Shown here one piece after another: positions 1 to 64,000 of a stretch of DNA of 64,000 nucleotides. Every line of letters starts with the position of its first letter. Position 1 is the stretch's first letter. The stretch lies in assembly GCA_036867785.1 (NCBI GenBank), contig CP145428.1, positions 310,001 to 374,000 of the forward strand, in the 5' to 3' direction. The stretch is from Plasmodiophora brassicae. Taxonomy: Eukaryota. Made by a program: the position numbers and the translations under genes. The notes beneath the pieces are model-generated. The model made no database searches and had not been told where the DNA came from. It worked only from the letters and a program-made list of their open reading frames with translations.

Positions 1-792
1 CGTTGCCCGACAACGAAACGCCTGAGATACGTACAATATCATTTGCCCTGCCAGTTTGACGGATACGAACGTGCGGCGCGGCCCTAGAGGGAGGTGTGAT
101 TGTTCGAACCATAAACAGGGCGAGGAACTCGTTGATGTCAGGCGTTATAGTTTAGCGGACAGCACATGCCTTGCATGGACCAGATGCGGCAAAGGCGCCT
201 CTCGATGTCGCGTGTCGCCGCCGGATCATGTACCTACTGCTGGCGCCGACGCATCGCGTCCTGTTCCTGACAGGACGCGCGGAAGTAATCAAGAATTACG
301 CGCGCGGCCAACTCATGGTTGATCATGCGTTGCCGCATATTCGATTCCTGCCTCGCCGCCCTGGCTTCATCGACGACCTAATTGCGCAGGTCTGCTGGAC
401 AGGGAGATGCCAGGTGATGCCATCCCAAGGTTCACCGGCAGCACCCATAAGCGCATCGCTTGGCCTTGCAGAACGCATTGGCTCGCGGCTGCCGTACGTC
501 CTTCCGTAATGACGCGCATGTGAGTCCTGCGGCGGAACCGGAACAGTTGAGGCCCCTCTCGGCCGCATTTGCCGTCATTGTCACGTCACCCGCGCGCAGG
601 CCATGCATAGGCACGGCAACCACATCGTCCGGTATAACGTGTCATGGCGCCCATTGACGTATACGCTCAGAATTTATCGATCTGCAGTGCAGCGCCCGAC
701 GCGACGCCAGGTTCAAACTACGAAACCGAGGCAGCGTTTGACACATTGCCGTCCTGGTCAAATGGAGTTTCTTGACCTTGTATCCAATCCGT

Positions 793-1030
793 TCATACAG
801 CGAAGGATCGCGTGGAGACCCGCGGTGTGCTGAGCATGTCCAACTCTTGCCGGCGCTCCTTGAACTCTTCCCATAGTTCCAACATGCCCGGCTCCTGCAG
901 AAACCTGGGGAAACGTCATTGCTCAGCAGATCGATGACCTCTTTGTACACAGGATTGAACAGGTCCATGCCGTCCTCCAACGTGCTGGCATTGGCCGTTT
1001 CTTGGTCCGGACTGCCTTCGCGGGGTCGTC
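793..1030 (-). pseudogene. Frameshifted RGS-domain C-terminal remnant
   Basis: Minus strand reads EGSPDQE...MDLFNPVYKEVIDLLSNDV, then after a 1-nt shift at ~905-912 (F)PRFLQEPGMLELWEEFKERRQELDMLS...*. This matches the RGS terminal helices (LFxxxxxEVxxLLxxDxFPRFL). No intact upstream RGS core was found. Confidence 0.55.
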
Positions 1031-2319
1031 GGAGGCACAGGCCACCTGCGTACATACTGTAGGTACCTACTGCGTTGGCACGTGGTTGTGGGCACGCACC
1101 CAACTGCAGCACAGTCAGACGAGGCAGGAGGCAGGGCCCGGTTTTTGTGTCCAGAGCGCCCCTGACGTGACGTACGGACACCGCCCCGTTCTGACCACAC
1201 GGTCGGCTGCACCGTTGTCGGCATATTGCTCTTGTGTGTCGTCGCGCTGGCGTGATGGTCGCGCGACACAAGTTCATGTGCAGCCCTGACGGGACCAGGT
1301 TGCTGTTCTGCGAGTACTGCGGTTATGCACCGCCGCAGGGGCAACAGGCCGACGCCGATCACATTGAATGCCCGACAGGGGACGTCGTGCAAGCGGCGCC
1401 GGCGCATGAGCCGTTCGACATCCTTCGTGAGAAAATCGGTGCAGTCCCTGAATTGTTGTCCGACTGATGACGTAGACCAGGTGCTGTTCGCGCCGTGGCG
1501 GTCGTCGTCACGTTGTGCGTCATCATCCTGGACGTGGTGGCAGGCGCTGTTGGCGTGGCGACCGCGCAAGGTCAAGAGAAGCTGAGGTCCTACGCGGACC
1601 TAATTTCTGCAATGTGGGATGCTCGCACCTTTGCGGTGATATATTACTTTATGCAACGTTAGCAATACAACAAGTAATACCGCCATTTGGAATACCCGCA
1701 TGGTCGCGGTGATTTATTTCTTTGTGTACAGCTAGTGATTCGGTTTACCCCGGTGTCTGCAGAAAGACACGGTTCGTTAACTCTCAGACACACCTGACAA
1801 CGGTAGTATGAGCAGAGCACCATATCGGTACACGATAGCAACCATTCGGCCTGCATTCGTCTGCAGGCAGTTCTGTGTCCGGCCCGCCTGCCCGCAACTC
1901 GTGTATCCGCCTAAAGCCATTCAGTATCCGTTTATCAACCTTTGCTGTTCTGGCAAGCGCTGGGCCTTGCGATCTCGAATACCGCGACGTAGCGATTGTC
2001 GCGTCACGCCATCGTTCTAATCGACGCCCAGTCGAAATTGTGGCCTTCGGCAAGATGTTGTTCAGTTCGCCGCTGCTAGCTGCCGCTAACTGGTTCCGTT
2101 CAATTTCCTCCCTAGGTGTGCTTCACGTGAAAGTGGCGACAATAGTCGAGATATGAGCACAACGAATCGCTCCATCATCGGCGTACGCTGCTCGTTCGAA
2201 GATGATGCGACGGTAGCTGCAGGCCGACGAAAACGACATCTACAGCCAATGGTGGGCGGCCGTCGACCGTTCGGCCGGCTCTGACCAGACGGCGTCGGTG
2301 CCCAAAACGCAAGCCTGTA

Positions 2320-2341
2320 GGGGGGGGGGGGGGGGGGGGGG
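2320..2341 (+). repeat. Poly-G homopolymer (22 G)
   Basis: Directly visible run of G. Confidence 0.95.
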
Positions 2342-2401
2342 TGACGTAATGGTGATTTAGCAGCAACGCAGCATACAGCAGACCTGCACCTGGGACAGGA
2401 T

Positions 2402-3490
2402 TTGCTGCACGTTCCTGATGGGTCCGCCCCGTTTGCCGCCAACATCCTGCCGGCACCGTCGGTGTCCCCGTCGACAACGGCCCTCATCGACATTGGCGCC
2501 CATTTCAAACGCGTTCGTAACGTCGAGGTCACGCAGGGCATCCTTGAGGACCGTCCGGACGTTCACATCGTCATCTTCTACGACGAAGCGTCGAGCCCAC
2601 CTCGGGCGCTGGTTCGGCACAGCGGCGACGTCGACGACCGCCCCCTGCCGGTGACGGACGCGGCCACGATCCAGTCCTTGATGGGTCACTCTCCGATCGA
2701 CACGACAGCCGCCTTCACGTACTACGTACGGTCATCGACATACCACCGGGTCCCATAGCCCACAGCGGTTCGATGCCAGCGGCGTCGCCACTGTCAGCGC
2801 CGTCACGTCCCTTCGGGACGTCCTCCAGGGTGTCATGCGCGTTCCTCACCACACAGACGGTCCCGTTCGTGGCCTTTGCTGGTGTCGCCGGCCTCACCGC
2901 GCGGCTTCTACACGCCCGACGGGCCCAGTTCCAGCAGGAAAGCAAGCAGAACCTGCAGAGCGTGTTCCAGAAGGTCGACGGCGTCGTGCGGGCCGTGCCC
3001 AGCGCCGTCGGTGGTGACGACGACGCCGACGACGCCGCCCCGCCATTGTTTCGTGGATCGCAGGTCGAGACCTTCCATGATTTGGCCGTCCACGAGGATG
3101 CCGTGTTGACCATGCGGCAGCTCCTGGTCGCGACGCTCTGCTGAACAGTGCTGATGTGGCCGCGATCGTCTCGGATGACGAGCGAGACGCGCTTCGGGAC
3201 GCGATTTGGTTCCATTCGTCGACGGGTCCCCGTTGCTTGACGAGCAGTGTCCCGACAATATACCGTCCGATGCGGGCCGCGAACAGGTCCAGGAGTAGCA
3301 ACAGGAGCACGAGCACGAGCGCGAGCAAGAAACGGAGCAGGTCTGTCGTTCGGCGGATTGTGATGCTCCGTGGCGAAGGGCTGACATTGTGGAATGTGGA
3401 AAGGAGGTTCACGTTAACGCGTACCACCCGGAACCCGAGGAGACGCCCCTATGGAGATATGATACTCTCACTCGAGACTGGGCGCAAGTA
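2402..3490 (+). pseudogene. Degenerate spliced coding region of unknown family
   Basis: Protein-like segments (2402-2730, 2840-3140, 3156-3240), then an EQVQE*QQEHEHEREQETEQ tract with an in-frame stop and frame changes. Confidence 0.3.
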
Positions 3491-3726
3491 GGGTGTAAGC
3501 CAAGTCTATACTGCCAGCAAATGCAGGAGGCCGATTCACTCGCAGACGCCATCACTCTCACTTATCTAAGCAGCAGGTGTGCTGGGAACGCGAGGCATCA
3601 GCGTTGTGGTATATACTCCTACGTACGCGTCTAGCATGGATAGAATGACAATCAGAGGCGGACAACCTAGAAGCAGACTGGAATGCAAACGATGGCGGCG
3701 AATCTGCAAGGTCGTCGTGTACTGAC

Positions 3727-4820
3727 CTAGAGAGCGAGCAAAGCGCCGACCGCGACAACAATAGTACGGGCCACTGCACTCGTCCTGTCGATCAGTGTCG
3801 CTCCTGACGTACGCGACGTTGGTGCTGGGGACGGAGACGTTCCAGGTACTGCTTGTCCGGATCGATACCCGTTGCTGTCGTACGTCTGACAGGCTTGCCA
3901 ATCAGCGCCCAGGTTGCACGCTTTGATGATGCCCTCGAAACCCTGCCCGTTCGTGGTCGCACACGCCGTAGCGACTGACGAGATGACGGGACAGTCACCC
4001 GAACCGGCATCGGTGTACTCAGCGGCGAACACGGGCTTGCCCGCCTGAATGAACGGCGCGTACTGTTCACAGCTGCCCGGGGATTCGGCGCAGGACTCGA
4101 CGACAACGAACTCGAACATGGGCACCAGGTACGTTGTAGGGCGTGACCAGGTCGCCACAGTTCTTCAGGCCAACCGCCATGCCCAGATCGTGCACCGACG
4201 CTGCGACCCAGCTCATGTAGTCCATGGCGTCGTTAACGGTCAAGCCGAATCCGTTGGAGAACGAGTAGCTATCCAGGTTGTCGGGTTCGATGGCGTGGCA
4301 CCCGTACGATGCCATGCGCTGGAGCCGTGCTTTGACCAGCGCTCGCGTCTCGTTGCGTCGAATGTCGAGGAAGAACTCTCCAGGCTAGCCCCGATACGCG
4401 GCGCCAACGATCGTGGGCGTTACCGTGTCCAGGGAACCCACTGACGCCGACCGTATCAGACCAGCGCAATGGTTAGCAACGACGTCCCTCGTTAGACGAC
4501 CATACCGTTGACGTAGCAAATAATGTACCGGTTATTGGCGCGCAGAGCGCTCATCAGCGCGGGGATGTTACTCGGAGCGAGTTGTTCATGGTTAACGTCC
4601 CAGACGGGCACGTTGGACGTCGCCACATTCGGCACAGTCTTGAAGGCTAGCTCCCACTACAGCAAGTCATGCGCGCGTCAGCCAACGTTACTCTGGGATA
4701 AACCAGTGCACCTGCCTGCCAGCCCATGCCCACCTGCGGCCGGGTCCACGTCGTATTGGCGACTATTGTCCCATACAACCCTGTTACCGTTGCCAACGCC
4801 AGTGCTCTCGTGATGCCCAT
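3727..4820 (-). pseudogene. GH114 endo-alpha-1,4-polygalactosaminidase (Ega3-like), secreted, probably GPI-anchored; disrupted
   Basis: Signal peptide MGITRALALATVTGLYG; WTRPQVGMGWQ|WEL; IICYVN|VGS; G*PGEFFLDIR with TAG at 4385-4387 replacing the conserved Trp; EPDNLD; GLKN; frameshift near 4125-4135; ESC..CEQYAPFIQAGKPVFAAEY; S/T/P linker and hydrophobic C-terminus. Confidence 0.8.
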
Positions 4821-5061
4821 CACGCCAAGCAGTCAGTCAGCGGCAGCGCGTCTTCAACTGTAGTATAAGAGATGGGCCAGTTTAGGTTTTCCGCCCTGCC
4901 CCGCTGGAGGCGGGACATCAGTGACGTCTTGATATGACCTTGGACGATTGCAGTAGGGGCACTTTCGCAGATTGGCAGTCAACCAGACGGCCCAATGTCA
5001 TGCCACCTCGTTTTTTGCTGGGTCGTGGTTTGGCCCGCCGGGGCGGAGTTTCAAAGTCCAG

Positions 5062-5917
5062 ATGGCGACAGGGATGGCGCCGCCGACGCTCGCCGTGGTC
5101 GTCCTGCTGATCGGGGCGGCCGGCGCGTTCCAGTTCGAAGTGCAGCCATCGCGCACGAGATGTATTGGGTTCGGACGTATCGTTCGGGTGCCTGTGCGTG
5201 CGCGCCCGCTGACTCGTGCGTGTGTCCGCCTGCGCTTACAGCGAGGATATGCCCAAGGGCGACGTGCTGCGCATGAAGTACAAAGTGTCGCCGCCGCAGG
5301 CGGGCGTCATCAACATGATCCTGACGGACCCGTTCCAGAAGGAGCTGACGCAGAAAGTCGGCGAACCGGAATCGTCCGTCGTCGTAACGAGTCGGCGTCG
5401 CTGCGTCTGGTTCCCGTTCGGGGCACTGACGGATCCGCTGTCCAGGTCAGGTCGCGGGCGAACACCGCGCCTGCTTCTTCAACGTTGGCGCCATTCCCGT
5501 CACACTCGACCTGACCATGAGCGCCGGCGCCAGCGCCAAAGATTACGACGCCATCGCCAAGGTCGGCGCCATGTCGCTCCTTCAGGCCGCACCGCTATTG
5601 ACCGAGTAGCGCGCGCAGAAGGAGAACCTTAAGCCGCTGGAGCTGGAGCTGCGCCGCCTGGAGGACCTGGTCGTGTCGGTGCACTCGGAGATGCAGTACA
5701 TGCGCACCCGGGAGCAGGCGCACCGGAACACGAACGGTACACACTCGCACGCGCATCGCATTTGGGTGCACACTGTGTGACCGGGTCCCGCTGCATAGAG
5801 TCGACCAACGGTCGCGTCCTGTACTTCAGCCTGTTCTCGATGGGCATCCTCGTGTTCCTCGGCACCTGGCAACTGTACTACCTGCACAAGTTCTTCAAGA
5901 CGAAGAAGATGCTGTAG
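5062..5917 (+). CDS. TMED10: p24/emp24/gp25L family cargo receptor, delta subfamily (multi-exon)
   Basis: Signal peptide, GOLD domain, [12 protein letters not shown] coiled coil, MRTRE..RNTNESTNGRV, TM helix, C-terminal FFKTKKML dilysine motif. Confidence 0.9.
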
Positions 5918-6021
5918 GGCCTCGGGGGCCCCACCCCCCGTCCCTGCCGCATTTCACTAGACGCGTGTTGTACCCCGTTCCAATTCGTGGGCTGATGTAT
6001 CCTAGAGCATTACCTGGGCGA

Positions 6022-6771
6022 TTACTGGCCGCCCTCGACGTCGGAGTTACTGTCGGACGACGGCGTGGCGCCGTCCTCACCCATCTCGACGTCGACCTCG
6101 TCGTTCTTGCTGCAAGGCACGTCGTCGTTGCAGACAGCGCGTTTCACGTACGGGCCGATCCAGACGACGGCCGCGAACGCGACCAGGGACGTCAGGACGG
6201 ATGCGACCAGGAACCCGTAGGAGCGCACGGATCGGAACGTCAGCATCGGGTAGACCTTCTTGCCGGTCAGGAAGGTCCAGGCGGCAGAGAACGGGATGTA
6301 GAGCGCCACGATGGTCGGGAAGTAGAATTCCTTGATGACGAAGAGCGTCTCGCAGAGGAGGAAGTCGGCGACGAGGAACAGGAGCGTGACGCCGTGGTCG
6401 ATGACGTTCCGGACCAGCATGATCTGGGACAGGCGTCCCGCGGGGATGAACGGATGGACGAACAGCCAGTAGATCAGGGTGACCATGATCGCGTTCGGCA
6501 GACAGACCTGGCTCATGATATGCGCGGCGCGGGCGCCGCGCGCCGAGTCGCGGTACGTGGCGACGGCGGCGACCGTGAAGTACGCAAAGTTGAGGACGGC
6601 GACCCAGTTGGTCAGGAACACAAAGTACGGCAGGCGGTCGGCGGTGCTGACGCCCAGGACGATGGTCGACAGCAGGAATGCGGACCCGAACATGCGGTAG
6701 TACGCCAGGTGCCGTTGCGACACGGACGCGATCGGCTGGATCGCCGCAGGGCGGCCGACGTGTACCCCCAT
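6022..6771 (-). CDS. FAR-17a/AIG1 / rolling-stone-like multipass membrane protein
   Basis: Single ORF with about 6 hydrophobic helices and motifs YFVFLTNW, IYW, DHG, YPML. Confidence 0.7.
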   Translation of the reverse strand: MGVHVGRPAAIQPIASVSQRHLAYYRMFGSAFLLSTIVLGVSTADRLPYFVFLTNWVAVLNFAYFTVAAVATYRDSARGARAAHIMSQVCLPNAIMVTLIYWLFVHPFIPAGRLSQIMLVRNVIDHGVTLLFLVADFLLCETLFVIKEFYFPTIVALYIPFSAAWTFLTGKKVYPMLTFRSVRSYGFLVASVLTSLVAFAAVVWIGPYVKRAVCNDDVPCSKNDEVDVEMGEDGATPSSDSNSDVEGGQ

Positions 6772-7018
6772 GACGCGTTCGCACAAGACAGCCCGCTGTC
6801 AACACCGCCGATGCGTCGACGACGTGCCCCGAATGCGGTGTCGACGTTTCACGGAGTCCGCGCCCCCCGGACCAGTCGGGTCGACGCCAAAAATAACCCC
6901 GCATTCTCCGCCCGCAGGCCGCAACGGGGGGTTGACGGGTTAACCATCAACCCTGGGGGGCGGCGGCGGCGTTTCTGACCTGATGATCGTCGGCTGCTAT
7001 ACCAGGTATATACTACAG

Positions 7019-8656
7019 GTCCAAGCACGCAGTCACAGCGAGGCCGAGGGCGGATGGTGGTCGACGGCGCCGACGTGCGCGTCTGACCATGCCGAACAGG
7101 AGGTCCACGTACCTGGAGGGCCTCGACGAGCCGTCCAGGAATGAACTCCTCGATATGGCCATTCGTCTGCAACAGGTTCGGTTGTGCCCGTCGGTTGAGG
7201 CACGTACACGGCGCCTCAACCTGCCTGTACTGTAGTCACCATCGCGAGTCTCCGTAGACCTGTCCCAAAGCTCGGACGACGGTAGCAGTAACGCGCATGG
7301 CGACATTCGATCGGGATCGTTATACATGAAGAACATCTGGTTCGTCTGTAGTAAACCCCCGTCACATCACGCCAGTAACGTCAATCACGCAGGCAACTCC
7401 GCCACCGTGTCAACGCGTTGGCAATGGAGCTGAGCACCGTCAAGGAGTTGCTGGCGGAAGCCGACCAGGCCAAGTCGAAGCTGACCGAGGAGCTCCAGGA
7501 CGAGCGCCGCCAGCACCAGGCGCAGGTCTGCCGCTTGGCGGCTCAGATTGAGGAACTGATCAGCGCTGTCGACACCGCCAAGGTGCGCGTTACCGTTTCC
7601 AGTCTGCCTTCAAACTAACTGGCACGCGCATGCACGCGCAGGCGCAAGCCAGATCTGCGGACGACGCGTCGTCCCGTTACGAGACCGACCTGCACGACGT
7701 CACCGAATCCAACAGGAACCTGAGAGGGTTGCTGGCCACCGAGCTCCGCAACTGGGATCGTCCCGGACCGCCACCACCAACCGCCTGGCAGCGCCTTGCA
7801 ACTCCCGAAGTCGTGGCCGCCTCGGAACCGCCACCACGATTCCCGGTCCCGCTCCCTGTCCCGTTCACAGCCGCCCAGTTCCGCTCCATGCAGGTCTGCA
7901 CGATGGTTGGCAAAGCGACGTGGACTGACTTATCGAACAGCTGAGCGTCAAGCAACTAACCGGGGAGCGGGACCAGCTTCGAGATCGGGTGCTGGACCTG
8001 CAGAATCGGCTCGAAGACGCACAGAAGGCGGCCTCCGAACAAACGAAGCAGTTCGACGAAGAAAGGGCGAAGACGAACACCCACTTGACCGGCGCGGTTA
8101 GCCGATTGCGGATGCCCCAGTTGCAAGGATGCTAACCAGGGCGGAGGGTACAGGTGCGACGAATACAGTACCTGCTGACGGAACAGGAGAAATCGCAGGC
8201 GGACGCCCGTTCCACAGCGGAATACGTGGCCAGGCTCGAGAAGAGCCTGCTGAGGCAGCATGACGAGTTGCAGAAGGTCAGGGGGCGGAGACAGCGTCAA
8301 CCTCGCCAGGCAAAGGTGCAGCAACGTCGTCTGCAATCGCACGATGCTAACCGTTACCGTAGAAACCAACGCCCAGCATTCGTCCCTCACAAGAGGACGA
8401 GTGTTCTTCTGCGGACCGAAGGGTGGACGTGTCGCCGGAGCCGGCACAGTCTGTCAGTGACCCAGTAGAAGTCTCAAGGCAAACGGTCGCAGACGCCTCC
8501 ACGTACGCGTCAAGATCTCCATCCGCGACACAGAGCGAGCGCCGTTATGACGATCGGCAGGACATGTTCGGTGTCAGACGCCAGGTGCCATTATGGCCGG
8601 ATAAATCGCTAAGCGAACTCGTCCGCGACGCCCTTGACAAGGAGGACGCCGACTAG
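7019..8656 (+). CDS. Multi-exon coiled-coil protein, function unknown (start uncertain)
   Basis: Heptad-rich exons (ELSTVKELLAEADQAKSKLTEELQDE; IQYLLTEQEKSQ..YVARLEKSLL) separated by GT-AG introns; TAG at 8654-8656. Confidence 0.55.
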
Positions 8657-9014
8657 GCCCCGAACCTGCGGAAATCACCCTCATCATTTATACCTACGAT
8701 TCAAAACTAGTACTTTATACAATTGACCGAAATGGAGCGCGCAGGAATCGTCTGCCCAGTTGCTGCAGCGTATGGGACAGAACTAAATGGCCAGCAAGTG
8801 CCGATACAGTGGAAACGACGGATGACCTATCGGTTCATTGGTCAGCCGTACCACAAATCATTCGCCAGGTCCTCGAACCCTCGTCGGTGACCGTGTATTA
8901 CGCTCGGTCGGGGACGTTCACGTGAGATCGGCTCAAATACAGGGCCTGCCTAGAATGTGGGTACGGTCTGGACGATCCAACGGCGCGGTCATACCCGTAT
9001 TATCCCGATCGTTG

Positions 9015-10968
9015 ATGAAGAAAAGGTCGTCCTCCCAGCGATGCTGCCGGATGGTATTTCTCAGGCGGCAGCGTCTGGAGTGCTTACAGCGCTCCGTTCT
9101 TGCCGCGGTCCACGACGATGACGACCTGATCGAGCTCGCAGGACGAATGCGGCACTTGCGAGTGCCGGCGCGCAAGGTGGTATACGCGCCCGGCGACGAC
9201 GCCAAGTTCGTCGCGTTCGTCGAAAGCGGCGAATTCGAACACTTCAGCACGGACGAGTCCGTCCTTGGAACAGCCACGCCTGGCGATATCGTCGGGTGCG
9301 AAGCAGTGGAACGCAACGCGAAACGAGTCACTGGTCTGCGATCGACAGCGACCGGCGGCTCCCTGTTCATCGTGAGCGTCAACGAACTGGAAACCCTGAT
9401 CAAGGGATTCCAGGAGCAGGCGCCGGGCCAGCCGATCGCCATAGCGGAATACCTGAGAACGGCCAAGGCGCCCGAGGACGTCCTTGGCAGCACGCCGTTG
9501 TTCAACGGGCTGACCAGGAACCACATGGCCGTGATCGCCTTCGCAATGAAGTACCGGGGCGTCCCGCGCGGCACCGTCGTCCTTCGCGAGGGCGACGACG
9601 GCGACTCCATGTTCGTCGTGCAGAGCGGCGCGCTGGAGGCCGTTACCGGCGACCGCACGTTGAACCGGTTCGCACGCGGCGACTACTTTGGCGAGCTCGC
9701 CCTGCTCCTGCAGATGCCGCGCACCGCCGACGTCGTCGCCGTCGAACCCGCCATCGTCCTCGAGCTCCGCAAGGTCGACCTCGACCGTATCCTCGGTAAC
9801 AACGAACCCAGTTTCCAGCATGCTACAGTGCCGGGTGCATGATCCTGTCGAGGACATCTGACATGCGCGTGTGCAGGCCACGACGAGAACCTGCAGAGGG
9901 AGATTGGGCAGCGGATCGCGGAGAGGGTGGCGAGTCAGTTCCGGCGGTACCGGAGCCCGTTCTTCGAGGCGCTGTCGAACGAGTCGCTGGTGCGCCTGGC
10001 GGCGCTGAGCCGGATCCGGATTGTGCCGGCGGGCAAGACCGTGTTCCGGCTGGGGGATATCGCGGACGCCTTCTTCATGATCGTCCATGGCGATGTGACC
10101 TTGAGTATGCCTGGCGACCGTGACGTCCAGATCATCAGGCTGACAGCCGGGTCGTACTTTGGTGAAATTGGCCTTCTCGATGATGCCGTGCCGAAGAGGA
10201 CGAATACGGTGACAACAGTTACCCGTTGCGTGTTCATGACGCTCGACCGCGCCCACTTCCGGCGACTGTTCGCTGACCCGACCTGCGCTGAACCAGCGGC
10301 TGGCTGTGTTCTGCGCTTGCGAACGCATGCGGTGGGCGACGTGATCACCCTGTTCGACTGCATGCTGCACCCTGTCGGATATCGGCTGATCACAGCGTTC
10401 TGCACCCGGGCACGTACTGTGGAGAACGTCGAGTTCTGGATCGCTTGCGAACGTTATCGCCGTGCTGGGCATGACCTCCACCCACCGGTGGCCAGGGCGA
10501 TATGCGATCGGTTCCTGAACGCAAGTGCGCACGAGGAGGTCTTATCGGATGAAGCGGTCTGACTACCGCCAGCCTTAATCATTTGTATAGGTGAATGTTT
10601 CTGGTCCTGTTGTGACGGCCCTGAAGGCGGCCGTTGATGAAGGCGGGTCGCGAATCCACGCGAACATGTTCGAGGAGGCGAAATTGCAGATCGAGGCATT
10701 GATCGCTGGGCAAATTTATCCACCGTTCCTGAAATCTGACGAGTACTCCGCGTTCGAGGACCACGTGAACGCCAACGCCTACGTTCAGGTTGGCAGCTCA
10801 GCGAACGAAACCTGTGGCATGACGCCGCAGCCTTCACGAGAAGGAAACGGCGAAGCAGGGGACGTCCACGCAGCGGAAACGGAGACGTCGTCTGACCCAG
10901 CTGAAGCGCGGCAGGGAGGCGTTCCGGCTGTACTGGCGGGTTCGGCAGTAAAGTACACTGTCAAGTGA
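9015..10968 (+). CDS. Protein with three cyclic-nucleotide-binding (CNB) domains and a C-terminal RGS domain
   Basis: CNB cassettes VGCEAVERNAKRVTG (degenerate), FGELALLLQMPRTADV and FGEIGLLDDAVPKRTNTV; RGS signature HPVGYRLITAFC...ENVEFWIACERY...ICDRFL...EVNVS...MFEEAKLQIEALI...YPPFLKS; introns at ~9796-9878 and ~10540-10590. Confidence 0.85.
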
Positions 10969-11034
10969 TGTACGGGCGCGGTTCGCCGAGGCAATATCCC
11001 ATCAAACGCCAGTGTCGACCTCAACGCCTTCGCG

Positions 11035-12132
11035 GTGGGAGAGGTGCAGTCATATTACACAATGACCTGGGCCGTTAGGACACATACACGCGCACAATCC
11101 CGCCCAGACATGACTTGTTTCGATGCTCGCGCTGCTCGTCGTCACCGGCACCCGGTCACCGAACAGCCCCGAAAGTGCATATGGACCCGGCAGGAGGGAT
11201 TTAGCGGTTTGCGGGAGCGTCCCCTGGACAGCGACCCCTGCCCACCAACCGTACACGCTCAAGCACTCCTCCTTTGTCGTTCATGCTTTCTAAACATTCC
11301 ACAGCTGACCATGCCACCGGGTACGGGATGCAAGGCGATTTCATGGGAGGTATACGACAAATCCTGCACGCACGCCCATTCCGAACCTGTTGTCAGAGCA
11401 CCATCCGAAGGTTAGGACCCGGATGGTTTCGTTCCAGGACGCCTGAAACGTCGGCGTTATCGATGAATGCCCGCTCCTGATCAAGGCCGACAAGCAGGTA
11501 GCTGGGTGCGGCTGGAACCACTACGTTGCAATCGCACCGGTGAGATTGCAACCTGGATATCGCGGTGCGCCGGCCCGGGTAACCCGGTCGTGATCGACAA
11601 CCCGGTCGTACGTCCTTCCAAATTGGTTCAGCCTGCCGGCGCAAGCACGTTAGCTGTGGCCCCCCGGCCAAGTAGGATCTCGCTATGACGACGACACGTC
11701 ATGCGTTCCACGGGCGCCGGTGGCCGACGCAGTTGACGACGTCAACGCTGGCTGTGGCCAATAAATTAAGGTGGCGGTGGTGCCAGCTTCCAGGCGCGCG
11801 CTCCGCGTGTATAATGCACAACGCGAAGCTCAACGCGTTTGCGATGTACAGTATTGTCGGCAACTTTGCACCTACCAGGACTTGAACGTGTGCAACATGG
11901 TCGGGTTGTACTCGTCCGAGTCCACTATGCCCTGTTCGCATTGCTGCCATATCACAACGCCAGACTCGGCCGATCGAAAATTCCCATGTGGCAGCGGTTG
12001 CGGCACGTCCCCGCTGTCGACGATTGTCGCCGTTGCTTGTCTTCCGCAGGCGTCGGCGGCCCCAAGCGAACATGTCGGCAAACGGGCTTCCTCATGCAGA
12101 ACGCCTCATACGTAGCGGCGGCTGCCGTTTGA
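11035..12132 (+). other. Possible spliced or degenerate cysteine-rich coding region
   Basis: Cys-rich segments (GCKAISWEVYDKSC; LRCNRTG..RCAG; YCRQLC..VCN..PCSHCC..PCGSGCG) flanked by GT/AG. I could not assemble a single continuous frame. Confidence 0.3.
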
Positions 12133-12598
12133 GGTCGTGCATGCCGATAAAGGCTTCCCTTTCACTATCGATCTACCGTACGTGAGATACGTCCAGTGGA
12201 CAATCGATCGTGACGTCCGGGTCGGCTTCATGAACGATAGCGAACGACGGCATTCATAACCGACACGGTGGCTGCGTTTGCGATTGTCAGCACTGACGTA
12301 GCACGTTGTGCCGCCCATTATATTCGTCAGGCAACTTTCTAGTCCCGGCCTTCGGATTCTTGCGTCGGAGCAAACGGTTTAATTAATTTCTCCTAACACA
12401 GCCAGTGATCACTTGCCCGTCCTGACAAGATGTCGCTGCCAGGTTCCGCAAGAGCACGCACTTGATCGCCTGAGCCTGTCCATCACGTTCTGGTTTGAAG
12501 CCGTCTCCGCCGTCTGCCCCTGCATTTGCATTGACCAGTACGAGCAGCGGCGCCATTGAAACATTTGTGTAGTAATTGATGGCGGCATAATATAATGA

Positions 12599-14998
12599 TC
12601 AATTGCCACCGGCAAGGCCAGAAGTTTGCAAGCTTGCATCTTGCATCAATCTATGCAGGAACGCGGAATGGTGGTCTGATTCGTCCTCGGATTCATGGTC
12701 CAAGGCGGCACGCATTCTCTGCAGAACAGTCCACCCAGTGCCATCGATGGCGTCGTGTATCGTGACAAGGGCAGTGACGGCGTCCAACGAGGTACGGTTC
12801 AGTAGGCATTGCAAAGTGTTGGTAAGGACCTGTTTGAATGCGTAGCCGTCCTGTCGATAACACGAGCTGGTTTGGCTATGCGCCCAACTCTGGGCAGCGA
12901 CGTGAAAGAACGTTCTTCCAAAAGCATCCTTCGCAGAAAGCACATTGAGTTCCCTCATCTGGATCGCCGCTTCAGTAATGGTGGCAACGTGCTCGTGTAG
13001 GGATGGAATCGCGGTCGCAACGTGAAGTGGAGTGAACCGTGCGGCCGGTAAAAGCTGAGCTGTCAAAAGTATCCCAGCGTTAGCAGTAAGGGCTGTCATA
13101 ATGAAACGATACGTTGCAGGGCAGGCGGTTGTTAGCCAGTGCACTAGCAGTGGTACTACTATTCCAGGACGATGTCGAATAGCTTCAGTGCAGCGGCTCT
13201 GTGCGATATCGTCAATCAATTTCTTCGTTTTCGTAGAGAGCGCGTACAGCGTGCGCACAATGCGGCGTGATAGGTGCAGAAAGGTTAGCGTGCGAAGTGA
13301 GCAATGCTTAAAAACGACAGAAACTGCTGTTTCGGAGACAAGACCCGTCGCGTTTCTAAACCAAGAAAGCAGATTCATAATATCGCCATCGTAGCCCATA
13401 CACCCATGCTTGTCGACGAGCCAAAAGTCGAGACAATTGCCAAATGCCCGCGATGACGTCTGCGAAACTAGAGTGTCCCGAACCCATTGCGGATCAGCCC
13501 GGTCCCCGATCCAATTAAGCACGTCAACTGTCAGGCAATGCTGGTGGAGGAGTGTGCGTCCGGAGATGGGATCAGTGTCCTGCAACGCTTGGCGAAGGTC
13601 ATCGTTAGAGGCGTTAGCGACCAGAGCATTCAAGTCGTCGAGCGGGTTCTCGTTAATGCACATATCATACTCTCGAAGAATGCTGGCTCCCTTTCCACTG
13701 ATTAGGGCCTCTCCTGGGTCCATAAACTTGAGCAAGTTCCTGAGATGGCTGACGGGGATTTGCAGTCGAAGAAGGCGGACGGCAACGTCGTGCGCCCAAG
13801 TTGATACGATGAATGGCGTTGCGTACGCCTTCTTTAGCTGAGGAGTGAGAACACAGTTGAGGATCTTGGTGGGCATGGTCATCATGTGGAAATACTTCCC
13901 CCAGAGGTTTACGAACGTTTCTGTGGGGTCCGAGGCCAACTTCAGGATATCAATCAGGTCTCGAACCTGCTGCTCGCGAGCTCTATCGTTAAGCTTGGTT
14001 TCCCGTGCGAGCTTGTCGGTTCGCTCGGCCATGATGCGTTCAAAATCGATTCCAAACAGATCGATTCTACGCAACAGCAAGATCGTCTTCAACCTATGGG
14101 GATGCGTCTCTAAAATCTTCATGTGTACATCGAACCATGGTAATCCGGTCTCCGGGTCCTTGCCATTGATATCAAATCCACGTTCAACTGCTCCTTCATC
14201 AAGCGTTAATTGGTACGCCAATTGTCGACCCCCAAAGGCGATCGCGAGTTTGGGATTCACAGCATTGCGTACGACTGATACAATATCGACTTCCCTAAAC
14301 TTATAGTTTCGAAGCACTGTGATCAACTGCCCGAATTCGATAATGGTTTGCCGAGGCAGTTGGGGTTGAATGACGTCGACAGGGCCAGCGGGAGGGACTA
14401 AGTGAGACGAGAACCGCGCACCACGCCCCAGCAATGGTTGCAAGGCTGCCAGGGCTAGACGGCAGCGTCGATCATCACGTTGTTTCAAACCGAGTGCAAA
14501 GTTTCGAATCAGCGTTCCAATTGCGAATCCTGCAGGCAGATTCCATTGGAATAGAACACGCTCCCAGCGCGATACGAATTCGTCATCAGGTAAATCGATG
14601 TCACTCGCAAGACAGTCCAGGAACATGATTCGATTCCGCGCCGGTACCTTACGTGTGAGAGACATGATGGAACCCGCCCATTGGTCGTTCAGCTCGCGAT
14701 ACACTTCATGCTCGGTGAGGAAGAACTGCCGAACCACGTTGCGTGTTACACCCGGCTTGAACATGGCATACCACAGGCGTCGGTCGTGAAGAACGTCCCG
14801 CGCCATATCAGCCATGCTCCAGTACGATTTTGTGGCGAGGCCCAAGTTCATCAGCTCGACATCGTTCAGGTTTGGGGCGATCGTCAGGAATATATCAGCC
14901 GGCAAATCCCGAACTGGACCAGCACACAAGGCCATCGAGGCGAAATTAAGCACAGCGATCATCAATATCCGCAGGCCAGAGACTTTCATCGTTGTCAT
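12599..14998 (-). CDS. Secreted single-exon 799-aa effector candidate: signal peptide, F-box-like motif, C-terminal ankyrin-like repeats
   Basis: SP MTTMKVSGLRILMIAVLNFASMALCA; F-box-like RDLPADIFLTIAPNLNDVELMNLGLATKSYWSMA; ankyrin-like D..GRTLLH, TPLHVA, DAFGRTFFHVAA, DGTGWTVL; intronless and visibly less GC-rich than flanking genes. Confidence 0.8.
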   Translation of the reverse strand: MTTMKVSGLRILMIAVLNFASMALCAGPVRDLPADIFLTIAPNLNDVELMNLGLATKSYWSMADMARDVLHDRRLWYAMFKPGVTRNVVRQFFLTEHEVYRELNDQWAGSIMSLTRKVPARNRIMFLDCLASDIDLPDDEFVSRWERVLFQWNLPAGFAIGTLIRNFALGLKQRDDRRCRLALAALQPLLGRGARFSSHLVPPAGPVDVIQPQLPRQTIIEFGQLITVLRNYKFREVDIVSVVRNAVNPKLAIAFGGRQLAYQLTLDEGAVERGFDINGKDPETGLPWFDVHMKILETHPHRLKTILLLRRIDLFGIDFERIMAERTDKLARETKLNDRAREQQVRDLIDILKLASDPTETFVNLWGKYFHMMTMPTKILNCVLTPQLKKAYATPFIVSTWAHDVAVRLLRLQIPVSHLRNLLKFMDPGEALISGKGASILREYDMCINENPLDDLNALVANASNDDLRQALQDTDPISGRTLLHQHCLTVDVLNWIGDRADPQWVRDTLVSQTSSRAFGNCLDFWLVDKHGCMGYDGDIMNLLSWFRNATGLVSETAVSVVFKHCSLRTLTFLHLSRRIVRTLYALSTKTKKLIDDIAQSRCTEAIRHRPGIVVPLLVHWLTTACPATYRFIMTALTANAGILLTAQLLPAARFTPLHVATAIPSLHEHVATITEAAIQMRELNVLSAKDAFGRTFFHVAAQSWAHSQTSSCYRQDGYAFKQVLTNTLQCLLNRTSLDAVTALVTIHDAIDGTGWTVLQRMRAALDHESEDESDHHSAFLHRLMQDASLQTSGLAGGN

Positions 14999-16103
14999 CT
15001 TCCCGCACAGGCAGTGCTCGAGTCTGGCTCACGATCTCGACGACGGACAGCTCCGCAGACAGGACAGAATGTAGTGCGTGAGGCCGTGGCGGCAGCCACG
15101 CGGTGCGTGGACCGACTCGCCCGCGCGCGTGGTGACGTACGTTAGCCTATTTATAGCTACCAAGGAGATGCTGATGCACTTCGCACAATTGATACCACCG
15201 TACATGGCCCATGGCCCATGGGCGAATGCCATGCCGCCAGATGAGCTCAGGCTTCCGTTCGCCGTGCGCTTTGGGCAACGGGAATGAAAACAGATAGGTT
15301 GCATGATCTGCAACCACTGGACGCCACGTACAAGCCTCACCGTCCCGAGACCGTTGTCTTTCTACTGTCCTCAGACCCGAGGATCAAGATATAACGTCGC
15401 TCTCAGCGTGTTGAGCGTTTCCCGTATGCAGACAGACGGCTCAGGTGTCTTGGGCTGGCGTGCTGCCCTCGTCGTCTGCGGGTGCATGAACTTCCTTCTA
15501 TGCAGTCGACGTCCGCTTTAGCCATGGAGTACCTGTAGGCACCGGATTTCCAGCTTGCTAATGATCGGAGGTCCGTATTCTCGTCCAAAGACGCGGGCTT
15601 CAACCATTCCTACTGCACATAATTCCATGTGGCGTTCACAAATGTACACGCAGGGTTCCTGCAGCGGAAGTGTATCCTGTGGATGCCGAAATGTGACGCA
15701 CACTGCCCCCTGCAAAAGCTGAACCATCTGTTGCAGCAAACGATTGATCATGAAGGTGCCTGTTTGACAGATGTTAGAAGACGGACCGACGCGACATGAA
15801 GCCAGACGACAATTGTCTCCAGAACACGGAGTAGCCGACTGAGGTCGGTATCCGCGCGGACGGTTTACTGTTGTCATCCTGCCAAACCACTGCCGGTAAC
15901 GTCATCGTTCCCCGTACGCACGCCGCTCGTACGTGTTCCGGTCGTAGCAACAGATCTGTGCGCCGCGAGCCCGCGACGGCGCGACCCACCGGATCGGGGA
16001 CACTGCGCAAGTTCTTAAAATAGGCGATGCCGCGCGCAGGGGCAGTTTAGCCGCGACGTTCATTTCCAATCGATCGTTGGTTGGCGTCGGACACACCGCA
16101 GTC

Positions 16104-17045
16104 ATGACGGCTGACACGGCTGCTTTGTCATTGTTGTTGGTGGCCGGCGTGATATTCGGCCAAGCCTATGCGACGATCGAATGCGAACGTCCGCCAACGC
16201 CGATACGCAGACCGTTAAAGTCGGCGCTCAAATCACCACCTTCCAGCGCTGGTCGTTCTGCGCGCCCGTATGAACAGTCGCCGCGGTTCCGTGTCGTGCA
16301 CGAGGACGACGGTAGCGTTGCGCTGACTGATGGGCTCATTTTCGCGTACCCATCCGACATCTCGTGTATCGACTGCACTGACAAGATGGTCGTCAGGCGC
16401 GTTGCTTCCGTCGACGCACCGGAGCTCGTGGTCCTCGGCAATGGGTATCCGCCGCGGTCGCTGACGCGGGATCATCTCCCCTGGCAGCGGTTCACCGATT
16501 GTACGCCCTCGGAAATGCATTCCGCGCTCGAGAAACACGCGTCTGAAGTGATGCGGGCGGCGAGGCTCAAGGTGCTTGCCTCTGATGCTGTGCGGACGTT
16601 CTGGGGCCTGATCAGAGAGGAGAAGGCGCTCCTGCTCGACATTAACAGCGCCCGCGAGCAGTGGTTACAGAGGCCAGACGACGATGACTGCTGGCTTGCG
16701 TATTCCACGGCGACGTTCAAGTTCACCGATCTCCGGAACAGGCTGTACCCCGTCTACGAAACATCCCGGATCAGCGACCTGCCACTCCCAGTCACCCCGA
16801 GGTTCCGCCTACAGTGCAAATCCGCGTTCGTCCGCATCAAAACGAAGCACGAGAACATCGAAGCCTTCTGGGACGAGGAGCGCAGAACGCGCGAAAGCGC
16901 GCTTGCGCCTCCATCGCATGTAGATCGTCACCCAGTCGTCAAGTTCAGCGACGACGTATCCGTCCACGAGTTCGACGCCGACGAACCTGTCGAAGAACCA
17001 CCAGCCAGCGAGTCTAACGGATTGCTGCCAGAGATGTTGCGCTGA
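16104..17045 (+). CDS. Secreted single-exon protein, effector candidate
   Basis: SP MTADTAALSLLLVAGVIFGQAYA; ~313-aa ORF; LKSALK and VVKFSDDVSVHEF motifs. Confidence 0.75.
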   Translation: MTADTAALSLLLVAGVIFGQAYATIECERPPTPIRRPLKSALKSPPSSAGRSARPYEQSPRFRVVHEDDGSVALTDGLIFAYPSDISCIDCTDKMVVRRVASVDAPELVVLGNGYPPRSLTRDHLPWQRFTDCTPSEMHSALEKHASEVMRAARLKVLASDAVRTFWGLIREEKALLLDINSAREQWLQRPDDDDCWLAYSTATFKFTDLRNRLYPVYETSRISDLPLPVTPRFRLQCKSAFVRIKTKHENIEAFWDEERRTRESALAPPSHVDRHPVVKFSDDVSVHEFDADEPVEEPPASESNGLLPEMLR

Positions 17046-17146
17046 CCAATACACGAACGGGGGTTGGTTGCCATTGTTGCGGGGCGTCGCTCATGGTGAG
17101 GTTGTTCGGTAAAACGGCACCAATATATAATACACCGTCCGGCAGG

Positions 17147-18148
17147 TCAGACGATTTCATCTGCCAGGTTCTTCTCGTGCAGGTCGAGAAGCATGACGGA
17201 TCCGCGTCCTTTACTGGCGTCCTTGACAACGGATTCGACCTGAGCGAATTGCCCGGGGTCGCAGACAATAACGGCCTGCCACTCGCCGGACGTGTATTCG
17301 TCTTCCTCCTGCGTCACCGACGGCAACTGAGGAGCACAGGTCGTGTTAGCGCATACAACCACGTTGCAAAGGCACGTACCTCGAGAATTCGATCCCTCAG
17401 GCCTTGTTTCGCGACCTGGGCAGGTGCCCGTAACATCAGGCGCATCTTTGCTCGCGCTAGAGGCAGAAGCCCTGCCTCTGTGATGGCCGCCATCACCTAG
17501 TAACCATTCATCAGTGGCGTTCGTCCGCATTGCCGGCCCCTGACGGCCAGCCCCACCTGGAGAGCTTGCTGCTTTGCGGAGCGGTTCGGGACAACCGAGA
17601 AATGCAATTCTCGCATAGCCGTCTCAATCATGGAGAGCGAGAACGGGCGCCGCGTGTCACGATTGACACACTTCTCTTGGACAATGTTTGCGATATCCTT
17701 GAACCGCGACTCAAGGTCCACCTTGCGCTCCTTGTCTGACACCTGAACCTCGCCCTTCTCCAGGATGATCTTAATCACCTCGTCGATATCCTCCGTCCCG
17801 AACGCATGCGCCAAATCACCCGACTTGGCCAGGACGCCCTTCGATACGTTCGAGAACACGCGATGGACTTGCAGGACTTCGTCAAGATTGGATTCCCTGC
17901 GTTTCACCCCATTACCCGGTGCAGAACGCGTCGATCCAGCCAGCCTTACACGCCATTTCTCCACGACATCACCTTGTTCTTGTAGCACGCCAGCTCAAAC
18001 CTACGAGGACGGGTTGTTTTTCAGTACCATTCATCGGTGTAAATGTTACCAAGGCGTGGGCAACAACGTACCGCTTACCCTTGGCCTTCAGCCTGACGAC
18101 GGCGACATTGGTCAGCCTGACCTGCGTCAGGGGCTGCTTAATGCTCAT
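17147..18148 (-). CDS. SBDS: Ribosome maturation protein SBDS/Sdo1 (multi-exon)
   Basis: [69 protein letters not shown]. Confidence 0.95.
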
Positions 18149-18383
18149 GGCGACGCACGGCGAATGTGGCGTGCCGCGGACTCCGCCACGGACTCCGCGG
18201 GGGACACCACACATCAACTCTCATCGGCGGCCCGCCCCCATCGCGATGTTGTTGGCTCCCTGAGACTGCCTGCCCTGCCCATGCCAGATTCGACTTAACC
18301 GAAGGGTGGACATCTGGGAAGTACGCCGGATCGATCGCGCGCATTGTCGAGTGGCGGCTGGACGTCGTCGTCGCCGTCCGATC

Positions 18384-19018
18384 ATGTTCCGTAACACGTT
18401 CCAGTCGGGGTTCCTGTCGATCCTGTACAGCATTGGGTACGGCGAACGCCAGGAGCGGCGCCTCGTTGGTATGCCTGCCTGACCGCGTCGCATAGATCGA
18501 AACCGTTGCAGATCTGGGACAAGGAGGTTCGCAATGGGCACATCAAGCGGATTACGGACCAGGATATCCAGTCGTCCGTGCTGGAGATCATGGGGACGAA
18601 CGTGTCGACGAACTTCATTACGTGCCCGGCGAACCCGAAGAACACGCTGGGCATCAAGCTCCCGTTCCTCGTCATGATCATCAAGAACCTGAAGAAGTAC
18701 TTCACGTTCGAGGTGCAGGTCCTCGACGACAAGAACGTGCGGCGCCGGTTCCGCGCGTCCAACTACCAGTCGACGACGCGCGTCAAACCGTTCATCTGCA
18801 CGATGCCGATGCGGCTGGACGAGGGCTGGAACCAGATCCAGTTCAACCTGTCCGATTTCACGCGCCGCGCGTACGGCACGAATTACATCGAGACGCTGCG
18901 CGTCCAGATCCACGCCAACTGCCGCATCCGCCGCATCTACTTCAGCGACCGGCTCTACTCGGAGGAGGAACTCCCGCCCGAGTTCAAGCTGTTCCTGCCC
19001 ATCCAGAAGCAGAGCTAG
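18384..19018 (+). CDS. CFAP20: Cilia- and flagella-associated protein 20 (BUG22); one intron at ~18438-18495
   Basis: [39 protein letters not shown]...[28 protein letters not shown]...[11 protein letters not shown]. Confidence 0.97.
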
Positions 19019-19169
19019 ATCCGACGCGTCGTCTCTCATCCGCCATAACGCCCCCCACATGCCACCTGCAGGAATAAACCGTTGCATCCCCATCGTGGCC
19101 ATCCAGCAGCCGTAAGCAATCCTGGCAGTCGTGCAGAAACGTTCGGAGGGATGTGATGTTACGGGCGAT

Positions 19170-20093
19170 TTAGGGAACGATCGACGACGACCCGCCGCAG
19201 GACAGTAGGCGCTTCAACGAGCGCAACACGCCGCCGCCTCGACGTTTCCGCTTCGGCGTAGGGTCCCCGGTTATCGTCGGTGACTTGCCCGGCATCTCGA
19301 CCGGCGTCTCGTCCTCAGCGCCGCTGTCCGGTGTCGGGGTCGTCTCCGGCGCGACGATTCGCGGCGTCTCCCCCACCCCAAGGGCGTGTTCGACCAGGTC
19401 GCAGAGCAGACGTTCGACAACGTCAGCGTCGTGGCGATCGGCCGCCACGCTGCGAAGGACCTTCCGCAGGGCGAACGCGTCATCCATCTCCTGGACGGCG
19501 ACGTCGAGGGCGTAGTCGACCACAGACGTCGCCGGCGTGTCGAGCAGACGCTCTGAGCGTCGGTCGGCGTGCGCTCTCCACGCCGATTGGACCTGGCGCG
19601 CGGCGCCGTCGTCCTCGACGTCGCCGACGAGGTCGGAGACCAGCTCCGCGATCGTACGACGCGTCCAGGCCAGATCGTGGCGAACAATCGCGCCCCGCCA
19701 CGAACGCTGGATCGTCAGCGCCGCCGCGTCCCGCTCCGAATTGTGCACCGCCTGTGCGACCGCTGGCAGGACGAACGCGTCGCGTAGCGCGGCATGGAGG
19801 CGGCGCTGGCGGATTCGTCGCCAGGTGTCCTGGACGATCCGGGCGGCGAGCAGGCGGATGCGACTGTTGGAGATGGCCCGGACGGGCACCCTGGCCGAGG
19901 CTTGCGCTTCCTGGTAACGTCGCCAGGCGCGCTGGACGCGGATGGCGGCCAGGTCGTCGCTCAGCTCGGGGAGGACAGCGGTCGCCAGGGGGACCGGTTG
20001 CGGAGCGATTACGTCCACCACCACCTTCCTGTTCGCGTTCGCCTTCTTCGGCGGCGCCGTCAGAAGGGAACGACCGACAATAGCGAGCGACAT
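19170..20093 (-). CDS. IQ-motif (calmodulin-binding) protein
   Basis: Four IQ-like motifs: AAIRVQRAWRRY, AARIVQDTWRR, AALTIQRSWRG, AARQVQSAWRA. Confidence 0.7.
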   Translation of the reverse strand: MSLAIVGRSLLTAPPKKANANRKVVVDVIAPQPVPLATAVLPELSDDLAAIRVQRAWRRYQEAQASARVPVRAISNSRIRLLAARIVQDTWRRIRQRRLHAALRDAFVLPAVAQAVHNSERDAAALTIQRSWRGAIVRHDLAWTRRTIAELVSDLVGDVEDDGAARQVQSAWRAHADRRSERLLDTPATSVVDYALDVAVQEMDDAFALRKVLRSVAADRHDADVVERLLCDLVEHALGVGETPRIVAPETTPTPDSGAEDETPVEMPGKSPTITGDPTPKRKRRGGGVLRSLKRLLSCGGSSSIVP

Positions 20094-21299
20094 TGGGCGA
20101 CCGGCGACCGTTATGATGAACGGGTTAAAATATTACAGAAACGTTTAATGAGCCATGTCGTTGGATGCGTCGGTCAACCACGTCCAGGTGACTCATCAGC
20201 CCGATTGGGCATTGACTCGTTCGCCCCGACGATTGACTCATGGTGTCGCATAGGCCGTCTGCCGATGGTCAGATCGTCGGACACCAACAGCTGACGCTCA
20301 AATCGGAATGGGGACCCTCTGGTGCCTCAGATGGTAAATGCTGAGGTACGCGTGACCGGTGGCGCCGAGTCGGTCGACCGCACTGTCGTAATCAACCATT
20401 TGACCTCCGATCGGACTGTCCGCGGGTCGTATCGATCGGCGCCCGATGTGGTATGCGAACATTGCATCGGCTGCGGTGGCGTTCACGATTGGGTGGACGA
20501 CCCGAGACGTGCTGTCGCTTGGTCCGTGCATCGGACGTCTCTGCCGCCGTTGTACCCTGCTGAAGGAACCGTGATCCCAAACAGTGTGGCGGGTCTGCAG
20601 TGCTGCTGATCGCCCTCTTTCTGCCCTGCTTCCAGGCGCACCCGGTGACCCACCCGTCCCACCCGTCGGTGTCCCTGCCCAACCTGTGTCCGCTCCTGCC
20701 CAACCCGTTGTAATCTGGGCCCCACCGGCAGCGTGACCCGTACCAGATCGACGTCTCCTGGATCCAACAATTCGGCAACAATAGGCACTTTCGGCTCATC
20801 CCTCATTTCGCGACCACATTTGGACCGCTGGTAGAGGGGTCGAAACGATGGTTCTGCTGCTAGGCAGGTTCAACTCGTTCGTGATGTTAGCCGATTATAT
20901 ATGAGCGCTGCTGTGCCCGTGCCAGCAGAGCATGGTCTATAAAAGCGTGCAGGACCCGGCCCGGAGAGATGCCTGTCGAACTCTGCCACGTCCGTTCCCG
21001 TGAGAGAGATTATCTGGGTCGGACAGTTGCTCGAAACCCATCGGCCAAAGGCAACCACTGCCGACCATCCCCCACGAAGGGATCCCGGACAGCATCCCGA
21101 GCAAGAAGGGTGACGGTGCGGGGCCCGCTTGGGCGCGAATGTTGAGCACAGCGACGATGTGGCGGGCGGGTACGTTGTGCATCATTCGCGATGTTGCATT
21201 GTACCTTCCTCAAGACTGTTTAGTTGGGTCGTTATGGTCGCGAATAGGGCAGCGTGTATGACATCGTGGTTCATCGACGCAGCCGTCCTGGCGAGATGC

Positions 21300-21850
21300 C
21301 TATTGTTTGGACGAAGGGGTACCTGGGCTGGTCTGACCCGCGGGAAGCTTGTGGGGCAACGCTGTAGATCCCAGCGGTTCGTCTGGTGAACAAGTGACGA
21401 CGCTCTTGTTGATCCCTATCATGGACGGCACCCATGTGTCCTGGACGGACGTCCCCAAACGCTGGGCGCTGAGCGCAATCAGGTAATGCCAAGGGGATCG
21501 GTCCTGCGTCGACAGGAAAACAAGCTGCCCGATCAGGAGGATCCAACCACAGACGGTGCCGACAATGAACCGCCTCATGAATCTCAATCGCCGAGCGGTT
21601 TCCACTGGCGACCATTTCAGGTGGGGCGCCGTTCGATCTCAGGGTCAGGACGATCGACGCCGCGAACAGCGCGCGCGCGTGTTCATCAGGGACATGATGA
21701 GCGCGGAAATGACGAGCGTCACACTGACAGGGGCAACCCAGAATGGACCTCGCCCATGGCTGCAATCACCAGCACCGGCAACGTAATAAACGTCATCGCC
21801 GACCACGTTGACGGCGCGCTTCCCGCCGGGATACCTTCTGTTCTGCGTTT
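21300..21850 (-). pseudogene. Frameshifted multipass membrane protein remnant (GPCR-like tail possible)
   Basis: Hydrophobic segments in three frames (MTFITLPVLVIAAM; VTLVISALIMSLMN; LFAASIVLTL; FIVGTVCGWILLIGQLVFL); one shift lies at a (CG)n run near 21670. Confidence 0.35.
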
Positions 21851-22055
21851 GCCGACGAGATCAGCGACAATCATAATCGGTGGACGCCGTTGGCGGTCGT
21901 TCGACAAGAGATACCTGCAATGTGAAACCAATGGCTTGACGTTCCACTGCTCCGGCTAGGAGTAGGAGAACGTCGCCGATCCAGTGGCAGAAACGGCGGA
22001 TTCGGACCGGGCCGCGGCGTTCAGTGTTCGACTTCGATCACGACGACGCCGTTGA

Positions 22056-24328
22056 ATGGCCGCCAGAGGGGGACGTCGCGGCGGGCGCGCCGCCGCCGCG
22101 TCGTCATCGTCGGCGTGCTGCGCCTGCCCGTTCAACGAGTTCATCGCCGAGGGGTTGGCCGCCCGGGCGGACGCGCTGGCCGCCAAGGCCGACGCCAACC
22201 CGAACATCGTCATGATGTACCGCAAGGTGACGCGCACAGGCACACACACGTTGTCGTCCCCCGCTGTCGTTCACCGGGTGACAGGCGATCACGTCCGTCA
22301 GGAAGTCGCCGATCCCGTTGCGGACCGTCGACGACGTCAAGAAGCTGAAGTTCGTCGGCGTGCACATCTGCAACGAGGTTCGACCCGGGAGGGCCCCCGC
22401 TCGCCCGTTCCCCGCCCGTGACGTCGTCCAGATTGAGCAGATATTCGCCGGTGAAGGCGTGGGCCTTGGGCGATCCCGCGCCGCCGCCATGGAGAGGGCG
22501 CAGAACCGGAGCGCGGCCGTCCCGCCCGATGACGCCGGCCGACGCAACACGACGACGACGTCGCCCAGCGCTGATGCGGAGGTCGTCGACGACCCGGGGC
22601 CCAGGAAGCGCCGACGGCAGCCGACGACGCGCGAGTACATTCCGCGTTTCATGGTGGGGATCCGCCCTGTGGAGCGCGCGCCAATTGCTGACGTCGTCGT
22701 CCCCCGTTGTTCCAGTCCGGTGCGTTCGCCATCCTGGTCGCCATGGCGAAGGACGACCGCGCGTACGGCAGAGCCGAGTTGCAGGAGCTGGCCCAGCCGT
22801 ACGCCGAGGACAGCTTCACGGCCGTCGAAGTGCATTCCGGCACCGGCTTCTACAACGCCTGGTCGTCCATGGTATGGCATTGGCGGGGGGCGAGCGGTCG
22901 CGCGTTCCCGCTGCTGACCAGGTCCCAGGCGACGCTGATCAAGAAGGAGCTGGTGGTCAAGACGGGGAACCCGGCCCGGTACGAGCTGACGGAAACGGGG
23001 AGGGTGCTCGGCGGGCGACTGGCGGACACGTGGGACGCCCGCGAGCAGAGCAACGCGTGCGCGTCTCTGGTCGCCGGGCCGCCGATGCGGGACGTGCCGG
23101 CGCCCGACAACGACGTCCTGCCGTGTCGTCGCGCGCGCTCCGACTATGAGGTGGGCGGTGCCGCGTCTCCCCCTTATCGTTGCCTGACTGACGGTGCCCC
23201 GTTGCAGGTCGTTCTCGTGATTGATCCCGCGGAACGGGTCGGCCTGCGGTTCCCATTGCGGCGCTGACGTCCCTTGGACTAACGCTTGTCGCCACACAGC
23301 TACGTGACGCGCGGGCCCGGCTGACGGCGGAGATGAATTCCCAGTCGTTGCGGTTCGAGCGCTGTAAGCTGGCCGTTGGCGATTACTGCTGGGTGGCCCG
23401 CCGTCAAGGACAGGTTGGCCTCCCCGTGCCACATGGTGTCCAGCAGAGTCGTGATCTCGTGCTGGCACATGTAGGTCGGGTGCCACAGCGCAGCGATACT
23501 GTCGCCCATTGTCGAGCGCAAGCGAGACGGGGACTTTGCCAGCAGTATCAAGGACAATCGTTACGAAGAGCAAAAGTACCGCCTGAAGAAGTGGGCTGGG
23601 TTCCGATCCGACGATCGTTGAGGTGGCTGACAGCGCGCGCGCGCATCCAGATCCGGCCTCCAGGTCGTTTACCTGATCGAAGGCGATATGAACTGCGACC
23701 GGACGCTCGACCCGAAGTCCATGCCCAGTGCGATCGCCAGGATGATTGTATGGTGCATCATTGTCGTCCCCGTTCGGCTGCGCGTGTTGCTGATGATGGC
23801 ATGTACAAGGCCCACGATGGCTTCTTCGTCTATCACACGCACGACCTGGACAATACGATCAGGTTCCTGTGTTCCGTGCACAGGCGCCTGCAGCACAAGG
23901 TCGACGAGAACGGCCTGCCTGCGAACCCCGAAGCGCTAGATGATTTCAATCAACGTCTGAGCAAGTCCATCATTGAGAGCAAGGAGCATCAGTTCGGTTA
24001 GTCGTCCCTCGTTCTGTGCAACGTGAACCGCTAAGAACAGTGGATAGGCATTCTGCTGACCGCTCTTCACGGCGTCACCGAAAGCAAGTGCCTGGCGATC
24101 TTGAAGCGCTATCCCAGCCTAGGAGCGCTTCTGGCGGCGTATGACACGTGCGGCAGCGAGCTGGACGAGAGGAACATGCTGGCGGCGCTCGAGTATCGGT
24201 CGAAGGGGGCCTGCACCAGGCGAATCGGCACAGCCGTCTCCACGCGCATACGCGAGTTCTTCAGGAACGCGGCGTACACGAGCACGAAGGAAAAGTCGTC
24301 GCAGGACAATGACGACGATGTCGAATAG
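22056..24328 (+). CDS. MUS81: Crossover junction endonuclease MUS81 (multi-exon)
   Basis: N-terminal HhH (LKFVGVHIC); winged helix (YIPR..SGAFAIL; AWSSMATLIKKELV; RYELTETG); ERCC4 nuclease (LAVGDY; IVERKR..DFASSIKDNRYEEQKYRL; VVYLIEG); C-terminal HhH (RRIGTAVS). Confidence 0.93.
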
Positions 24329-24577
24329 GACCTGTAGCCCGACCGATGAAGATCGCGCTGGAATGAATTAATTCTAACCGGCGTGCGCGTATCTCACAGA
24401 ACCGGCAAGAACGCTCCAAGTTGTGCTGTCGGTCGCCTGACCCGATCTGCACAGGAACCGTTGGCAACGTCGTGCCATTATCGATCGTTCAGTCAGTACA
24501 GCCTAAATGATGAGCAGGCAACGTGCGAGCAACGACGTCCAGTTACATTTATGGCTAAAGGTGCCGGTCCGTTATCG

Positions 24578-36520: not shown

Positions 36521-37078
36521 GAAAACGCTCACGTACGTAGAGGTAGAGGATATCGAGCAAACGGAACGACCCCGACAGCAGTTTGTTGACGTACGGCAAG
36601 GGCACGAACCTGGGCGAGTACTGCTCGTGGACGGTGGCGGTGATGACCAGTGCGGCGAACGTGTTCAGCACAGTAGTTCGGACAGTACGCGAGAGCGTCC
36701 ACGACGTTTTCAGGGCACTCGACCTCGAACTGACGGCCGGGCGACGGCGAGAACACCGTCGACACGCTGCCGGCCGCTGTAATATACTTGACTACGGCGA
36801 ATGTCACGTCGTGAGACTCGTTCGCCCACCAGAGCCCGCCTGTGCCATGGGGTCGATCGCGTCCTCCCCGCCCATCGCGAGGCCCCCTATTCTGCGTGCG
36901 CGGGCTGCGGCCAGGCCGCGAGCGCGCCAAGTCCGATTGCAGTCCGGACTTCGCCGGCTGCGTGGGGGGCTGGCGGGCTGCGGCCAGGCCGCGGACCAGT
37001 TTCGAATTTGCAGGACAGGCCACGTACGTACTGCAGGTTTTATTGTGTGCGCGCCTCGACGTCAGGTCCTGTTGCAGA

Positions 37079-37972
37079 ATGTCTACGTACCGGCACGTTA
37101 AGCCCGCCCCGCTGCGCAACGCGACAGTCTTCGTTGTTATATCTCTCATTGCACTTGGCGACGCGACGTGGTTCTGGCTTCACCCTACCGACGCAGATCA
37201 TGCTTGGCCTGTGATGAGTGAGCGGGCAGTCATTCACTCCGCTAATATTCAACGCGAAATCAGCAGCGGTCGATGTTACGCAGTCCTGAACACTATCGGC
37301 AAGCAGGAGGTGGAGCTGCTCGTGGAATTTATGAACGGCACCGACCAGGTAAATATCTCTGTGGTTGCCTCTTCACGACACTGATGAATTTGCGTCGTAT
37401 AGTTCATCGAAAGTGCCCTCGCATGGATCCTCAGTATGCTCCAGCCTAACGCCGAACGACGTCGACCTGTCGATGTCGGACGGCTTCTGTCCGCAGCTCG
37501 CACACTCGAAATGCACCAGCTCCTGATCGCAGCCGCCAGTGCATTGCACGGGAATACCTTGGATATTGGTTCATCGCTCGACTTCCTACGCGGCAAATCC
37601 ATCTCCCTGGATACCATGACGTCTCTGGAAGAAGCCCCGGTCGTATTTCGCAAGCGGTAAGGGACCATGGCCCGCCATGTTCGCGTCATCTCAATTACCG
37701 TTAGATGTATGGGCGGGTGCTCCGTCGCATTTACTAGATCCAATAATGTTGTTGCACAATATCGAACAATACGTCGCTGTAATCACCGTTTCCACCGTAA
37801 ATGTGTCGATGGCTGGATAACGCTATACAATTCCTGCCCAGCATGCAGGGGCGTCGTTGTACCGGAGACGTTTCGTGTAAAGAGTTTGCACGGCGACTTT
37901 GGCATTCCGCAATCATACGTCGATGGCGTGGTTAACGGGGGTGTCTCTGATCTGGTCTCTCTCTCTCTCTAA
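37079..37972 (+). CDS. Secreted SKP1/BTB-POZ-like plus RING-H2 protein, effector candidate (3 exons)
   Basis: SP ...NATVFVVISLIALGDA; SKP1/POZ-like segments WLHPTD..WPV..AVIHSANI, LNTIGKQEVELLVEFM, LLSAARTLEMHQLL; RING-H2 CMGGC...CNHRFHRKCVDGW..NSCPACR; introns at ~37349-37402 and ~37657-37705. Confidence 0.7.
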
Positions 37973-38035
37973 TCTCTCTCTGACTCTCTCTCTCTTTCTT
38001 TTTCTCTGACTCTCTATCTCTCTTTCTCTCTCTCT
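37955..38035 (+). repeat. (CT)n-rich microsatellite / polypyrimidine tract
   Basis: Interrupted CT dinucleotide repeats, directly visible. Confidence 0.9.
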
Positions 38036-38627
38036 GAATACATCACGATGTGTGCACCGTTCCCATTCAAGGAAGGGCTTCGATATCCTGGCAATGATGT
38101 GTTTTCAGGCGCGCGCGAGGCCTGGAGCTAGCGCGCGTGTCCCTGGCCACCTGGCCGAAATGAAGATGGCTGGTCCGGTCGGGATTCAATGTGGGTGCGA
38201 TGAACAAACATCAGCTCAACGGTAGCTAACTACCAAAGCAAATGGTGGTGTGCCCTGTCTCGTACTGCAAACTGGCTGACAAGGAGGGATCGACGGTTTC
38301 GTCCTGCGTGGTCCAGTCCGGAATCGCCTATCAGTAAGGAAATGGACGAGGATACGTGATCCGATGATAACGACAGTACAACGAGTTTTAGCGACTGGCT
38401 GGCCGCCGCTGGAACACACTGTTGGAGGACGACAACCGGTTGCCGATGGTCGGCTTTCCACCAGTAGCCCCGTCGACAAAGATCAATTAGTCCATGTCGT
38501 CTCGTGCATCAGCTCCTAGGGTACCAACATCGCCCCGCTATTAGGGATCGATTGAAGGGTGGGGGTACGGACCGGAACCGGCAATTGGGCATCGTCCAGT
38601 GGTGGGTGTCGTCGTCGCCGGGTGGCC

Positions 38628-38947
38628 ATGTCGGATCGCATCTACTCCGCGGAACAGATCGTCGTCCCGCCCGAGCTGCCGCACCTGCTGAAGGCGTTCA
38701 CGAAGGAGGTCATCCGCCACCACCCCCCGGACATCGTCTCCTTCTCTCGCGAGTACGTCCCCGTAATGTGGTGCACCACCGTCCGGAAGGCCTAACCGCC
38801 GCGGCAGCTACTTCGCCGCCCTGTCCAAAGGCGAGGTGGACCAGTTCTTGAAAACCCTGGTCCGTCCCGTCGTTGTACCTCGCGTTCGCGTGTCACTGAC
38901 TCCGGCTGATCGTCCAGGCCGAGGCGGCCAAGTCGAACGACGCGTGA
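38628..38947 (+). CDS. Small RIIa dimerisation/docking-domain protein (ropporin/RSP11-like), 3 exons
   Basis: RIYSAEQIVVPPELPHLLKAFTKEVIRHHPPDIVSFSRD|YFAALSKG; TGA at 38945-38947. Confidence 0.8.
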
Positions 38948-39256
38948 TTGGCCCTGTCTGCCTCTATGTCGTTTCCCATACACACACCAGCAGCAGCACT
39001 CGTCGTCCGCTCTTTGAATTGGTTTTTCGTAGCGGCAGATCCTGGCCGAAACGTTTGCGCAGCTGTGGCGCGTTTCGGGGGTGCAGGTGCTTCCGCCTGA
39101 CGAGCGGCGGTGGGCGAGAAAAGCGGGACGCGTTCGCGAATACTTTTTTGGCGTGGAAAGCCGATCGATCGGGGACGGGGGCGGTGTGACCGTAGACCGT
39201 CTGGGTCCTTCCGCGGTACAGAGAGGGAACCAAGCCGGGCCGGGCGTGTGGGCACG

Positions 39257-40112
39257 ATGTCGTCGTCCGACGACGAGGTTAACGACGAAGTGTACGACGA
39301 GGAGGAGGATGACGATTTCAACCCCAACGATGACGGCGCCGAGGAGTACGAAGAGGACGAGGAGTCCGACGAGGAAGAAGACGGGGCCGTGGTCGGTGTC
39401 CCGGTCCGTGCACCATGCGGTTCGCTGATGGTACTTCCTGGTCACAGGTAGACAGTCGTGCCAGACGGGGTGCAGGTGACCTTCTCCACGCGTGGTCCTG
39501 CTCCTAACGCGGTTCTCATCGGCGATGTAGGTGGCGATGACGACGTCGGCGAGGAAGAAGGCGAAGACGAGGACGAAGACGACGATGAAGAAGGTTCGGC
39601 AGCTGTACCAAACGGGCGTGCATGCTCTTACGTTGTGAGGTGCAGGAAACGAGGACGATTACTATGTTGAGGAAGAGGAAGAGTACAACGAGGACGAGGA
39701 TTACGCGAAGATGGAAGCGCGTGTCAGCAGCCTCGTCGCCGATGGGCAAGTCGATGAAGCCGTTGATGCATTGAAGTCGTTAACGTCCAGCCTGGCGGCG
39801 AAGTTGCCGGACCTCAAGGACCTGGACGACGACGATGTCGGAATCCACAAATCGTACGTCATCGGAGCGATGTCGCTCTGGGTCGAGTTGCTACACGACG
39901 ATAAGACCAGGCAGCGGTTCTCGAAACCGGGAGCGACTGGCGCCAGCGTCATCGACGACCTGAACACCTGGTCGGACACGTTTCTCGGCGACGAATGCCT
40001 CGAACTGGACGTCACCGATGCCGCCGACGACGACAAGGCCGTCATCAAGGAGTTCATCGAGGTCCTGGAGGAATGCAAGGAGCAGCCAGCCAAGAAGAAA
40101 CAGAAAGCCTAG
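39257..40112 (+). CDS. Highly acidic, probably nuclear protein (D/E-rich N-terminus, C-terminal basic NLS-like tail), multi-exon
   Basis: Long D/E tracts in several exons, then a helical C-terminal region ending PAKKKQKA*. Confidence 0.7.
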
Positions 40113-42408
40113 GAAACACCAGCCATACACAAACATCTGCAATCACCCTGCAAGCCAACGAGCAGACCTCTCCAATCGTGTACCAAGGCGTGTGTTGGTT
40201 ACTGCCAAAGAGCGGCCCGGACAACGAAACGCAACACTGGTTCGGATGGGGCCGAACCTGCCACCATCACGACCGGTGGCCCAGAACTACCTTACCATGC
40301 GATATCAAGCCTGCTATGGAACATTCGCCGTCGTTGAGTAGGGCTGTAGAGCAATTTGCCACAACTCTGGAGGCATGGACGGGCCTGTAACGACCGTGGC
40401 GCATTCCACTTGACGCCTTGTTCCAGTCGATGAATATGCGCCGGGATCTGAATCAGTGGCTGGGGACCTTTCCTGGCAATACCTGCGACTTTTGATGCTG
40501 GGCATGTGGGATTTGAAGCTGCTCTACGGGACTACTGCTCGATTCCGGATGACGTCGTCGACATGGGACGCTACTACCGTTTCTGCGAGGTACAAGCGAA
40601 CAACATCGCGGGTCACCAACAACCATGCGCTCGTTTCCAGCTCTAACCGGAACGTAACCTTTCTACTGAAGCTTACTGACCCTGGAACATTCGCAGTTCG
40701 CATGGAGGGAATTGTTCGTCGATCAGTAGCCCTGTACAAACCCCACGCGCGTTCCGCATCGGAAAGTCGCACGTGTTTCCATGAAACGTGCCCCGTGAGA
40801 TCGAGCAAGCCTGGTATATTTGTTTGTTTGGGTCGGTGACTATCATATATAACCACACCCGTTAGAGAAGCGACCTGAAACGACTGTGGGCCCGAGGTTG
40901 CGCGCGCATCACCGTACGGCGGGTACGCGAATGCGACAGAACCTTCGCGCCGGTATGCTTTTGCACCGGGAATAACGTGTAACGCAGTGGATGGTTTGTG
41001 CGTTCACGAGAAGACGATGCTCAGTATAAGCACGACACGTGTCTGTAACCACTGACTAGGACCACACAAAGCCGTTAAAAGCGAGTATCACATGGAACAC
41101 ATCGGGTATTGATGTCCGAGGCCGGGAGTGGACCTGGTACGGAGCATACTTCGGTGAAAGGCACACCGACGTCGCATCCCGGAGCGATGGTGCGCTACTG
41201 GACAGCGATCCTCGAATAAGAATGCGGATCCGAGCAGTCCAAGACGTTCTGGATATGGATGCTATCGGACAAACCATATGCGGAACCTCAAAGACGGGAA
41301 TGTCGCCGCATCCCCCGATACCAGACCCAACACAGGTAGACCGGTCTGGCTGTGAGAGTGCGGCAGGTCCATCTAGCAGACGGAGAAATAGCGACAGACG
41401 ACGAGGTGCGGCTGTGCCAAAGTGGTGAATGCAAGGCGTTGAGCAATACCCTTCTTCGTGGCAGAATTTCCACCTTGTCAGCGTTATCGTCTTGACAAGG
41501 TGGTGATTATGTCACTTCGACGAGAAATGTAGGCAGCCGAGCCCACGACCATCAGACGGATATGCTGTAAGATCGCGTGACGACAGTACGGGCCATGTTC
41601 ATATCGCATTCTGAAAAAGGCGACGCACCCTACAGCAAGAGCGGACGCGAGTGTATGATGCTGAGCGCAGGACCGAACACGGCATCGCGAAACGACGCTA
41701 TACATCATCGGTTCAACGATGGCGACTTCGGTACAGCGGGCCCGGTCCTAGAGAGCAAACGCCAAGTAAGAATACAGAAGCAGGACAACGAACGGAAAAC
41801 ATGAAAACCGGCTTTCATCACAAATAACCCAATAGAATGTGTAGAGGCGATATCGGACAGCGGCATCGTATCCAGAGCGACAAGGCCCGGTGTCGAGCTC
41901 GAATCCCTATCTGTTCGTCCTAATCATCAAGCGCAACCCAGCAGCAACTGCCAACCGTACCCGGACAACCACCTGCCGCTGCCCCGCGATCCATTTGCTG
42001 TCCCGCGATCCGTTTGCGAAATGACTGCCGCCCGCGTGTTTGCGGCGTTCGTTCGGACTCCGCGGCGCACTACAGCCTCTACAGGGCGTATACATTGTAC
42101 GCGAAGGACTGCGTCGAATGAGGAACATGTCCCGTGGCCGTGCAACGCTGCATCCGTTAGCTTCTACGCTGATGCCGGCACTGGAAGGTCCACACGCATC
42201 CGCCGACGCAGGCCTTCCAAGCGTTGAGGCATGCTCCCGCAACTGCAACGTCGCAGCTGCTCATGAAGACACTGACGGGGCGGGGACGATTTGCGCGCTA
42301 AATCGGGAGCGCGATCGGAATGCGCGCTAAATCAGGACCCTCGGCGCCTGTCGTGCCCCTCCAGTTCAGGGTGCCCCGCCGACGACAAACTCGCTGTCGA
42401 ACGTTGGA

Positions 42409-43795
42409 ATGATGCTGGCCGATATCGTCCCTACGGCGGCCCAGTGGTCGATCGCGACCGGCGCCGTCCTGATCCTCGTGGCCCTTTGGATGATCCGCCG
42501 CACCAAACCGTCCTGGGGCCGATTCAGCGCCCCGACGACCGGCGCATCGCTGTTGTCCTCGAAGGACATGGTCATCGACCGCAATGGCGTCACCTCATCC
42601 GTTGACAAGTATGAGGACTTGTTCGAGGGCGCTCGCACCGGAAAAGTACGCTGATTTCCAAAGGCTTTGTCAAGGGCCTAAATGTGGCGGTGAGTGTAGA
42701 TTTCGAACGAGGACAGCATCGACTCGCGTAAAGCCGAGTACGACACGATGGTCCAGGCGTTCTGTGAGTGCCGCGTGCTCTCCCCTCTCACGTGTACGCT
42801 GACGTCTTGTCGCAGACAACCTGGTCACTGATTTCTGTATGCAAACCTCCTGTTTCGGATGGCCGTTGCTGACGCGTGCATGACAGATGAGTGGGGCTGG
42901 GGGCAGTCGTTCCACTTCGCGCCGCGTTTCGCAACGGAAACTTTCGAGGAGTCGATCCGCCGCAGCGAGCACTACATGGCGTATCGGCTGGGCCTGACGC
43001 CGACGACGAAGGCGGTCGACGTCGGGTGCGGGATCGGCGGCCCCATGCGTCACATGCATGAGTTCTGCGGCGCTGACATCACGGGTGTCACGATCTCGCA
43101 GTACCAGGTCAACATCGGCAACAAGTACAACAAGGCGTTCGGCCTCGCCGACAAGTGCCGTCTCGTCCAAGGCGATTTCCAGAAACTGGCCGAGCAGTTC
43201 CCAGCAAACACGTTCGACGCTGCCTTCGCCATTGAAAGCACTGTCCACTCGCCTGATCGCCGCGTACTTGACCGTTTATCAACCATCCTCATCCTTTGCT
43301 AACGTTGCTGTCAAGGTTACGTTCAAGAATGTGAACGCGATCCTCAAGCCGGGTGGCCTGTTCGCTCTGTACGAATGGGTCATGCTGGACGGGTTCGACA
43401 AGTCGGACACGAACCAGGTTCGCATCAAGGAGGGTATCGAGGCCGGCAATGGAATCCCGACGCTGACCGACATCAAGTACGTATTCGACTGCCTGAACGA
43501 GGCCGGGTTCGACATCGTCGAGAGCTTCGACGCCAATAGCAAGCAATTCGACAGCAACCAGATCCCGTGGTTCGACGGCCTGAACGGTAAGATGACGCTG
43601 AAAGGGTTCCGCATGACGAGTGTCGGTCGCTGGTGCACGAAGGTCTTCGTCACCGCCCTGGAGTCGCTCGGCATCGCCCCGAGCGGCTCGTCGCGTGTGG
43701 CCGCGTTCCTGAATTCGTCCGCCGATGACCTCATCGATGGTGGCAAGATGCAGATCTTCACGCCCCACTACTTCATCCTGGCTCGCAAGCGCTGA
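42409..43795 (+). CDS. SMT1: Sterol 24-C-methyltransferase, copy 1 (5 exons including a 21-bp micro-exon at 42816-42836)
   Basis: N-terminal TM; FYNLVTDFYEWGWGQSFHF; VDVGCGIGGP; AIESTVHSPD; ILKPGG.F..YEW; IEAGNGIP; IFTPHYF..ARK. Confidence 0.95.
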
Positions 43796-43939
43796 AAGCC
43801 CGACCGCCCCTGGAATGCACTACACTTCGAAGCCACTGACGCGTTATTGCGAGTGCGCGACTGCACGAAGCCACGGGACGGGATGCACAACCATTCTCGA
43901 AGCCCCTTCGCGGAGAACGCTCCAAACAACCCTGGTCGC

Positions 43940-44310
43940 TTACATTGGAATGCCGAGGACGTCCATCTTGTGGGAAGCCGTCCCTGCCAGCTCTTCGAGA
44001 CTTGGTATGCTGTCGGTGTCGGATACTGGCGGAGGTTGTTGCTCTTCGTGGTGCGCGCCGAAGTTGACGTTGTCGCAGAGCCAGAGCGCGAATCTGCCCT
44101 GGTCGGAGTCGCAGAACCCGGCGTAGTCGTTGTGGATGATTAGGCGCAGGACCTCGTCGTACGCCTCGGCGAACATGCGCACTGATGACCTCATGTTGCG
44201 GTCCAGCAGGCGGATGCGCTGGCTCGTGGAGACGTTTATCTCGTGTGGGTCATTTTCGACGATGAAGTCCAGCGTGATTAGGGCAGCCTTATCGTGTTCT
44301 GGTCCAGCGG
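43940..44310 (-). pseudogene. Truncated duplicate of the 3' RGS end of the MHYT-RGS gene
   Basis: FIVENDPHEINVS..RIRL..MFAEAYDEVLRLIIHNDYAGFCDS, a paralogue of 45970-46320, with no upstream exons before the promoter of SMT copy 2. Confidence 0.8.
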
Positions 44311-44435
44311 CTTCGTCGAGGGCACGGGATGGGCGCTAAATCGGGTTCCCCGGCGCGTGTCGTGCCCGTCGCCAAAGGCGCTTCTCCCGAGTTCGCGGCC
44401 CGGCGCCAGCGTCACACTCGCTATCGAACGTTGGC

Positions 44436-45827
44436 ATGATGTTGGCCGATATCGTCCCCTCTGTGGCCCACTGGTCGACGGCGACCGGCGCCGTCCTGAT
44501 CCTCGTGGCCCTCTGGATGATCCGCCGCACGAAACCGTCCTGGGGGCGGTTCGGCGCCTCGACGACCGGCGCATCGCTGTTGTCCTCGAAGGACATGGTC
44601 ATCGACAGCAAAGGCGTCACCTCATCCGTTGACAAGTACGAGGACTTGTTCGAGGGCGCTCGCACCGGAAAGGCAAGTCGATTCCCAAAGGCTTTGTCCT
44701 GCAAAGAGCCTAAGTGTGGCCTGACTGTAGATTTCGAACGAGGATAGCATTGACACGCGTAAAGCCGAGTACGACACGATGGTCCAAGCGTTCTGTGGGT
44801 TCCGCGTGCTCTCCCCTCTCACGTGTCCTGCTGACGTCTTGGCGCAGACAACCTGGTCACTGATTTCTGTATGCGCATCTCCTGTTTCGAATGGCCGTTG
44901 CTGACGCGTGCATGACAGATGAGTGGGGCTGGGGGCAGTCGTTCCACTTCGCGCCACGTTTCGCAACGGAAACGTTCGAGGAGTCAATCCGCCGCAGCGA
45001 GCACTACATGGCGTATCGGCTGGGCCTGACGCCGACGTCGAAGGCGGTCGACGTCGGGTGCGGGATCGGCGGCCCCATGCGGCACATGCATGAGTTCTGC
45101 GGCGCGGACATCACGGGTGTCACGATCTCCCAGTACCAGGTCAACATCGGTAACAAGTACAACAAGGCGCTTGGCCTCGCCGACAAGTGCCGTCTCGTCC
45201 AAGGCGACTTCCAGAAGCTGGCTGAGCAGTTCCCAGCAAACACGTTCGACGCGGCCTTCGCCATTGAAAGCACTGTCCACTCGCCTGATCGCCGCGTACT
45301 TGACCGTTTATCAACCATCCTCATCCTTTGCTAACGTTGCAGTCAAGGTTACATTCAAGAATGTGAACGCGATCCTCAAGCCGGGTGGCCTGTTCGCTCT
45401 GTACGAATGGGTCATGCTGGACGGGTTCGACAAGACGGATGCGAACCAGGTTCGCATCAAGGAGGGTATCGAGGCCGGCAATGGAATCCCGACGCTGACC
45501 GACATCAAGTACGTGTTCGACTGCCTGAACGAGGCCGGGTTCGACATCGTCGAGAGCTTCGACGCCAACAGCAAGCAATTCGCCAGCAACCAGGTCCCGT
45601 GGTTCGACGGCCTGAACGGTAAGATGACGTTGAAGGGGTTCCGCATGACGCGTGTCGGCCGCTGGTGCACGAAGGTCTTCGTCACTGCCCTGGAGTCGCT
45701 CGGCATTGCCCCGAGCGGCTCGTCGCGTGTGGCCGCGTTCCTGAACTCGACCGCCGACGACCTCGTCGACGGTGGCAAGATGCAGATCTTCACGCCTTCC
45801 TACTTCGTCCTGGCTCGCAAGCGCTGA
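44436..45827 (+). CDS. SMT1: Sterol 24-C-methyltransferase, copy 2 (micro-exon at 44848-44868; GC-AG first intron)
   Basis: Near-identical to copy 1 with all motifs; C-terminal IFTPSYF. Confidence 0.95.
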
Positions 45828-45969
45828 AAGCCCGACCCCTCCTTCAATTCACTACAATTCGAAGCCACTGACGCACTATTACGAGTGCGTGACTGTGCGA
45901 AGCCACGGGACGGGGTCGCACAACCATTCCCGAAACCACCTTCCGGAGAACGCAAATAACCCTGATCGT

Positions 45970-48358
45970 TTACATTGTCATGCCGAGGACGTCCATCTTG
46001 TGAGAGGCCGTCCCTGCCAGCTCTTCGAGGCTTGATATGCTGTCGGTGTCGGATACGGGCGGAGGTTGTTGCTCTTCGTGGTGCGCGCCGAAGTTGACGT
46101 TGTCGCAGAGCCAGAGCGCGAATCTGCCCTGGTCGGAGTCGCAGAACCCGGCGTAGTCGTTGTGGATGATTAGGCGCAGGACCTCGTCGTACGCCTCGGC
46201 GAACATGCGCACCGACGGCTTCTTGCTGCGTTCCTGGAGGCGGATGCGCTGGCTCATGGAGATGTTGATCTCGTGCGGGGCACCCTCGACGATGAACTCC
46301 TGCATGATCTTCGACGTTAGCGACTTGGTCATTTTCTGATCACGAGGCTTGGTCGAGGTCAGTAGGTTGACGGCCAGCAGGAACATGATGCCCTCCTGGC
46401 GGTAGCCTTGCACTTGCTGATCCTGGTGCGCCTGCATTCAGGGCCACTGTGCAACGCAGTGTTCCAACCGCATGCACCTTTAGGAGCTCGACCGCCACCG
46501 GATGTGCTAGAACTTTGTGCAGTGATTCGCTGGCATCTCCAACGCCTGCAGCGAAAGGTCACCCGCCGCTGTGGGAATTCCCGCGACACGTCTGACCTGC
46601 TGACGGCACCTTATCGTCTGCATACGACAGGCCCATCGACTTTAATGCACACGTCGCAAACGTGCTAGACGTTGTCTTCTTCCTGAAAGGCCACAGTCAG
46701 TGTTCCTTCACAAACAGCAGGTGCGGCTCCGACTTGTCTGATGAGTGTAAAGGACGCAGCACGTTGATCATGGTCAGCATTCGCTGTAGGACGTCGATCA
46801 GAGCCGATAGCACGAATCGCTGAGCGTGCGTGCCACACTTTAGCCGTGTCAAGGTCCCGTCGCGTCTCGACGAGTTCGACGATGGTCTGCGTCAGCTCGT
46901 TCTGGGTCTGTGCCACAACGCGATCCAGGTGGAGCTTGGCCGATTTCAGCTGTGATGCGCCAAACGCCTACATACACATCCCTGCCGTTCATACGACGCA
47001 TGCCACCCATCGACGTCCGCCTCCGTGCACCTCGAGCAGAAAGCAGGTGATGATACCGGCCCAGGCGACGATCAGCCCAACGCTGTCCTTATTCAGGGCA
47101 TCGGCGGCCGGCGCCGACGCCGCTGCATCGTACACGAACACGTGTTGCATTCCCCTGCGGGGGTTCAGGTTCAGTCGGTGGTTGCCCATTGTCCAGTGAA
47201 CCGACGTACGTGTAATGAGCGCCGCAGACGGCGATGCCCATGACGGCTGCTGACACGATCTGGAGCATGGGCATCTGGATGACGAACAGCAGGAGGAATG
47301 CGGCCGCGCTTGCGATGATCGCGATCAGCATGGACGCGGACACCACCCAGGGGTCGAACCTGACACGACGCAGTGTGAGTACTGACGACGACACCAGAAA
47401 TGGGGCCTGCATTATCCGCACTGGATGTGCCCCTGGAAGGTGACCGCCATAAGGCCCGTGTAATGCATGACGCCGACCCCGGTCCCGCTCATCAGTGCGG
47501 CGCCCAGCAGGTACCTGCGAGCGCTGTGAACGTGACATCAGTCACGTTCTACAACAGCACGTACCAGTCCGTTTCCTTGTACAACTTCTTCGGCAGCTCC
47601 ATGCGTTTCAGGTCCTTCATCGCCTAGAGAGCCAGTCGAAGTCAGGACGCCGTTCCAAGGCCCGCATACCTGCCCCTACATGCATCATGGTTCGGCGAAC
47701 GCCAGTGTACCTGGGCATGGCACCGCGTATGAGAGATGGCAATGTGAGTGGACGCGCGCCGGTGTACCCCGTTGTAAGCTGTTGAGCGGGGGAGGGTGCC
47801 GCCTCGCCCCGGGCGATGTGCCGATGGTGGTACCCGCGCATGACAATGAGGAGCGCAAGAACCTCGAGGACGATCGGTGCCACAACGCTGGTCGTGCCCG
47901 CTCGTCAACAAACAGACAGCAATGCGTAGTTGAAGGACCCACCTAATGACGACATGGCCGGGCGAGAATGTGAAGGGGAAGGGTTTACCGTCCGGTGAAA
48001 CCAGGGACAGCGCGGTCATTCCAATGAAGTGCACTGCCGGCATTGTCAACGGCTAGCAGACGTACCAGCGCAGGCGTTCCAATGCTTACTCGCGAAAATG
48101 CCGCACCCGCCCAGGGCGACCGCGGCCCAAACGACCCAGAACAACGGGTTCTTCCGTTTGTACAGCGAGATCTTGGCCTGCTCCACCATGAGGAACGCGG
48201 TGAACGACCCGAAGACCGACAGCGCATAGCTGAGCAGGATCAGCCAATAGTTCCATTGCTTGATGAGCGTCTGGCGGCCACGTTCGCGCGCAGTCAGTCA
48301 GCTGCTGGCCGCAACGATGATTCCATCGACGCACCTCGCCATTGACCTCCACCGCCAT
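45970..48358 (-). CDS. MHYT membrane sensor domain, coiled coil and C-terminal RGS domain (multi-exon)
   Basis: WNYWLILLSYALSVFGSFTAF; ALGGCGIF..HFIGMTAL; GTGVGVMHYTGLMA; FDPWVVSASMLIAIIASAAA; SAAVMGIAVCGAHYTGM; coiled coil QTQNELTQTIVELVETRRDLD; RGS EGIMFLLAV...IMQEFIVEGAPHEINIS...MFAEAYDEVLRLI..NDYAGFCDS. Confidence 0.82.
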
Positions 48359-48594
48359 GGCACCCGGATTCGACAGTGACGGGGCGACGACCCGAACAGG
48401 TCGTCGTCGTCGTTGCACTGACAAGTGGCAATCTGTCCGTCACAGCAGATAATATCGCCCCGTATGTTCTGGAAGGATGTGGGGAGGTCGGTATATATAT
48501 TAGGGCGGCGCTCCATATACAGGGGCGGCGGACTCCGTGGGCTGTGTTCACGGACACCGTGTCGACGACCCACACGCTCGACGTCGTTAGCACC

Positions 48595-48973
48595 ATGGTG
48601 AGTCAGCGGCCGGCCGCCTGTCCCGCCTGCGTCCGTCTGCTGACGCCGTATACCGCAGGTGTCGTACCCGAAGAAGAAGAACACGTTCTGCAAGAAATGC
48701 GGGAAGCACCAGGCGCATTCCGTGTCGCAGTACAAGGCCGGCAAGGCGTCCCTGTTCGCGCAGGGTAAGCGCCGATACGACCGCAAGCAGGCGGGTTTCG
48801 GTGGTCAGACCAAGCCGATCTTCCACAAGAAGGCCAAGACGACGAAGAAGATCGTCCTGAAGCTGAAGTGCAACGAGTGCAGTCTCGTCCAGCAGACCGT
48901 CCTCAAACGCACCAAGCACTTCGAGCTGATCACCGAATCCACCAAGCAGAAGAAGGGTGATGTTGTCTTCTAA
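48595..48973 (+). CDS. RPL44: 60S ribosomal protein eL42 (L44/L36a); intron immediately after the ATG (48598-48658)
   Basis: [68 protein letters not shown]. Confidence 0.97.
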
Positions 48974-49175
48974 ACGGTGCCCCAATTGTATTCCGTTACC
49001 GTTAGATTCTCCAGAAACACGCGCCTATCCCGTAATACATGGCACACCACATATGCCACGCCGCCTCTCCTGTTCGAATGGCTACCTCCAACCAACGCCT
49101 ACCTCGCTCTGCTGCGAGGGCATACACCGAGCACATGAACACTTCGCGTTTATCGAATGTGAAGTGCACGAGGCG

Positions 49176-50647
49176 TTACAGGTTCGACAATGGCAACGGA
49201 CGGGGAGGGGGACCTTTGGACTCGTTAGGCGTGCGTTGCAAAACCGTTTCAAGGTGCGGAACCTCACCTATGTACCGGGCCGATGGGCGAATCAGCTTCC
49301 CGTTCGCACGCTCTTCGAGAATGTGTGCCGCCCATCCCGAGGTGCGAGCAATCACGAACTATAGGTAGGTACACAGAGCGAGTCAAACAGAGCGCCCGAT
49401 TAGAGCACACCGCGATCGCATACGATTGGCGTGAAGAACTCGGTGGGGATTCCACATTGATGGTAAGCGGACGCAGCGAAGAAGTCGAGGTTGCAGAACA
49501 GTTTCTTCTCGTCCCACATCAACTGTACCAGCAGGGGTCAGCGCCGACGTCCCGTTCGCCGGTTGCGATACGTTCCACCTTCTCGATCCGTTTGGAGATG
49601 TCCACGAGGAGAGGTTTGCCCTCGGGCAGAGCCGCCATCCGCTCCGAGCATGACTTGATGATGTCCGATCGGGGGTCGCGCGTCTTGTACACGCGATGCC
49701 CGAATCCCATGATCTTGACCTTCTTCGCCAGCATGTCGCGAACGCCGGCTTCAGCGTCCGCCACCGAGCCGAATCGCTCAATCAGTCGCATCGCCTCTTC
49801 GTTGGCACCGCCTACGCCAACGGCCATTTAGCTACGTTGCACATGAGGAGGCGAAACATTGAACAACCATGTAGAGGTCCACGAAGCGTGCCGATAGCGG
49901 CACAGATCGCTGAGTAGATGTCGCTCTGCGTCGACGTCGTCACTCTGCAAGCGAAGCTGGATGCAGCGAACCCATGCTCCTACGACACAGCGGCCATTCG
50001 GTTTACGGCAACGTAAGCGGATTACGAAGGCGTACAGCGTATAGGATCAAGGAGACGTCGACAGTACGGACGGCCTCTGGATGCGGGTCGCGACCGTGCA
50101 GAAGACGAAGGAAATGATGGGCGATGCGTTCGCTGGGTCCTTGCCCGGACGTGTCGATACGACGACCGTTCGCGTGGAACTGATGCCAGTAGCACAGAAC
50201 GGAACCGAAGATCGCGATCAGGTAGTCGAACACGTCTTCCGCAGGAGCACCTGGGAAGGCCCTTCAGCGAAGAATCAAACGTGCTGGGACAGGTGGGTCA
50301 CCTTTCGTCTCAGGGCGGATTGTGCCGAGGAACGAGCAGGCGGTTCGCAGGACGTCCATCGGATGCGCCGAGCGGGGCGTTTGTTCAAGGACGATCATGA
50401 GCGGTTTCGGCAATGGGCGGAATCCGTCCAGCCGGGCCGTGTAGGCGGCCAGCTGTGCCTTGGACGGCAACTGGCCGTAGATCAGGAGGTAGGCGACCTG
50501 CTCGAAACAGCAGTGCGCCGCCAGGTCCTCGACATTGTACCCGCGGTAGTGCAGACCGTGGCCGCCGGCGCCGACCGTCGCCGTCGCCGTTTCCCCGGCG
50601 ATGACGCCCACCAGCCCCTTCGAATACGACGGTGCCGTCTTCGACAT
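49176..50647 (-). CDS. prpC: Bacterial-type (2-methyl)citrate synthase, PrpC-like (multi-exon)
   Basis: [83 protein letters not shown]; ends LSNL*. Confidence 0.85.
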
Positions 50648-50836
50648 AGTGAAGGTCCGTGACGCGTGACGACTGACGAGGTGTTCGCACCCCAAAATTC
50701 CAACACGCAGCTGCCAAGCTCGGATTTTCCGTAACGGCTCGCGACGCGCAGAACGTCATCCAAGCTGCAGTTCGTTGAATGTTGCGCGACTGCAATGAAC
50801 ACGGCGTCCGCGTACGGTCAGACAGGCAACAAGTTG

Positions 50837-50909
50837 GTCTTCTTAGCTCAGTTGGGAGAGCGTACGACTGAAGATCGTAAGGTCTCGCGTTCGATCCGCG
50901 AAGAGGACA
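50837..50909 (+). tRNA. tRNA-Phe (anticodon GAA), intronless
   Basis: Acceptor stem GTCTTCT/AGAGGAC; D-arm TAGCTCAGTTGGGAGAGC; anticodon stem TACGA-CTGAAGA-TCGTA; T-loop GTTCGATCC; downstream oligo-T Pol III terminator at ~50915-50920. Confidence 0.95.
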
Positions 50910-51198
50910 TTGCTTTTTTTGGTCGGTATGTCTCGGTCGACTGGCATAAGCGCTTCGGTTCAACGAACCTGGGGTCGAGGCTGCTGGGCAGATTCCGTAA
51001 CGTGTGCTCGTTGGGGAAGAACCTCGCCTAATGATAACAGGCTGCCTTCAGTTTCGCGTACGAATGCATCACGGGCGTTCGTCAGCTTTGTCGCAAAGAG
51101 GGCCGCTTATCACGTCGGGCGCGCACTCGTGACACCGATCCGACGACCTCGGCGCTGGCATTGCAGCGGGGCGCGCGCGTCACCTGGATAATCCGATC

Positions 51199-51467
51199 AT
51201 GGCAAGCAACGAGTCGCACTCGGCGTACATCTACAAAGGTTCTGACGCAGGTACACCCGGACACGGCACCTCCACCCTGAACCCGCCCATCAAACGAACA
51301 CATCGCTCGTGGAAGCCGGGTACCTCCCCCGCTCCACCCGGAAGTCGACTATGTTGTCCCGCGAGATCCGGGCCACCGTCCGGCTGGTCCTCCGCCGAGG
51401 TGAACTCGTCCAGCACGCCCGTTCGCCCAAGGCACCACCACAGCCATCACAAGGTCCACCGCGTAAG
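51199..51467 (+). pseudogene. H2B: Histone H2B pseudogene with multiple frameshifts
   Basis: ESHSAYIYK / VLTQVHPDT / STRKSTMLSREIRATVRLVL.GELVQHA / GTTAIT, compared with canonical ESYSIYIYKVLKQVHPDT...[35 protein letters not shown]; the segments lie in different frames. Confidence 0.8.
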
Positions 51468-51545
51468 GGGCGTTGTCGGTGTTCGTCGATAAAAACGGTA
51501 TGTACACTCGATGAATGCATTCTATATGACCTGCGGCCCGCCCCT

Positions 51546-53115
51546 CTACAGCAACTGGTGGACGGCCAGCTCGTTCTGGCAGGCAACGGCCACGACGTCG
51601 TCCGTCGGGTGCCACGCGACGTGCAGGCACTTCCGCTGGAAGTCGAACTCGTGCGGGTGCACCGCTGGAACCGCCTAGACGGGACGGAGGGTCGAGTCAG
51701 TTCCCCGCAGTGGAACAACATCGATCGGCGAACGATCGTTACGCTTCGTTTTCGGACGGCGTTCTCGTGGAACCCGCGAGTTGTGAACTGGTGCACGCGC
51801 GATCCTGTACGAACGAGCACGGATTAGGCGCGAGGGGTTTGACAGGGACGACGACGACGCGCACTACAGACTCGTCGGCTTCGGCGGTCGTATCCGATGG
51901 GTCAGGTGGGCGTCCCAGTCGTAGATGATGGCCTCGCTGTTGTACGATCCGGTGATGAAGCGGTTGCCGGCGACGGCGACCTCGAACTTGTCAAAGATGC
52001 AATCGTTCTCATAGACGTCGCTGAGCCTCGGCTTGATATAGTCGTGAGTGGCGACGACGTGCAGAGGCCGTACCGGGACGCGCACGTCCCAGATCTTGCT
52101 CGTCAGGTAATCGCGACTCACGATGAACCGGCCGTCGCGCGTGAACGTCGCGTCCGAGATCGAGCTGACGATCTCGGAGAAGAAACTCCTGTCCTGCAGG
52201 TCGGCTTCCGACTCGAACACGACGTCCGGCGACGTTAGCAGCGCCTTGCACCGCATGTCCATGAGCCGGATGACGCCCCGGCTCGAGCTGAAGATTAGCT
52301 GGTTGCACGACACCGGATGGAACCTGATTACAGGCGCGTCTCAGTATGGGGAGGCCGGGTCGGCATGGCGAAGCGCGATTACTGTGCCGAGGTGACGACC
52401 TCGGTCAGCTCCTCCATGTTCTCCGGCTTGATGTCGATGATGTTGAAGCTGACGTTGGGGACCGACAGGTTCCACATGTTGATCCGCAGGTCGTCCGACG
52501 AGATGAACGTCTCGTGGTCCGAGTTCAACGAGATCCTAGGGCCAGGAGAGTCAGACGCCGGCCGCACCGCGATGTGGAGCGGGAGCCGTCCTACGAGTTG
52601 ATGTGGTACGCATGCGCGTCGGTGAACGCGTTCTTCAACGTGCAGGCGGGGACCGTGTCGACATGTGACAGGACGGGTATGCGCAGGACGCCATCGCGCC
52701 CGTCGCGGTTCAGGTTCGTGATCGAGTGGACAAAGTGCTGGTACAGCTTCCAGAGCTTGATGGTTTTATCGTTCGTCGTCAGCAGCATCTGCGAGCCGTG
52801 CGTGTTCGGGCACCACCGGATCATGTTGATCTTCTCCTCGATGTCCTGCGACTTGAGATAGTCGATGTCGTGCTTGTGGCTCTGGAAGTGCGTGTAGTAC
52901 TCGTACTGGTGCACATGGTCGAACTCCTTCGACGATTTCTCGGCGTGGATCCAGACGCGTCCGGATTTGTCGCCGGCGGCCAGGTACGCGCCGCTGGGCG
53001 AGAACGCCACCGCCGTGATCGTGTCCGCGTCGATCGTGTCCTCGTCGGCGCATTCGTCGCCGACGTTCTGCACGTGCTTCCATACGGGTCGATGATCGGG
53101 CGACGGCGCGGCCAT
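51546..53115 (-). CDS. PPP2R2: Protein phosphatase 2A regulatory subunit B55 (WD40), multi-exon
   Basis: [110 protein letters not shown]. Confidence 0.95.
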
Positions 53116-53351
53116 GTGCGAATCGGCCTGGAGGCACGCGCCCTCCTTCACTGGCATAAATATCCGTCGACGAAGACGCGGGGCGCCGCTCGCTATCGCA
53201 TCACGTGGCACCGTCGACGGTGCCACCTGCCGGACCCGGGCAATCAGGGCGCCACGCAACGATCAGCAACAGTACCGACCCGATCGGACGCGCACGACCC
53301 TGCGCGCCTGTCTGCGAGCTGCACTCGCTGGCCCACCCTCTCCGACTCCGG

Positions 53352-56300
53352 TCACCGCCTGTTCAGTGGCGTACACTGCGCGACTGTGCGAGCTGCACGC
53401 TGGCCCTCCCCCGTCCGACTCCGCCCTGTTTGTTCAATGGCGTACAGGGCGTGCAGCTTCGACTGGGCTCGACTGCACCGCGCGACTCCGCGGGCCACGC
53501 ACTGCGTACGCAGAGCAGCGAGCCAGAGTTGCGCAGGCACGCAGACGCGGCACCGCCCGGCGGACTGCGTGGAGGGGAACGCCCGGAACGGCCTCATGGG
53601 CCCCCGGTGCGCTTTATCGACGTCGATTCATCGGTCCGGGCCGAACGCGTCCAGCAGGTCGCGCCGGATGCGACGCCGGCGCTGCGTCGGCGTCCGGAAC
53701 AGCAGCAGCTGCGACAGGTCCCTGGCCAGGCGCCAGTCGACCGCCCCGCCGCCCACCTGGCCGTTGACGTGGTCCAACAGTGCGCGACCCGCCTCCGCGT
53801 ACGACTCCCGTTCTGCACGCGCCGCACCGCTCTCGCCCATCAGCAGTCTGGCCGCTCACGTGGCCCGTCGCAAACCGTACCGAATGTCGGGGCGGTGACC
53901 GGCGTCCAGGTTCGTGCGCATCGGGACAGGAACGCCGGCGCCGGGTGGCTCGTGGCGGGCGTCTTCGCGTCCGGGTCCCCGGCCCGCACCGGGCCAAGCA
54001 GGTCGACAATGCGCTGGTCGTGCGCCTTACGACGTGCTCGACCGGCTTCGTCGAGGCGGGACAGCGCGCGCGGGCACATGCTCGACATGATCGCATGGTA
54101 GTCGGCGTATCGGATGCAGAGCACGCGCGCGGACGTGATCGACGTTGCGGACAGATCCGCCCTGGTCGGGCGCGCGTCAGGCACGCCGATCGGCGAAGCG
54201 AAACGGGCGCGACGTCCGGCACCTGCGTGGGCTGTCGCTCGAGGGCTGGAACGCGCAGAACGTCTGATGCGGGCCGACTTGCGCCAGGTCCACGTCCACC
54301 GTGTCGTCGTTGGACGGGACGCCAGGAATGCAGAGGTCGGGCGACGATAACGACACCTAAGCGCGCCCGCGATCAGACGCGGAAGGGCCTGCACACAGCA
54401 GCAGCACCGACCGATCTCGTGAGCCGCACGTCGCCGGAGACGACCACGTGGATGGCGCTGGCCGGTTGCCCCTGCATGCAAATGTACTCCTCCGGCATGT
54501 AATGTCTGATCTCGCACGCCGACCGCGCCAGCTTCATCAGTTCTGCATCACGAGCAACGGTCAGGCGTGCTGGTGCCGCTGCCGCCGCCGCCACCACCAA
54601 ACCTTTGGTTCGGCAGCACTGAAACTCGTAGACGGTTTTCAGGAACGACGCGATGTAGGCGGGGCCGCTGGTGTCCGCCTTGCGCAGCGACCTGATGGGG
54701 GTTGTTTAGAGGCGCTGGCCCGCCCGACTGGGGCAGCAGTCGACGCGTGCCTGAGGAAGTACTTGCGCTTGATGGTGAGGAACATGGTGTTCTCGCGCGT
54801 CACGACCGTGGCGGCGCGCGCCTTGCCGTGCAGGAGCGCCAACTCGCCGAATGTGGACCCGGGGCCCACACTCGACACGCAGGGGCCGTAGATCTCGGAG
54901 ATCAACTCGTTGTGCATGACTGCCCCCATTGCGGTAAACGCGAGTGAGCGCCGATCGATGGCGCACGAATTCGCTCGCGCCTACAGATGTTGTCATCGAC
55001 GGACAGCGCGTCCGCCCCCGACGGCGACGATTCGTCGTCGCCGTCGTCGTCTGAATCCGCCGAGGTGGACTTGCCACCCGCGCCGCCGGCACGTTGCAAT
55101 CTGCGAATCTGCAACGCTTGGATCGCCGATGGCTTCGGCTGCGGTGGGCCCGCGCTGTCCCGGACGTGGATCGAGACGGACCCGCGCACGATCAGGTAGA
55201 AGTTGTCGCCCTCGTCGCCCTGCTTGAAGACGGTCGTGTACGACGGCATGCTGCCCTTCTCGATCAGGCGCATCATCTTCAGGCGCTGGTCCGGCACCAT
55301 GTCGGCGAAGAACTTCACGAAGTGCAGCGCGTTCTGCAGTGCTGTGGCGCACGCGACACGTCAGACGGTGAACATCATCATCAGCCGACTGGCCCAGCGC
55401 CCCGTCGCGCAAGGTGCGCGACTGCAGCGCCAATAGTGCGCGGGCCATGTCGGAGCACACCACGTGAGTGTGCCCAAACCCGCGCGTCCAGTACCCTGCA
55501 AGTCGGCATTGGAGCGCTCCAGCCTCGGCAGCTTCATGATACGGTCCAGGCTGGCGATGTTGCGGAGCAGGTCGGCGGCGCTCGCCAGGAGTTCCCGCAT
55601 CTGCCCGACGCGCCAGTCAGACGTCGTCGTCGCGCACGTTGCTGGGGGGCGCCCCATACGGAATGCCGATCGACGACGACCACGTCGCACTTCGTGCGGG
55701 TCACCACGGTGGACTGGAACCGACCCCCGTTGATCATCTCCATGCCGAGCAGGTTCCCCGGCGATAGCTCGCAGACGAGGTCGCCGATGCTCCCGGACGC
55801 GTCGCTGACGCTGTCCCGGCGCTCGTGGACGGCCACCGTGCCGCTGGCCAGGACGAACGCCTTGTCGGCCGGCGCCCCCTGCTGCATCATGACGGACAGT
55901 GACGGCAACTGTTGAACGTCATCAGCTCGGCGTCGACGTTGAACGCGGGAACGAGTACCGACGTGCTGCAGGTGCACTTCGGAGGCGATCCGCATGGCGA
56001 GGCGCTTGTCGAGCTGGTCGAACAGGGCCGGGAACGCGTCGATGATGACATTGCACGCGTTATCGTTGCGCTTGCGCGGCGGGACCTTCAGCGCCTGCTG
56101 CACCGCGTCCGTCAGGATCGGCAGGGCGCCGTTTCGACGAAGTTCCCGCATGATCGTCGATATGCGCAGACACGCTGACACGATTGTCAGCGGTGCCCCA
56201 CCGACCACCACCACGCGGGCATGCACCGACCTAGCGCGGTCTGCTGCCGGGCGATCATTCGCTGATCCGGACGTGGCCCCGTCAACGACAGGTCGTCGGT

Positions 56301-57303
56301 AGTGGAAACAACAACGTTCCCAATGAAGCTTCCCGGAGGAATGATCTGCAGCGGATACGTCCGTTAGGGAGCGTTTCAGGTTCACATGACGTGGACCCGG
56401 CCACCTGTGTGCATTCGCCACTATCGGTACACTCAGCCAGCGACCCGGTGAGAACGACGAAGATCCATTCGGCGCCGGGCATGGTCTCGTCCTTGGCGAT
56501 CGTCAGCAGCGACATGTGGTCGCAGAGGGACGCCCGGGCCTGACCATTTCGTTAGCCTCCGCCTGGGGCGAGCGGGACCATACCCGTGCGTACCGCGAGG
56601 GGCAAGTCCCGAATGTAGGGGATGGAACTCAAGGCGCGCAGGGCGCTCTGCTGCATCTCGTTGTTCCACGTCTTGAACCGGGTCTGCTTGCCCAATGCGA
56701 CCGCCGCCGACCGCAACGCAGCGTCCACGCGGATGGATGCCTGCGCTAACCGTTAGCGGGCGTTCATATCATCAGGTGCAGGTATAATCGTACGTACCTG
56801 GGACTGCCCCGATTCCCTCTCGTAGTCGGCAGACTCCAGCACGGCGACAATGCATTCCTCGACGGCCACGATGGAGCAGTCGTGGACGGCCCCGCGTGTG
56901 AGGAACAGGTCGTTCGAGGGCAGACACGACGGGCCGGCGGCGCGCCCGATCGGAGTGCCGGCAGCAGGCTTTGGGCGCTTCAGCACCTTCTTCACAGCCG
57001 ACCATTTGTGCGCTTCGGCCGGCTTCTGGCGGTCATCAATGAATGTCGTGGGAAGGAACCCGGTGCACACACAAGAGCACCTTCTCGGCGGTATCACCCG
57101 ACCGGTACATGACGACTTGTCCAGCAATCAGGACGAACAGCTTGGTGACCGGTGCGGACTGCTCGACGATGGTGTCGTTGATCCCGAACGATCGAACGGT
57201 CATGAGAGACGCCAGACGGGCCCGAAGCGCAGCTGGGCAGTAGAACAGCAGCCCGGGCGCGTTGCACACCACATCGTACTGCTCGGGCGTCAACGACGCC
57301 ATG
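53352..57303 (-). CDS. Large multi-exon protein with several cyclic-nucleotide-binding domains (CNBD-like); boundaries uncertain
   Basis: CNB segments IVEQSAPVTKLFVLIAGQV; QQGAPADKAFVLASGTV..LGME; VFKQGDEGDNFYLIVRGSV..GSTFGELALLHGKARAATVV; ICMQGQPASAIHVVVSGDV. Confidence 0.7.
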
Positions 57304-57944
57304 CCGGACGCTGCGACGATTCCTGGGCGGGTGCACAAATATCTGCCTAGGTAGGCACCGCAGGCAGATCTAGCGAACGTACCAGTCCACCGAGTGGCCT
57401 ACCACGTGGCTTCCCGTGGCAGCAGCGTACCCGACTAGCAACTAAACGTCGTTTGCGGCAGGCGATGACAAGTTTGGGGCCGGCGCTCGTCGAAGTCCTT
57501 GACGTCGCCCCACACTTGTCATCGCGTGCAGCAAACAACGTTTACCATGCGAGATCGATTCGGAATTGCATTCCGGCGGGCGACACATCGCGTAGCAACA
57601 AGTGTCCTGCAAAGGCGGAGACGACCATGGCACACTTGAACGAGTCACTTGGTTGCGGGACACCAACATCCTTGTTGACCAAGCGGTCAACGCCCGCATC
57701 CGGGAACAGAGCCTGAAAGCGATCTGATCACAGCACGTCGTGTGGCGCCTCGAAACGGCGCCCCCTCCCGAATGAATCGAAACAAATCGCCGTTTGTGAC
57801 CCGAGGTTAACGCACAGAAGGGTCCAGTGATAAGTTGCAATTTGGGAGGCAGCAATAAGACACGCTTCGGCCTTGATGACGAGAGTGACTTGGCTACATA
57901 CTAATACGCCCGGAACAAAGGTCCTCGCACGGGGGTCACATCGT

Positions 57945-58412
57945 CGCCCTTATCGTGGCCTGTTGAAACTATACGGGGAGCCGTGGCGGTCGCTCCATTT
58001 CGCCATCGATGCCTCGGTGACTGCTTGTCAGTACCATCTGACTCGACTTGGAGGGACATTTGGCTCGGCGACGATGTTATCGACATCTGGTTTCGGTACC
58101 CCGGGACGTTCGTTCCTCCCTTAGACTGTCAACCACGACCGAACGGCGATCTGAAACGGAACAGTGGCCCCCGAAATGTCTCTATTGCCACATCCGAGAC
58201 GTACTCGTTCGATCGTGGTCAACAGGCTAAGGCGACGAAGGTTCCGGGGCAATCGAAGGCGAGCTGCCGAAACCAGATGTCGATAACATCATCGTCAAAC
58301 CAAATATGCCCGCAAATTCAAGCCCGATGGTGCTGGCTAGCAGTACCGAGGCATCAACAGCGAAGTGGAGCGACCGCAACGGCTTCCCCTTGAAACATGC
58401 CAGGATAAGGTC
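57945..58412. repeat. Long diverged palindrome (inverted duplication), centre ~58170
   Basis: 57948-58097 matches the reverse complement of 58266-58410 (e.g. GATGTTATCGACATCTGGTTTCGG); inner CCTTAGACTGTCAACCACGACCGAACG matches the reverse complement of CGTTCGATCGTGGTCAACAGGCTAAGG. Confidence 0.85.
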
Positions 58413-58588
58413 AACGATCTGCTGGAGTTCGCCGAGCGCTCCGTTTACTGGCACGTGTATGACGAGTTGGCGCGCGACAGCGGCCTGTCGGGTGATGCCG
58501 CGCGATTCCCGCGGCCCGAGGTCGACCAGGAATCGATTTGGTGATCGTATCCGTGCCTATTTCAATGATGGACGATTGCCAAACGTCG

Positions 58589-59329
58589 TCATCGGAAACC
58601 TTTCCGTTGTCGTTGGCGCTGTCGTGCCCGAACAGCCGCCGCGCGCCTGGTCTCAGAATCCACCGACCCAGCGCTGGACCCGGACTCCTCGTCGTCGTCG
58701 CTCTGGGCGAGCGCGTTATCCTCGCTGTCGGACTCGAGATGACGATCGTATTGCGGACGGGACCGTTTCGTTCGACGAAACTGGGGCCCGGCACCGGTCG
58801 ACGCGGTCCCCATGACGCTTCGCCTTGCAGCAAATTCAGCTTCCACCCGCCTCCTCATCTGTTCCTGCCGTTTGGAGTCTTCGGCGGCGCGTAACTGCGC
58901 GCGACGACGGCTACCATCTTCGATAGCGGATGACGTGCATTCAGCAGGCTTCCACCCGTCGGGTTTCCGCTGACGCAGCACGGTCTTCACCTGATCCATC
59001 AGCGTCGCGCGCTTGTCCGCATTCAGAAGCTCATCACGCGCGTCCTGAAGAATCCGGTACGCACGGACGCGCCGTTTCTGATCCGCGTCGTCAGCGTACC
59101 GGTCCGGGTGCACCGACACAACCCGGCGTCGGAACGCGTTCACGATGACGCGCTCGCACGCCGGCCCGTCACCCACATCGACCACCCATCGCAGGTGGTT
59201 CAGCTCGTCCAGCGTCGGATGCGCCAGTCCCAGCACCGCGAACGCGTCGTGCCGCGCCGCAATGACCTGCTCCGCCGCCGACCGTCCCACGGCGTCGCCA
59301 ACGTCCTCCTCCTCCTCTTCGTCGGACAT
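58589..59329 (-). CDS. DnaJ-domain protein (DNAJC8-like)
   Basis: DAFAVLGL...FRRRVVSVHPDRY...AYRILQDARDELL J-domain with HPD; basic/acidic C-terminus. Confidence 0.85.
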   Translation of the reverse strand: MSDEEEEEDVGDAVGRSAAEQVIAARHDAFAVLGLAHPTLDELNHLRWVVDVGDGPACERVIVNAFRRRVVSVHPDRYADDADQKRRVRAYRILQDARDELLNADKRATLMDQVKTVLRQRKPDGWKPAECTSSAIEDGSRRRAQLRAAEDSKRQEQMRRRVEAEFAARRSVMGTASTGAGPQFRRTKRSRPQYDRHLESDSEDNALAQSDDDEESGSSAGSVDSETRRAAAVRARQRQRQRKGFR

Positions 59330-59693
59330 TTTACCGAATCAGCAAAAAAGCGTGGAACGATGCAACTGCACGCGCCGCAAACTGCGTGCGTGCCACGTTA
59401 CATCTATTCATAGTACCGTACGTCGAGCGCCAAAACAGCAATTAAGGACACTGCTCGTTCTGTTTTCATTACGTCAATATTGGCACGGTTCGACAGTGTG
59501 TGCGCCGGCGAACGTCGCTTCGGGCGATGGTCTGATGGTGCCACGGGCGAGCGAACATCGCTCCGTGTTGAGGCCGTGGACACCGGCACAACGCCTAAAA
59601 ATAGACGTGTTAATTACCTGTGCGGAAATTGCGCGACGTGCAGTCGCAAAACCACAGACCGCCTCCGCGAGACCGCGATCAGACTGCCCAGAC

Positions 59694-60767
59694 ATGGGAA
59701 GAATGCCGCGTTGTGTCGGCATCGTTATCGTTTTAATCCTGGCCGCGCGATGCTGGGGAGAACCGCCCGGGGTACCGCGCGCGCTCGTGAAATGCGGCGA
59801 GCTTGCGATCAGGGTATCCGCGGGTCAGACCGGGAAGGCGTGGCTGCTGCGGTCGTCGGCCTGGAACTTCCTGGCCGAGCAGTACTGGAAGTTGTTCTAT
59901 GCCAGCAGCCCGTCCTACGCGCGTATCTACGGGTACCTGGACACAAACCGCTTCGTGTGCAACGCAAAGTGTACCGTGATGCCGTACGCAGGGACCGCTG
60001 CTGGGTCACTCGGCGTGCAGACCGTCAGAGTCTCCATCCAGTCCCTGTCGTTACTCATCTCCGTTATAACGGGACCAGAGAAATGGGAGCAGGCTTTAAG
60101 CGAAGCCTGGAAATCATATGAGTCTGATCCGAGGCAGTTCACAAAGAGACTGCTCTCAAGCGTCACCGCGTCGGCAAGTAAGGCCGTTTCCGTAACAGCC
60201 AGCGCAGCGCTTCGTGAAACGGCCGTCTTCTTGCTGGGCTCGATGGTTGTTCCTCAACTCAATGGCGCGCTCTTGATACATGGGTTCTACCCGTGGTTGT
60301 ATTCCCAGGTCCTGACACCATTACTGAGCCCAACGGCGTTCCCGTTCAACGTGGTGCTGGAGTCGTGCGCGCTGAATGCTGTCGATTTCATGTGCGAGTC
60401 AGTGCCAAGAACGGTCGTTGACTGGGTAGTCGGTCGTTTACGACAACCGTCGACACAACCTGAAGGCGCCTGTCCTTCATCGGACCCATTGCTAGCGATG
60501 ACTGAGGTCGACGACGACACCGTTGTCGTTTCCCGGATCGCAGATGAAGTGCCTCAAAGCGCGACTGAAGCGGACAACGAATTCGTCCCTGTGGACGACG
60601 CGATTAGACAGGAACCAAGCGGGGCGGAAGGGGTCGACAAGAACAACAACGACAAGCCAAAGGAAAACAAGCTTCATGTTCGACTGCAAATGTTGGTCAG
60701 CAGGACCATCAAGACCATTGTGTCCAAGATGACGGCATGCTTCAAATTCGGGAATACTTTCCGATAA
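59694..60767 (+). CDS. Secreted single-exon hypothetical protein, effector candidate
   Basis: SP MGRMPRCVGIVIVLILAARCWG; 357-aa ORF; no recognised domain. Confidence 0.65.
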   Translation: MGRMPRCVGIVIVLILAARCWGEPPGVPRALVKCGELAIRVSAGQTGKAWLLRSSAWNFLAEQYWKLFYASSPSYARIYGYLDTNRFVCNAKCTVMPYAGTAAGSLGVQTVRVSIQSLSLLISVITGPEKWEQALSEAWKSYESDPRQFTKRLLSSVTASASKAVSVTASAALRETAVFLLGSMVVPQLNGALLIHGFYPWLYSQVLTPLLSPTAFPFNVVLESCALNAVDFMCESVPRTVVDWVVGRLRQPSTQPEGACPSSDPLLAMTEVDDDTVVVSRIADEVPQSATEADNEFVPVDDAIRQEPSGAEGVDKNNNDKPKENKLHVRLQMLVSRTIKTIVSKMTACFKFGNTFR

Positions 60768-60801
60768 AGTCAATCTTCGGGAGCAGCCTCATTTGACCTG
60801 T

Positions 60802-62874
60802 TTAGTTATCATCGTCGTTGAGTGACTTCAACACCTCTGAGCATGCGAGCGACAGCTGGGCGTCTGTAGCGAATTCAGACTGCGCCTACGATGCAGAGTC
60901 AGATTGCGTGCTTAAGAACGCTAGACGCAGCTATCGTTGACCTTTGCGCACGTTTCGGCGACTTGAAGCGAATGCGCAATCGACTTGCACGTCGTGTCGC
61001 GAAACACGAGGGACCCTACAATAAGGACGAGTCGATTGATGACCTTGACATCTAAACTTCGTAGTCAGTGGAAAGGTTTACATATTAACCGTGTGACCAC
61101 ACACCTGAGCTTGACTGCAGAAGTTCGCTGCAGATGGATAGCAGCTGGACCTTGGCCGACTGCGCCGATTCTGTCGCTGCCAGCTTCGGTTCCAGGAACG
61201 AAATGGCGTAGTTGATCAAGACCGTCATGTACGCAAGACGAATAGGGCCTGCGACCCGTAATCAACCACCGGAAATCAAGGGCGACGGCGTGCCAAACCC
61301 GCAGGCGACGTGATAAACGGACGAATCGCTTCATGGATCGTGTCGAACTCATCGACCATGACCTTCTTTAACGGGCCCCGAATGAACAGGTTGCACGTCA
61401 TCCGCAAGGCGCCTACCCAGATGTACAATTATTTTCACGAAATACGTGGCACAACCTGCTACCGACCGAGACTCGCTTCGTTGGACGGTGCCGACGCACG
61501 AACAATTCTGGCAATGTTCGCAGACGTCAGCCAGGCATGCAGACTCGGATGGATGACGGCCATGCGTAGAAGGTTGACAAGAGGCGGAAGGTGAGCGGGT
61601 TTCCAGTTCTCAATCATGCGATCGATCAGATCGATCTGAGCAGGCGTAATGGTCGACCGATGGAAAGACGTCCTCTCAGAGACAACATCAACCAGCGACG
61701 ACAACGTCGCGAGGTCTGCGTCGTTCAGGACCAGGCCACAGTCTGAACAGACGTCAGCGAGATGAAGTTCAACTCGATAGCGCCTGAACGTGCCTGGGGA
61801 ATCGTTGAACTCGATGATCTTCTCCTTAACAACATCGAACTTGCACTGCTGGAACGTGGCGAGTTCTGCGGCCTGCAGGGGGATCGCCGCATACGGTGAT
61901 GGAGCGGCTGCCGGCTCACTCTACCAATCAGCGTTAATGACACAATCCGACGAGCGTGTTCGATATCCGACCTTGGGCACTTCGACGACGGCGAGTCGGT
62001 CAACAGTCGATTCGAGCTTGGAAGCGTTGGCCCCCGAGAATTCTTCAACAAGGTCGCCGTTCTTATAGAAACTGCAAGACAGAGACTGTTAATGCGGATT
62101 CTGCATACCGCTCAACAGCGATCCGTACTGAAAGGTCGGCATCGAAGCAATCCTCTTTGCCTGGGCAATGTCCCGGTTCTTGTCAACGTCAACCTGACGA
62201 GAACGTGAGCGGAAAGCACCGGATGAGGTCATTCGATTGGCGAACCTTCAGAAAGACGGCCTTGCCCGCGTACAACTTGGCGAGCGAATCCACCGCGGGT
62301 GCAATATGGCGGCATGGCCCACCTGTTCGGCAACGTTTACCATGCGACAGGGAATAGAACGCTGGTACACGGACACCACGACGCGGTGAAATCGACGACG
62401 ACGAGGAGCCTCTCGGTGCGAACGATCTCGTTGAACTGGCCCATGCCGTAAACGGCCACAACTTCATTCTTGACCGAGGACGATGACGCGGCGGAGGCCC
62501 AGGGATTCGGGATGGGCGCAGGCGCTGGAGCAGCGCCCGTACCACCTGTCAGATGACAAACCGTCGCATCACAATACGCACGGGTCCACTGAGAATCGAG
62601 TTCAACCAGGATTGACGCCCAACGAACGCATCCTCTCCATGAGGAGCATCAGATCGGGATCGTTCATGAATTCGGCGGCGCGCGACGGATCGGCCATGAG
62701 CTGCTGGACCCTATCCGGATCGGTAAGGCCCCCGCAACCGGGGCGAGGTCCACGCCAGGTGCGATATACGTACTTGGCCATGACCTGCGGGTTCGACATG
62801 AGCCGCATCAGGTCGGGGTCCGACATGATCGCGGTGATCGTCTGCGGGTCCATCTGCGACAGCATCGAATCCAT
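60802..62874 (-). CDS. STI1-thioredoxin-PUL-like domain protein (multi-exon)
   Basis: STI1/DP repeats (MSDPDLMRLMSNPQVM; FMNDPDL); thioredoxin VVDFTASW|CGPC..IAP, FLK|VDVD, MPTF, with WCGPC split by an intron; PUL-like helical C-terminus (ENWKPAHLPPLVNLLRM); TAA at 60802-60804. Confidence 0.75.
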
Positions 62875-63057
62875 CTCGACCGTGTGGCCAAAAAACGCGG
62901 TGCAAAGTCCAATCTGACGAGCCGAATCAATGGGTGTGTACTTTACTGGGGGCTTCGTATCAATTTCTAAGTGCCCTTTGACACAGTATTCCAGGTGTCG
63001 GTCCATTTCCAAGAAAACGGATGGGTCGACACCCAGACCGCTGTAAACATCGTCCTA

Positions 63058-63511
63058 ACCGCATGACAAGCGCCCAGCTGGACGCCCTTCAATGGTTTTA
63101 TAATGTGCGCTTTGCTCGTAAGCCTTGTCGGCAGGCTCGATTCCGAATTCGCGGTATTCACGCTGTGATTTGTTAATAGCGCCAGGCGCCGCCCTGCAGG
63201 TGCGTCGCGACGGGTTGCAAGAGTTTCTTACAATTAGCAAATTAACAAAACGCGAATCTTCACGTGGACGGCACAGTACCAAATAACCGCTTATTTACAC
63301 TCTGCCGGCTCAGGATCATGTAGTGTTGCGCTACATGATAAGAAACTCTTGGAGCCCGTCGCGACGCACCTGCAGGGCGGCGCCTGGCGCTATTAGCAAA
63401 TCACAGTGTGGATACCGCGAATTCGGAATCGAGCCTGCCGACAAGGCTTACGAGCAAAGCGCACATTATAAAACCATTGAAGGGCGTCCAGCTGGACGCT
63501 TGTCATGCGGT
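63058..63511. repeat. Near-perfect inverted repeat, ~172-bp arms (63058-63230 and 63339-63511), ~108-bp spacer
   Basis: The arms are reverse complements with only a handful of mismatches (GCATGACAAGCG..CAGCTGGACGCCCTTCAATGGTTTTATAATGTGCGC...). Confidence 0.95.
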
Positions 63512-64000
63512 GTATGTCAGCAGTTGACACGCCATCGACTGGAAAATATGGCAGCGCCGGGAGGATGACCCCCACGGCGAAGGCGCCACCCGGCGGGACG
63601 ACACCCACAAACACTTGTGGGATCGCCCCAGCCGGATGGCCGGCGACGTCCTTCGCGACCGGCAACAAAGGTCGCTGGGTTGAAAGCCGGTGGCTGTTTC
63701 GGCTTCGAACGCGCAGGTTTGATGTTCGCGCCGACATCTCTTGCAGCTGGATGCGGATATCCTGGAGATCTGTGCAGCTGCACCTGCAGCTGAGCTTGCA
63801 GCTGATCCTGCTGCGCCTGCAGCTGCACCTGCAGCTGAGCCTGCTGCGCCTGCAGCTGCACCTGCAGCTGAGCTTGCAGCTGAGCCTGCTGCGCCTGCAG
63901 CGCCGGCGCAAACCATGCCGGCGCTCCGGCACCGGCATACTCTTGAGCGGCATGCTCCGCCACAATCGCATGCGATCGCACTACCGAAGCAGCGCATTCG
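63393..64000 (-). pseudogene. Mug135-like coiled-coil protein, frameshifted at ~63772 (runs off the window)
   Basis: APAWFAPAL plus a Q/L/A heptad repeat in one frame; DLQDIRIQLQEMSARTSN...LLPV...YFP...LDALQWFYN in another frame. Confidence 0.5.
63774..63903 (-). repeat. Coding tandem repeat (CAGCTG-based 9-12 bp units encoding QAQLQVQL)
   Basis: Repeated CTGCAGCTGCAC / CTGCAGCTGAGC / CTGCTGCGC units. Confidence 0.85.

What the first reader, a model, noticed from the sequence alone, without database searches (positions are those of the whole stretch)
45970..48358. MHYT-RGS fusion: a bacterial-type gas/metal sensor wired to a G-protein switch-off domain
Seen: an intron-containing gene encoding a multipass membrane domain with three MHYT-type repeats (xHFIGM, MHYTG, AHYTGM), a coiled coil and a full RGS domain. 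Established: MHYT domains are mostly bacterial sensors, proposed to bind copper through Met/His and to sense O2, CO or NO, normally coupled to GGDEF/EAL or histidine-kinase outputs; RGS domains are GAPs for G-alpha, and plant 7TM-RGS1 is a receptor-RGS fusion. Inference: this may be a non-GPCR receptor in which gas or redox sensing controls G-alpha deactivation, for example for host-root or hypoxia sensing by zoospores or resting spores. I cannot confirm whether this architecture has been described.
Basis: partly seen in the sequence, partly recalled or inferred. Interest (0 to 1): 0.85.

Follow-up and report, generated by a model that had tools for sequence, protein, structure and literature searches.

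The report
MHYT seven-helix sensor fused to RGS
The clubroot parasite Plasmodiophora brassicae makes a single spliced transcript for a seven-helix membrane protein of the copper/gas-sensor (MHYT) type joined to a G-protein switch-off (RGS) domain, a receptor design that also occurs in the amoeba Paulinella and that I did not find described in the papers I searched.

Summary
Window 48358-45970 (minus strand) is a real Plasmodiophora brassicae gene. It is already in NCBI as a 571-aa "MHYT domain-containing protein" (P0001). Pfam finds MHYT (E 1.8e-26) and a full RGS domain (E 2.1e-12) in it.

Single spliced contigs from three runs of three studies span from the MHYT exons to the RGS exon (exon 1 included only in X2). 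They also show a 57-nt intron that the NCBI model retains, so the protein is 552 aa from 14 exons.

The model has seven membrane helices. Helix 7 runs on into a coiled coil that is predicted to pair in parallel, followed by a canonical RGS fold.

The same architecture occurs in Paulinella chromatophora and in seven environmental protein clusters. Two of those carry an extra PAS domain. The named neighbours of the MHYT part are eukaryotes, not bacteria.

My best reading is a dimeric receptor-GAP in which an MHYT sensor controls G-alpha deactivation. The ligand, GAP activity and G-alpha partner are untested. It is a new variant of the known 7TM-RGS receptor kind. None of the literature searches found the combination described.

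The parts
45970..48358 (-). Whole coding region of the MHYT-coiled coil-RGS gene. The transcript-supported form has 14 exons and 13 GT-AG introns of 50-64 nt, giving 552 aa. The NCBI model P0001 has 13 exons and 571 aa.
48335..48358 (-). Exon 1 (start codon at 48358)
   Evidence: Joint 48270/48335 in the X2 contig, which reaches 48425 in the 5' UTR
48090..48270 (-). Exon 2: membrane helices 1 and 2. It ends with the first base of the Met codon of motif 1.
47943..48033 (-). Exon 3: rest of motif 1 (MHFIGM, 48090-48017 across intron 2) and the outer loop
47768..47887 (-). Exon 4: membrane helix 3 and the start of the basic cytoplasmic loop
47711..47767 (-). Intron of 57 nt, in frame, retained in the NCBI model (19 aa of loop 3). 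It is spliced out in all three spliced contigs.
   Evidence: Joint 47704->47762 (cut +6) in X1, X2 and X8
47680..47710 (-). Exon 5 (31 nt)
47565..47623 (-). Exon 6 (basic cytoplasmic loop)
47422..47514 (-). Exon 7: membrane helix 4 with motif 2 (MHYTG, 47468-47454)
   Evidence: Pfam MHYT 2.4e-5 on this frame alone
47210..47359 (-). Exon 8: membrane helices 5 and 6 and the start of motif 3
47031..47154 (-). Exon 9: end of motif 3 (AHYTGM, 47220-47148 across intron 8), the outer loop and membrane helix 7
46757..47090 (-). Helix 7 plus coiled coil as one continuous helix (P0001 residues 291-362; spans exons 9-11). Predicted to form a parallel in-register dimer over residues 299-360.
46839..46967 (-). 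Exon 10 (coiled coil)
46734..46783 (-). Exon 11
46597..46682 (-). Exon 12 (low-confidence linker)
46478..46545 (-). Exon 13: first helix of the RGS domain
45970..46422 (-). Exon 14: rest of the RGS domain, the C-terminal tail and the stop codon
46132..46525 (-). RGS domain (Pfam match, P0001 residues 406-518; spans exons 13-14). The conserved Asn of the 'EINIS' stretch is at 46266-46264.

Best explanation
This is an expressed P. brassicae gene for a dimeric, non-GPCR receptor-GAP.

The N-terminal half is a seven-helix MHYT domain with its N-terminus outside the cell. Its three His-containing motifs sit at the outer ends of helices 2, 4 and 6. Helix 7 continues without a break into a cytoplasmic coiled coil that pairs two chains in parallel. 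A flexible linker then leads to a canonical RGS domain.

I infer that a change in the MHYT sensor is passed down the helix-7/coiled-coil rod, as in bacterial MHYT-coupled enzymes. That would alter how the two RGS domains reach G-alpha-GTP at the membrane, so that an outside signal sets the rate at which G-alpha is switched off, as proposed for plant and protist 7TM-RGS proteins. The signal is most likely a small diatomic gas or redox cue read through copper.

Shown here: gene structure, a single transcript, the domains, the folds, conservation of the architecture, and purifying selection.

Inferred: topology, the dimer, signal transfer, GAP activity and the ligand.
For: Gene and transcript:
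- One spliced contig in each of X1, X2 and X8 (three studies) spans from the MHYT exons to the RGS exon. They carry 12, 13 and 12 joints (X1 and X8 start inside exon 2 and lack exon 1), all CT..AC on the + strand.
- The resulting reading frame is intact at 552 aa.

Domains:
- Pfam gives MHYT 1.8e-26 and RGS 2.1e-12.

MHYT residues:
- His70, His205 and His267 are kept. These columns are His in 144, 148 and 147 of 148 aligned proteins.

Topology:
- Loops 1 and 3 carry 4 and 10 Lys+Arg.
- The N-terminus and loops 2, 4 and 6 carry 1, 1, 0 and 1.
- This puts the motifs outside and the RGS domain inside.

Structure:
- AlphaFold2 gives seven helices, pLDDT mostly above 90 with the 148-row alignment.
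- One helix runs 291-362, and the RGS part reaches pLDDT 78-89 with the 9-row family alignment.
- Foldseek finds 46 PDB chains at E <= 1e-3. All listed rows are classical RGS proteins, for example RGS4 in 1agr_E at TM 0.84 and RGS8 bound to Gi-alpha-3 in 2ode.

Dimer (residues 285-530, two copies):
- Score 0.39 against a best control of 0.00 from 3 controls.
- The runs agree in at least 65% of contacts, and partner pLDDT is at least 73.
- The contacts are in register (342-342, 345-345, 349-349).
- On microbes the mark was reached by 21 of 30 proteins solved as pairs of one chain and by 0 of 23 solved as single chains.
- On eukaryotes it was reached by 17 of 29 pairs and 0 of 30 single chains, but by only 1 of the 7 pairs with no older solved relative.

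RGS residues:
- The Asn aligned with the 'VNID/INLD' Asn of RGS8 and RGS7 is present. It is kept in 8 of 9 MHYT-RGS proteins.

Conservation of the fusion:
- P0054 (Paulinella chromatophora transcript), P0005, P0030, P0033, P0073 and P0149 are MHYT-RGS. P0038 and P0126 are MHYT-PAS-RGS.
- One clade for the 8 MHYT-RGS rows in the tree (P0073 was too short to enter) is not rejected (p-AU 0.443).

Selection:
- Against a diverged strain's DNA contig, 40 of 44 differences were listed. Of these, 22 fall in 730 nt of intron and 18 in 1659 nt of exon.
- Of the exonic differences, 15 are synonymous and 3 are conservative replacements.

Precedent:
- The MHYT domain of CoxC senses CO, with O2 as antagonist, and needs Cu2+ (PMC11347149, sections 18-19 read).
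- RGS domains of 7TM-RGS proteins act as GAPs on G-alpha in Naegleria (PMC9283941 passages).
- Eukaryotic MHYT domains are also fused to cyclase and histidine-kinase outputs, as expected of a modular sensor.
Against: - No biochemical data exist for this protein or for any eukaryotic MHYT protein that I saw.
- Two consensus Met residues are replaced. Position 209 is Leu where 137 of 148 have Met, and position 266 is Ala where 126 of 148 have Met.
- In the alignments to RGS8 and RGS7, the 'SEEN' stretch reads 'RQEG' and 'DSYPRF' reads 'NDYAGF'. By my recalled RGS4 numbering, S85, N88, D163 and R167 are changed, and only E87 and N128 are kept.
- De Mendoza et al. note that some RGS domains have lost GAP activity.
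- I could not check that P. brassicae has a G-alpha, because no genome is held.
- The ligand of even the best-studied bacterial MHYT enzyme, NbdA, is now called 'so far unknown', and a nbdA deletion strain still disperses on NO (preprint 10.64898/2026.03.20.713172, abstract and passages).
- The dimer score may reflect generic coiled-coil pairing, and the tool warns that a pass on eukaryotes may come from memory.
- The linker 361-400 is of low confidence, so rigid signal transfer to the RGS domain is not evident.
Confidence: 0.55

Rival explanations
1. The RGS domain is not a GAP. It acts as a G-alpha-binding or scaffolding module, as in RGS-like domains of kinases and RhoGEFs. The protein would then be a membrane sensor that recruits or is regulated by G-alpha, rather than one that switches it off.
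For: By recalled RGS4 numbering, four of six G-alpha contact positions differ in the alignment to RGS8 and RGS7. The Asn of 'SEEN' is kept in only 3 of 9 family members. PMC3971589 section 11 states that some RGS domains have lost GAP activity.
Against: The Asn aligned with the catalytically important Asn of classical RGS proteins is kept here and in 8 of 9 family members. All listed Foldseek matches are classical RGS proteins, with no kinase-, axin- or RhoGEF-type RGS-like domains among the rows shown. The Asp-to-Asn change is, as I recall, also found in the active GAP RGS2.
Confidence: 0.15
2. The MHYT part has lost sensing and serves only as a membrane anchor and dimerisation platform for a constitutively active RGS domain.
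For: Two of six consensus Met residues are replaced. There is no evidence of any ligand. The long loop 3 and the linker are of low confidence.
Against: All three His and all three aromatic residues of the motifs are kept. Pfam MHYT scores 92.3 bits. Substitutions against a diverged strain are mostly synonymous across the membrane part as well. An unbroken helix-7/coiled-coil rod is typical of signal-transmitting sensors. The same sensor is kept with RGS across 20-28% identical relatives.
Confidence: 0.15
3. The sensor is real, but its signal is not a diatomic gas. It could be copper or another metal itself, membrane redox state, or a host-derived small molecule.
For: Only one MHYT protein (CoxC) has a demonstrated ligand. 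NbdA's signal is called unknown. Motif Met residues differ here.
Against: The His/Met/aromatic arrangement shared with CoxC is largely kept. Nothing here points to another ligand.
Confidence: 0.2
4. The fusion is an annotation or assembly artefact, and the MHYT and RGS parts are two neighbouring genes.
For: None was found.
Against: Single spliced contigs in three runs of three studies bridge all linker introns. The reading frame is open throughout. The same order of domains is found in a Paulinella transcript called a complete ORF by its source, and in seven environmental clusters.
Confidence: 0.02

Closest known systems
7TM-RGS receptor-GAPs (Arabidopsis AtRGS1; Trichomonas; the 28 Naegleria fowleri 7TM RGS proteins)
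   Same: Seven membrane helices followed by a cytoplasmic C-terminal RGS domain. These are proposed to let an outside cue control G-alpha-GTP hydrolysis, and they are common in bikonts (PMC3971589 section 11; PMC9283941 passages).
   Different: Here the seven-helix part is an MHYT domain (Pfam 1.8e-26) with no significant Foldseek similarity to GPCRs or rhodopsins (best E 0.097). A dimeric coiled coil is inserted between helix 7 and the RGS domain. I did not compare it directly with the AtRGS1 sequence.
Bacterial MHYT sensors: CoxC (MHYT-LytTR), NbdA and MucR (MHYT-GGDEF-EAL), MHYT-PAS histidine kinases
   Same: The same Pfam family, with three His motifs at the outer ends of alternate helices, a seventh helix and a cytoplasmic output domain. 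CoxC shows copper-dependent CO sensing.
   Different: The output here is a eukaryotic RGS domain. The CoxC paper lists HK, GGDEF, EAL, PAS and DNA-binding partners only. The closest named MHYT relatives are eukaryotic. Two motif Met residues are replaced.
Paulinella chromatophora protein P0054 (EukProt transcript, 730 aa) and environmental proteins P0005, P0030, P0033, P0073, P0149, P0038 and P0126
   Same: The same MHYT - coiled coil - RGS order. Paulinella, like Plasmodiophora, is a rhizarian by my own knowledge of taxonomy.
   Different: Only 20-28% identical to P0001. There are long low-complexity inserts. P0038 and P0126 add a PAS domain between the sensor and RGS. Four of these proteins lack the first MHYT repeat, possibly through truncated gene calls.
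Other eukaryotic MHYT proteins: Heterostelium album MHYT-cyclase (P0058), Rhizophlyctis rosea MHYT-histidine kinase (P0090), Taphrina MHYT histidine kinase, and output-less forms in Thecamonas, Lagenidium, Syncephalis and Aspergillus
   Same: The same sensor domain on the same side of the MHYT tree. This shows that eukaryotes reuse the sensor with different outputs. Taphrina and Aspergillus are known from papers.
   Different: They have different or no output domains, and none is linked to G proteins.
Naegleria gruberi bacterial-type sensor (CHASE4/HAMP/PAS)-RGS receptors noted earlier in this scan
   Same: A sensor module of bacterial type wired to an RGS output in a protist.
   Different: They have a two-pass receptor with an extracellular sensor, not a seven-helix intramembrane MHYT domain. 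These are unchecked AI notes, and I did not test them.

Membership tests
MHYT domain (Pfam PF03707) | Profile match above the curated cut-off | tested here: met
   92.3 bits against a cut-off of 21, E 1.8e-26, two stretches. Three exon frames also hit on their own.
MHYT domain (Pfam PF03707) | Three repeats, each with a Met-His-aromatic motif at the end of a membrane helix | tested here: met
   MHFIGM at 69-74, MHYTG at 204-208 and AHYTGM at 266-271. All three His are kept. Met209 is Leu and Met266 is Ala.
MHYT domain (Pfam PF03707) | Six helices plus a seventh, with the motifs facing the outer side of the membrane | tested here: met
   Seven helices in both AlphaFold2 models. The Lys+Arg count of the loops places the motifs outside. 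This is a prediction, not a measurement.
MHYT domain (Pfam PF03707) | Copper binding and gas response | not testable with these tools
   Shown only for bacterial CoxC.
RGS domain (Pfam PF00615) | Profile match above the curated cut-off over the whole domain | tested here: met
   47.9 bits against a cut-off of 23.9, E 2.1e-12, profile positions 1-112 of 117. PDB sequence hits to RGS7, 8, 2, 4 and 10 at E 1e-4 to 1e-2.
RGS domain (Pfam PF00615) | All-helical RGS fold | tested here: met
   On the predicted model, 46 PDB chains match at E <= 1e-3. TM scores normalised to the target are 0.69-0.88 for isolated RGS domains, for example 0.84 for 1agr_E and 0.88 for 3c7k_B.
RGS domain (Pfam PF00615) | G-alpha contact residues of active GAPs | tested here: inconclusive
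   The Asn of 'EINIS' aligns with the Asn of RGS8 'EVNID', and the Glu of 'SEEN' is kept. The other four positions differ. The mapping to RGS4 numbers is recalled, not from a call.
RGS domain (Pfam PF00615) | GTPase acceleration on a G-alpha | not testable with these tools
   No G-alpha sequence of this organism was available.
7TM-RGS receptor-GAP (AtRGS1 type) | Seven membrane helices N-terminal to a cytoplasmic RGS domain | tested here: met
7TM-RGS receptor-GAP (AtRGS1 type) | Common descent of the seven-helix part with AtRGS1 or GPCR-like 7TM domains | tested here: not met
   The seven-helix part belongs to the MHYT family. Foldseek found no GPCR or rhodopsin match at E <= 1e-3. There was no direct comparison with AtRGS1. 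It therefore works like a 7TM-RGS but is not a member of that lineage.
7TM-RGS receptor-GAP (AtRGS1 type) | A cognate G-alpha, self-activating in plants and some protists | not tested
   No genome is held. Only a general statement that rhizarians have most GPCR-pathway parts (PMC3971589 passages).

The most novel reading that the evidence does not exclude
MHYT-RGS proteins are a conserved eukaryotic class of copper-dependent gas receptors (O2, NO or CO) that act directly as G-alpha GAPs. They would be the first receptor-RGS proteins with a predictable ligand class. In the clubroot parasite they would couple oxygen or NO levels in soil and in the gall to G-protein signalling, with sister forms (MHYT-cyclase, MHYT-kinase) feeding the same cue into cAMP/cGMP and phosphorelay pathways in other protists and fungi.
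Probability: 0.25. Interest if true: 0.85.

Novelty: new variant of a known kind. Interest (0 to 1): 0.6.

Why it matters
Receptor-RGS fusions are thought to be the main way many non-animal eukaryotes control G proteins. [quoted passage not shown] An RGS wired to a sensor domain whose one characterised member reads CO and O2 through copper gives a concrete, testable ligand hypothesis.

It also shows that the MHYT sensor, treated in the papers I saw as bacterial with 'several fungi', is a modular eukaryotic sensor. In eukaryotes it is joined to RGS, nucleotide cyclase and histidine-kinase outputs.

For clubroot, it names a candidate environmental sensor of an uncultivable crop parasite. I recall, but did not read here, reports that clubroot galls show hypoxia responses.

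Tried and rejected
- My first hand-built 13-exon model chose three wrong acceptor sites and missed one intron. It was replaced.
- A whole-genome search of the window's own assembly was not possible. There is therefore no census of G-alpha, RGS or MHYT paralogs in this organism.
- The look-up of sequencing runs listed no RNA holder on record. The three runs are labelled 'RNA?' by guess, and I rely only on what their contigs bridge.
- The word-index homology searches found only the protein itself plus bacterial MHYT kinases and short MHYT proteins. One search also found one RGS-only protein, P0165.
- The ESM Atlas gave no usable hit.
- Scans with the MHYT-PAS-RGS protein P0038 gave 80 loci in prokaryote genomes and 80 in JGI metagenomes. 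All matches end by query residue 442, before the RGS part (472-578). P0038's own 70.6-kb contig was not found, so the organisms behind the environmental members stay unknown. This is weak evidence that bacteria lack the fusion, because most search patterns were specific to P0038.
The 9-row family alignment fixed this.
- A recent transfer from bacteria was considered. It is not supported by the named neighbours, but the tree is poorly resolved: 62 of 144 inner branches are open, and P0001 lies in no starred clade.
- A single origin of the fusion is neither shown nor rejected. The free tree needs 5 changes, starred branches force only 1, and p-AU is 0.443. P0073 was left out of the tree because it is too short in this region.
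- Papers I could not read: Anantharaman et al. 2011 (PMC3396428), Bradford et al. 2013 (PMC4871593) and Bi et al. 2019 on P. brassicae GPCR signalling.
- Supplementary figures S6 and S7 of PMC3971589 list RGS architectures and RGS proteins with membrane helices.
Full report
**What is there**

The finding's limits, 45970-48358, are exactly the stop and start of a minus-strand gene. I first built a 13-exon GT-AG model by hand.

A search with the last exon, restricted to longer proteins, returned one protein, P0001. It is 571 aa and named by NCBI 'MHYT domain-containing protein [Plasmodiophora brassicae]', with PF00615 and PF03707 precomputed. Its exon structure reproduces from the window letter for letter. 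So the organism is the clubroot parasite, and the gene is already annotated.

**Domains**

Pfam on single exon frames gives RGS 1.2e-11 and MHYT 2.4e-5, 3e-4 and 0.0094. On P0001 it gives:
- MHYT 1.8e-26 (92.3 bits, cut-off 21);
- RGS 2.1e-12 (47.9 bits, cut-off 23.9, profile positions 1-112 of 117).

**One transcript**

No run is on record as RNA. I laid four runs, and three of them (X1, X2, X8) come from three different studies and each hold a single contig without the introns.
- X2's contig (1736 nt) runs from 48425 to 45960 with 13 joints.
- X1 and X8 start inside exon 2 and have 12 joints.
- All joints are CT..AC on the + strand, which is GT..AG for this gene.

These contigs agree with the NCBI model at the three acceptor sites where my first model was wrong. 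All three also remove one more intron of 57 nt (47767-47711) that NCBI retains. The transcript-supported gene therefore has 14 exons, 13 introns of 50-64 nt, and a 552-aa product lacking 19 residues of a cytoplasmic loop.

The fourth run, X15, holds an unspliced DNA contig of a diverged strain with 44 differences, of which 40 were listed.
- 22 lie in the 730 nt of intron and 18 in the 1659 nt of exon.
- Of the 18 exonic differences, 15 are synonymous and 3 are conservative replacements (I/V, Y/F, T/A).

This is the pattern of a gene under purifying selection.

**Anatomy**

AlphaFold2 was run twice.
- With 148 MHYT relatives it gives seven membrane helices, with pLDDT mostly above 90.
- With the 9-member MHYT-RGS family alignment it gives an RGS domain at pLDDT 78-89.
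- In both models helix 7 continues as one helix to about residue 346-362.

Loops 1 and 3 hold 4 and 10 Lys+Arg. The N-terminus and loops 2, 4 and 6 hold 1, 1, 0 and 1. The N-terminus and the three motifs therefore face outward and the RGS domain faces the cytoplasm.

Foldseek results differ for the two halves.
- For the membrane part it found no solved structure at E <= 1e-3; the best was a rhodopsin at 0.097.
- For the RGS part it found 46 chains at E <= 1e-3. All rows shown are classical RGS proteins, several of them solved in complex with G-alpha: RGS4 1agr_E at TM 0.84, RGS8 2ode, RGS16 3c7k_B at 0.88.

Two copies of residues 285-530 were predicted to pair through an in-register parallel coiled coil over residues 299-360.
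- The score was 0.39, against a best control of 0.00 from 3 controls.
- The runs agree in at least 65% of contacts, and partner pLDDT is at least 73.
- On microbes the mark was reached by 21 of 30 proteins solved as pairs of one chain and by 0 of 23 single chains.
- On eukaryotes it was reached by 17 of 29 and 0 of 30, but by only 1 of 7 with no older solved relative.

This supports dimerisation but does not show it.

**Key residues**

Across 148 aligned MHYT proteins, the His columns at 70, 205 and 267 are His in 144, 148 and 147. P0001 keeps all three, and also the aromatic residues. It has Leu for Met at 209 (Met in 137 of 148) and Ala for Met at 266 (Met in 126 of 148).

In the printed alignments to RGS8 and RGS7:
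- the Asn of 'EINIS' aligns with the Asn of 'EVNID/AINLD';
- 'SEEN' reads 'RQEG';
- 'DSYPRF' reads 'NDYAGF'.

By RGS4 numbering, which I recall and did not obtain from a call, N128 and E87 are kept, while S85, N88, D163 and R167 are changed. The Asn is kept in 8 of 9 MHYT-RGS proteins, the Glu in 7 of 9, and the second Asn in 3 of 9. GAP activity is therefore plausible but not assured.

**Relatives**

A full HMMER scan of 1.84 billion representatives gave 4067 hits at E <= 1e-3, and I examined the best 150. Three of these are exon-sized fragments of this same gene. I found the fusion among the rest in two ways.
- An RGS profile built from the first members, together with Pfam, shows eight further clusters with MHYT and RGS in the same order: P0005, P0030, P0033, P0054, P0073 and P0149, plus P0038 and P0126 with a PAS domain in between.
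- A Pfam census of the best 101 of the 148 rows (the tool's residue limit) found MHYT in 101, RGS in 7, HisKA in 11, GGDEF in 3, EAL in 2 and nucleotide cyclase in 2.

P0054 is a Paulinella chromatophora transcript in EukProt. The others come from unnamed metagenome or read-archive assemblies.

Named neighbours of the MHYT part are all eukaryotes:
- Thecamonas trahens and Lagenidium giganteum;
- Rhizophlyctis rosea (MHYT-histidine kinase), Syncephalis pseudoplumigaleata and Heterostelium album (MHYT-cyclase).

On a quick maximum-likelihood tree of 147 rows they share an 86-row side with the RGS-bearing proteins. The backbone is weak and P0001 lies in no well-supported clade. One clade of the eight RGS-bearing rows is not rejected (p-AU 0.443).

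Scans of prokaryote genomes and JGI metagenomes with P0038 found only MHYT or PAS matches ending before the RGS part.

**How it probably works**

Three things argue for a sensor-to-output design like that of bacterial MHYT enzymes, but ending in a G-alpha GAP:
- an outward-facing His/Met/aromatic site;
- an unbroken helix from the membrane into a dimeric coiled coil;
- a conserved classical RGS domain on the inside.

In function, though not in descent, this makes it a 7TM-RGS receptor-GAP.

The one MHYT domain with a demonstrated ligand, CoxC, responds to CO, is antagonised by O2 and needs Cu2+ (PMC11347149: abstract, sections 18 and 19, and passages). In contrast, the signal of NbdA is now called unknown (preprint abstract and passages). 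The steps from sensor to RGS, the ligand and the GAP activity are all inference.

**Comparison with what is known, and novelty**

7TM-RGS proteins are well described in plants, Trichomonas, Naegleria and 'many bikonts', and RGS genes have radiated in rhizarians (PMC3971589 section 11 and passages; PMC9283941 passages). MHYT proteins are known in some fungi, for example the Taphrina MHYT histidine kinase (PMC4007546 passages) and an Aspergillus fumigatus list entry.

My searches for the combination gave:
- 'MHYT' with 'RGS': 2 papers, neither describing the fusion (one is the Aspergillus list above);
- 'MHYT' with 'heterotrimeric': 0 papers;
- 'MHYT' as a whole word: 93 papers, 40 listed, with no listed title on a protist or a G protein;
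- 'Plasmodiophora brassicae' with 'regulator of G protein', with GPCR terms, and with 'heterotrimeric G': nothing on the parasite's own genes.

Two key comparative papers and one P. brassicae paper are not held. The supplementary architecture tables of PMC3971589 are closed, so the fusion may have been tabulated there.

Earlier notes of this scan record bacterial-type sensor-RGS receptors in Naegleria and a viral receptor-RGS, but no MHYT-RGS, and nothing on this genome.

I rate it a new variant of a known kind. It is already catalogued by domain databases but, as far as I could see, undescribed.

Noticed in passing
window 47711-47767 (-): The NCBI gene model (P0001) retains a 57-nt in-frame intron that all three spliced contigs remove. 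The deposited protein is probably 19 residues too long in cytoplasmic loop 3.
   Followed up: yes
window 42998-43795 (+) and 45030-45827 (+): Two neighbouring frames both match the sterol methyltransferase C-terminal domain (E 1.1e-23 and 4e-25). This looks like a tandem pair of sterol methyltransferase genes. The second is convergent with the MHYT-RGS gene, with only about 140 nt between the two stop codons. The X1 contig runs on beyond 45900.
   Followed up: partly
window 48590-48973 (+): A ribosomal protein L44 gene (Pfam 7.9e-33) lies head to head with the MHYT-RGS gene. The region between the two start codons is only about 240 nt, and X2's contig shows a 5' UTR of at least 67 nt within it.
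   Followed up: partly
proteins P0038 and P0126 (environmental, 609 and 597 aa): A three-part variant, MHYT-PAS-RGS. P0038 lies on a 70.6-kb contig that I could not fetch. It is the same relay module (PAS) that bacterial MHYT kinases use, here placed in front of an RGS output.
   Followed up: partly
proteins P0010, P0058, P0132, P0138, P0125 and P0090: MHYT fused to class III nucleotide cyclase in P0058 (Heterostelium album), P0010 (an unnamed EukProt entry) and three environmental proteins of unknown origin (P0125, P0132, P0138), and to a histidine kinase in P0090 (the chytrid Rhizophlyctis rosea). These forms were not mentioned in the MHYT papers I read.
   Followed up: partly
window 46184-48450, contig of run X15: A diverged strain or close relative carries the same gene with 44 base differences and a 2-nt insertion in intron 9. 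Among the 40 listed differences, exonic changes are 15 synonymous to 3 conservative.
   Followed up: yes
window 29645-31615 (-): A long open frame matches the Major Facilitator Superfamily (E 4.1e-21). Five other long frames tested had no Pfam match at E <= 1e-4: 12599-15028 (-), 38792-39658 (-), 50385-51047 (-), 52669-53898 (+) and 55055-55915 (+). So did 59082-60767 (+).
   Followed up: no
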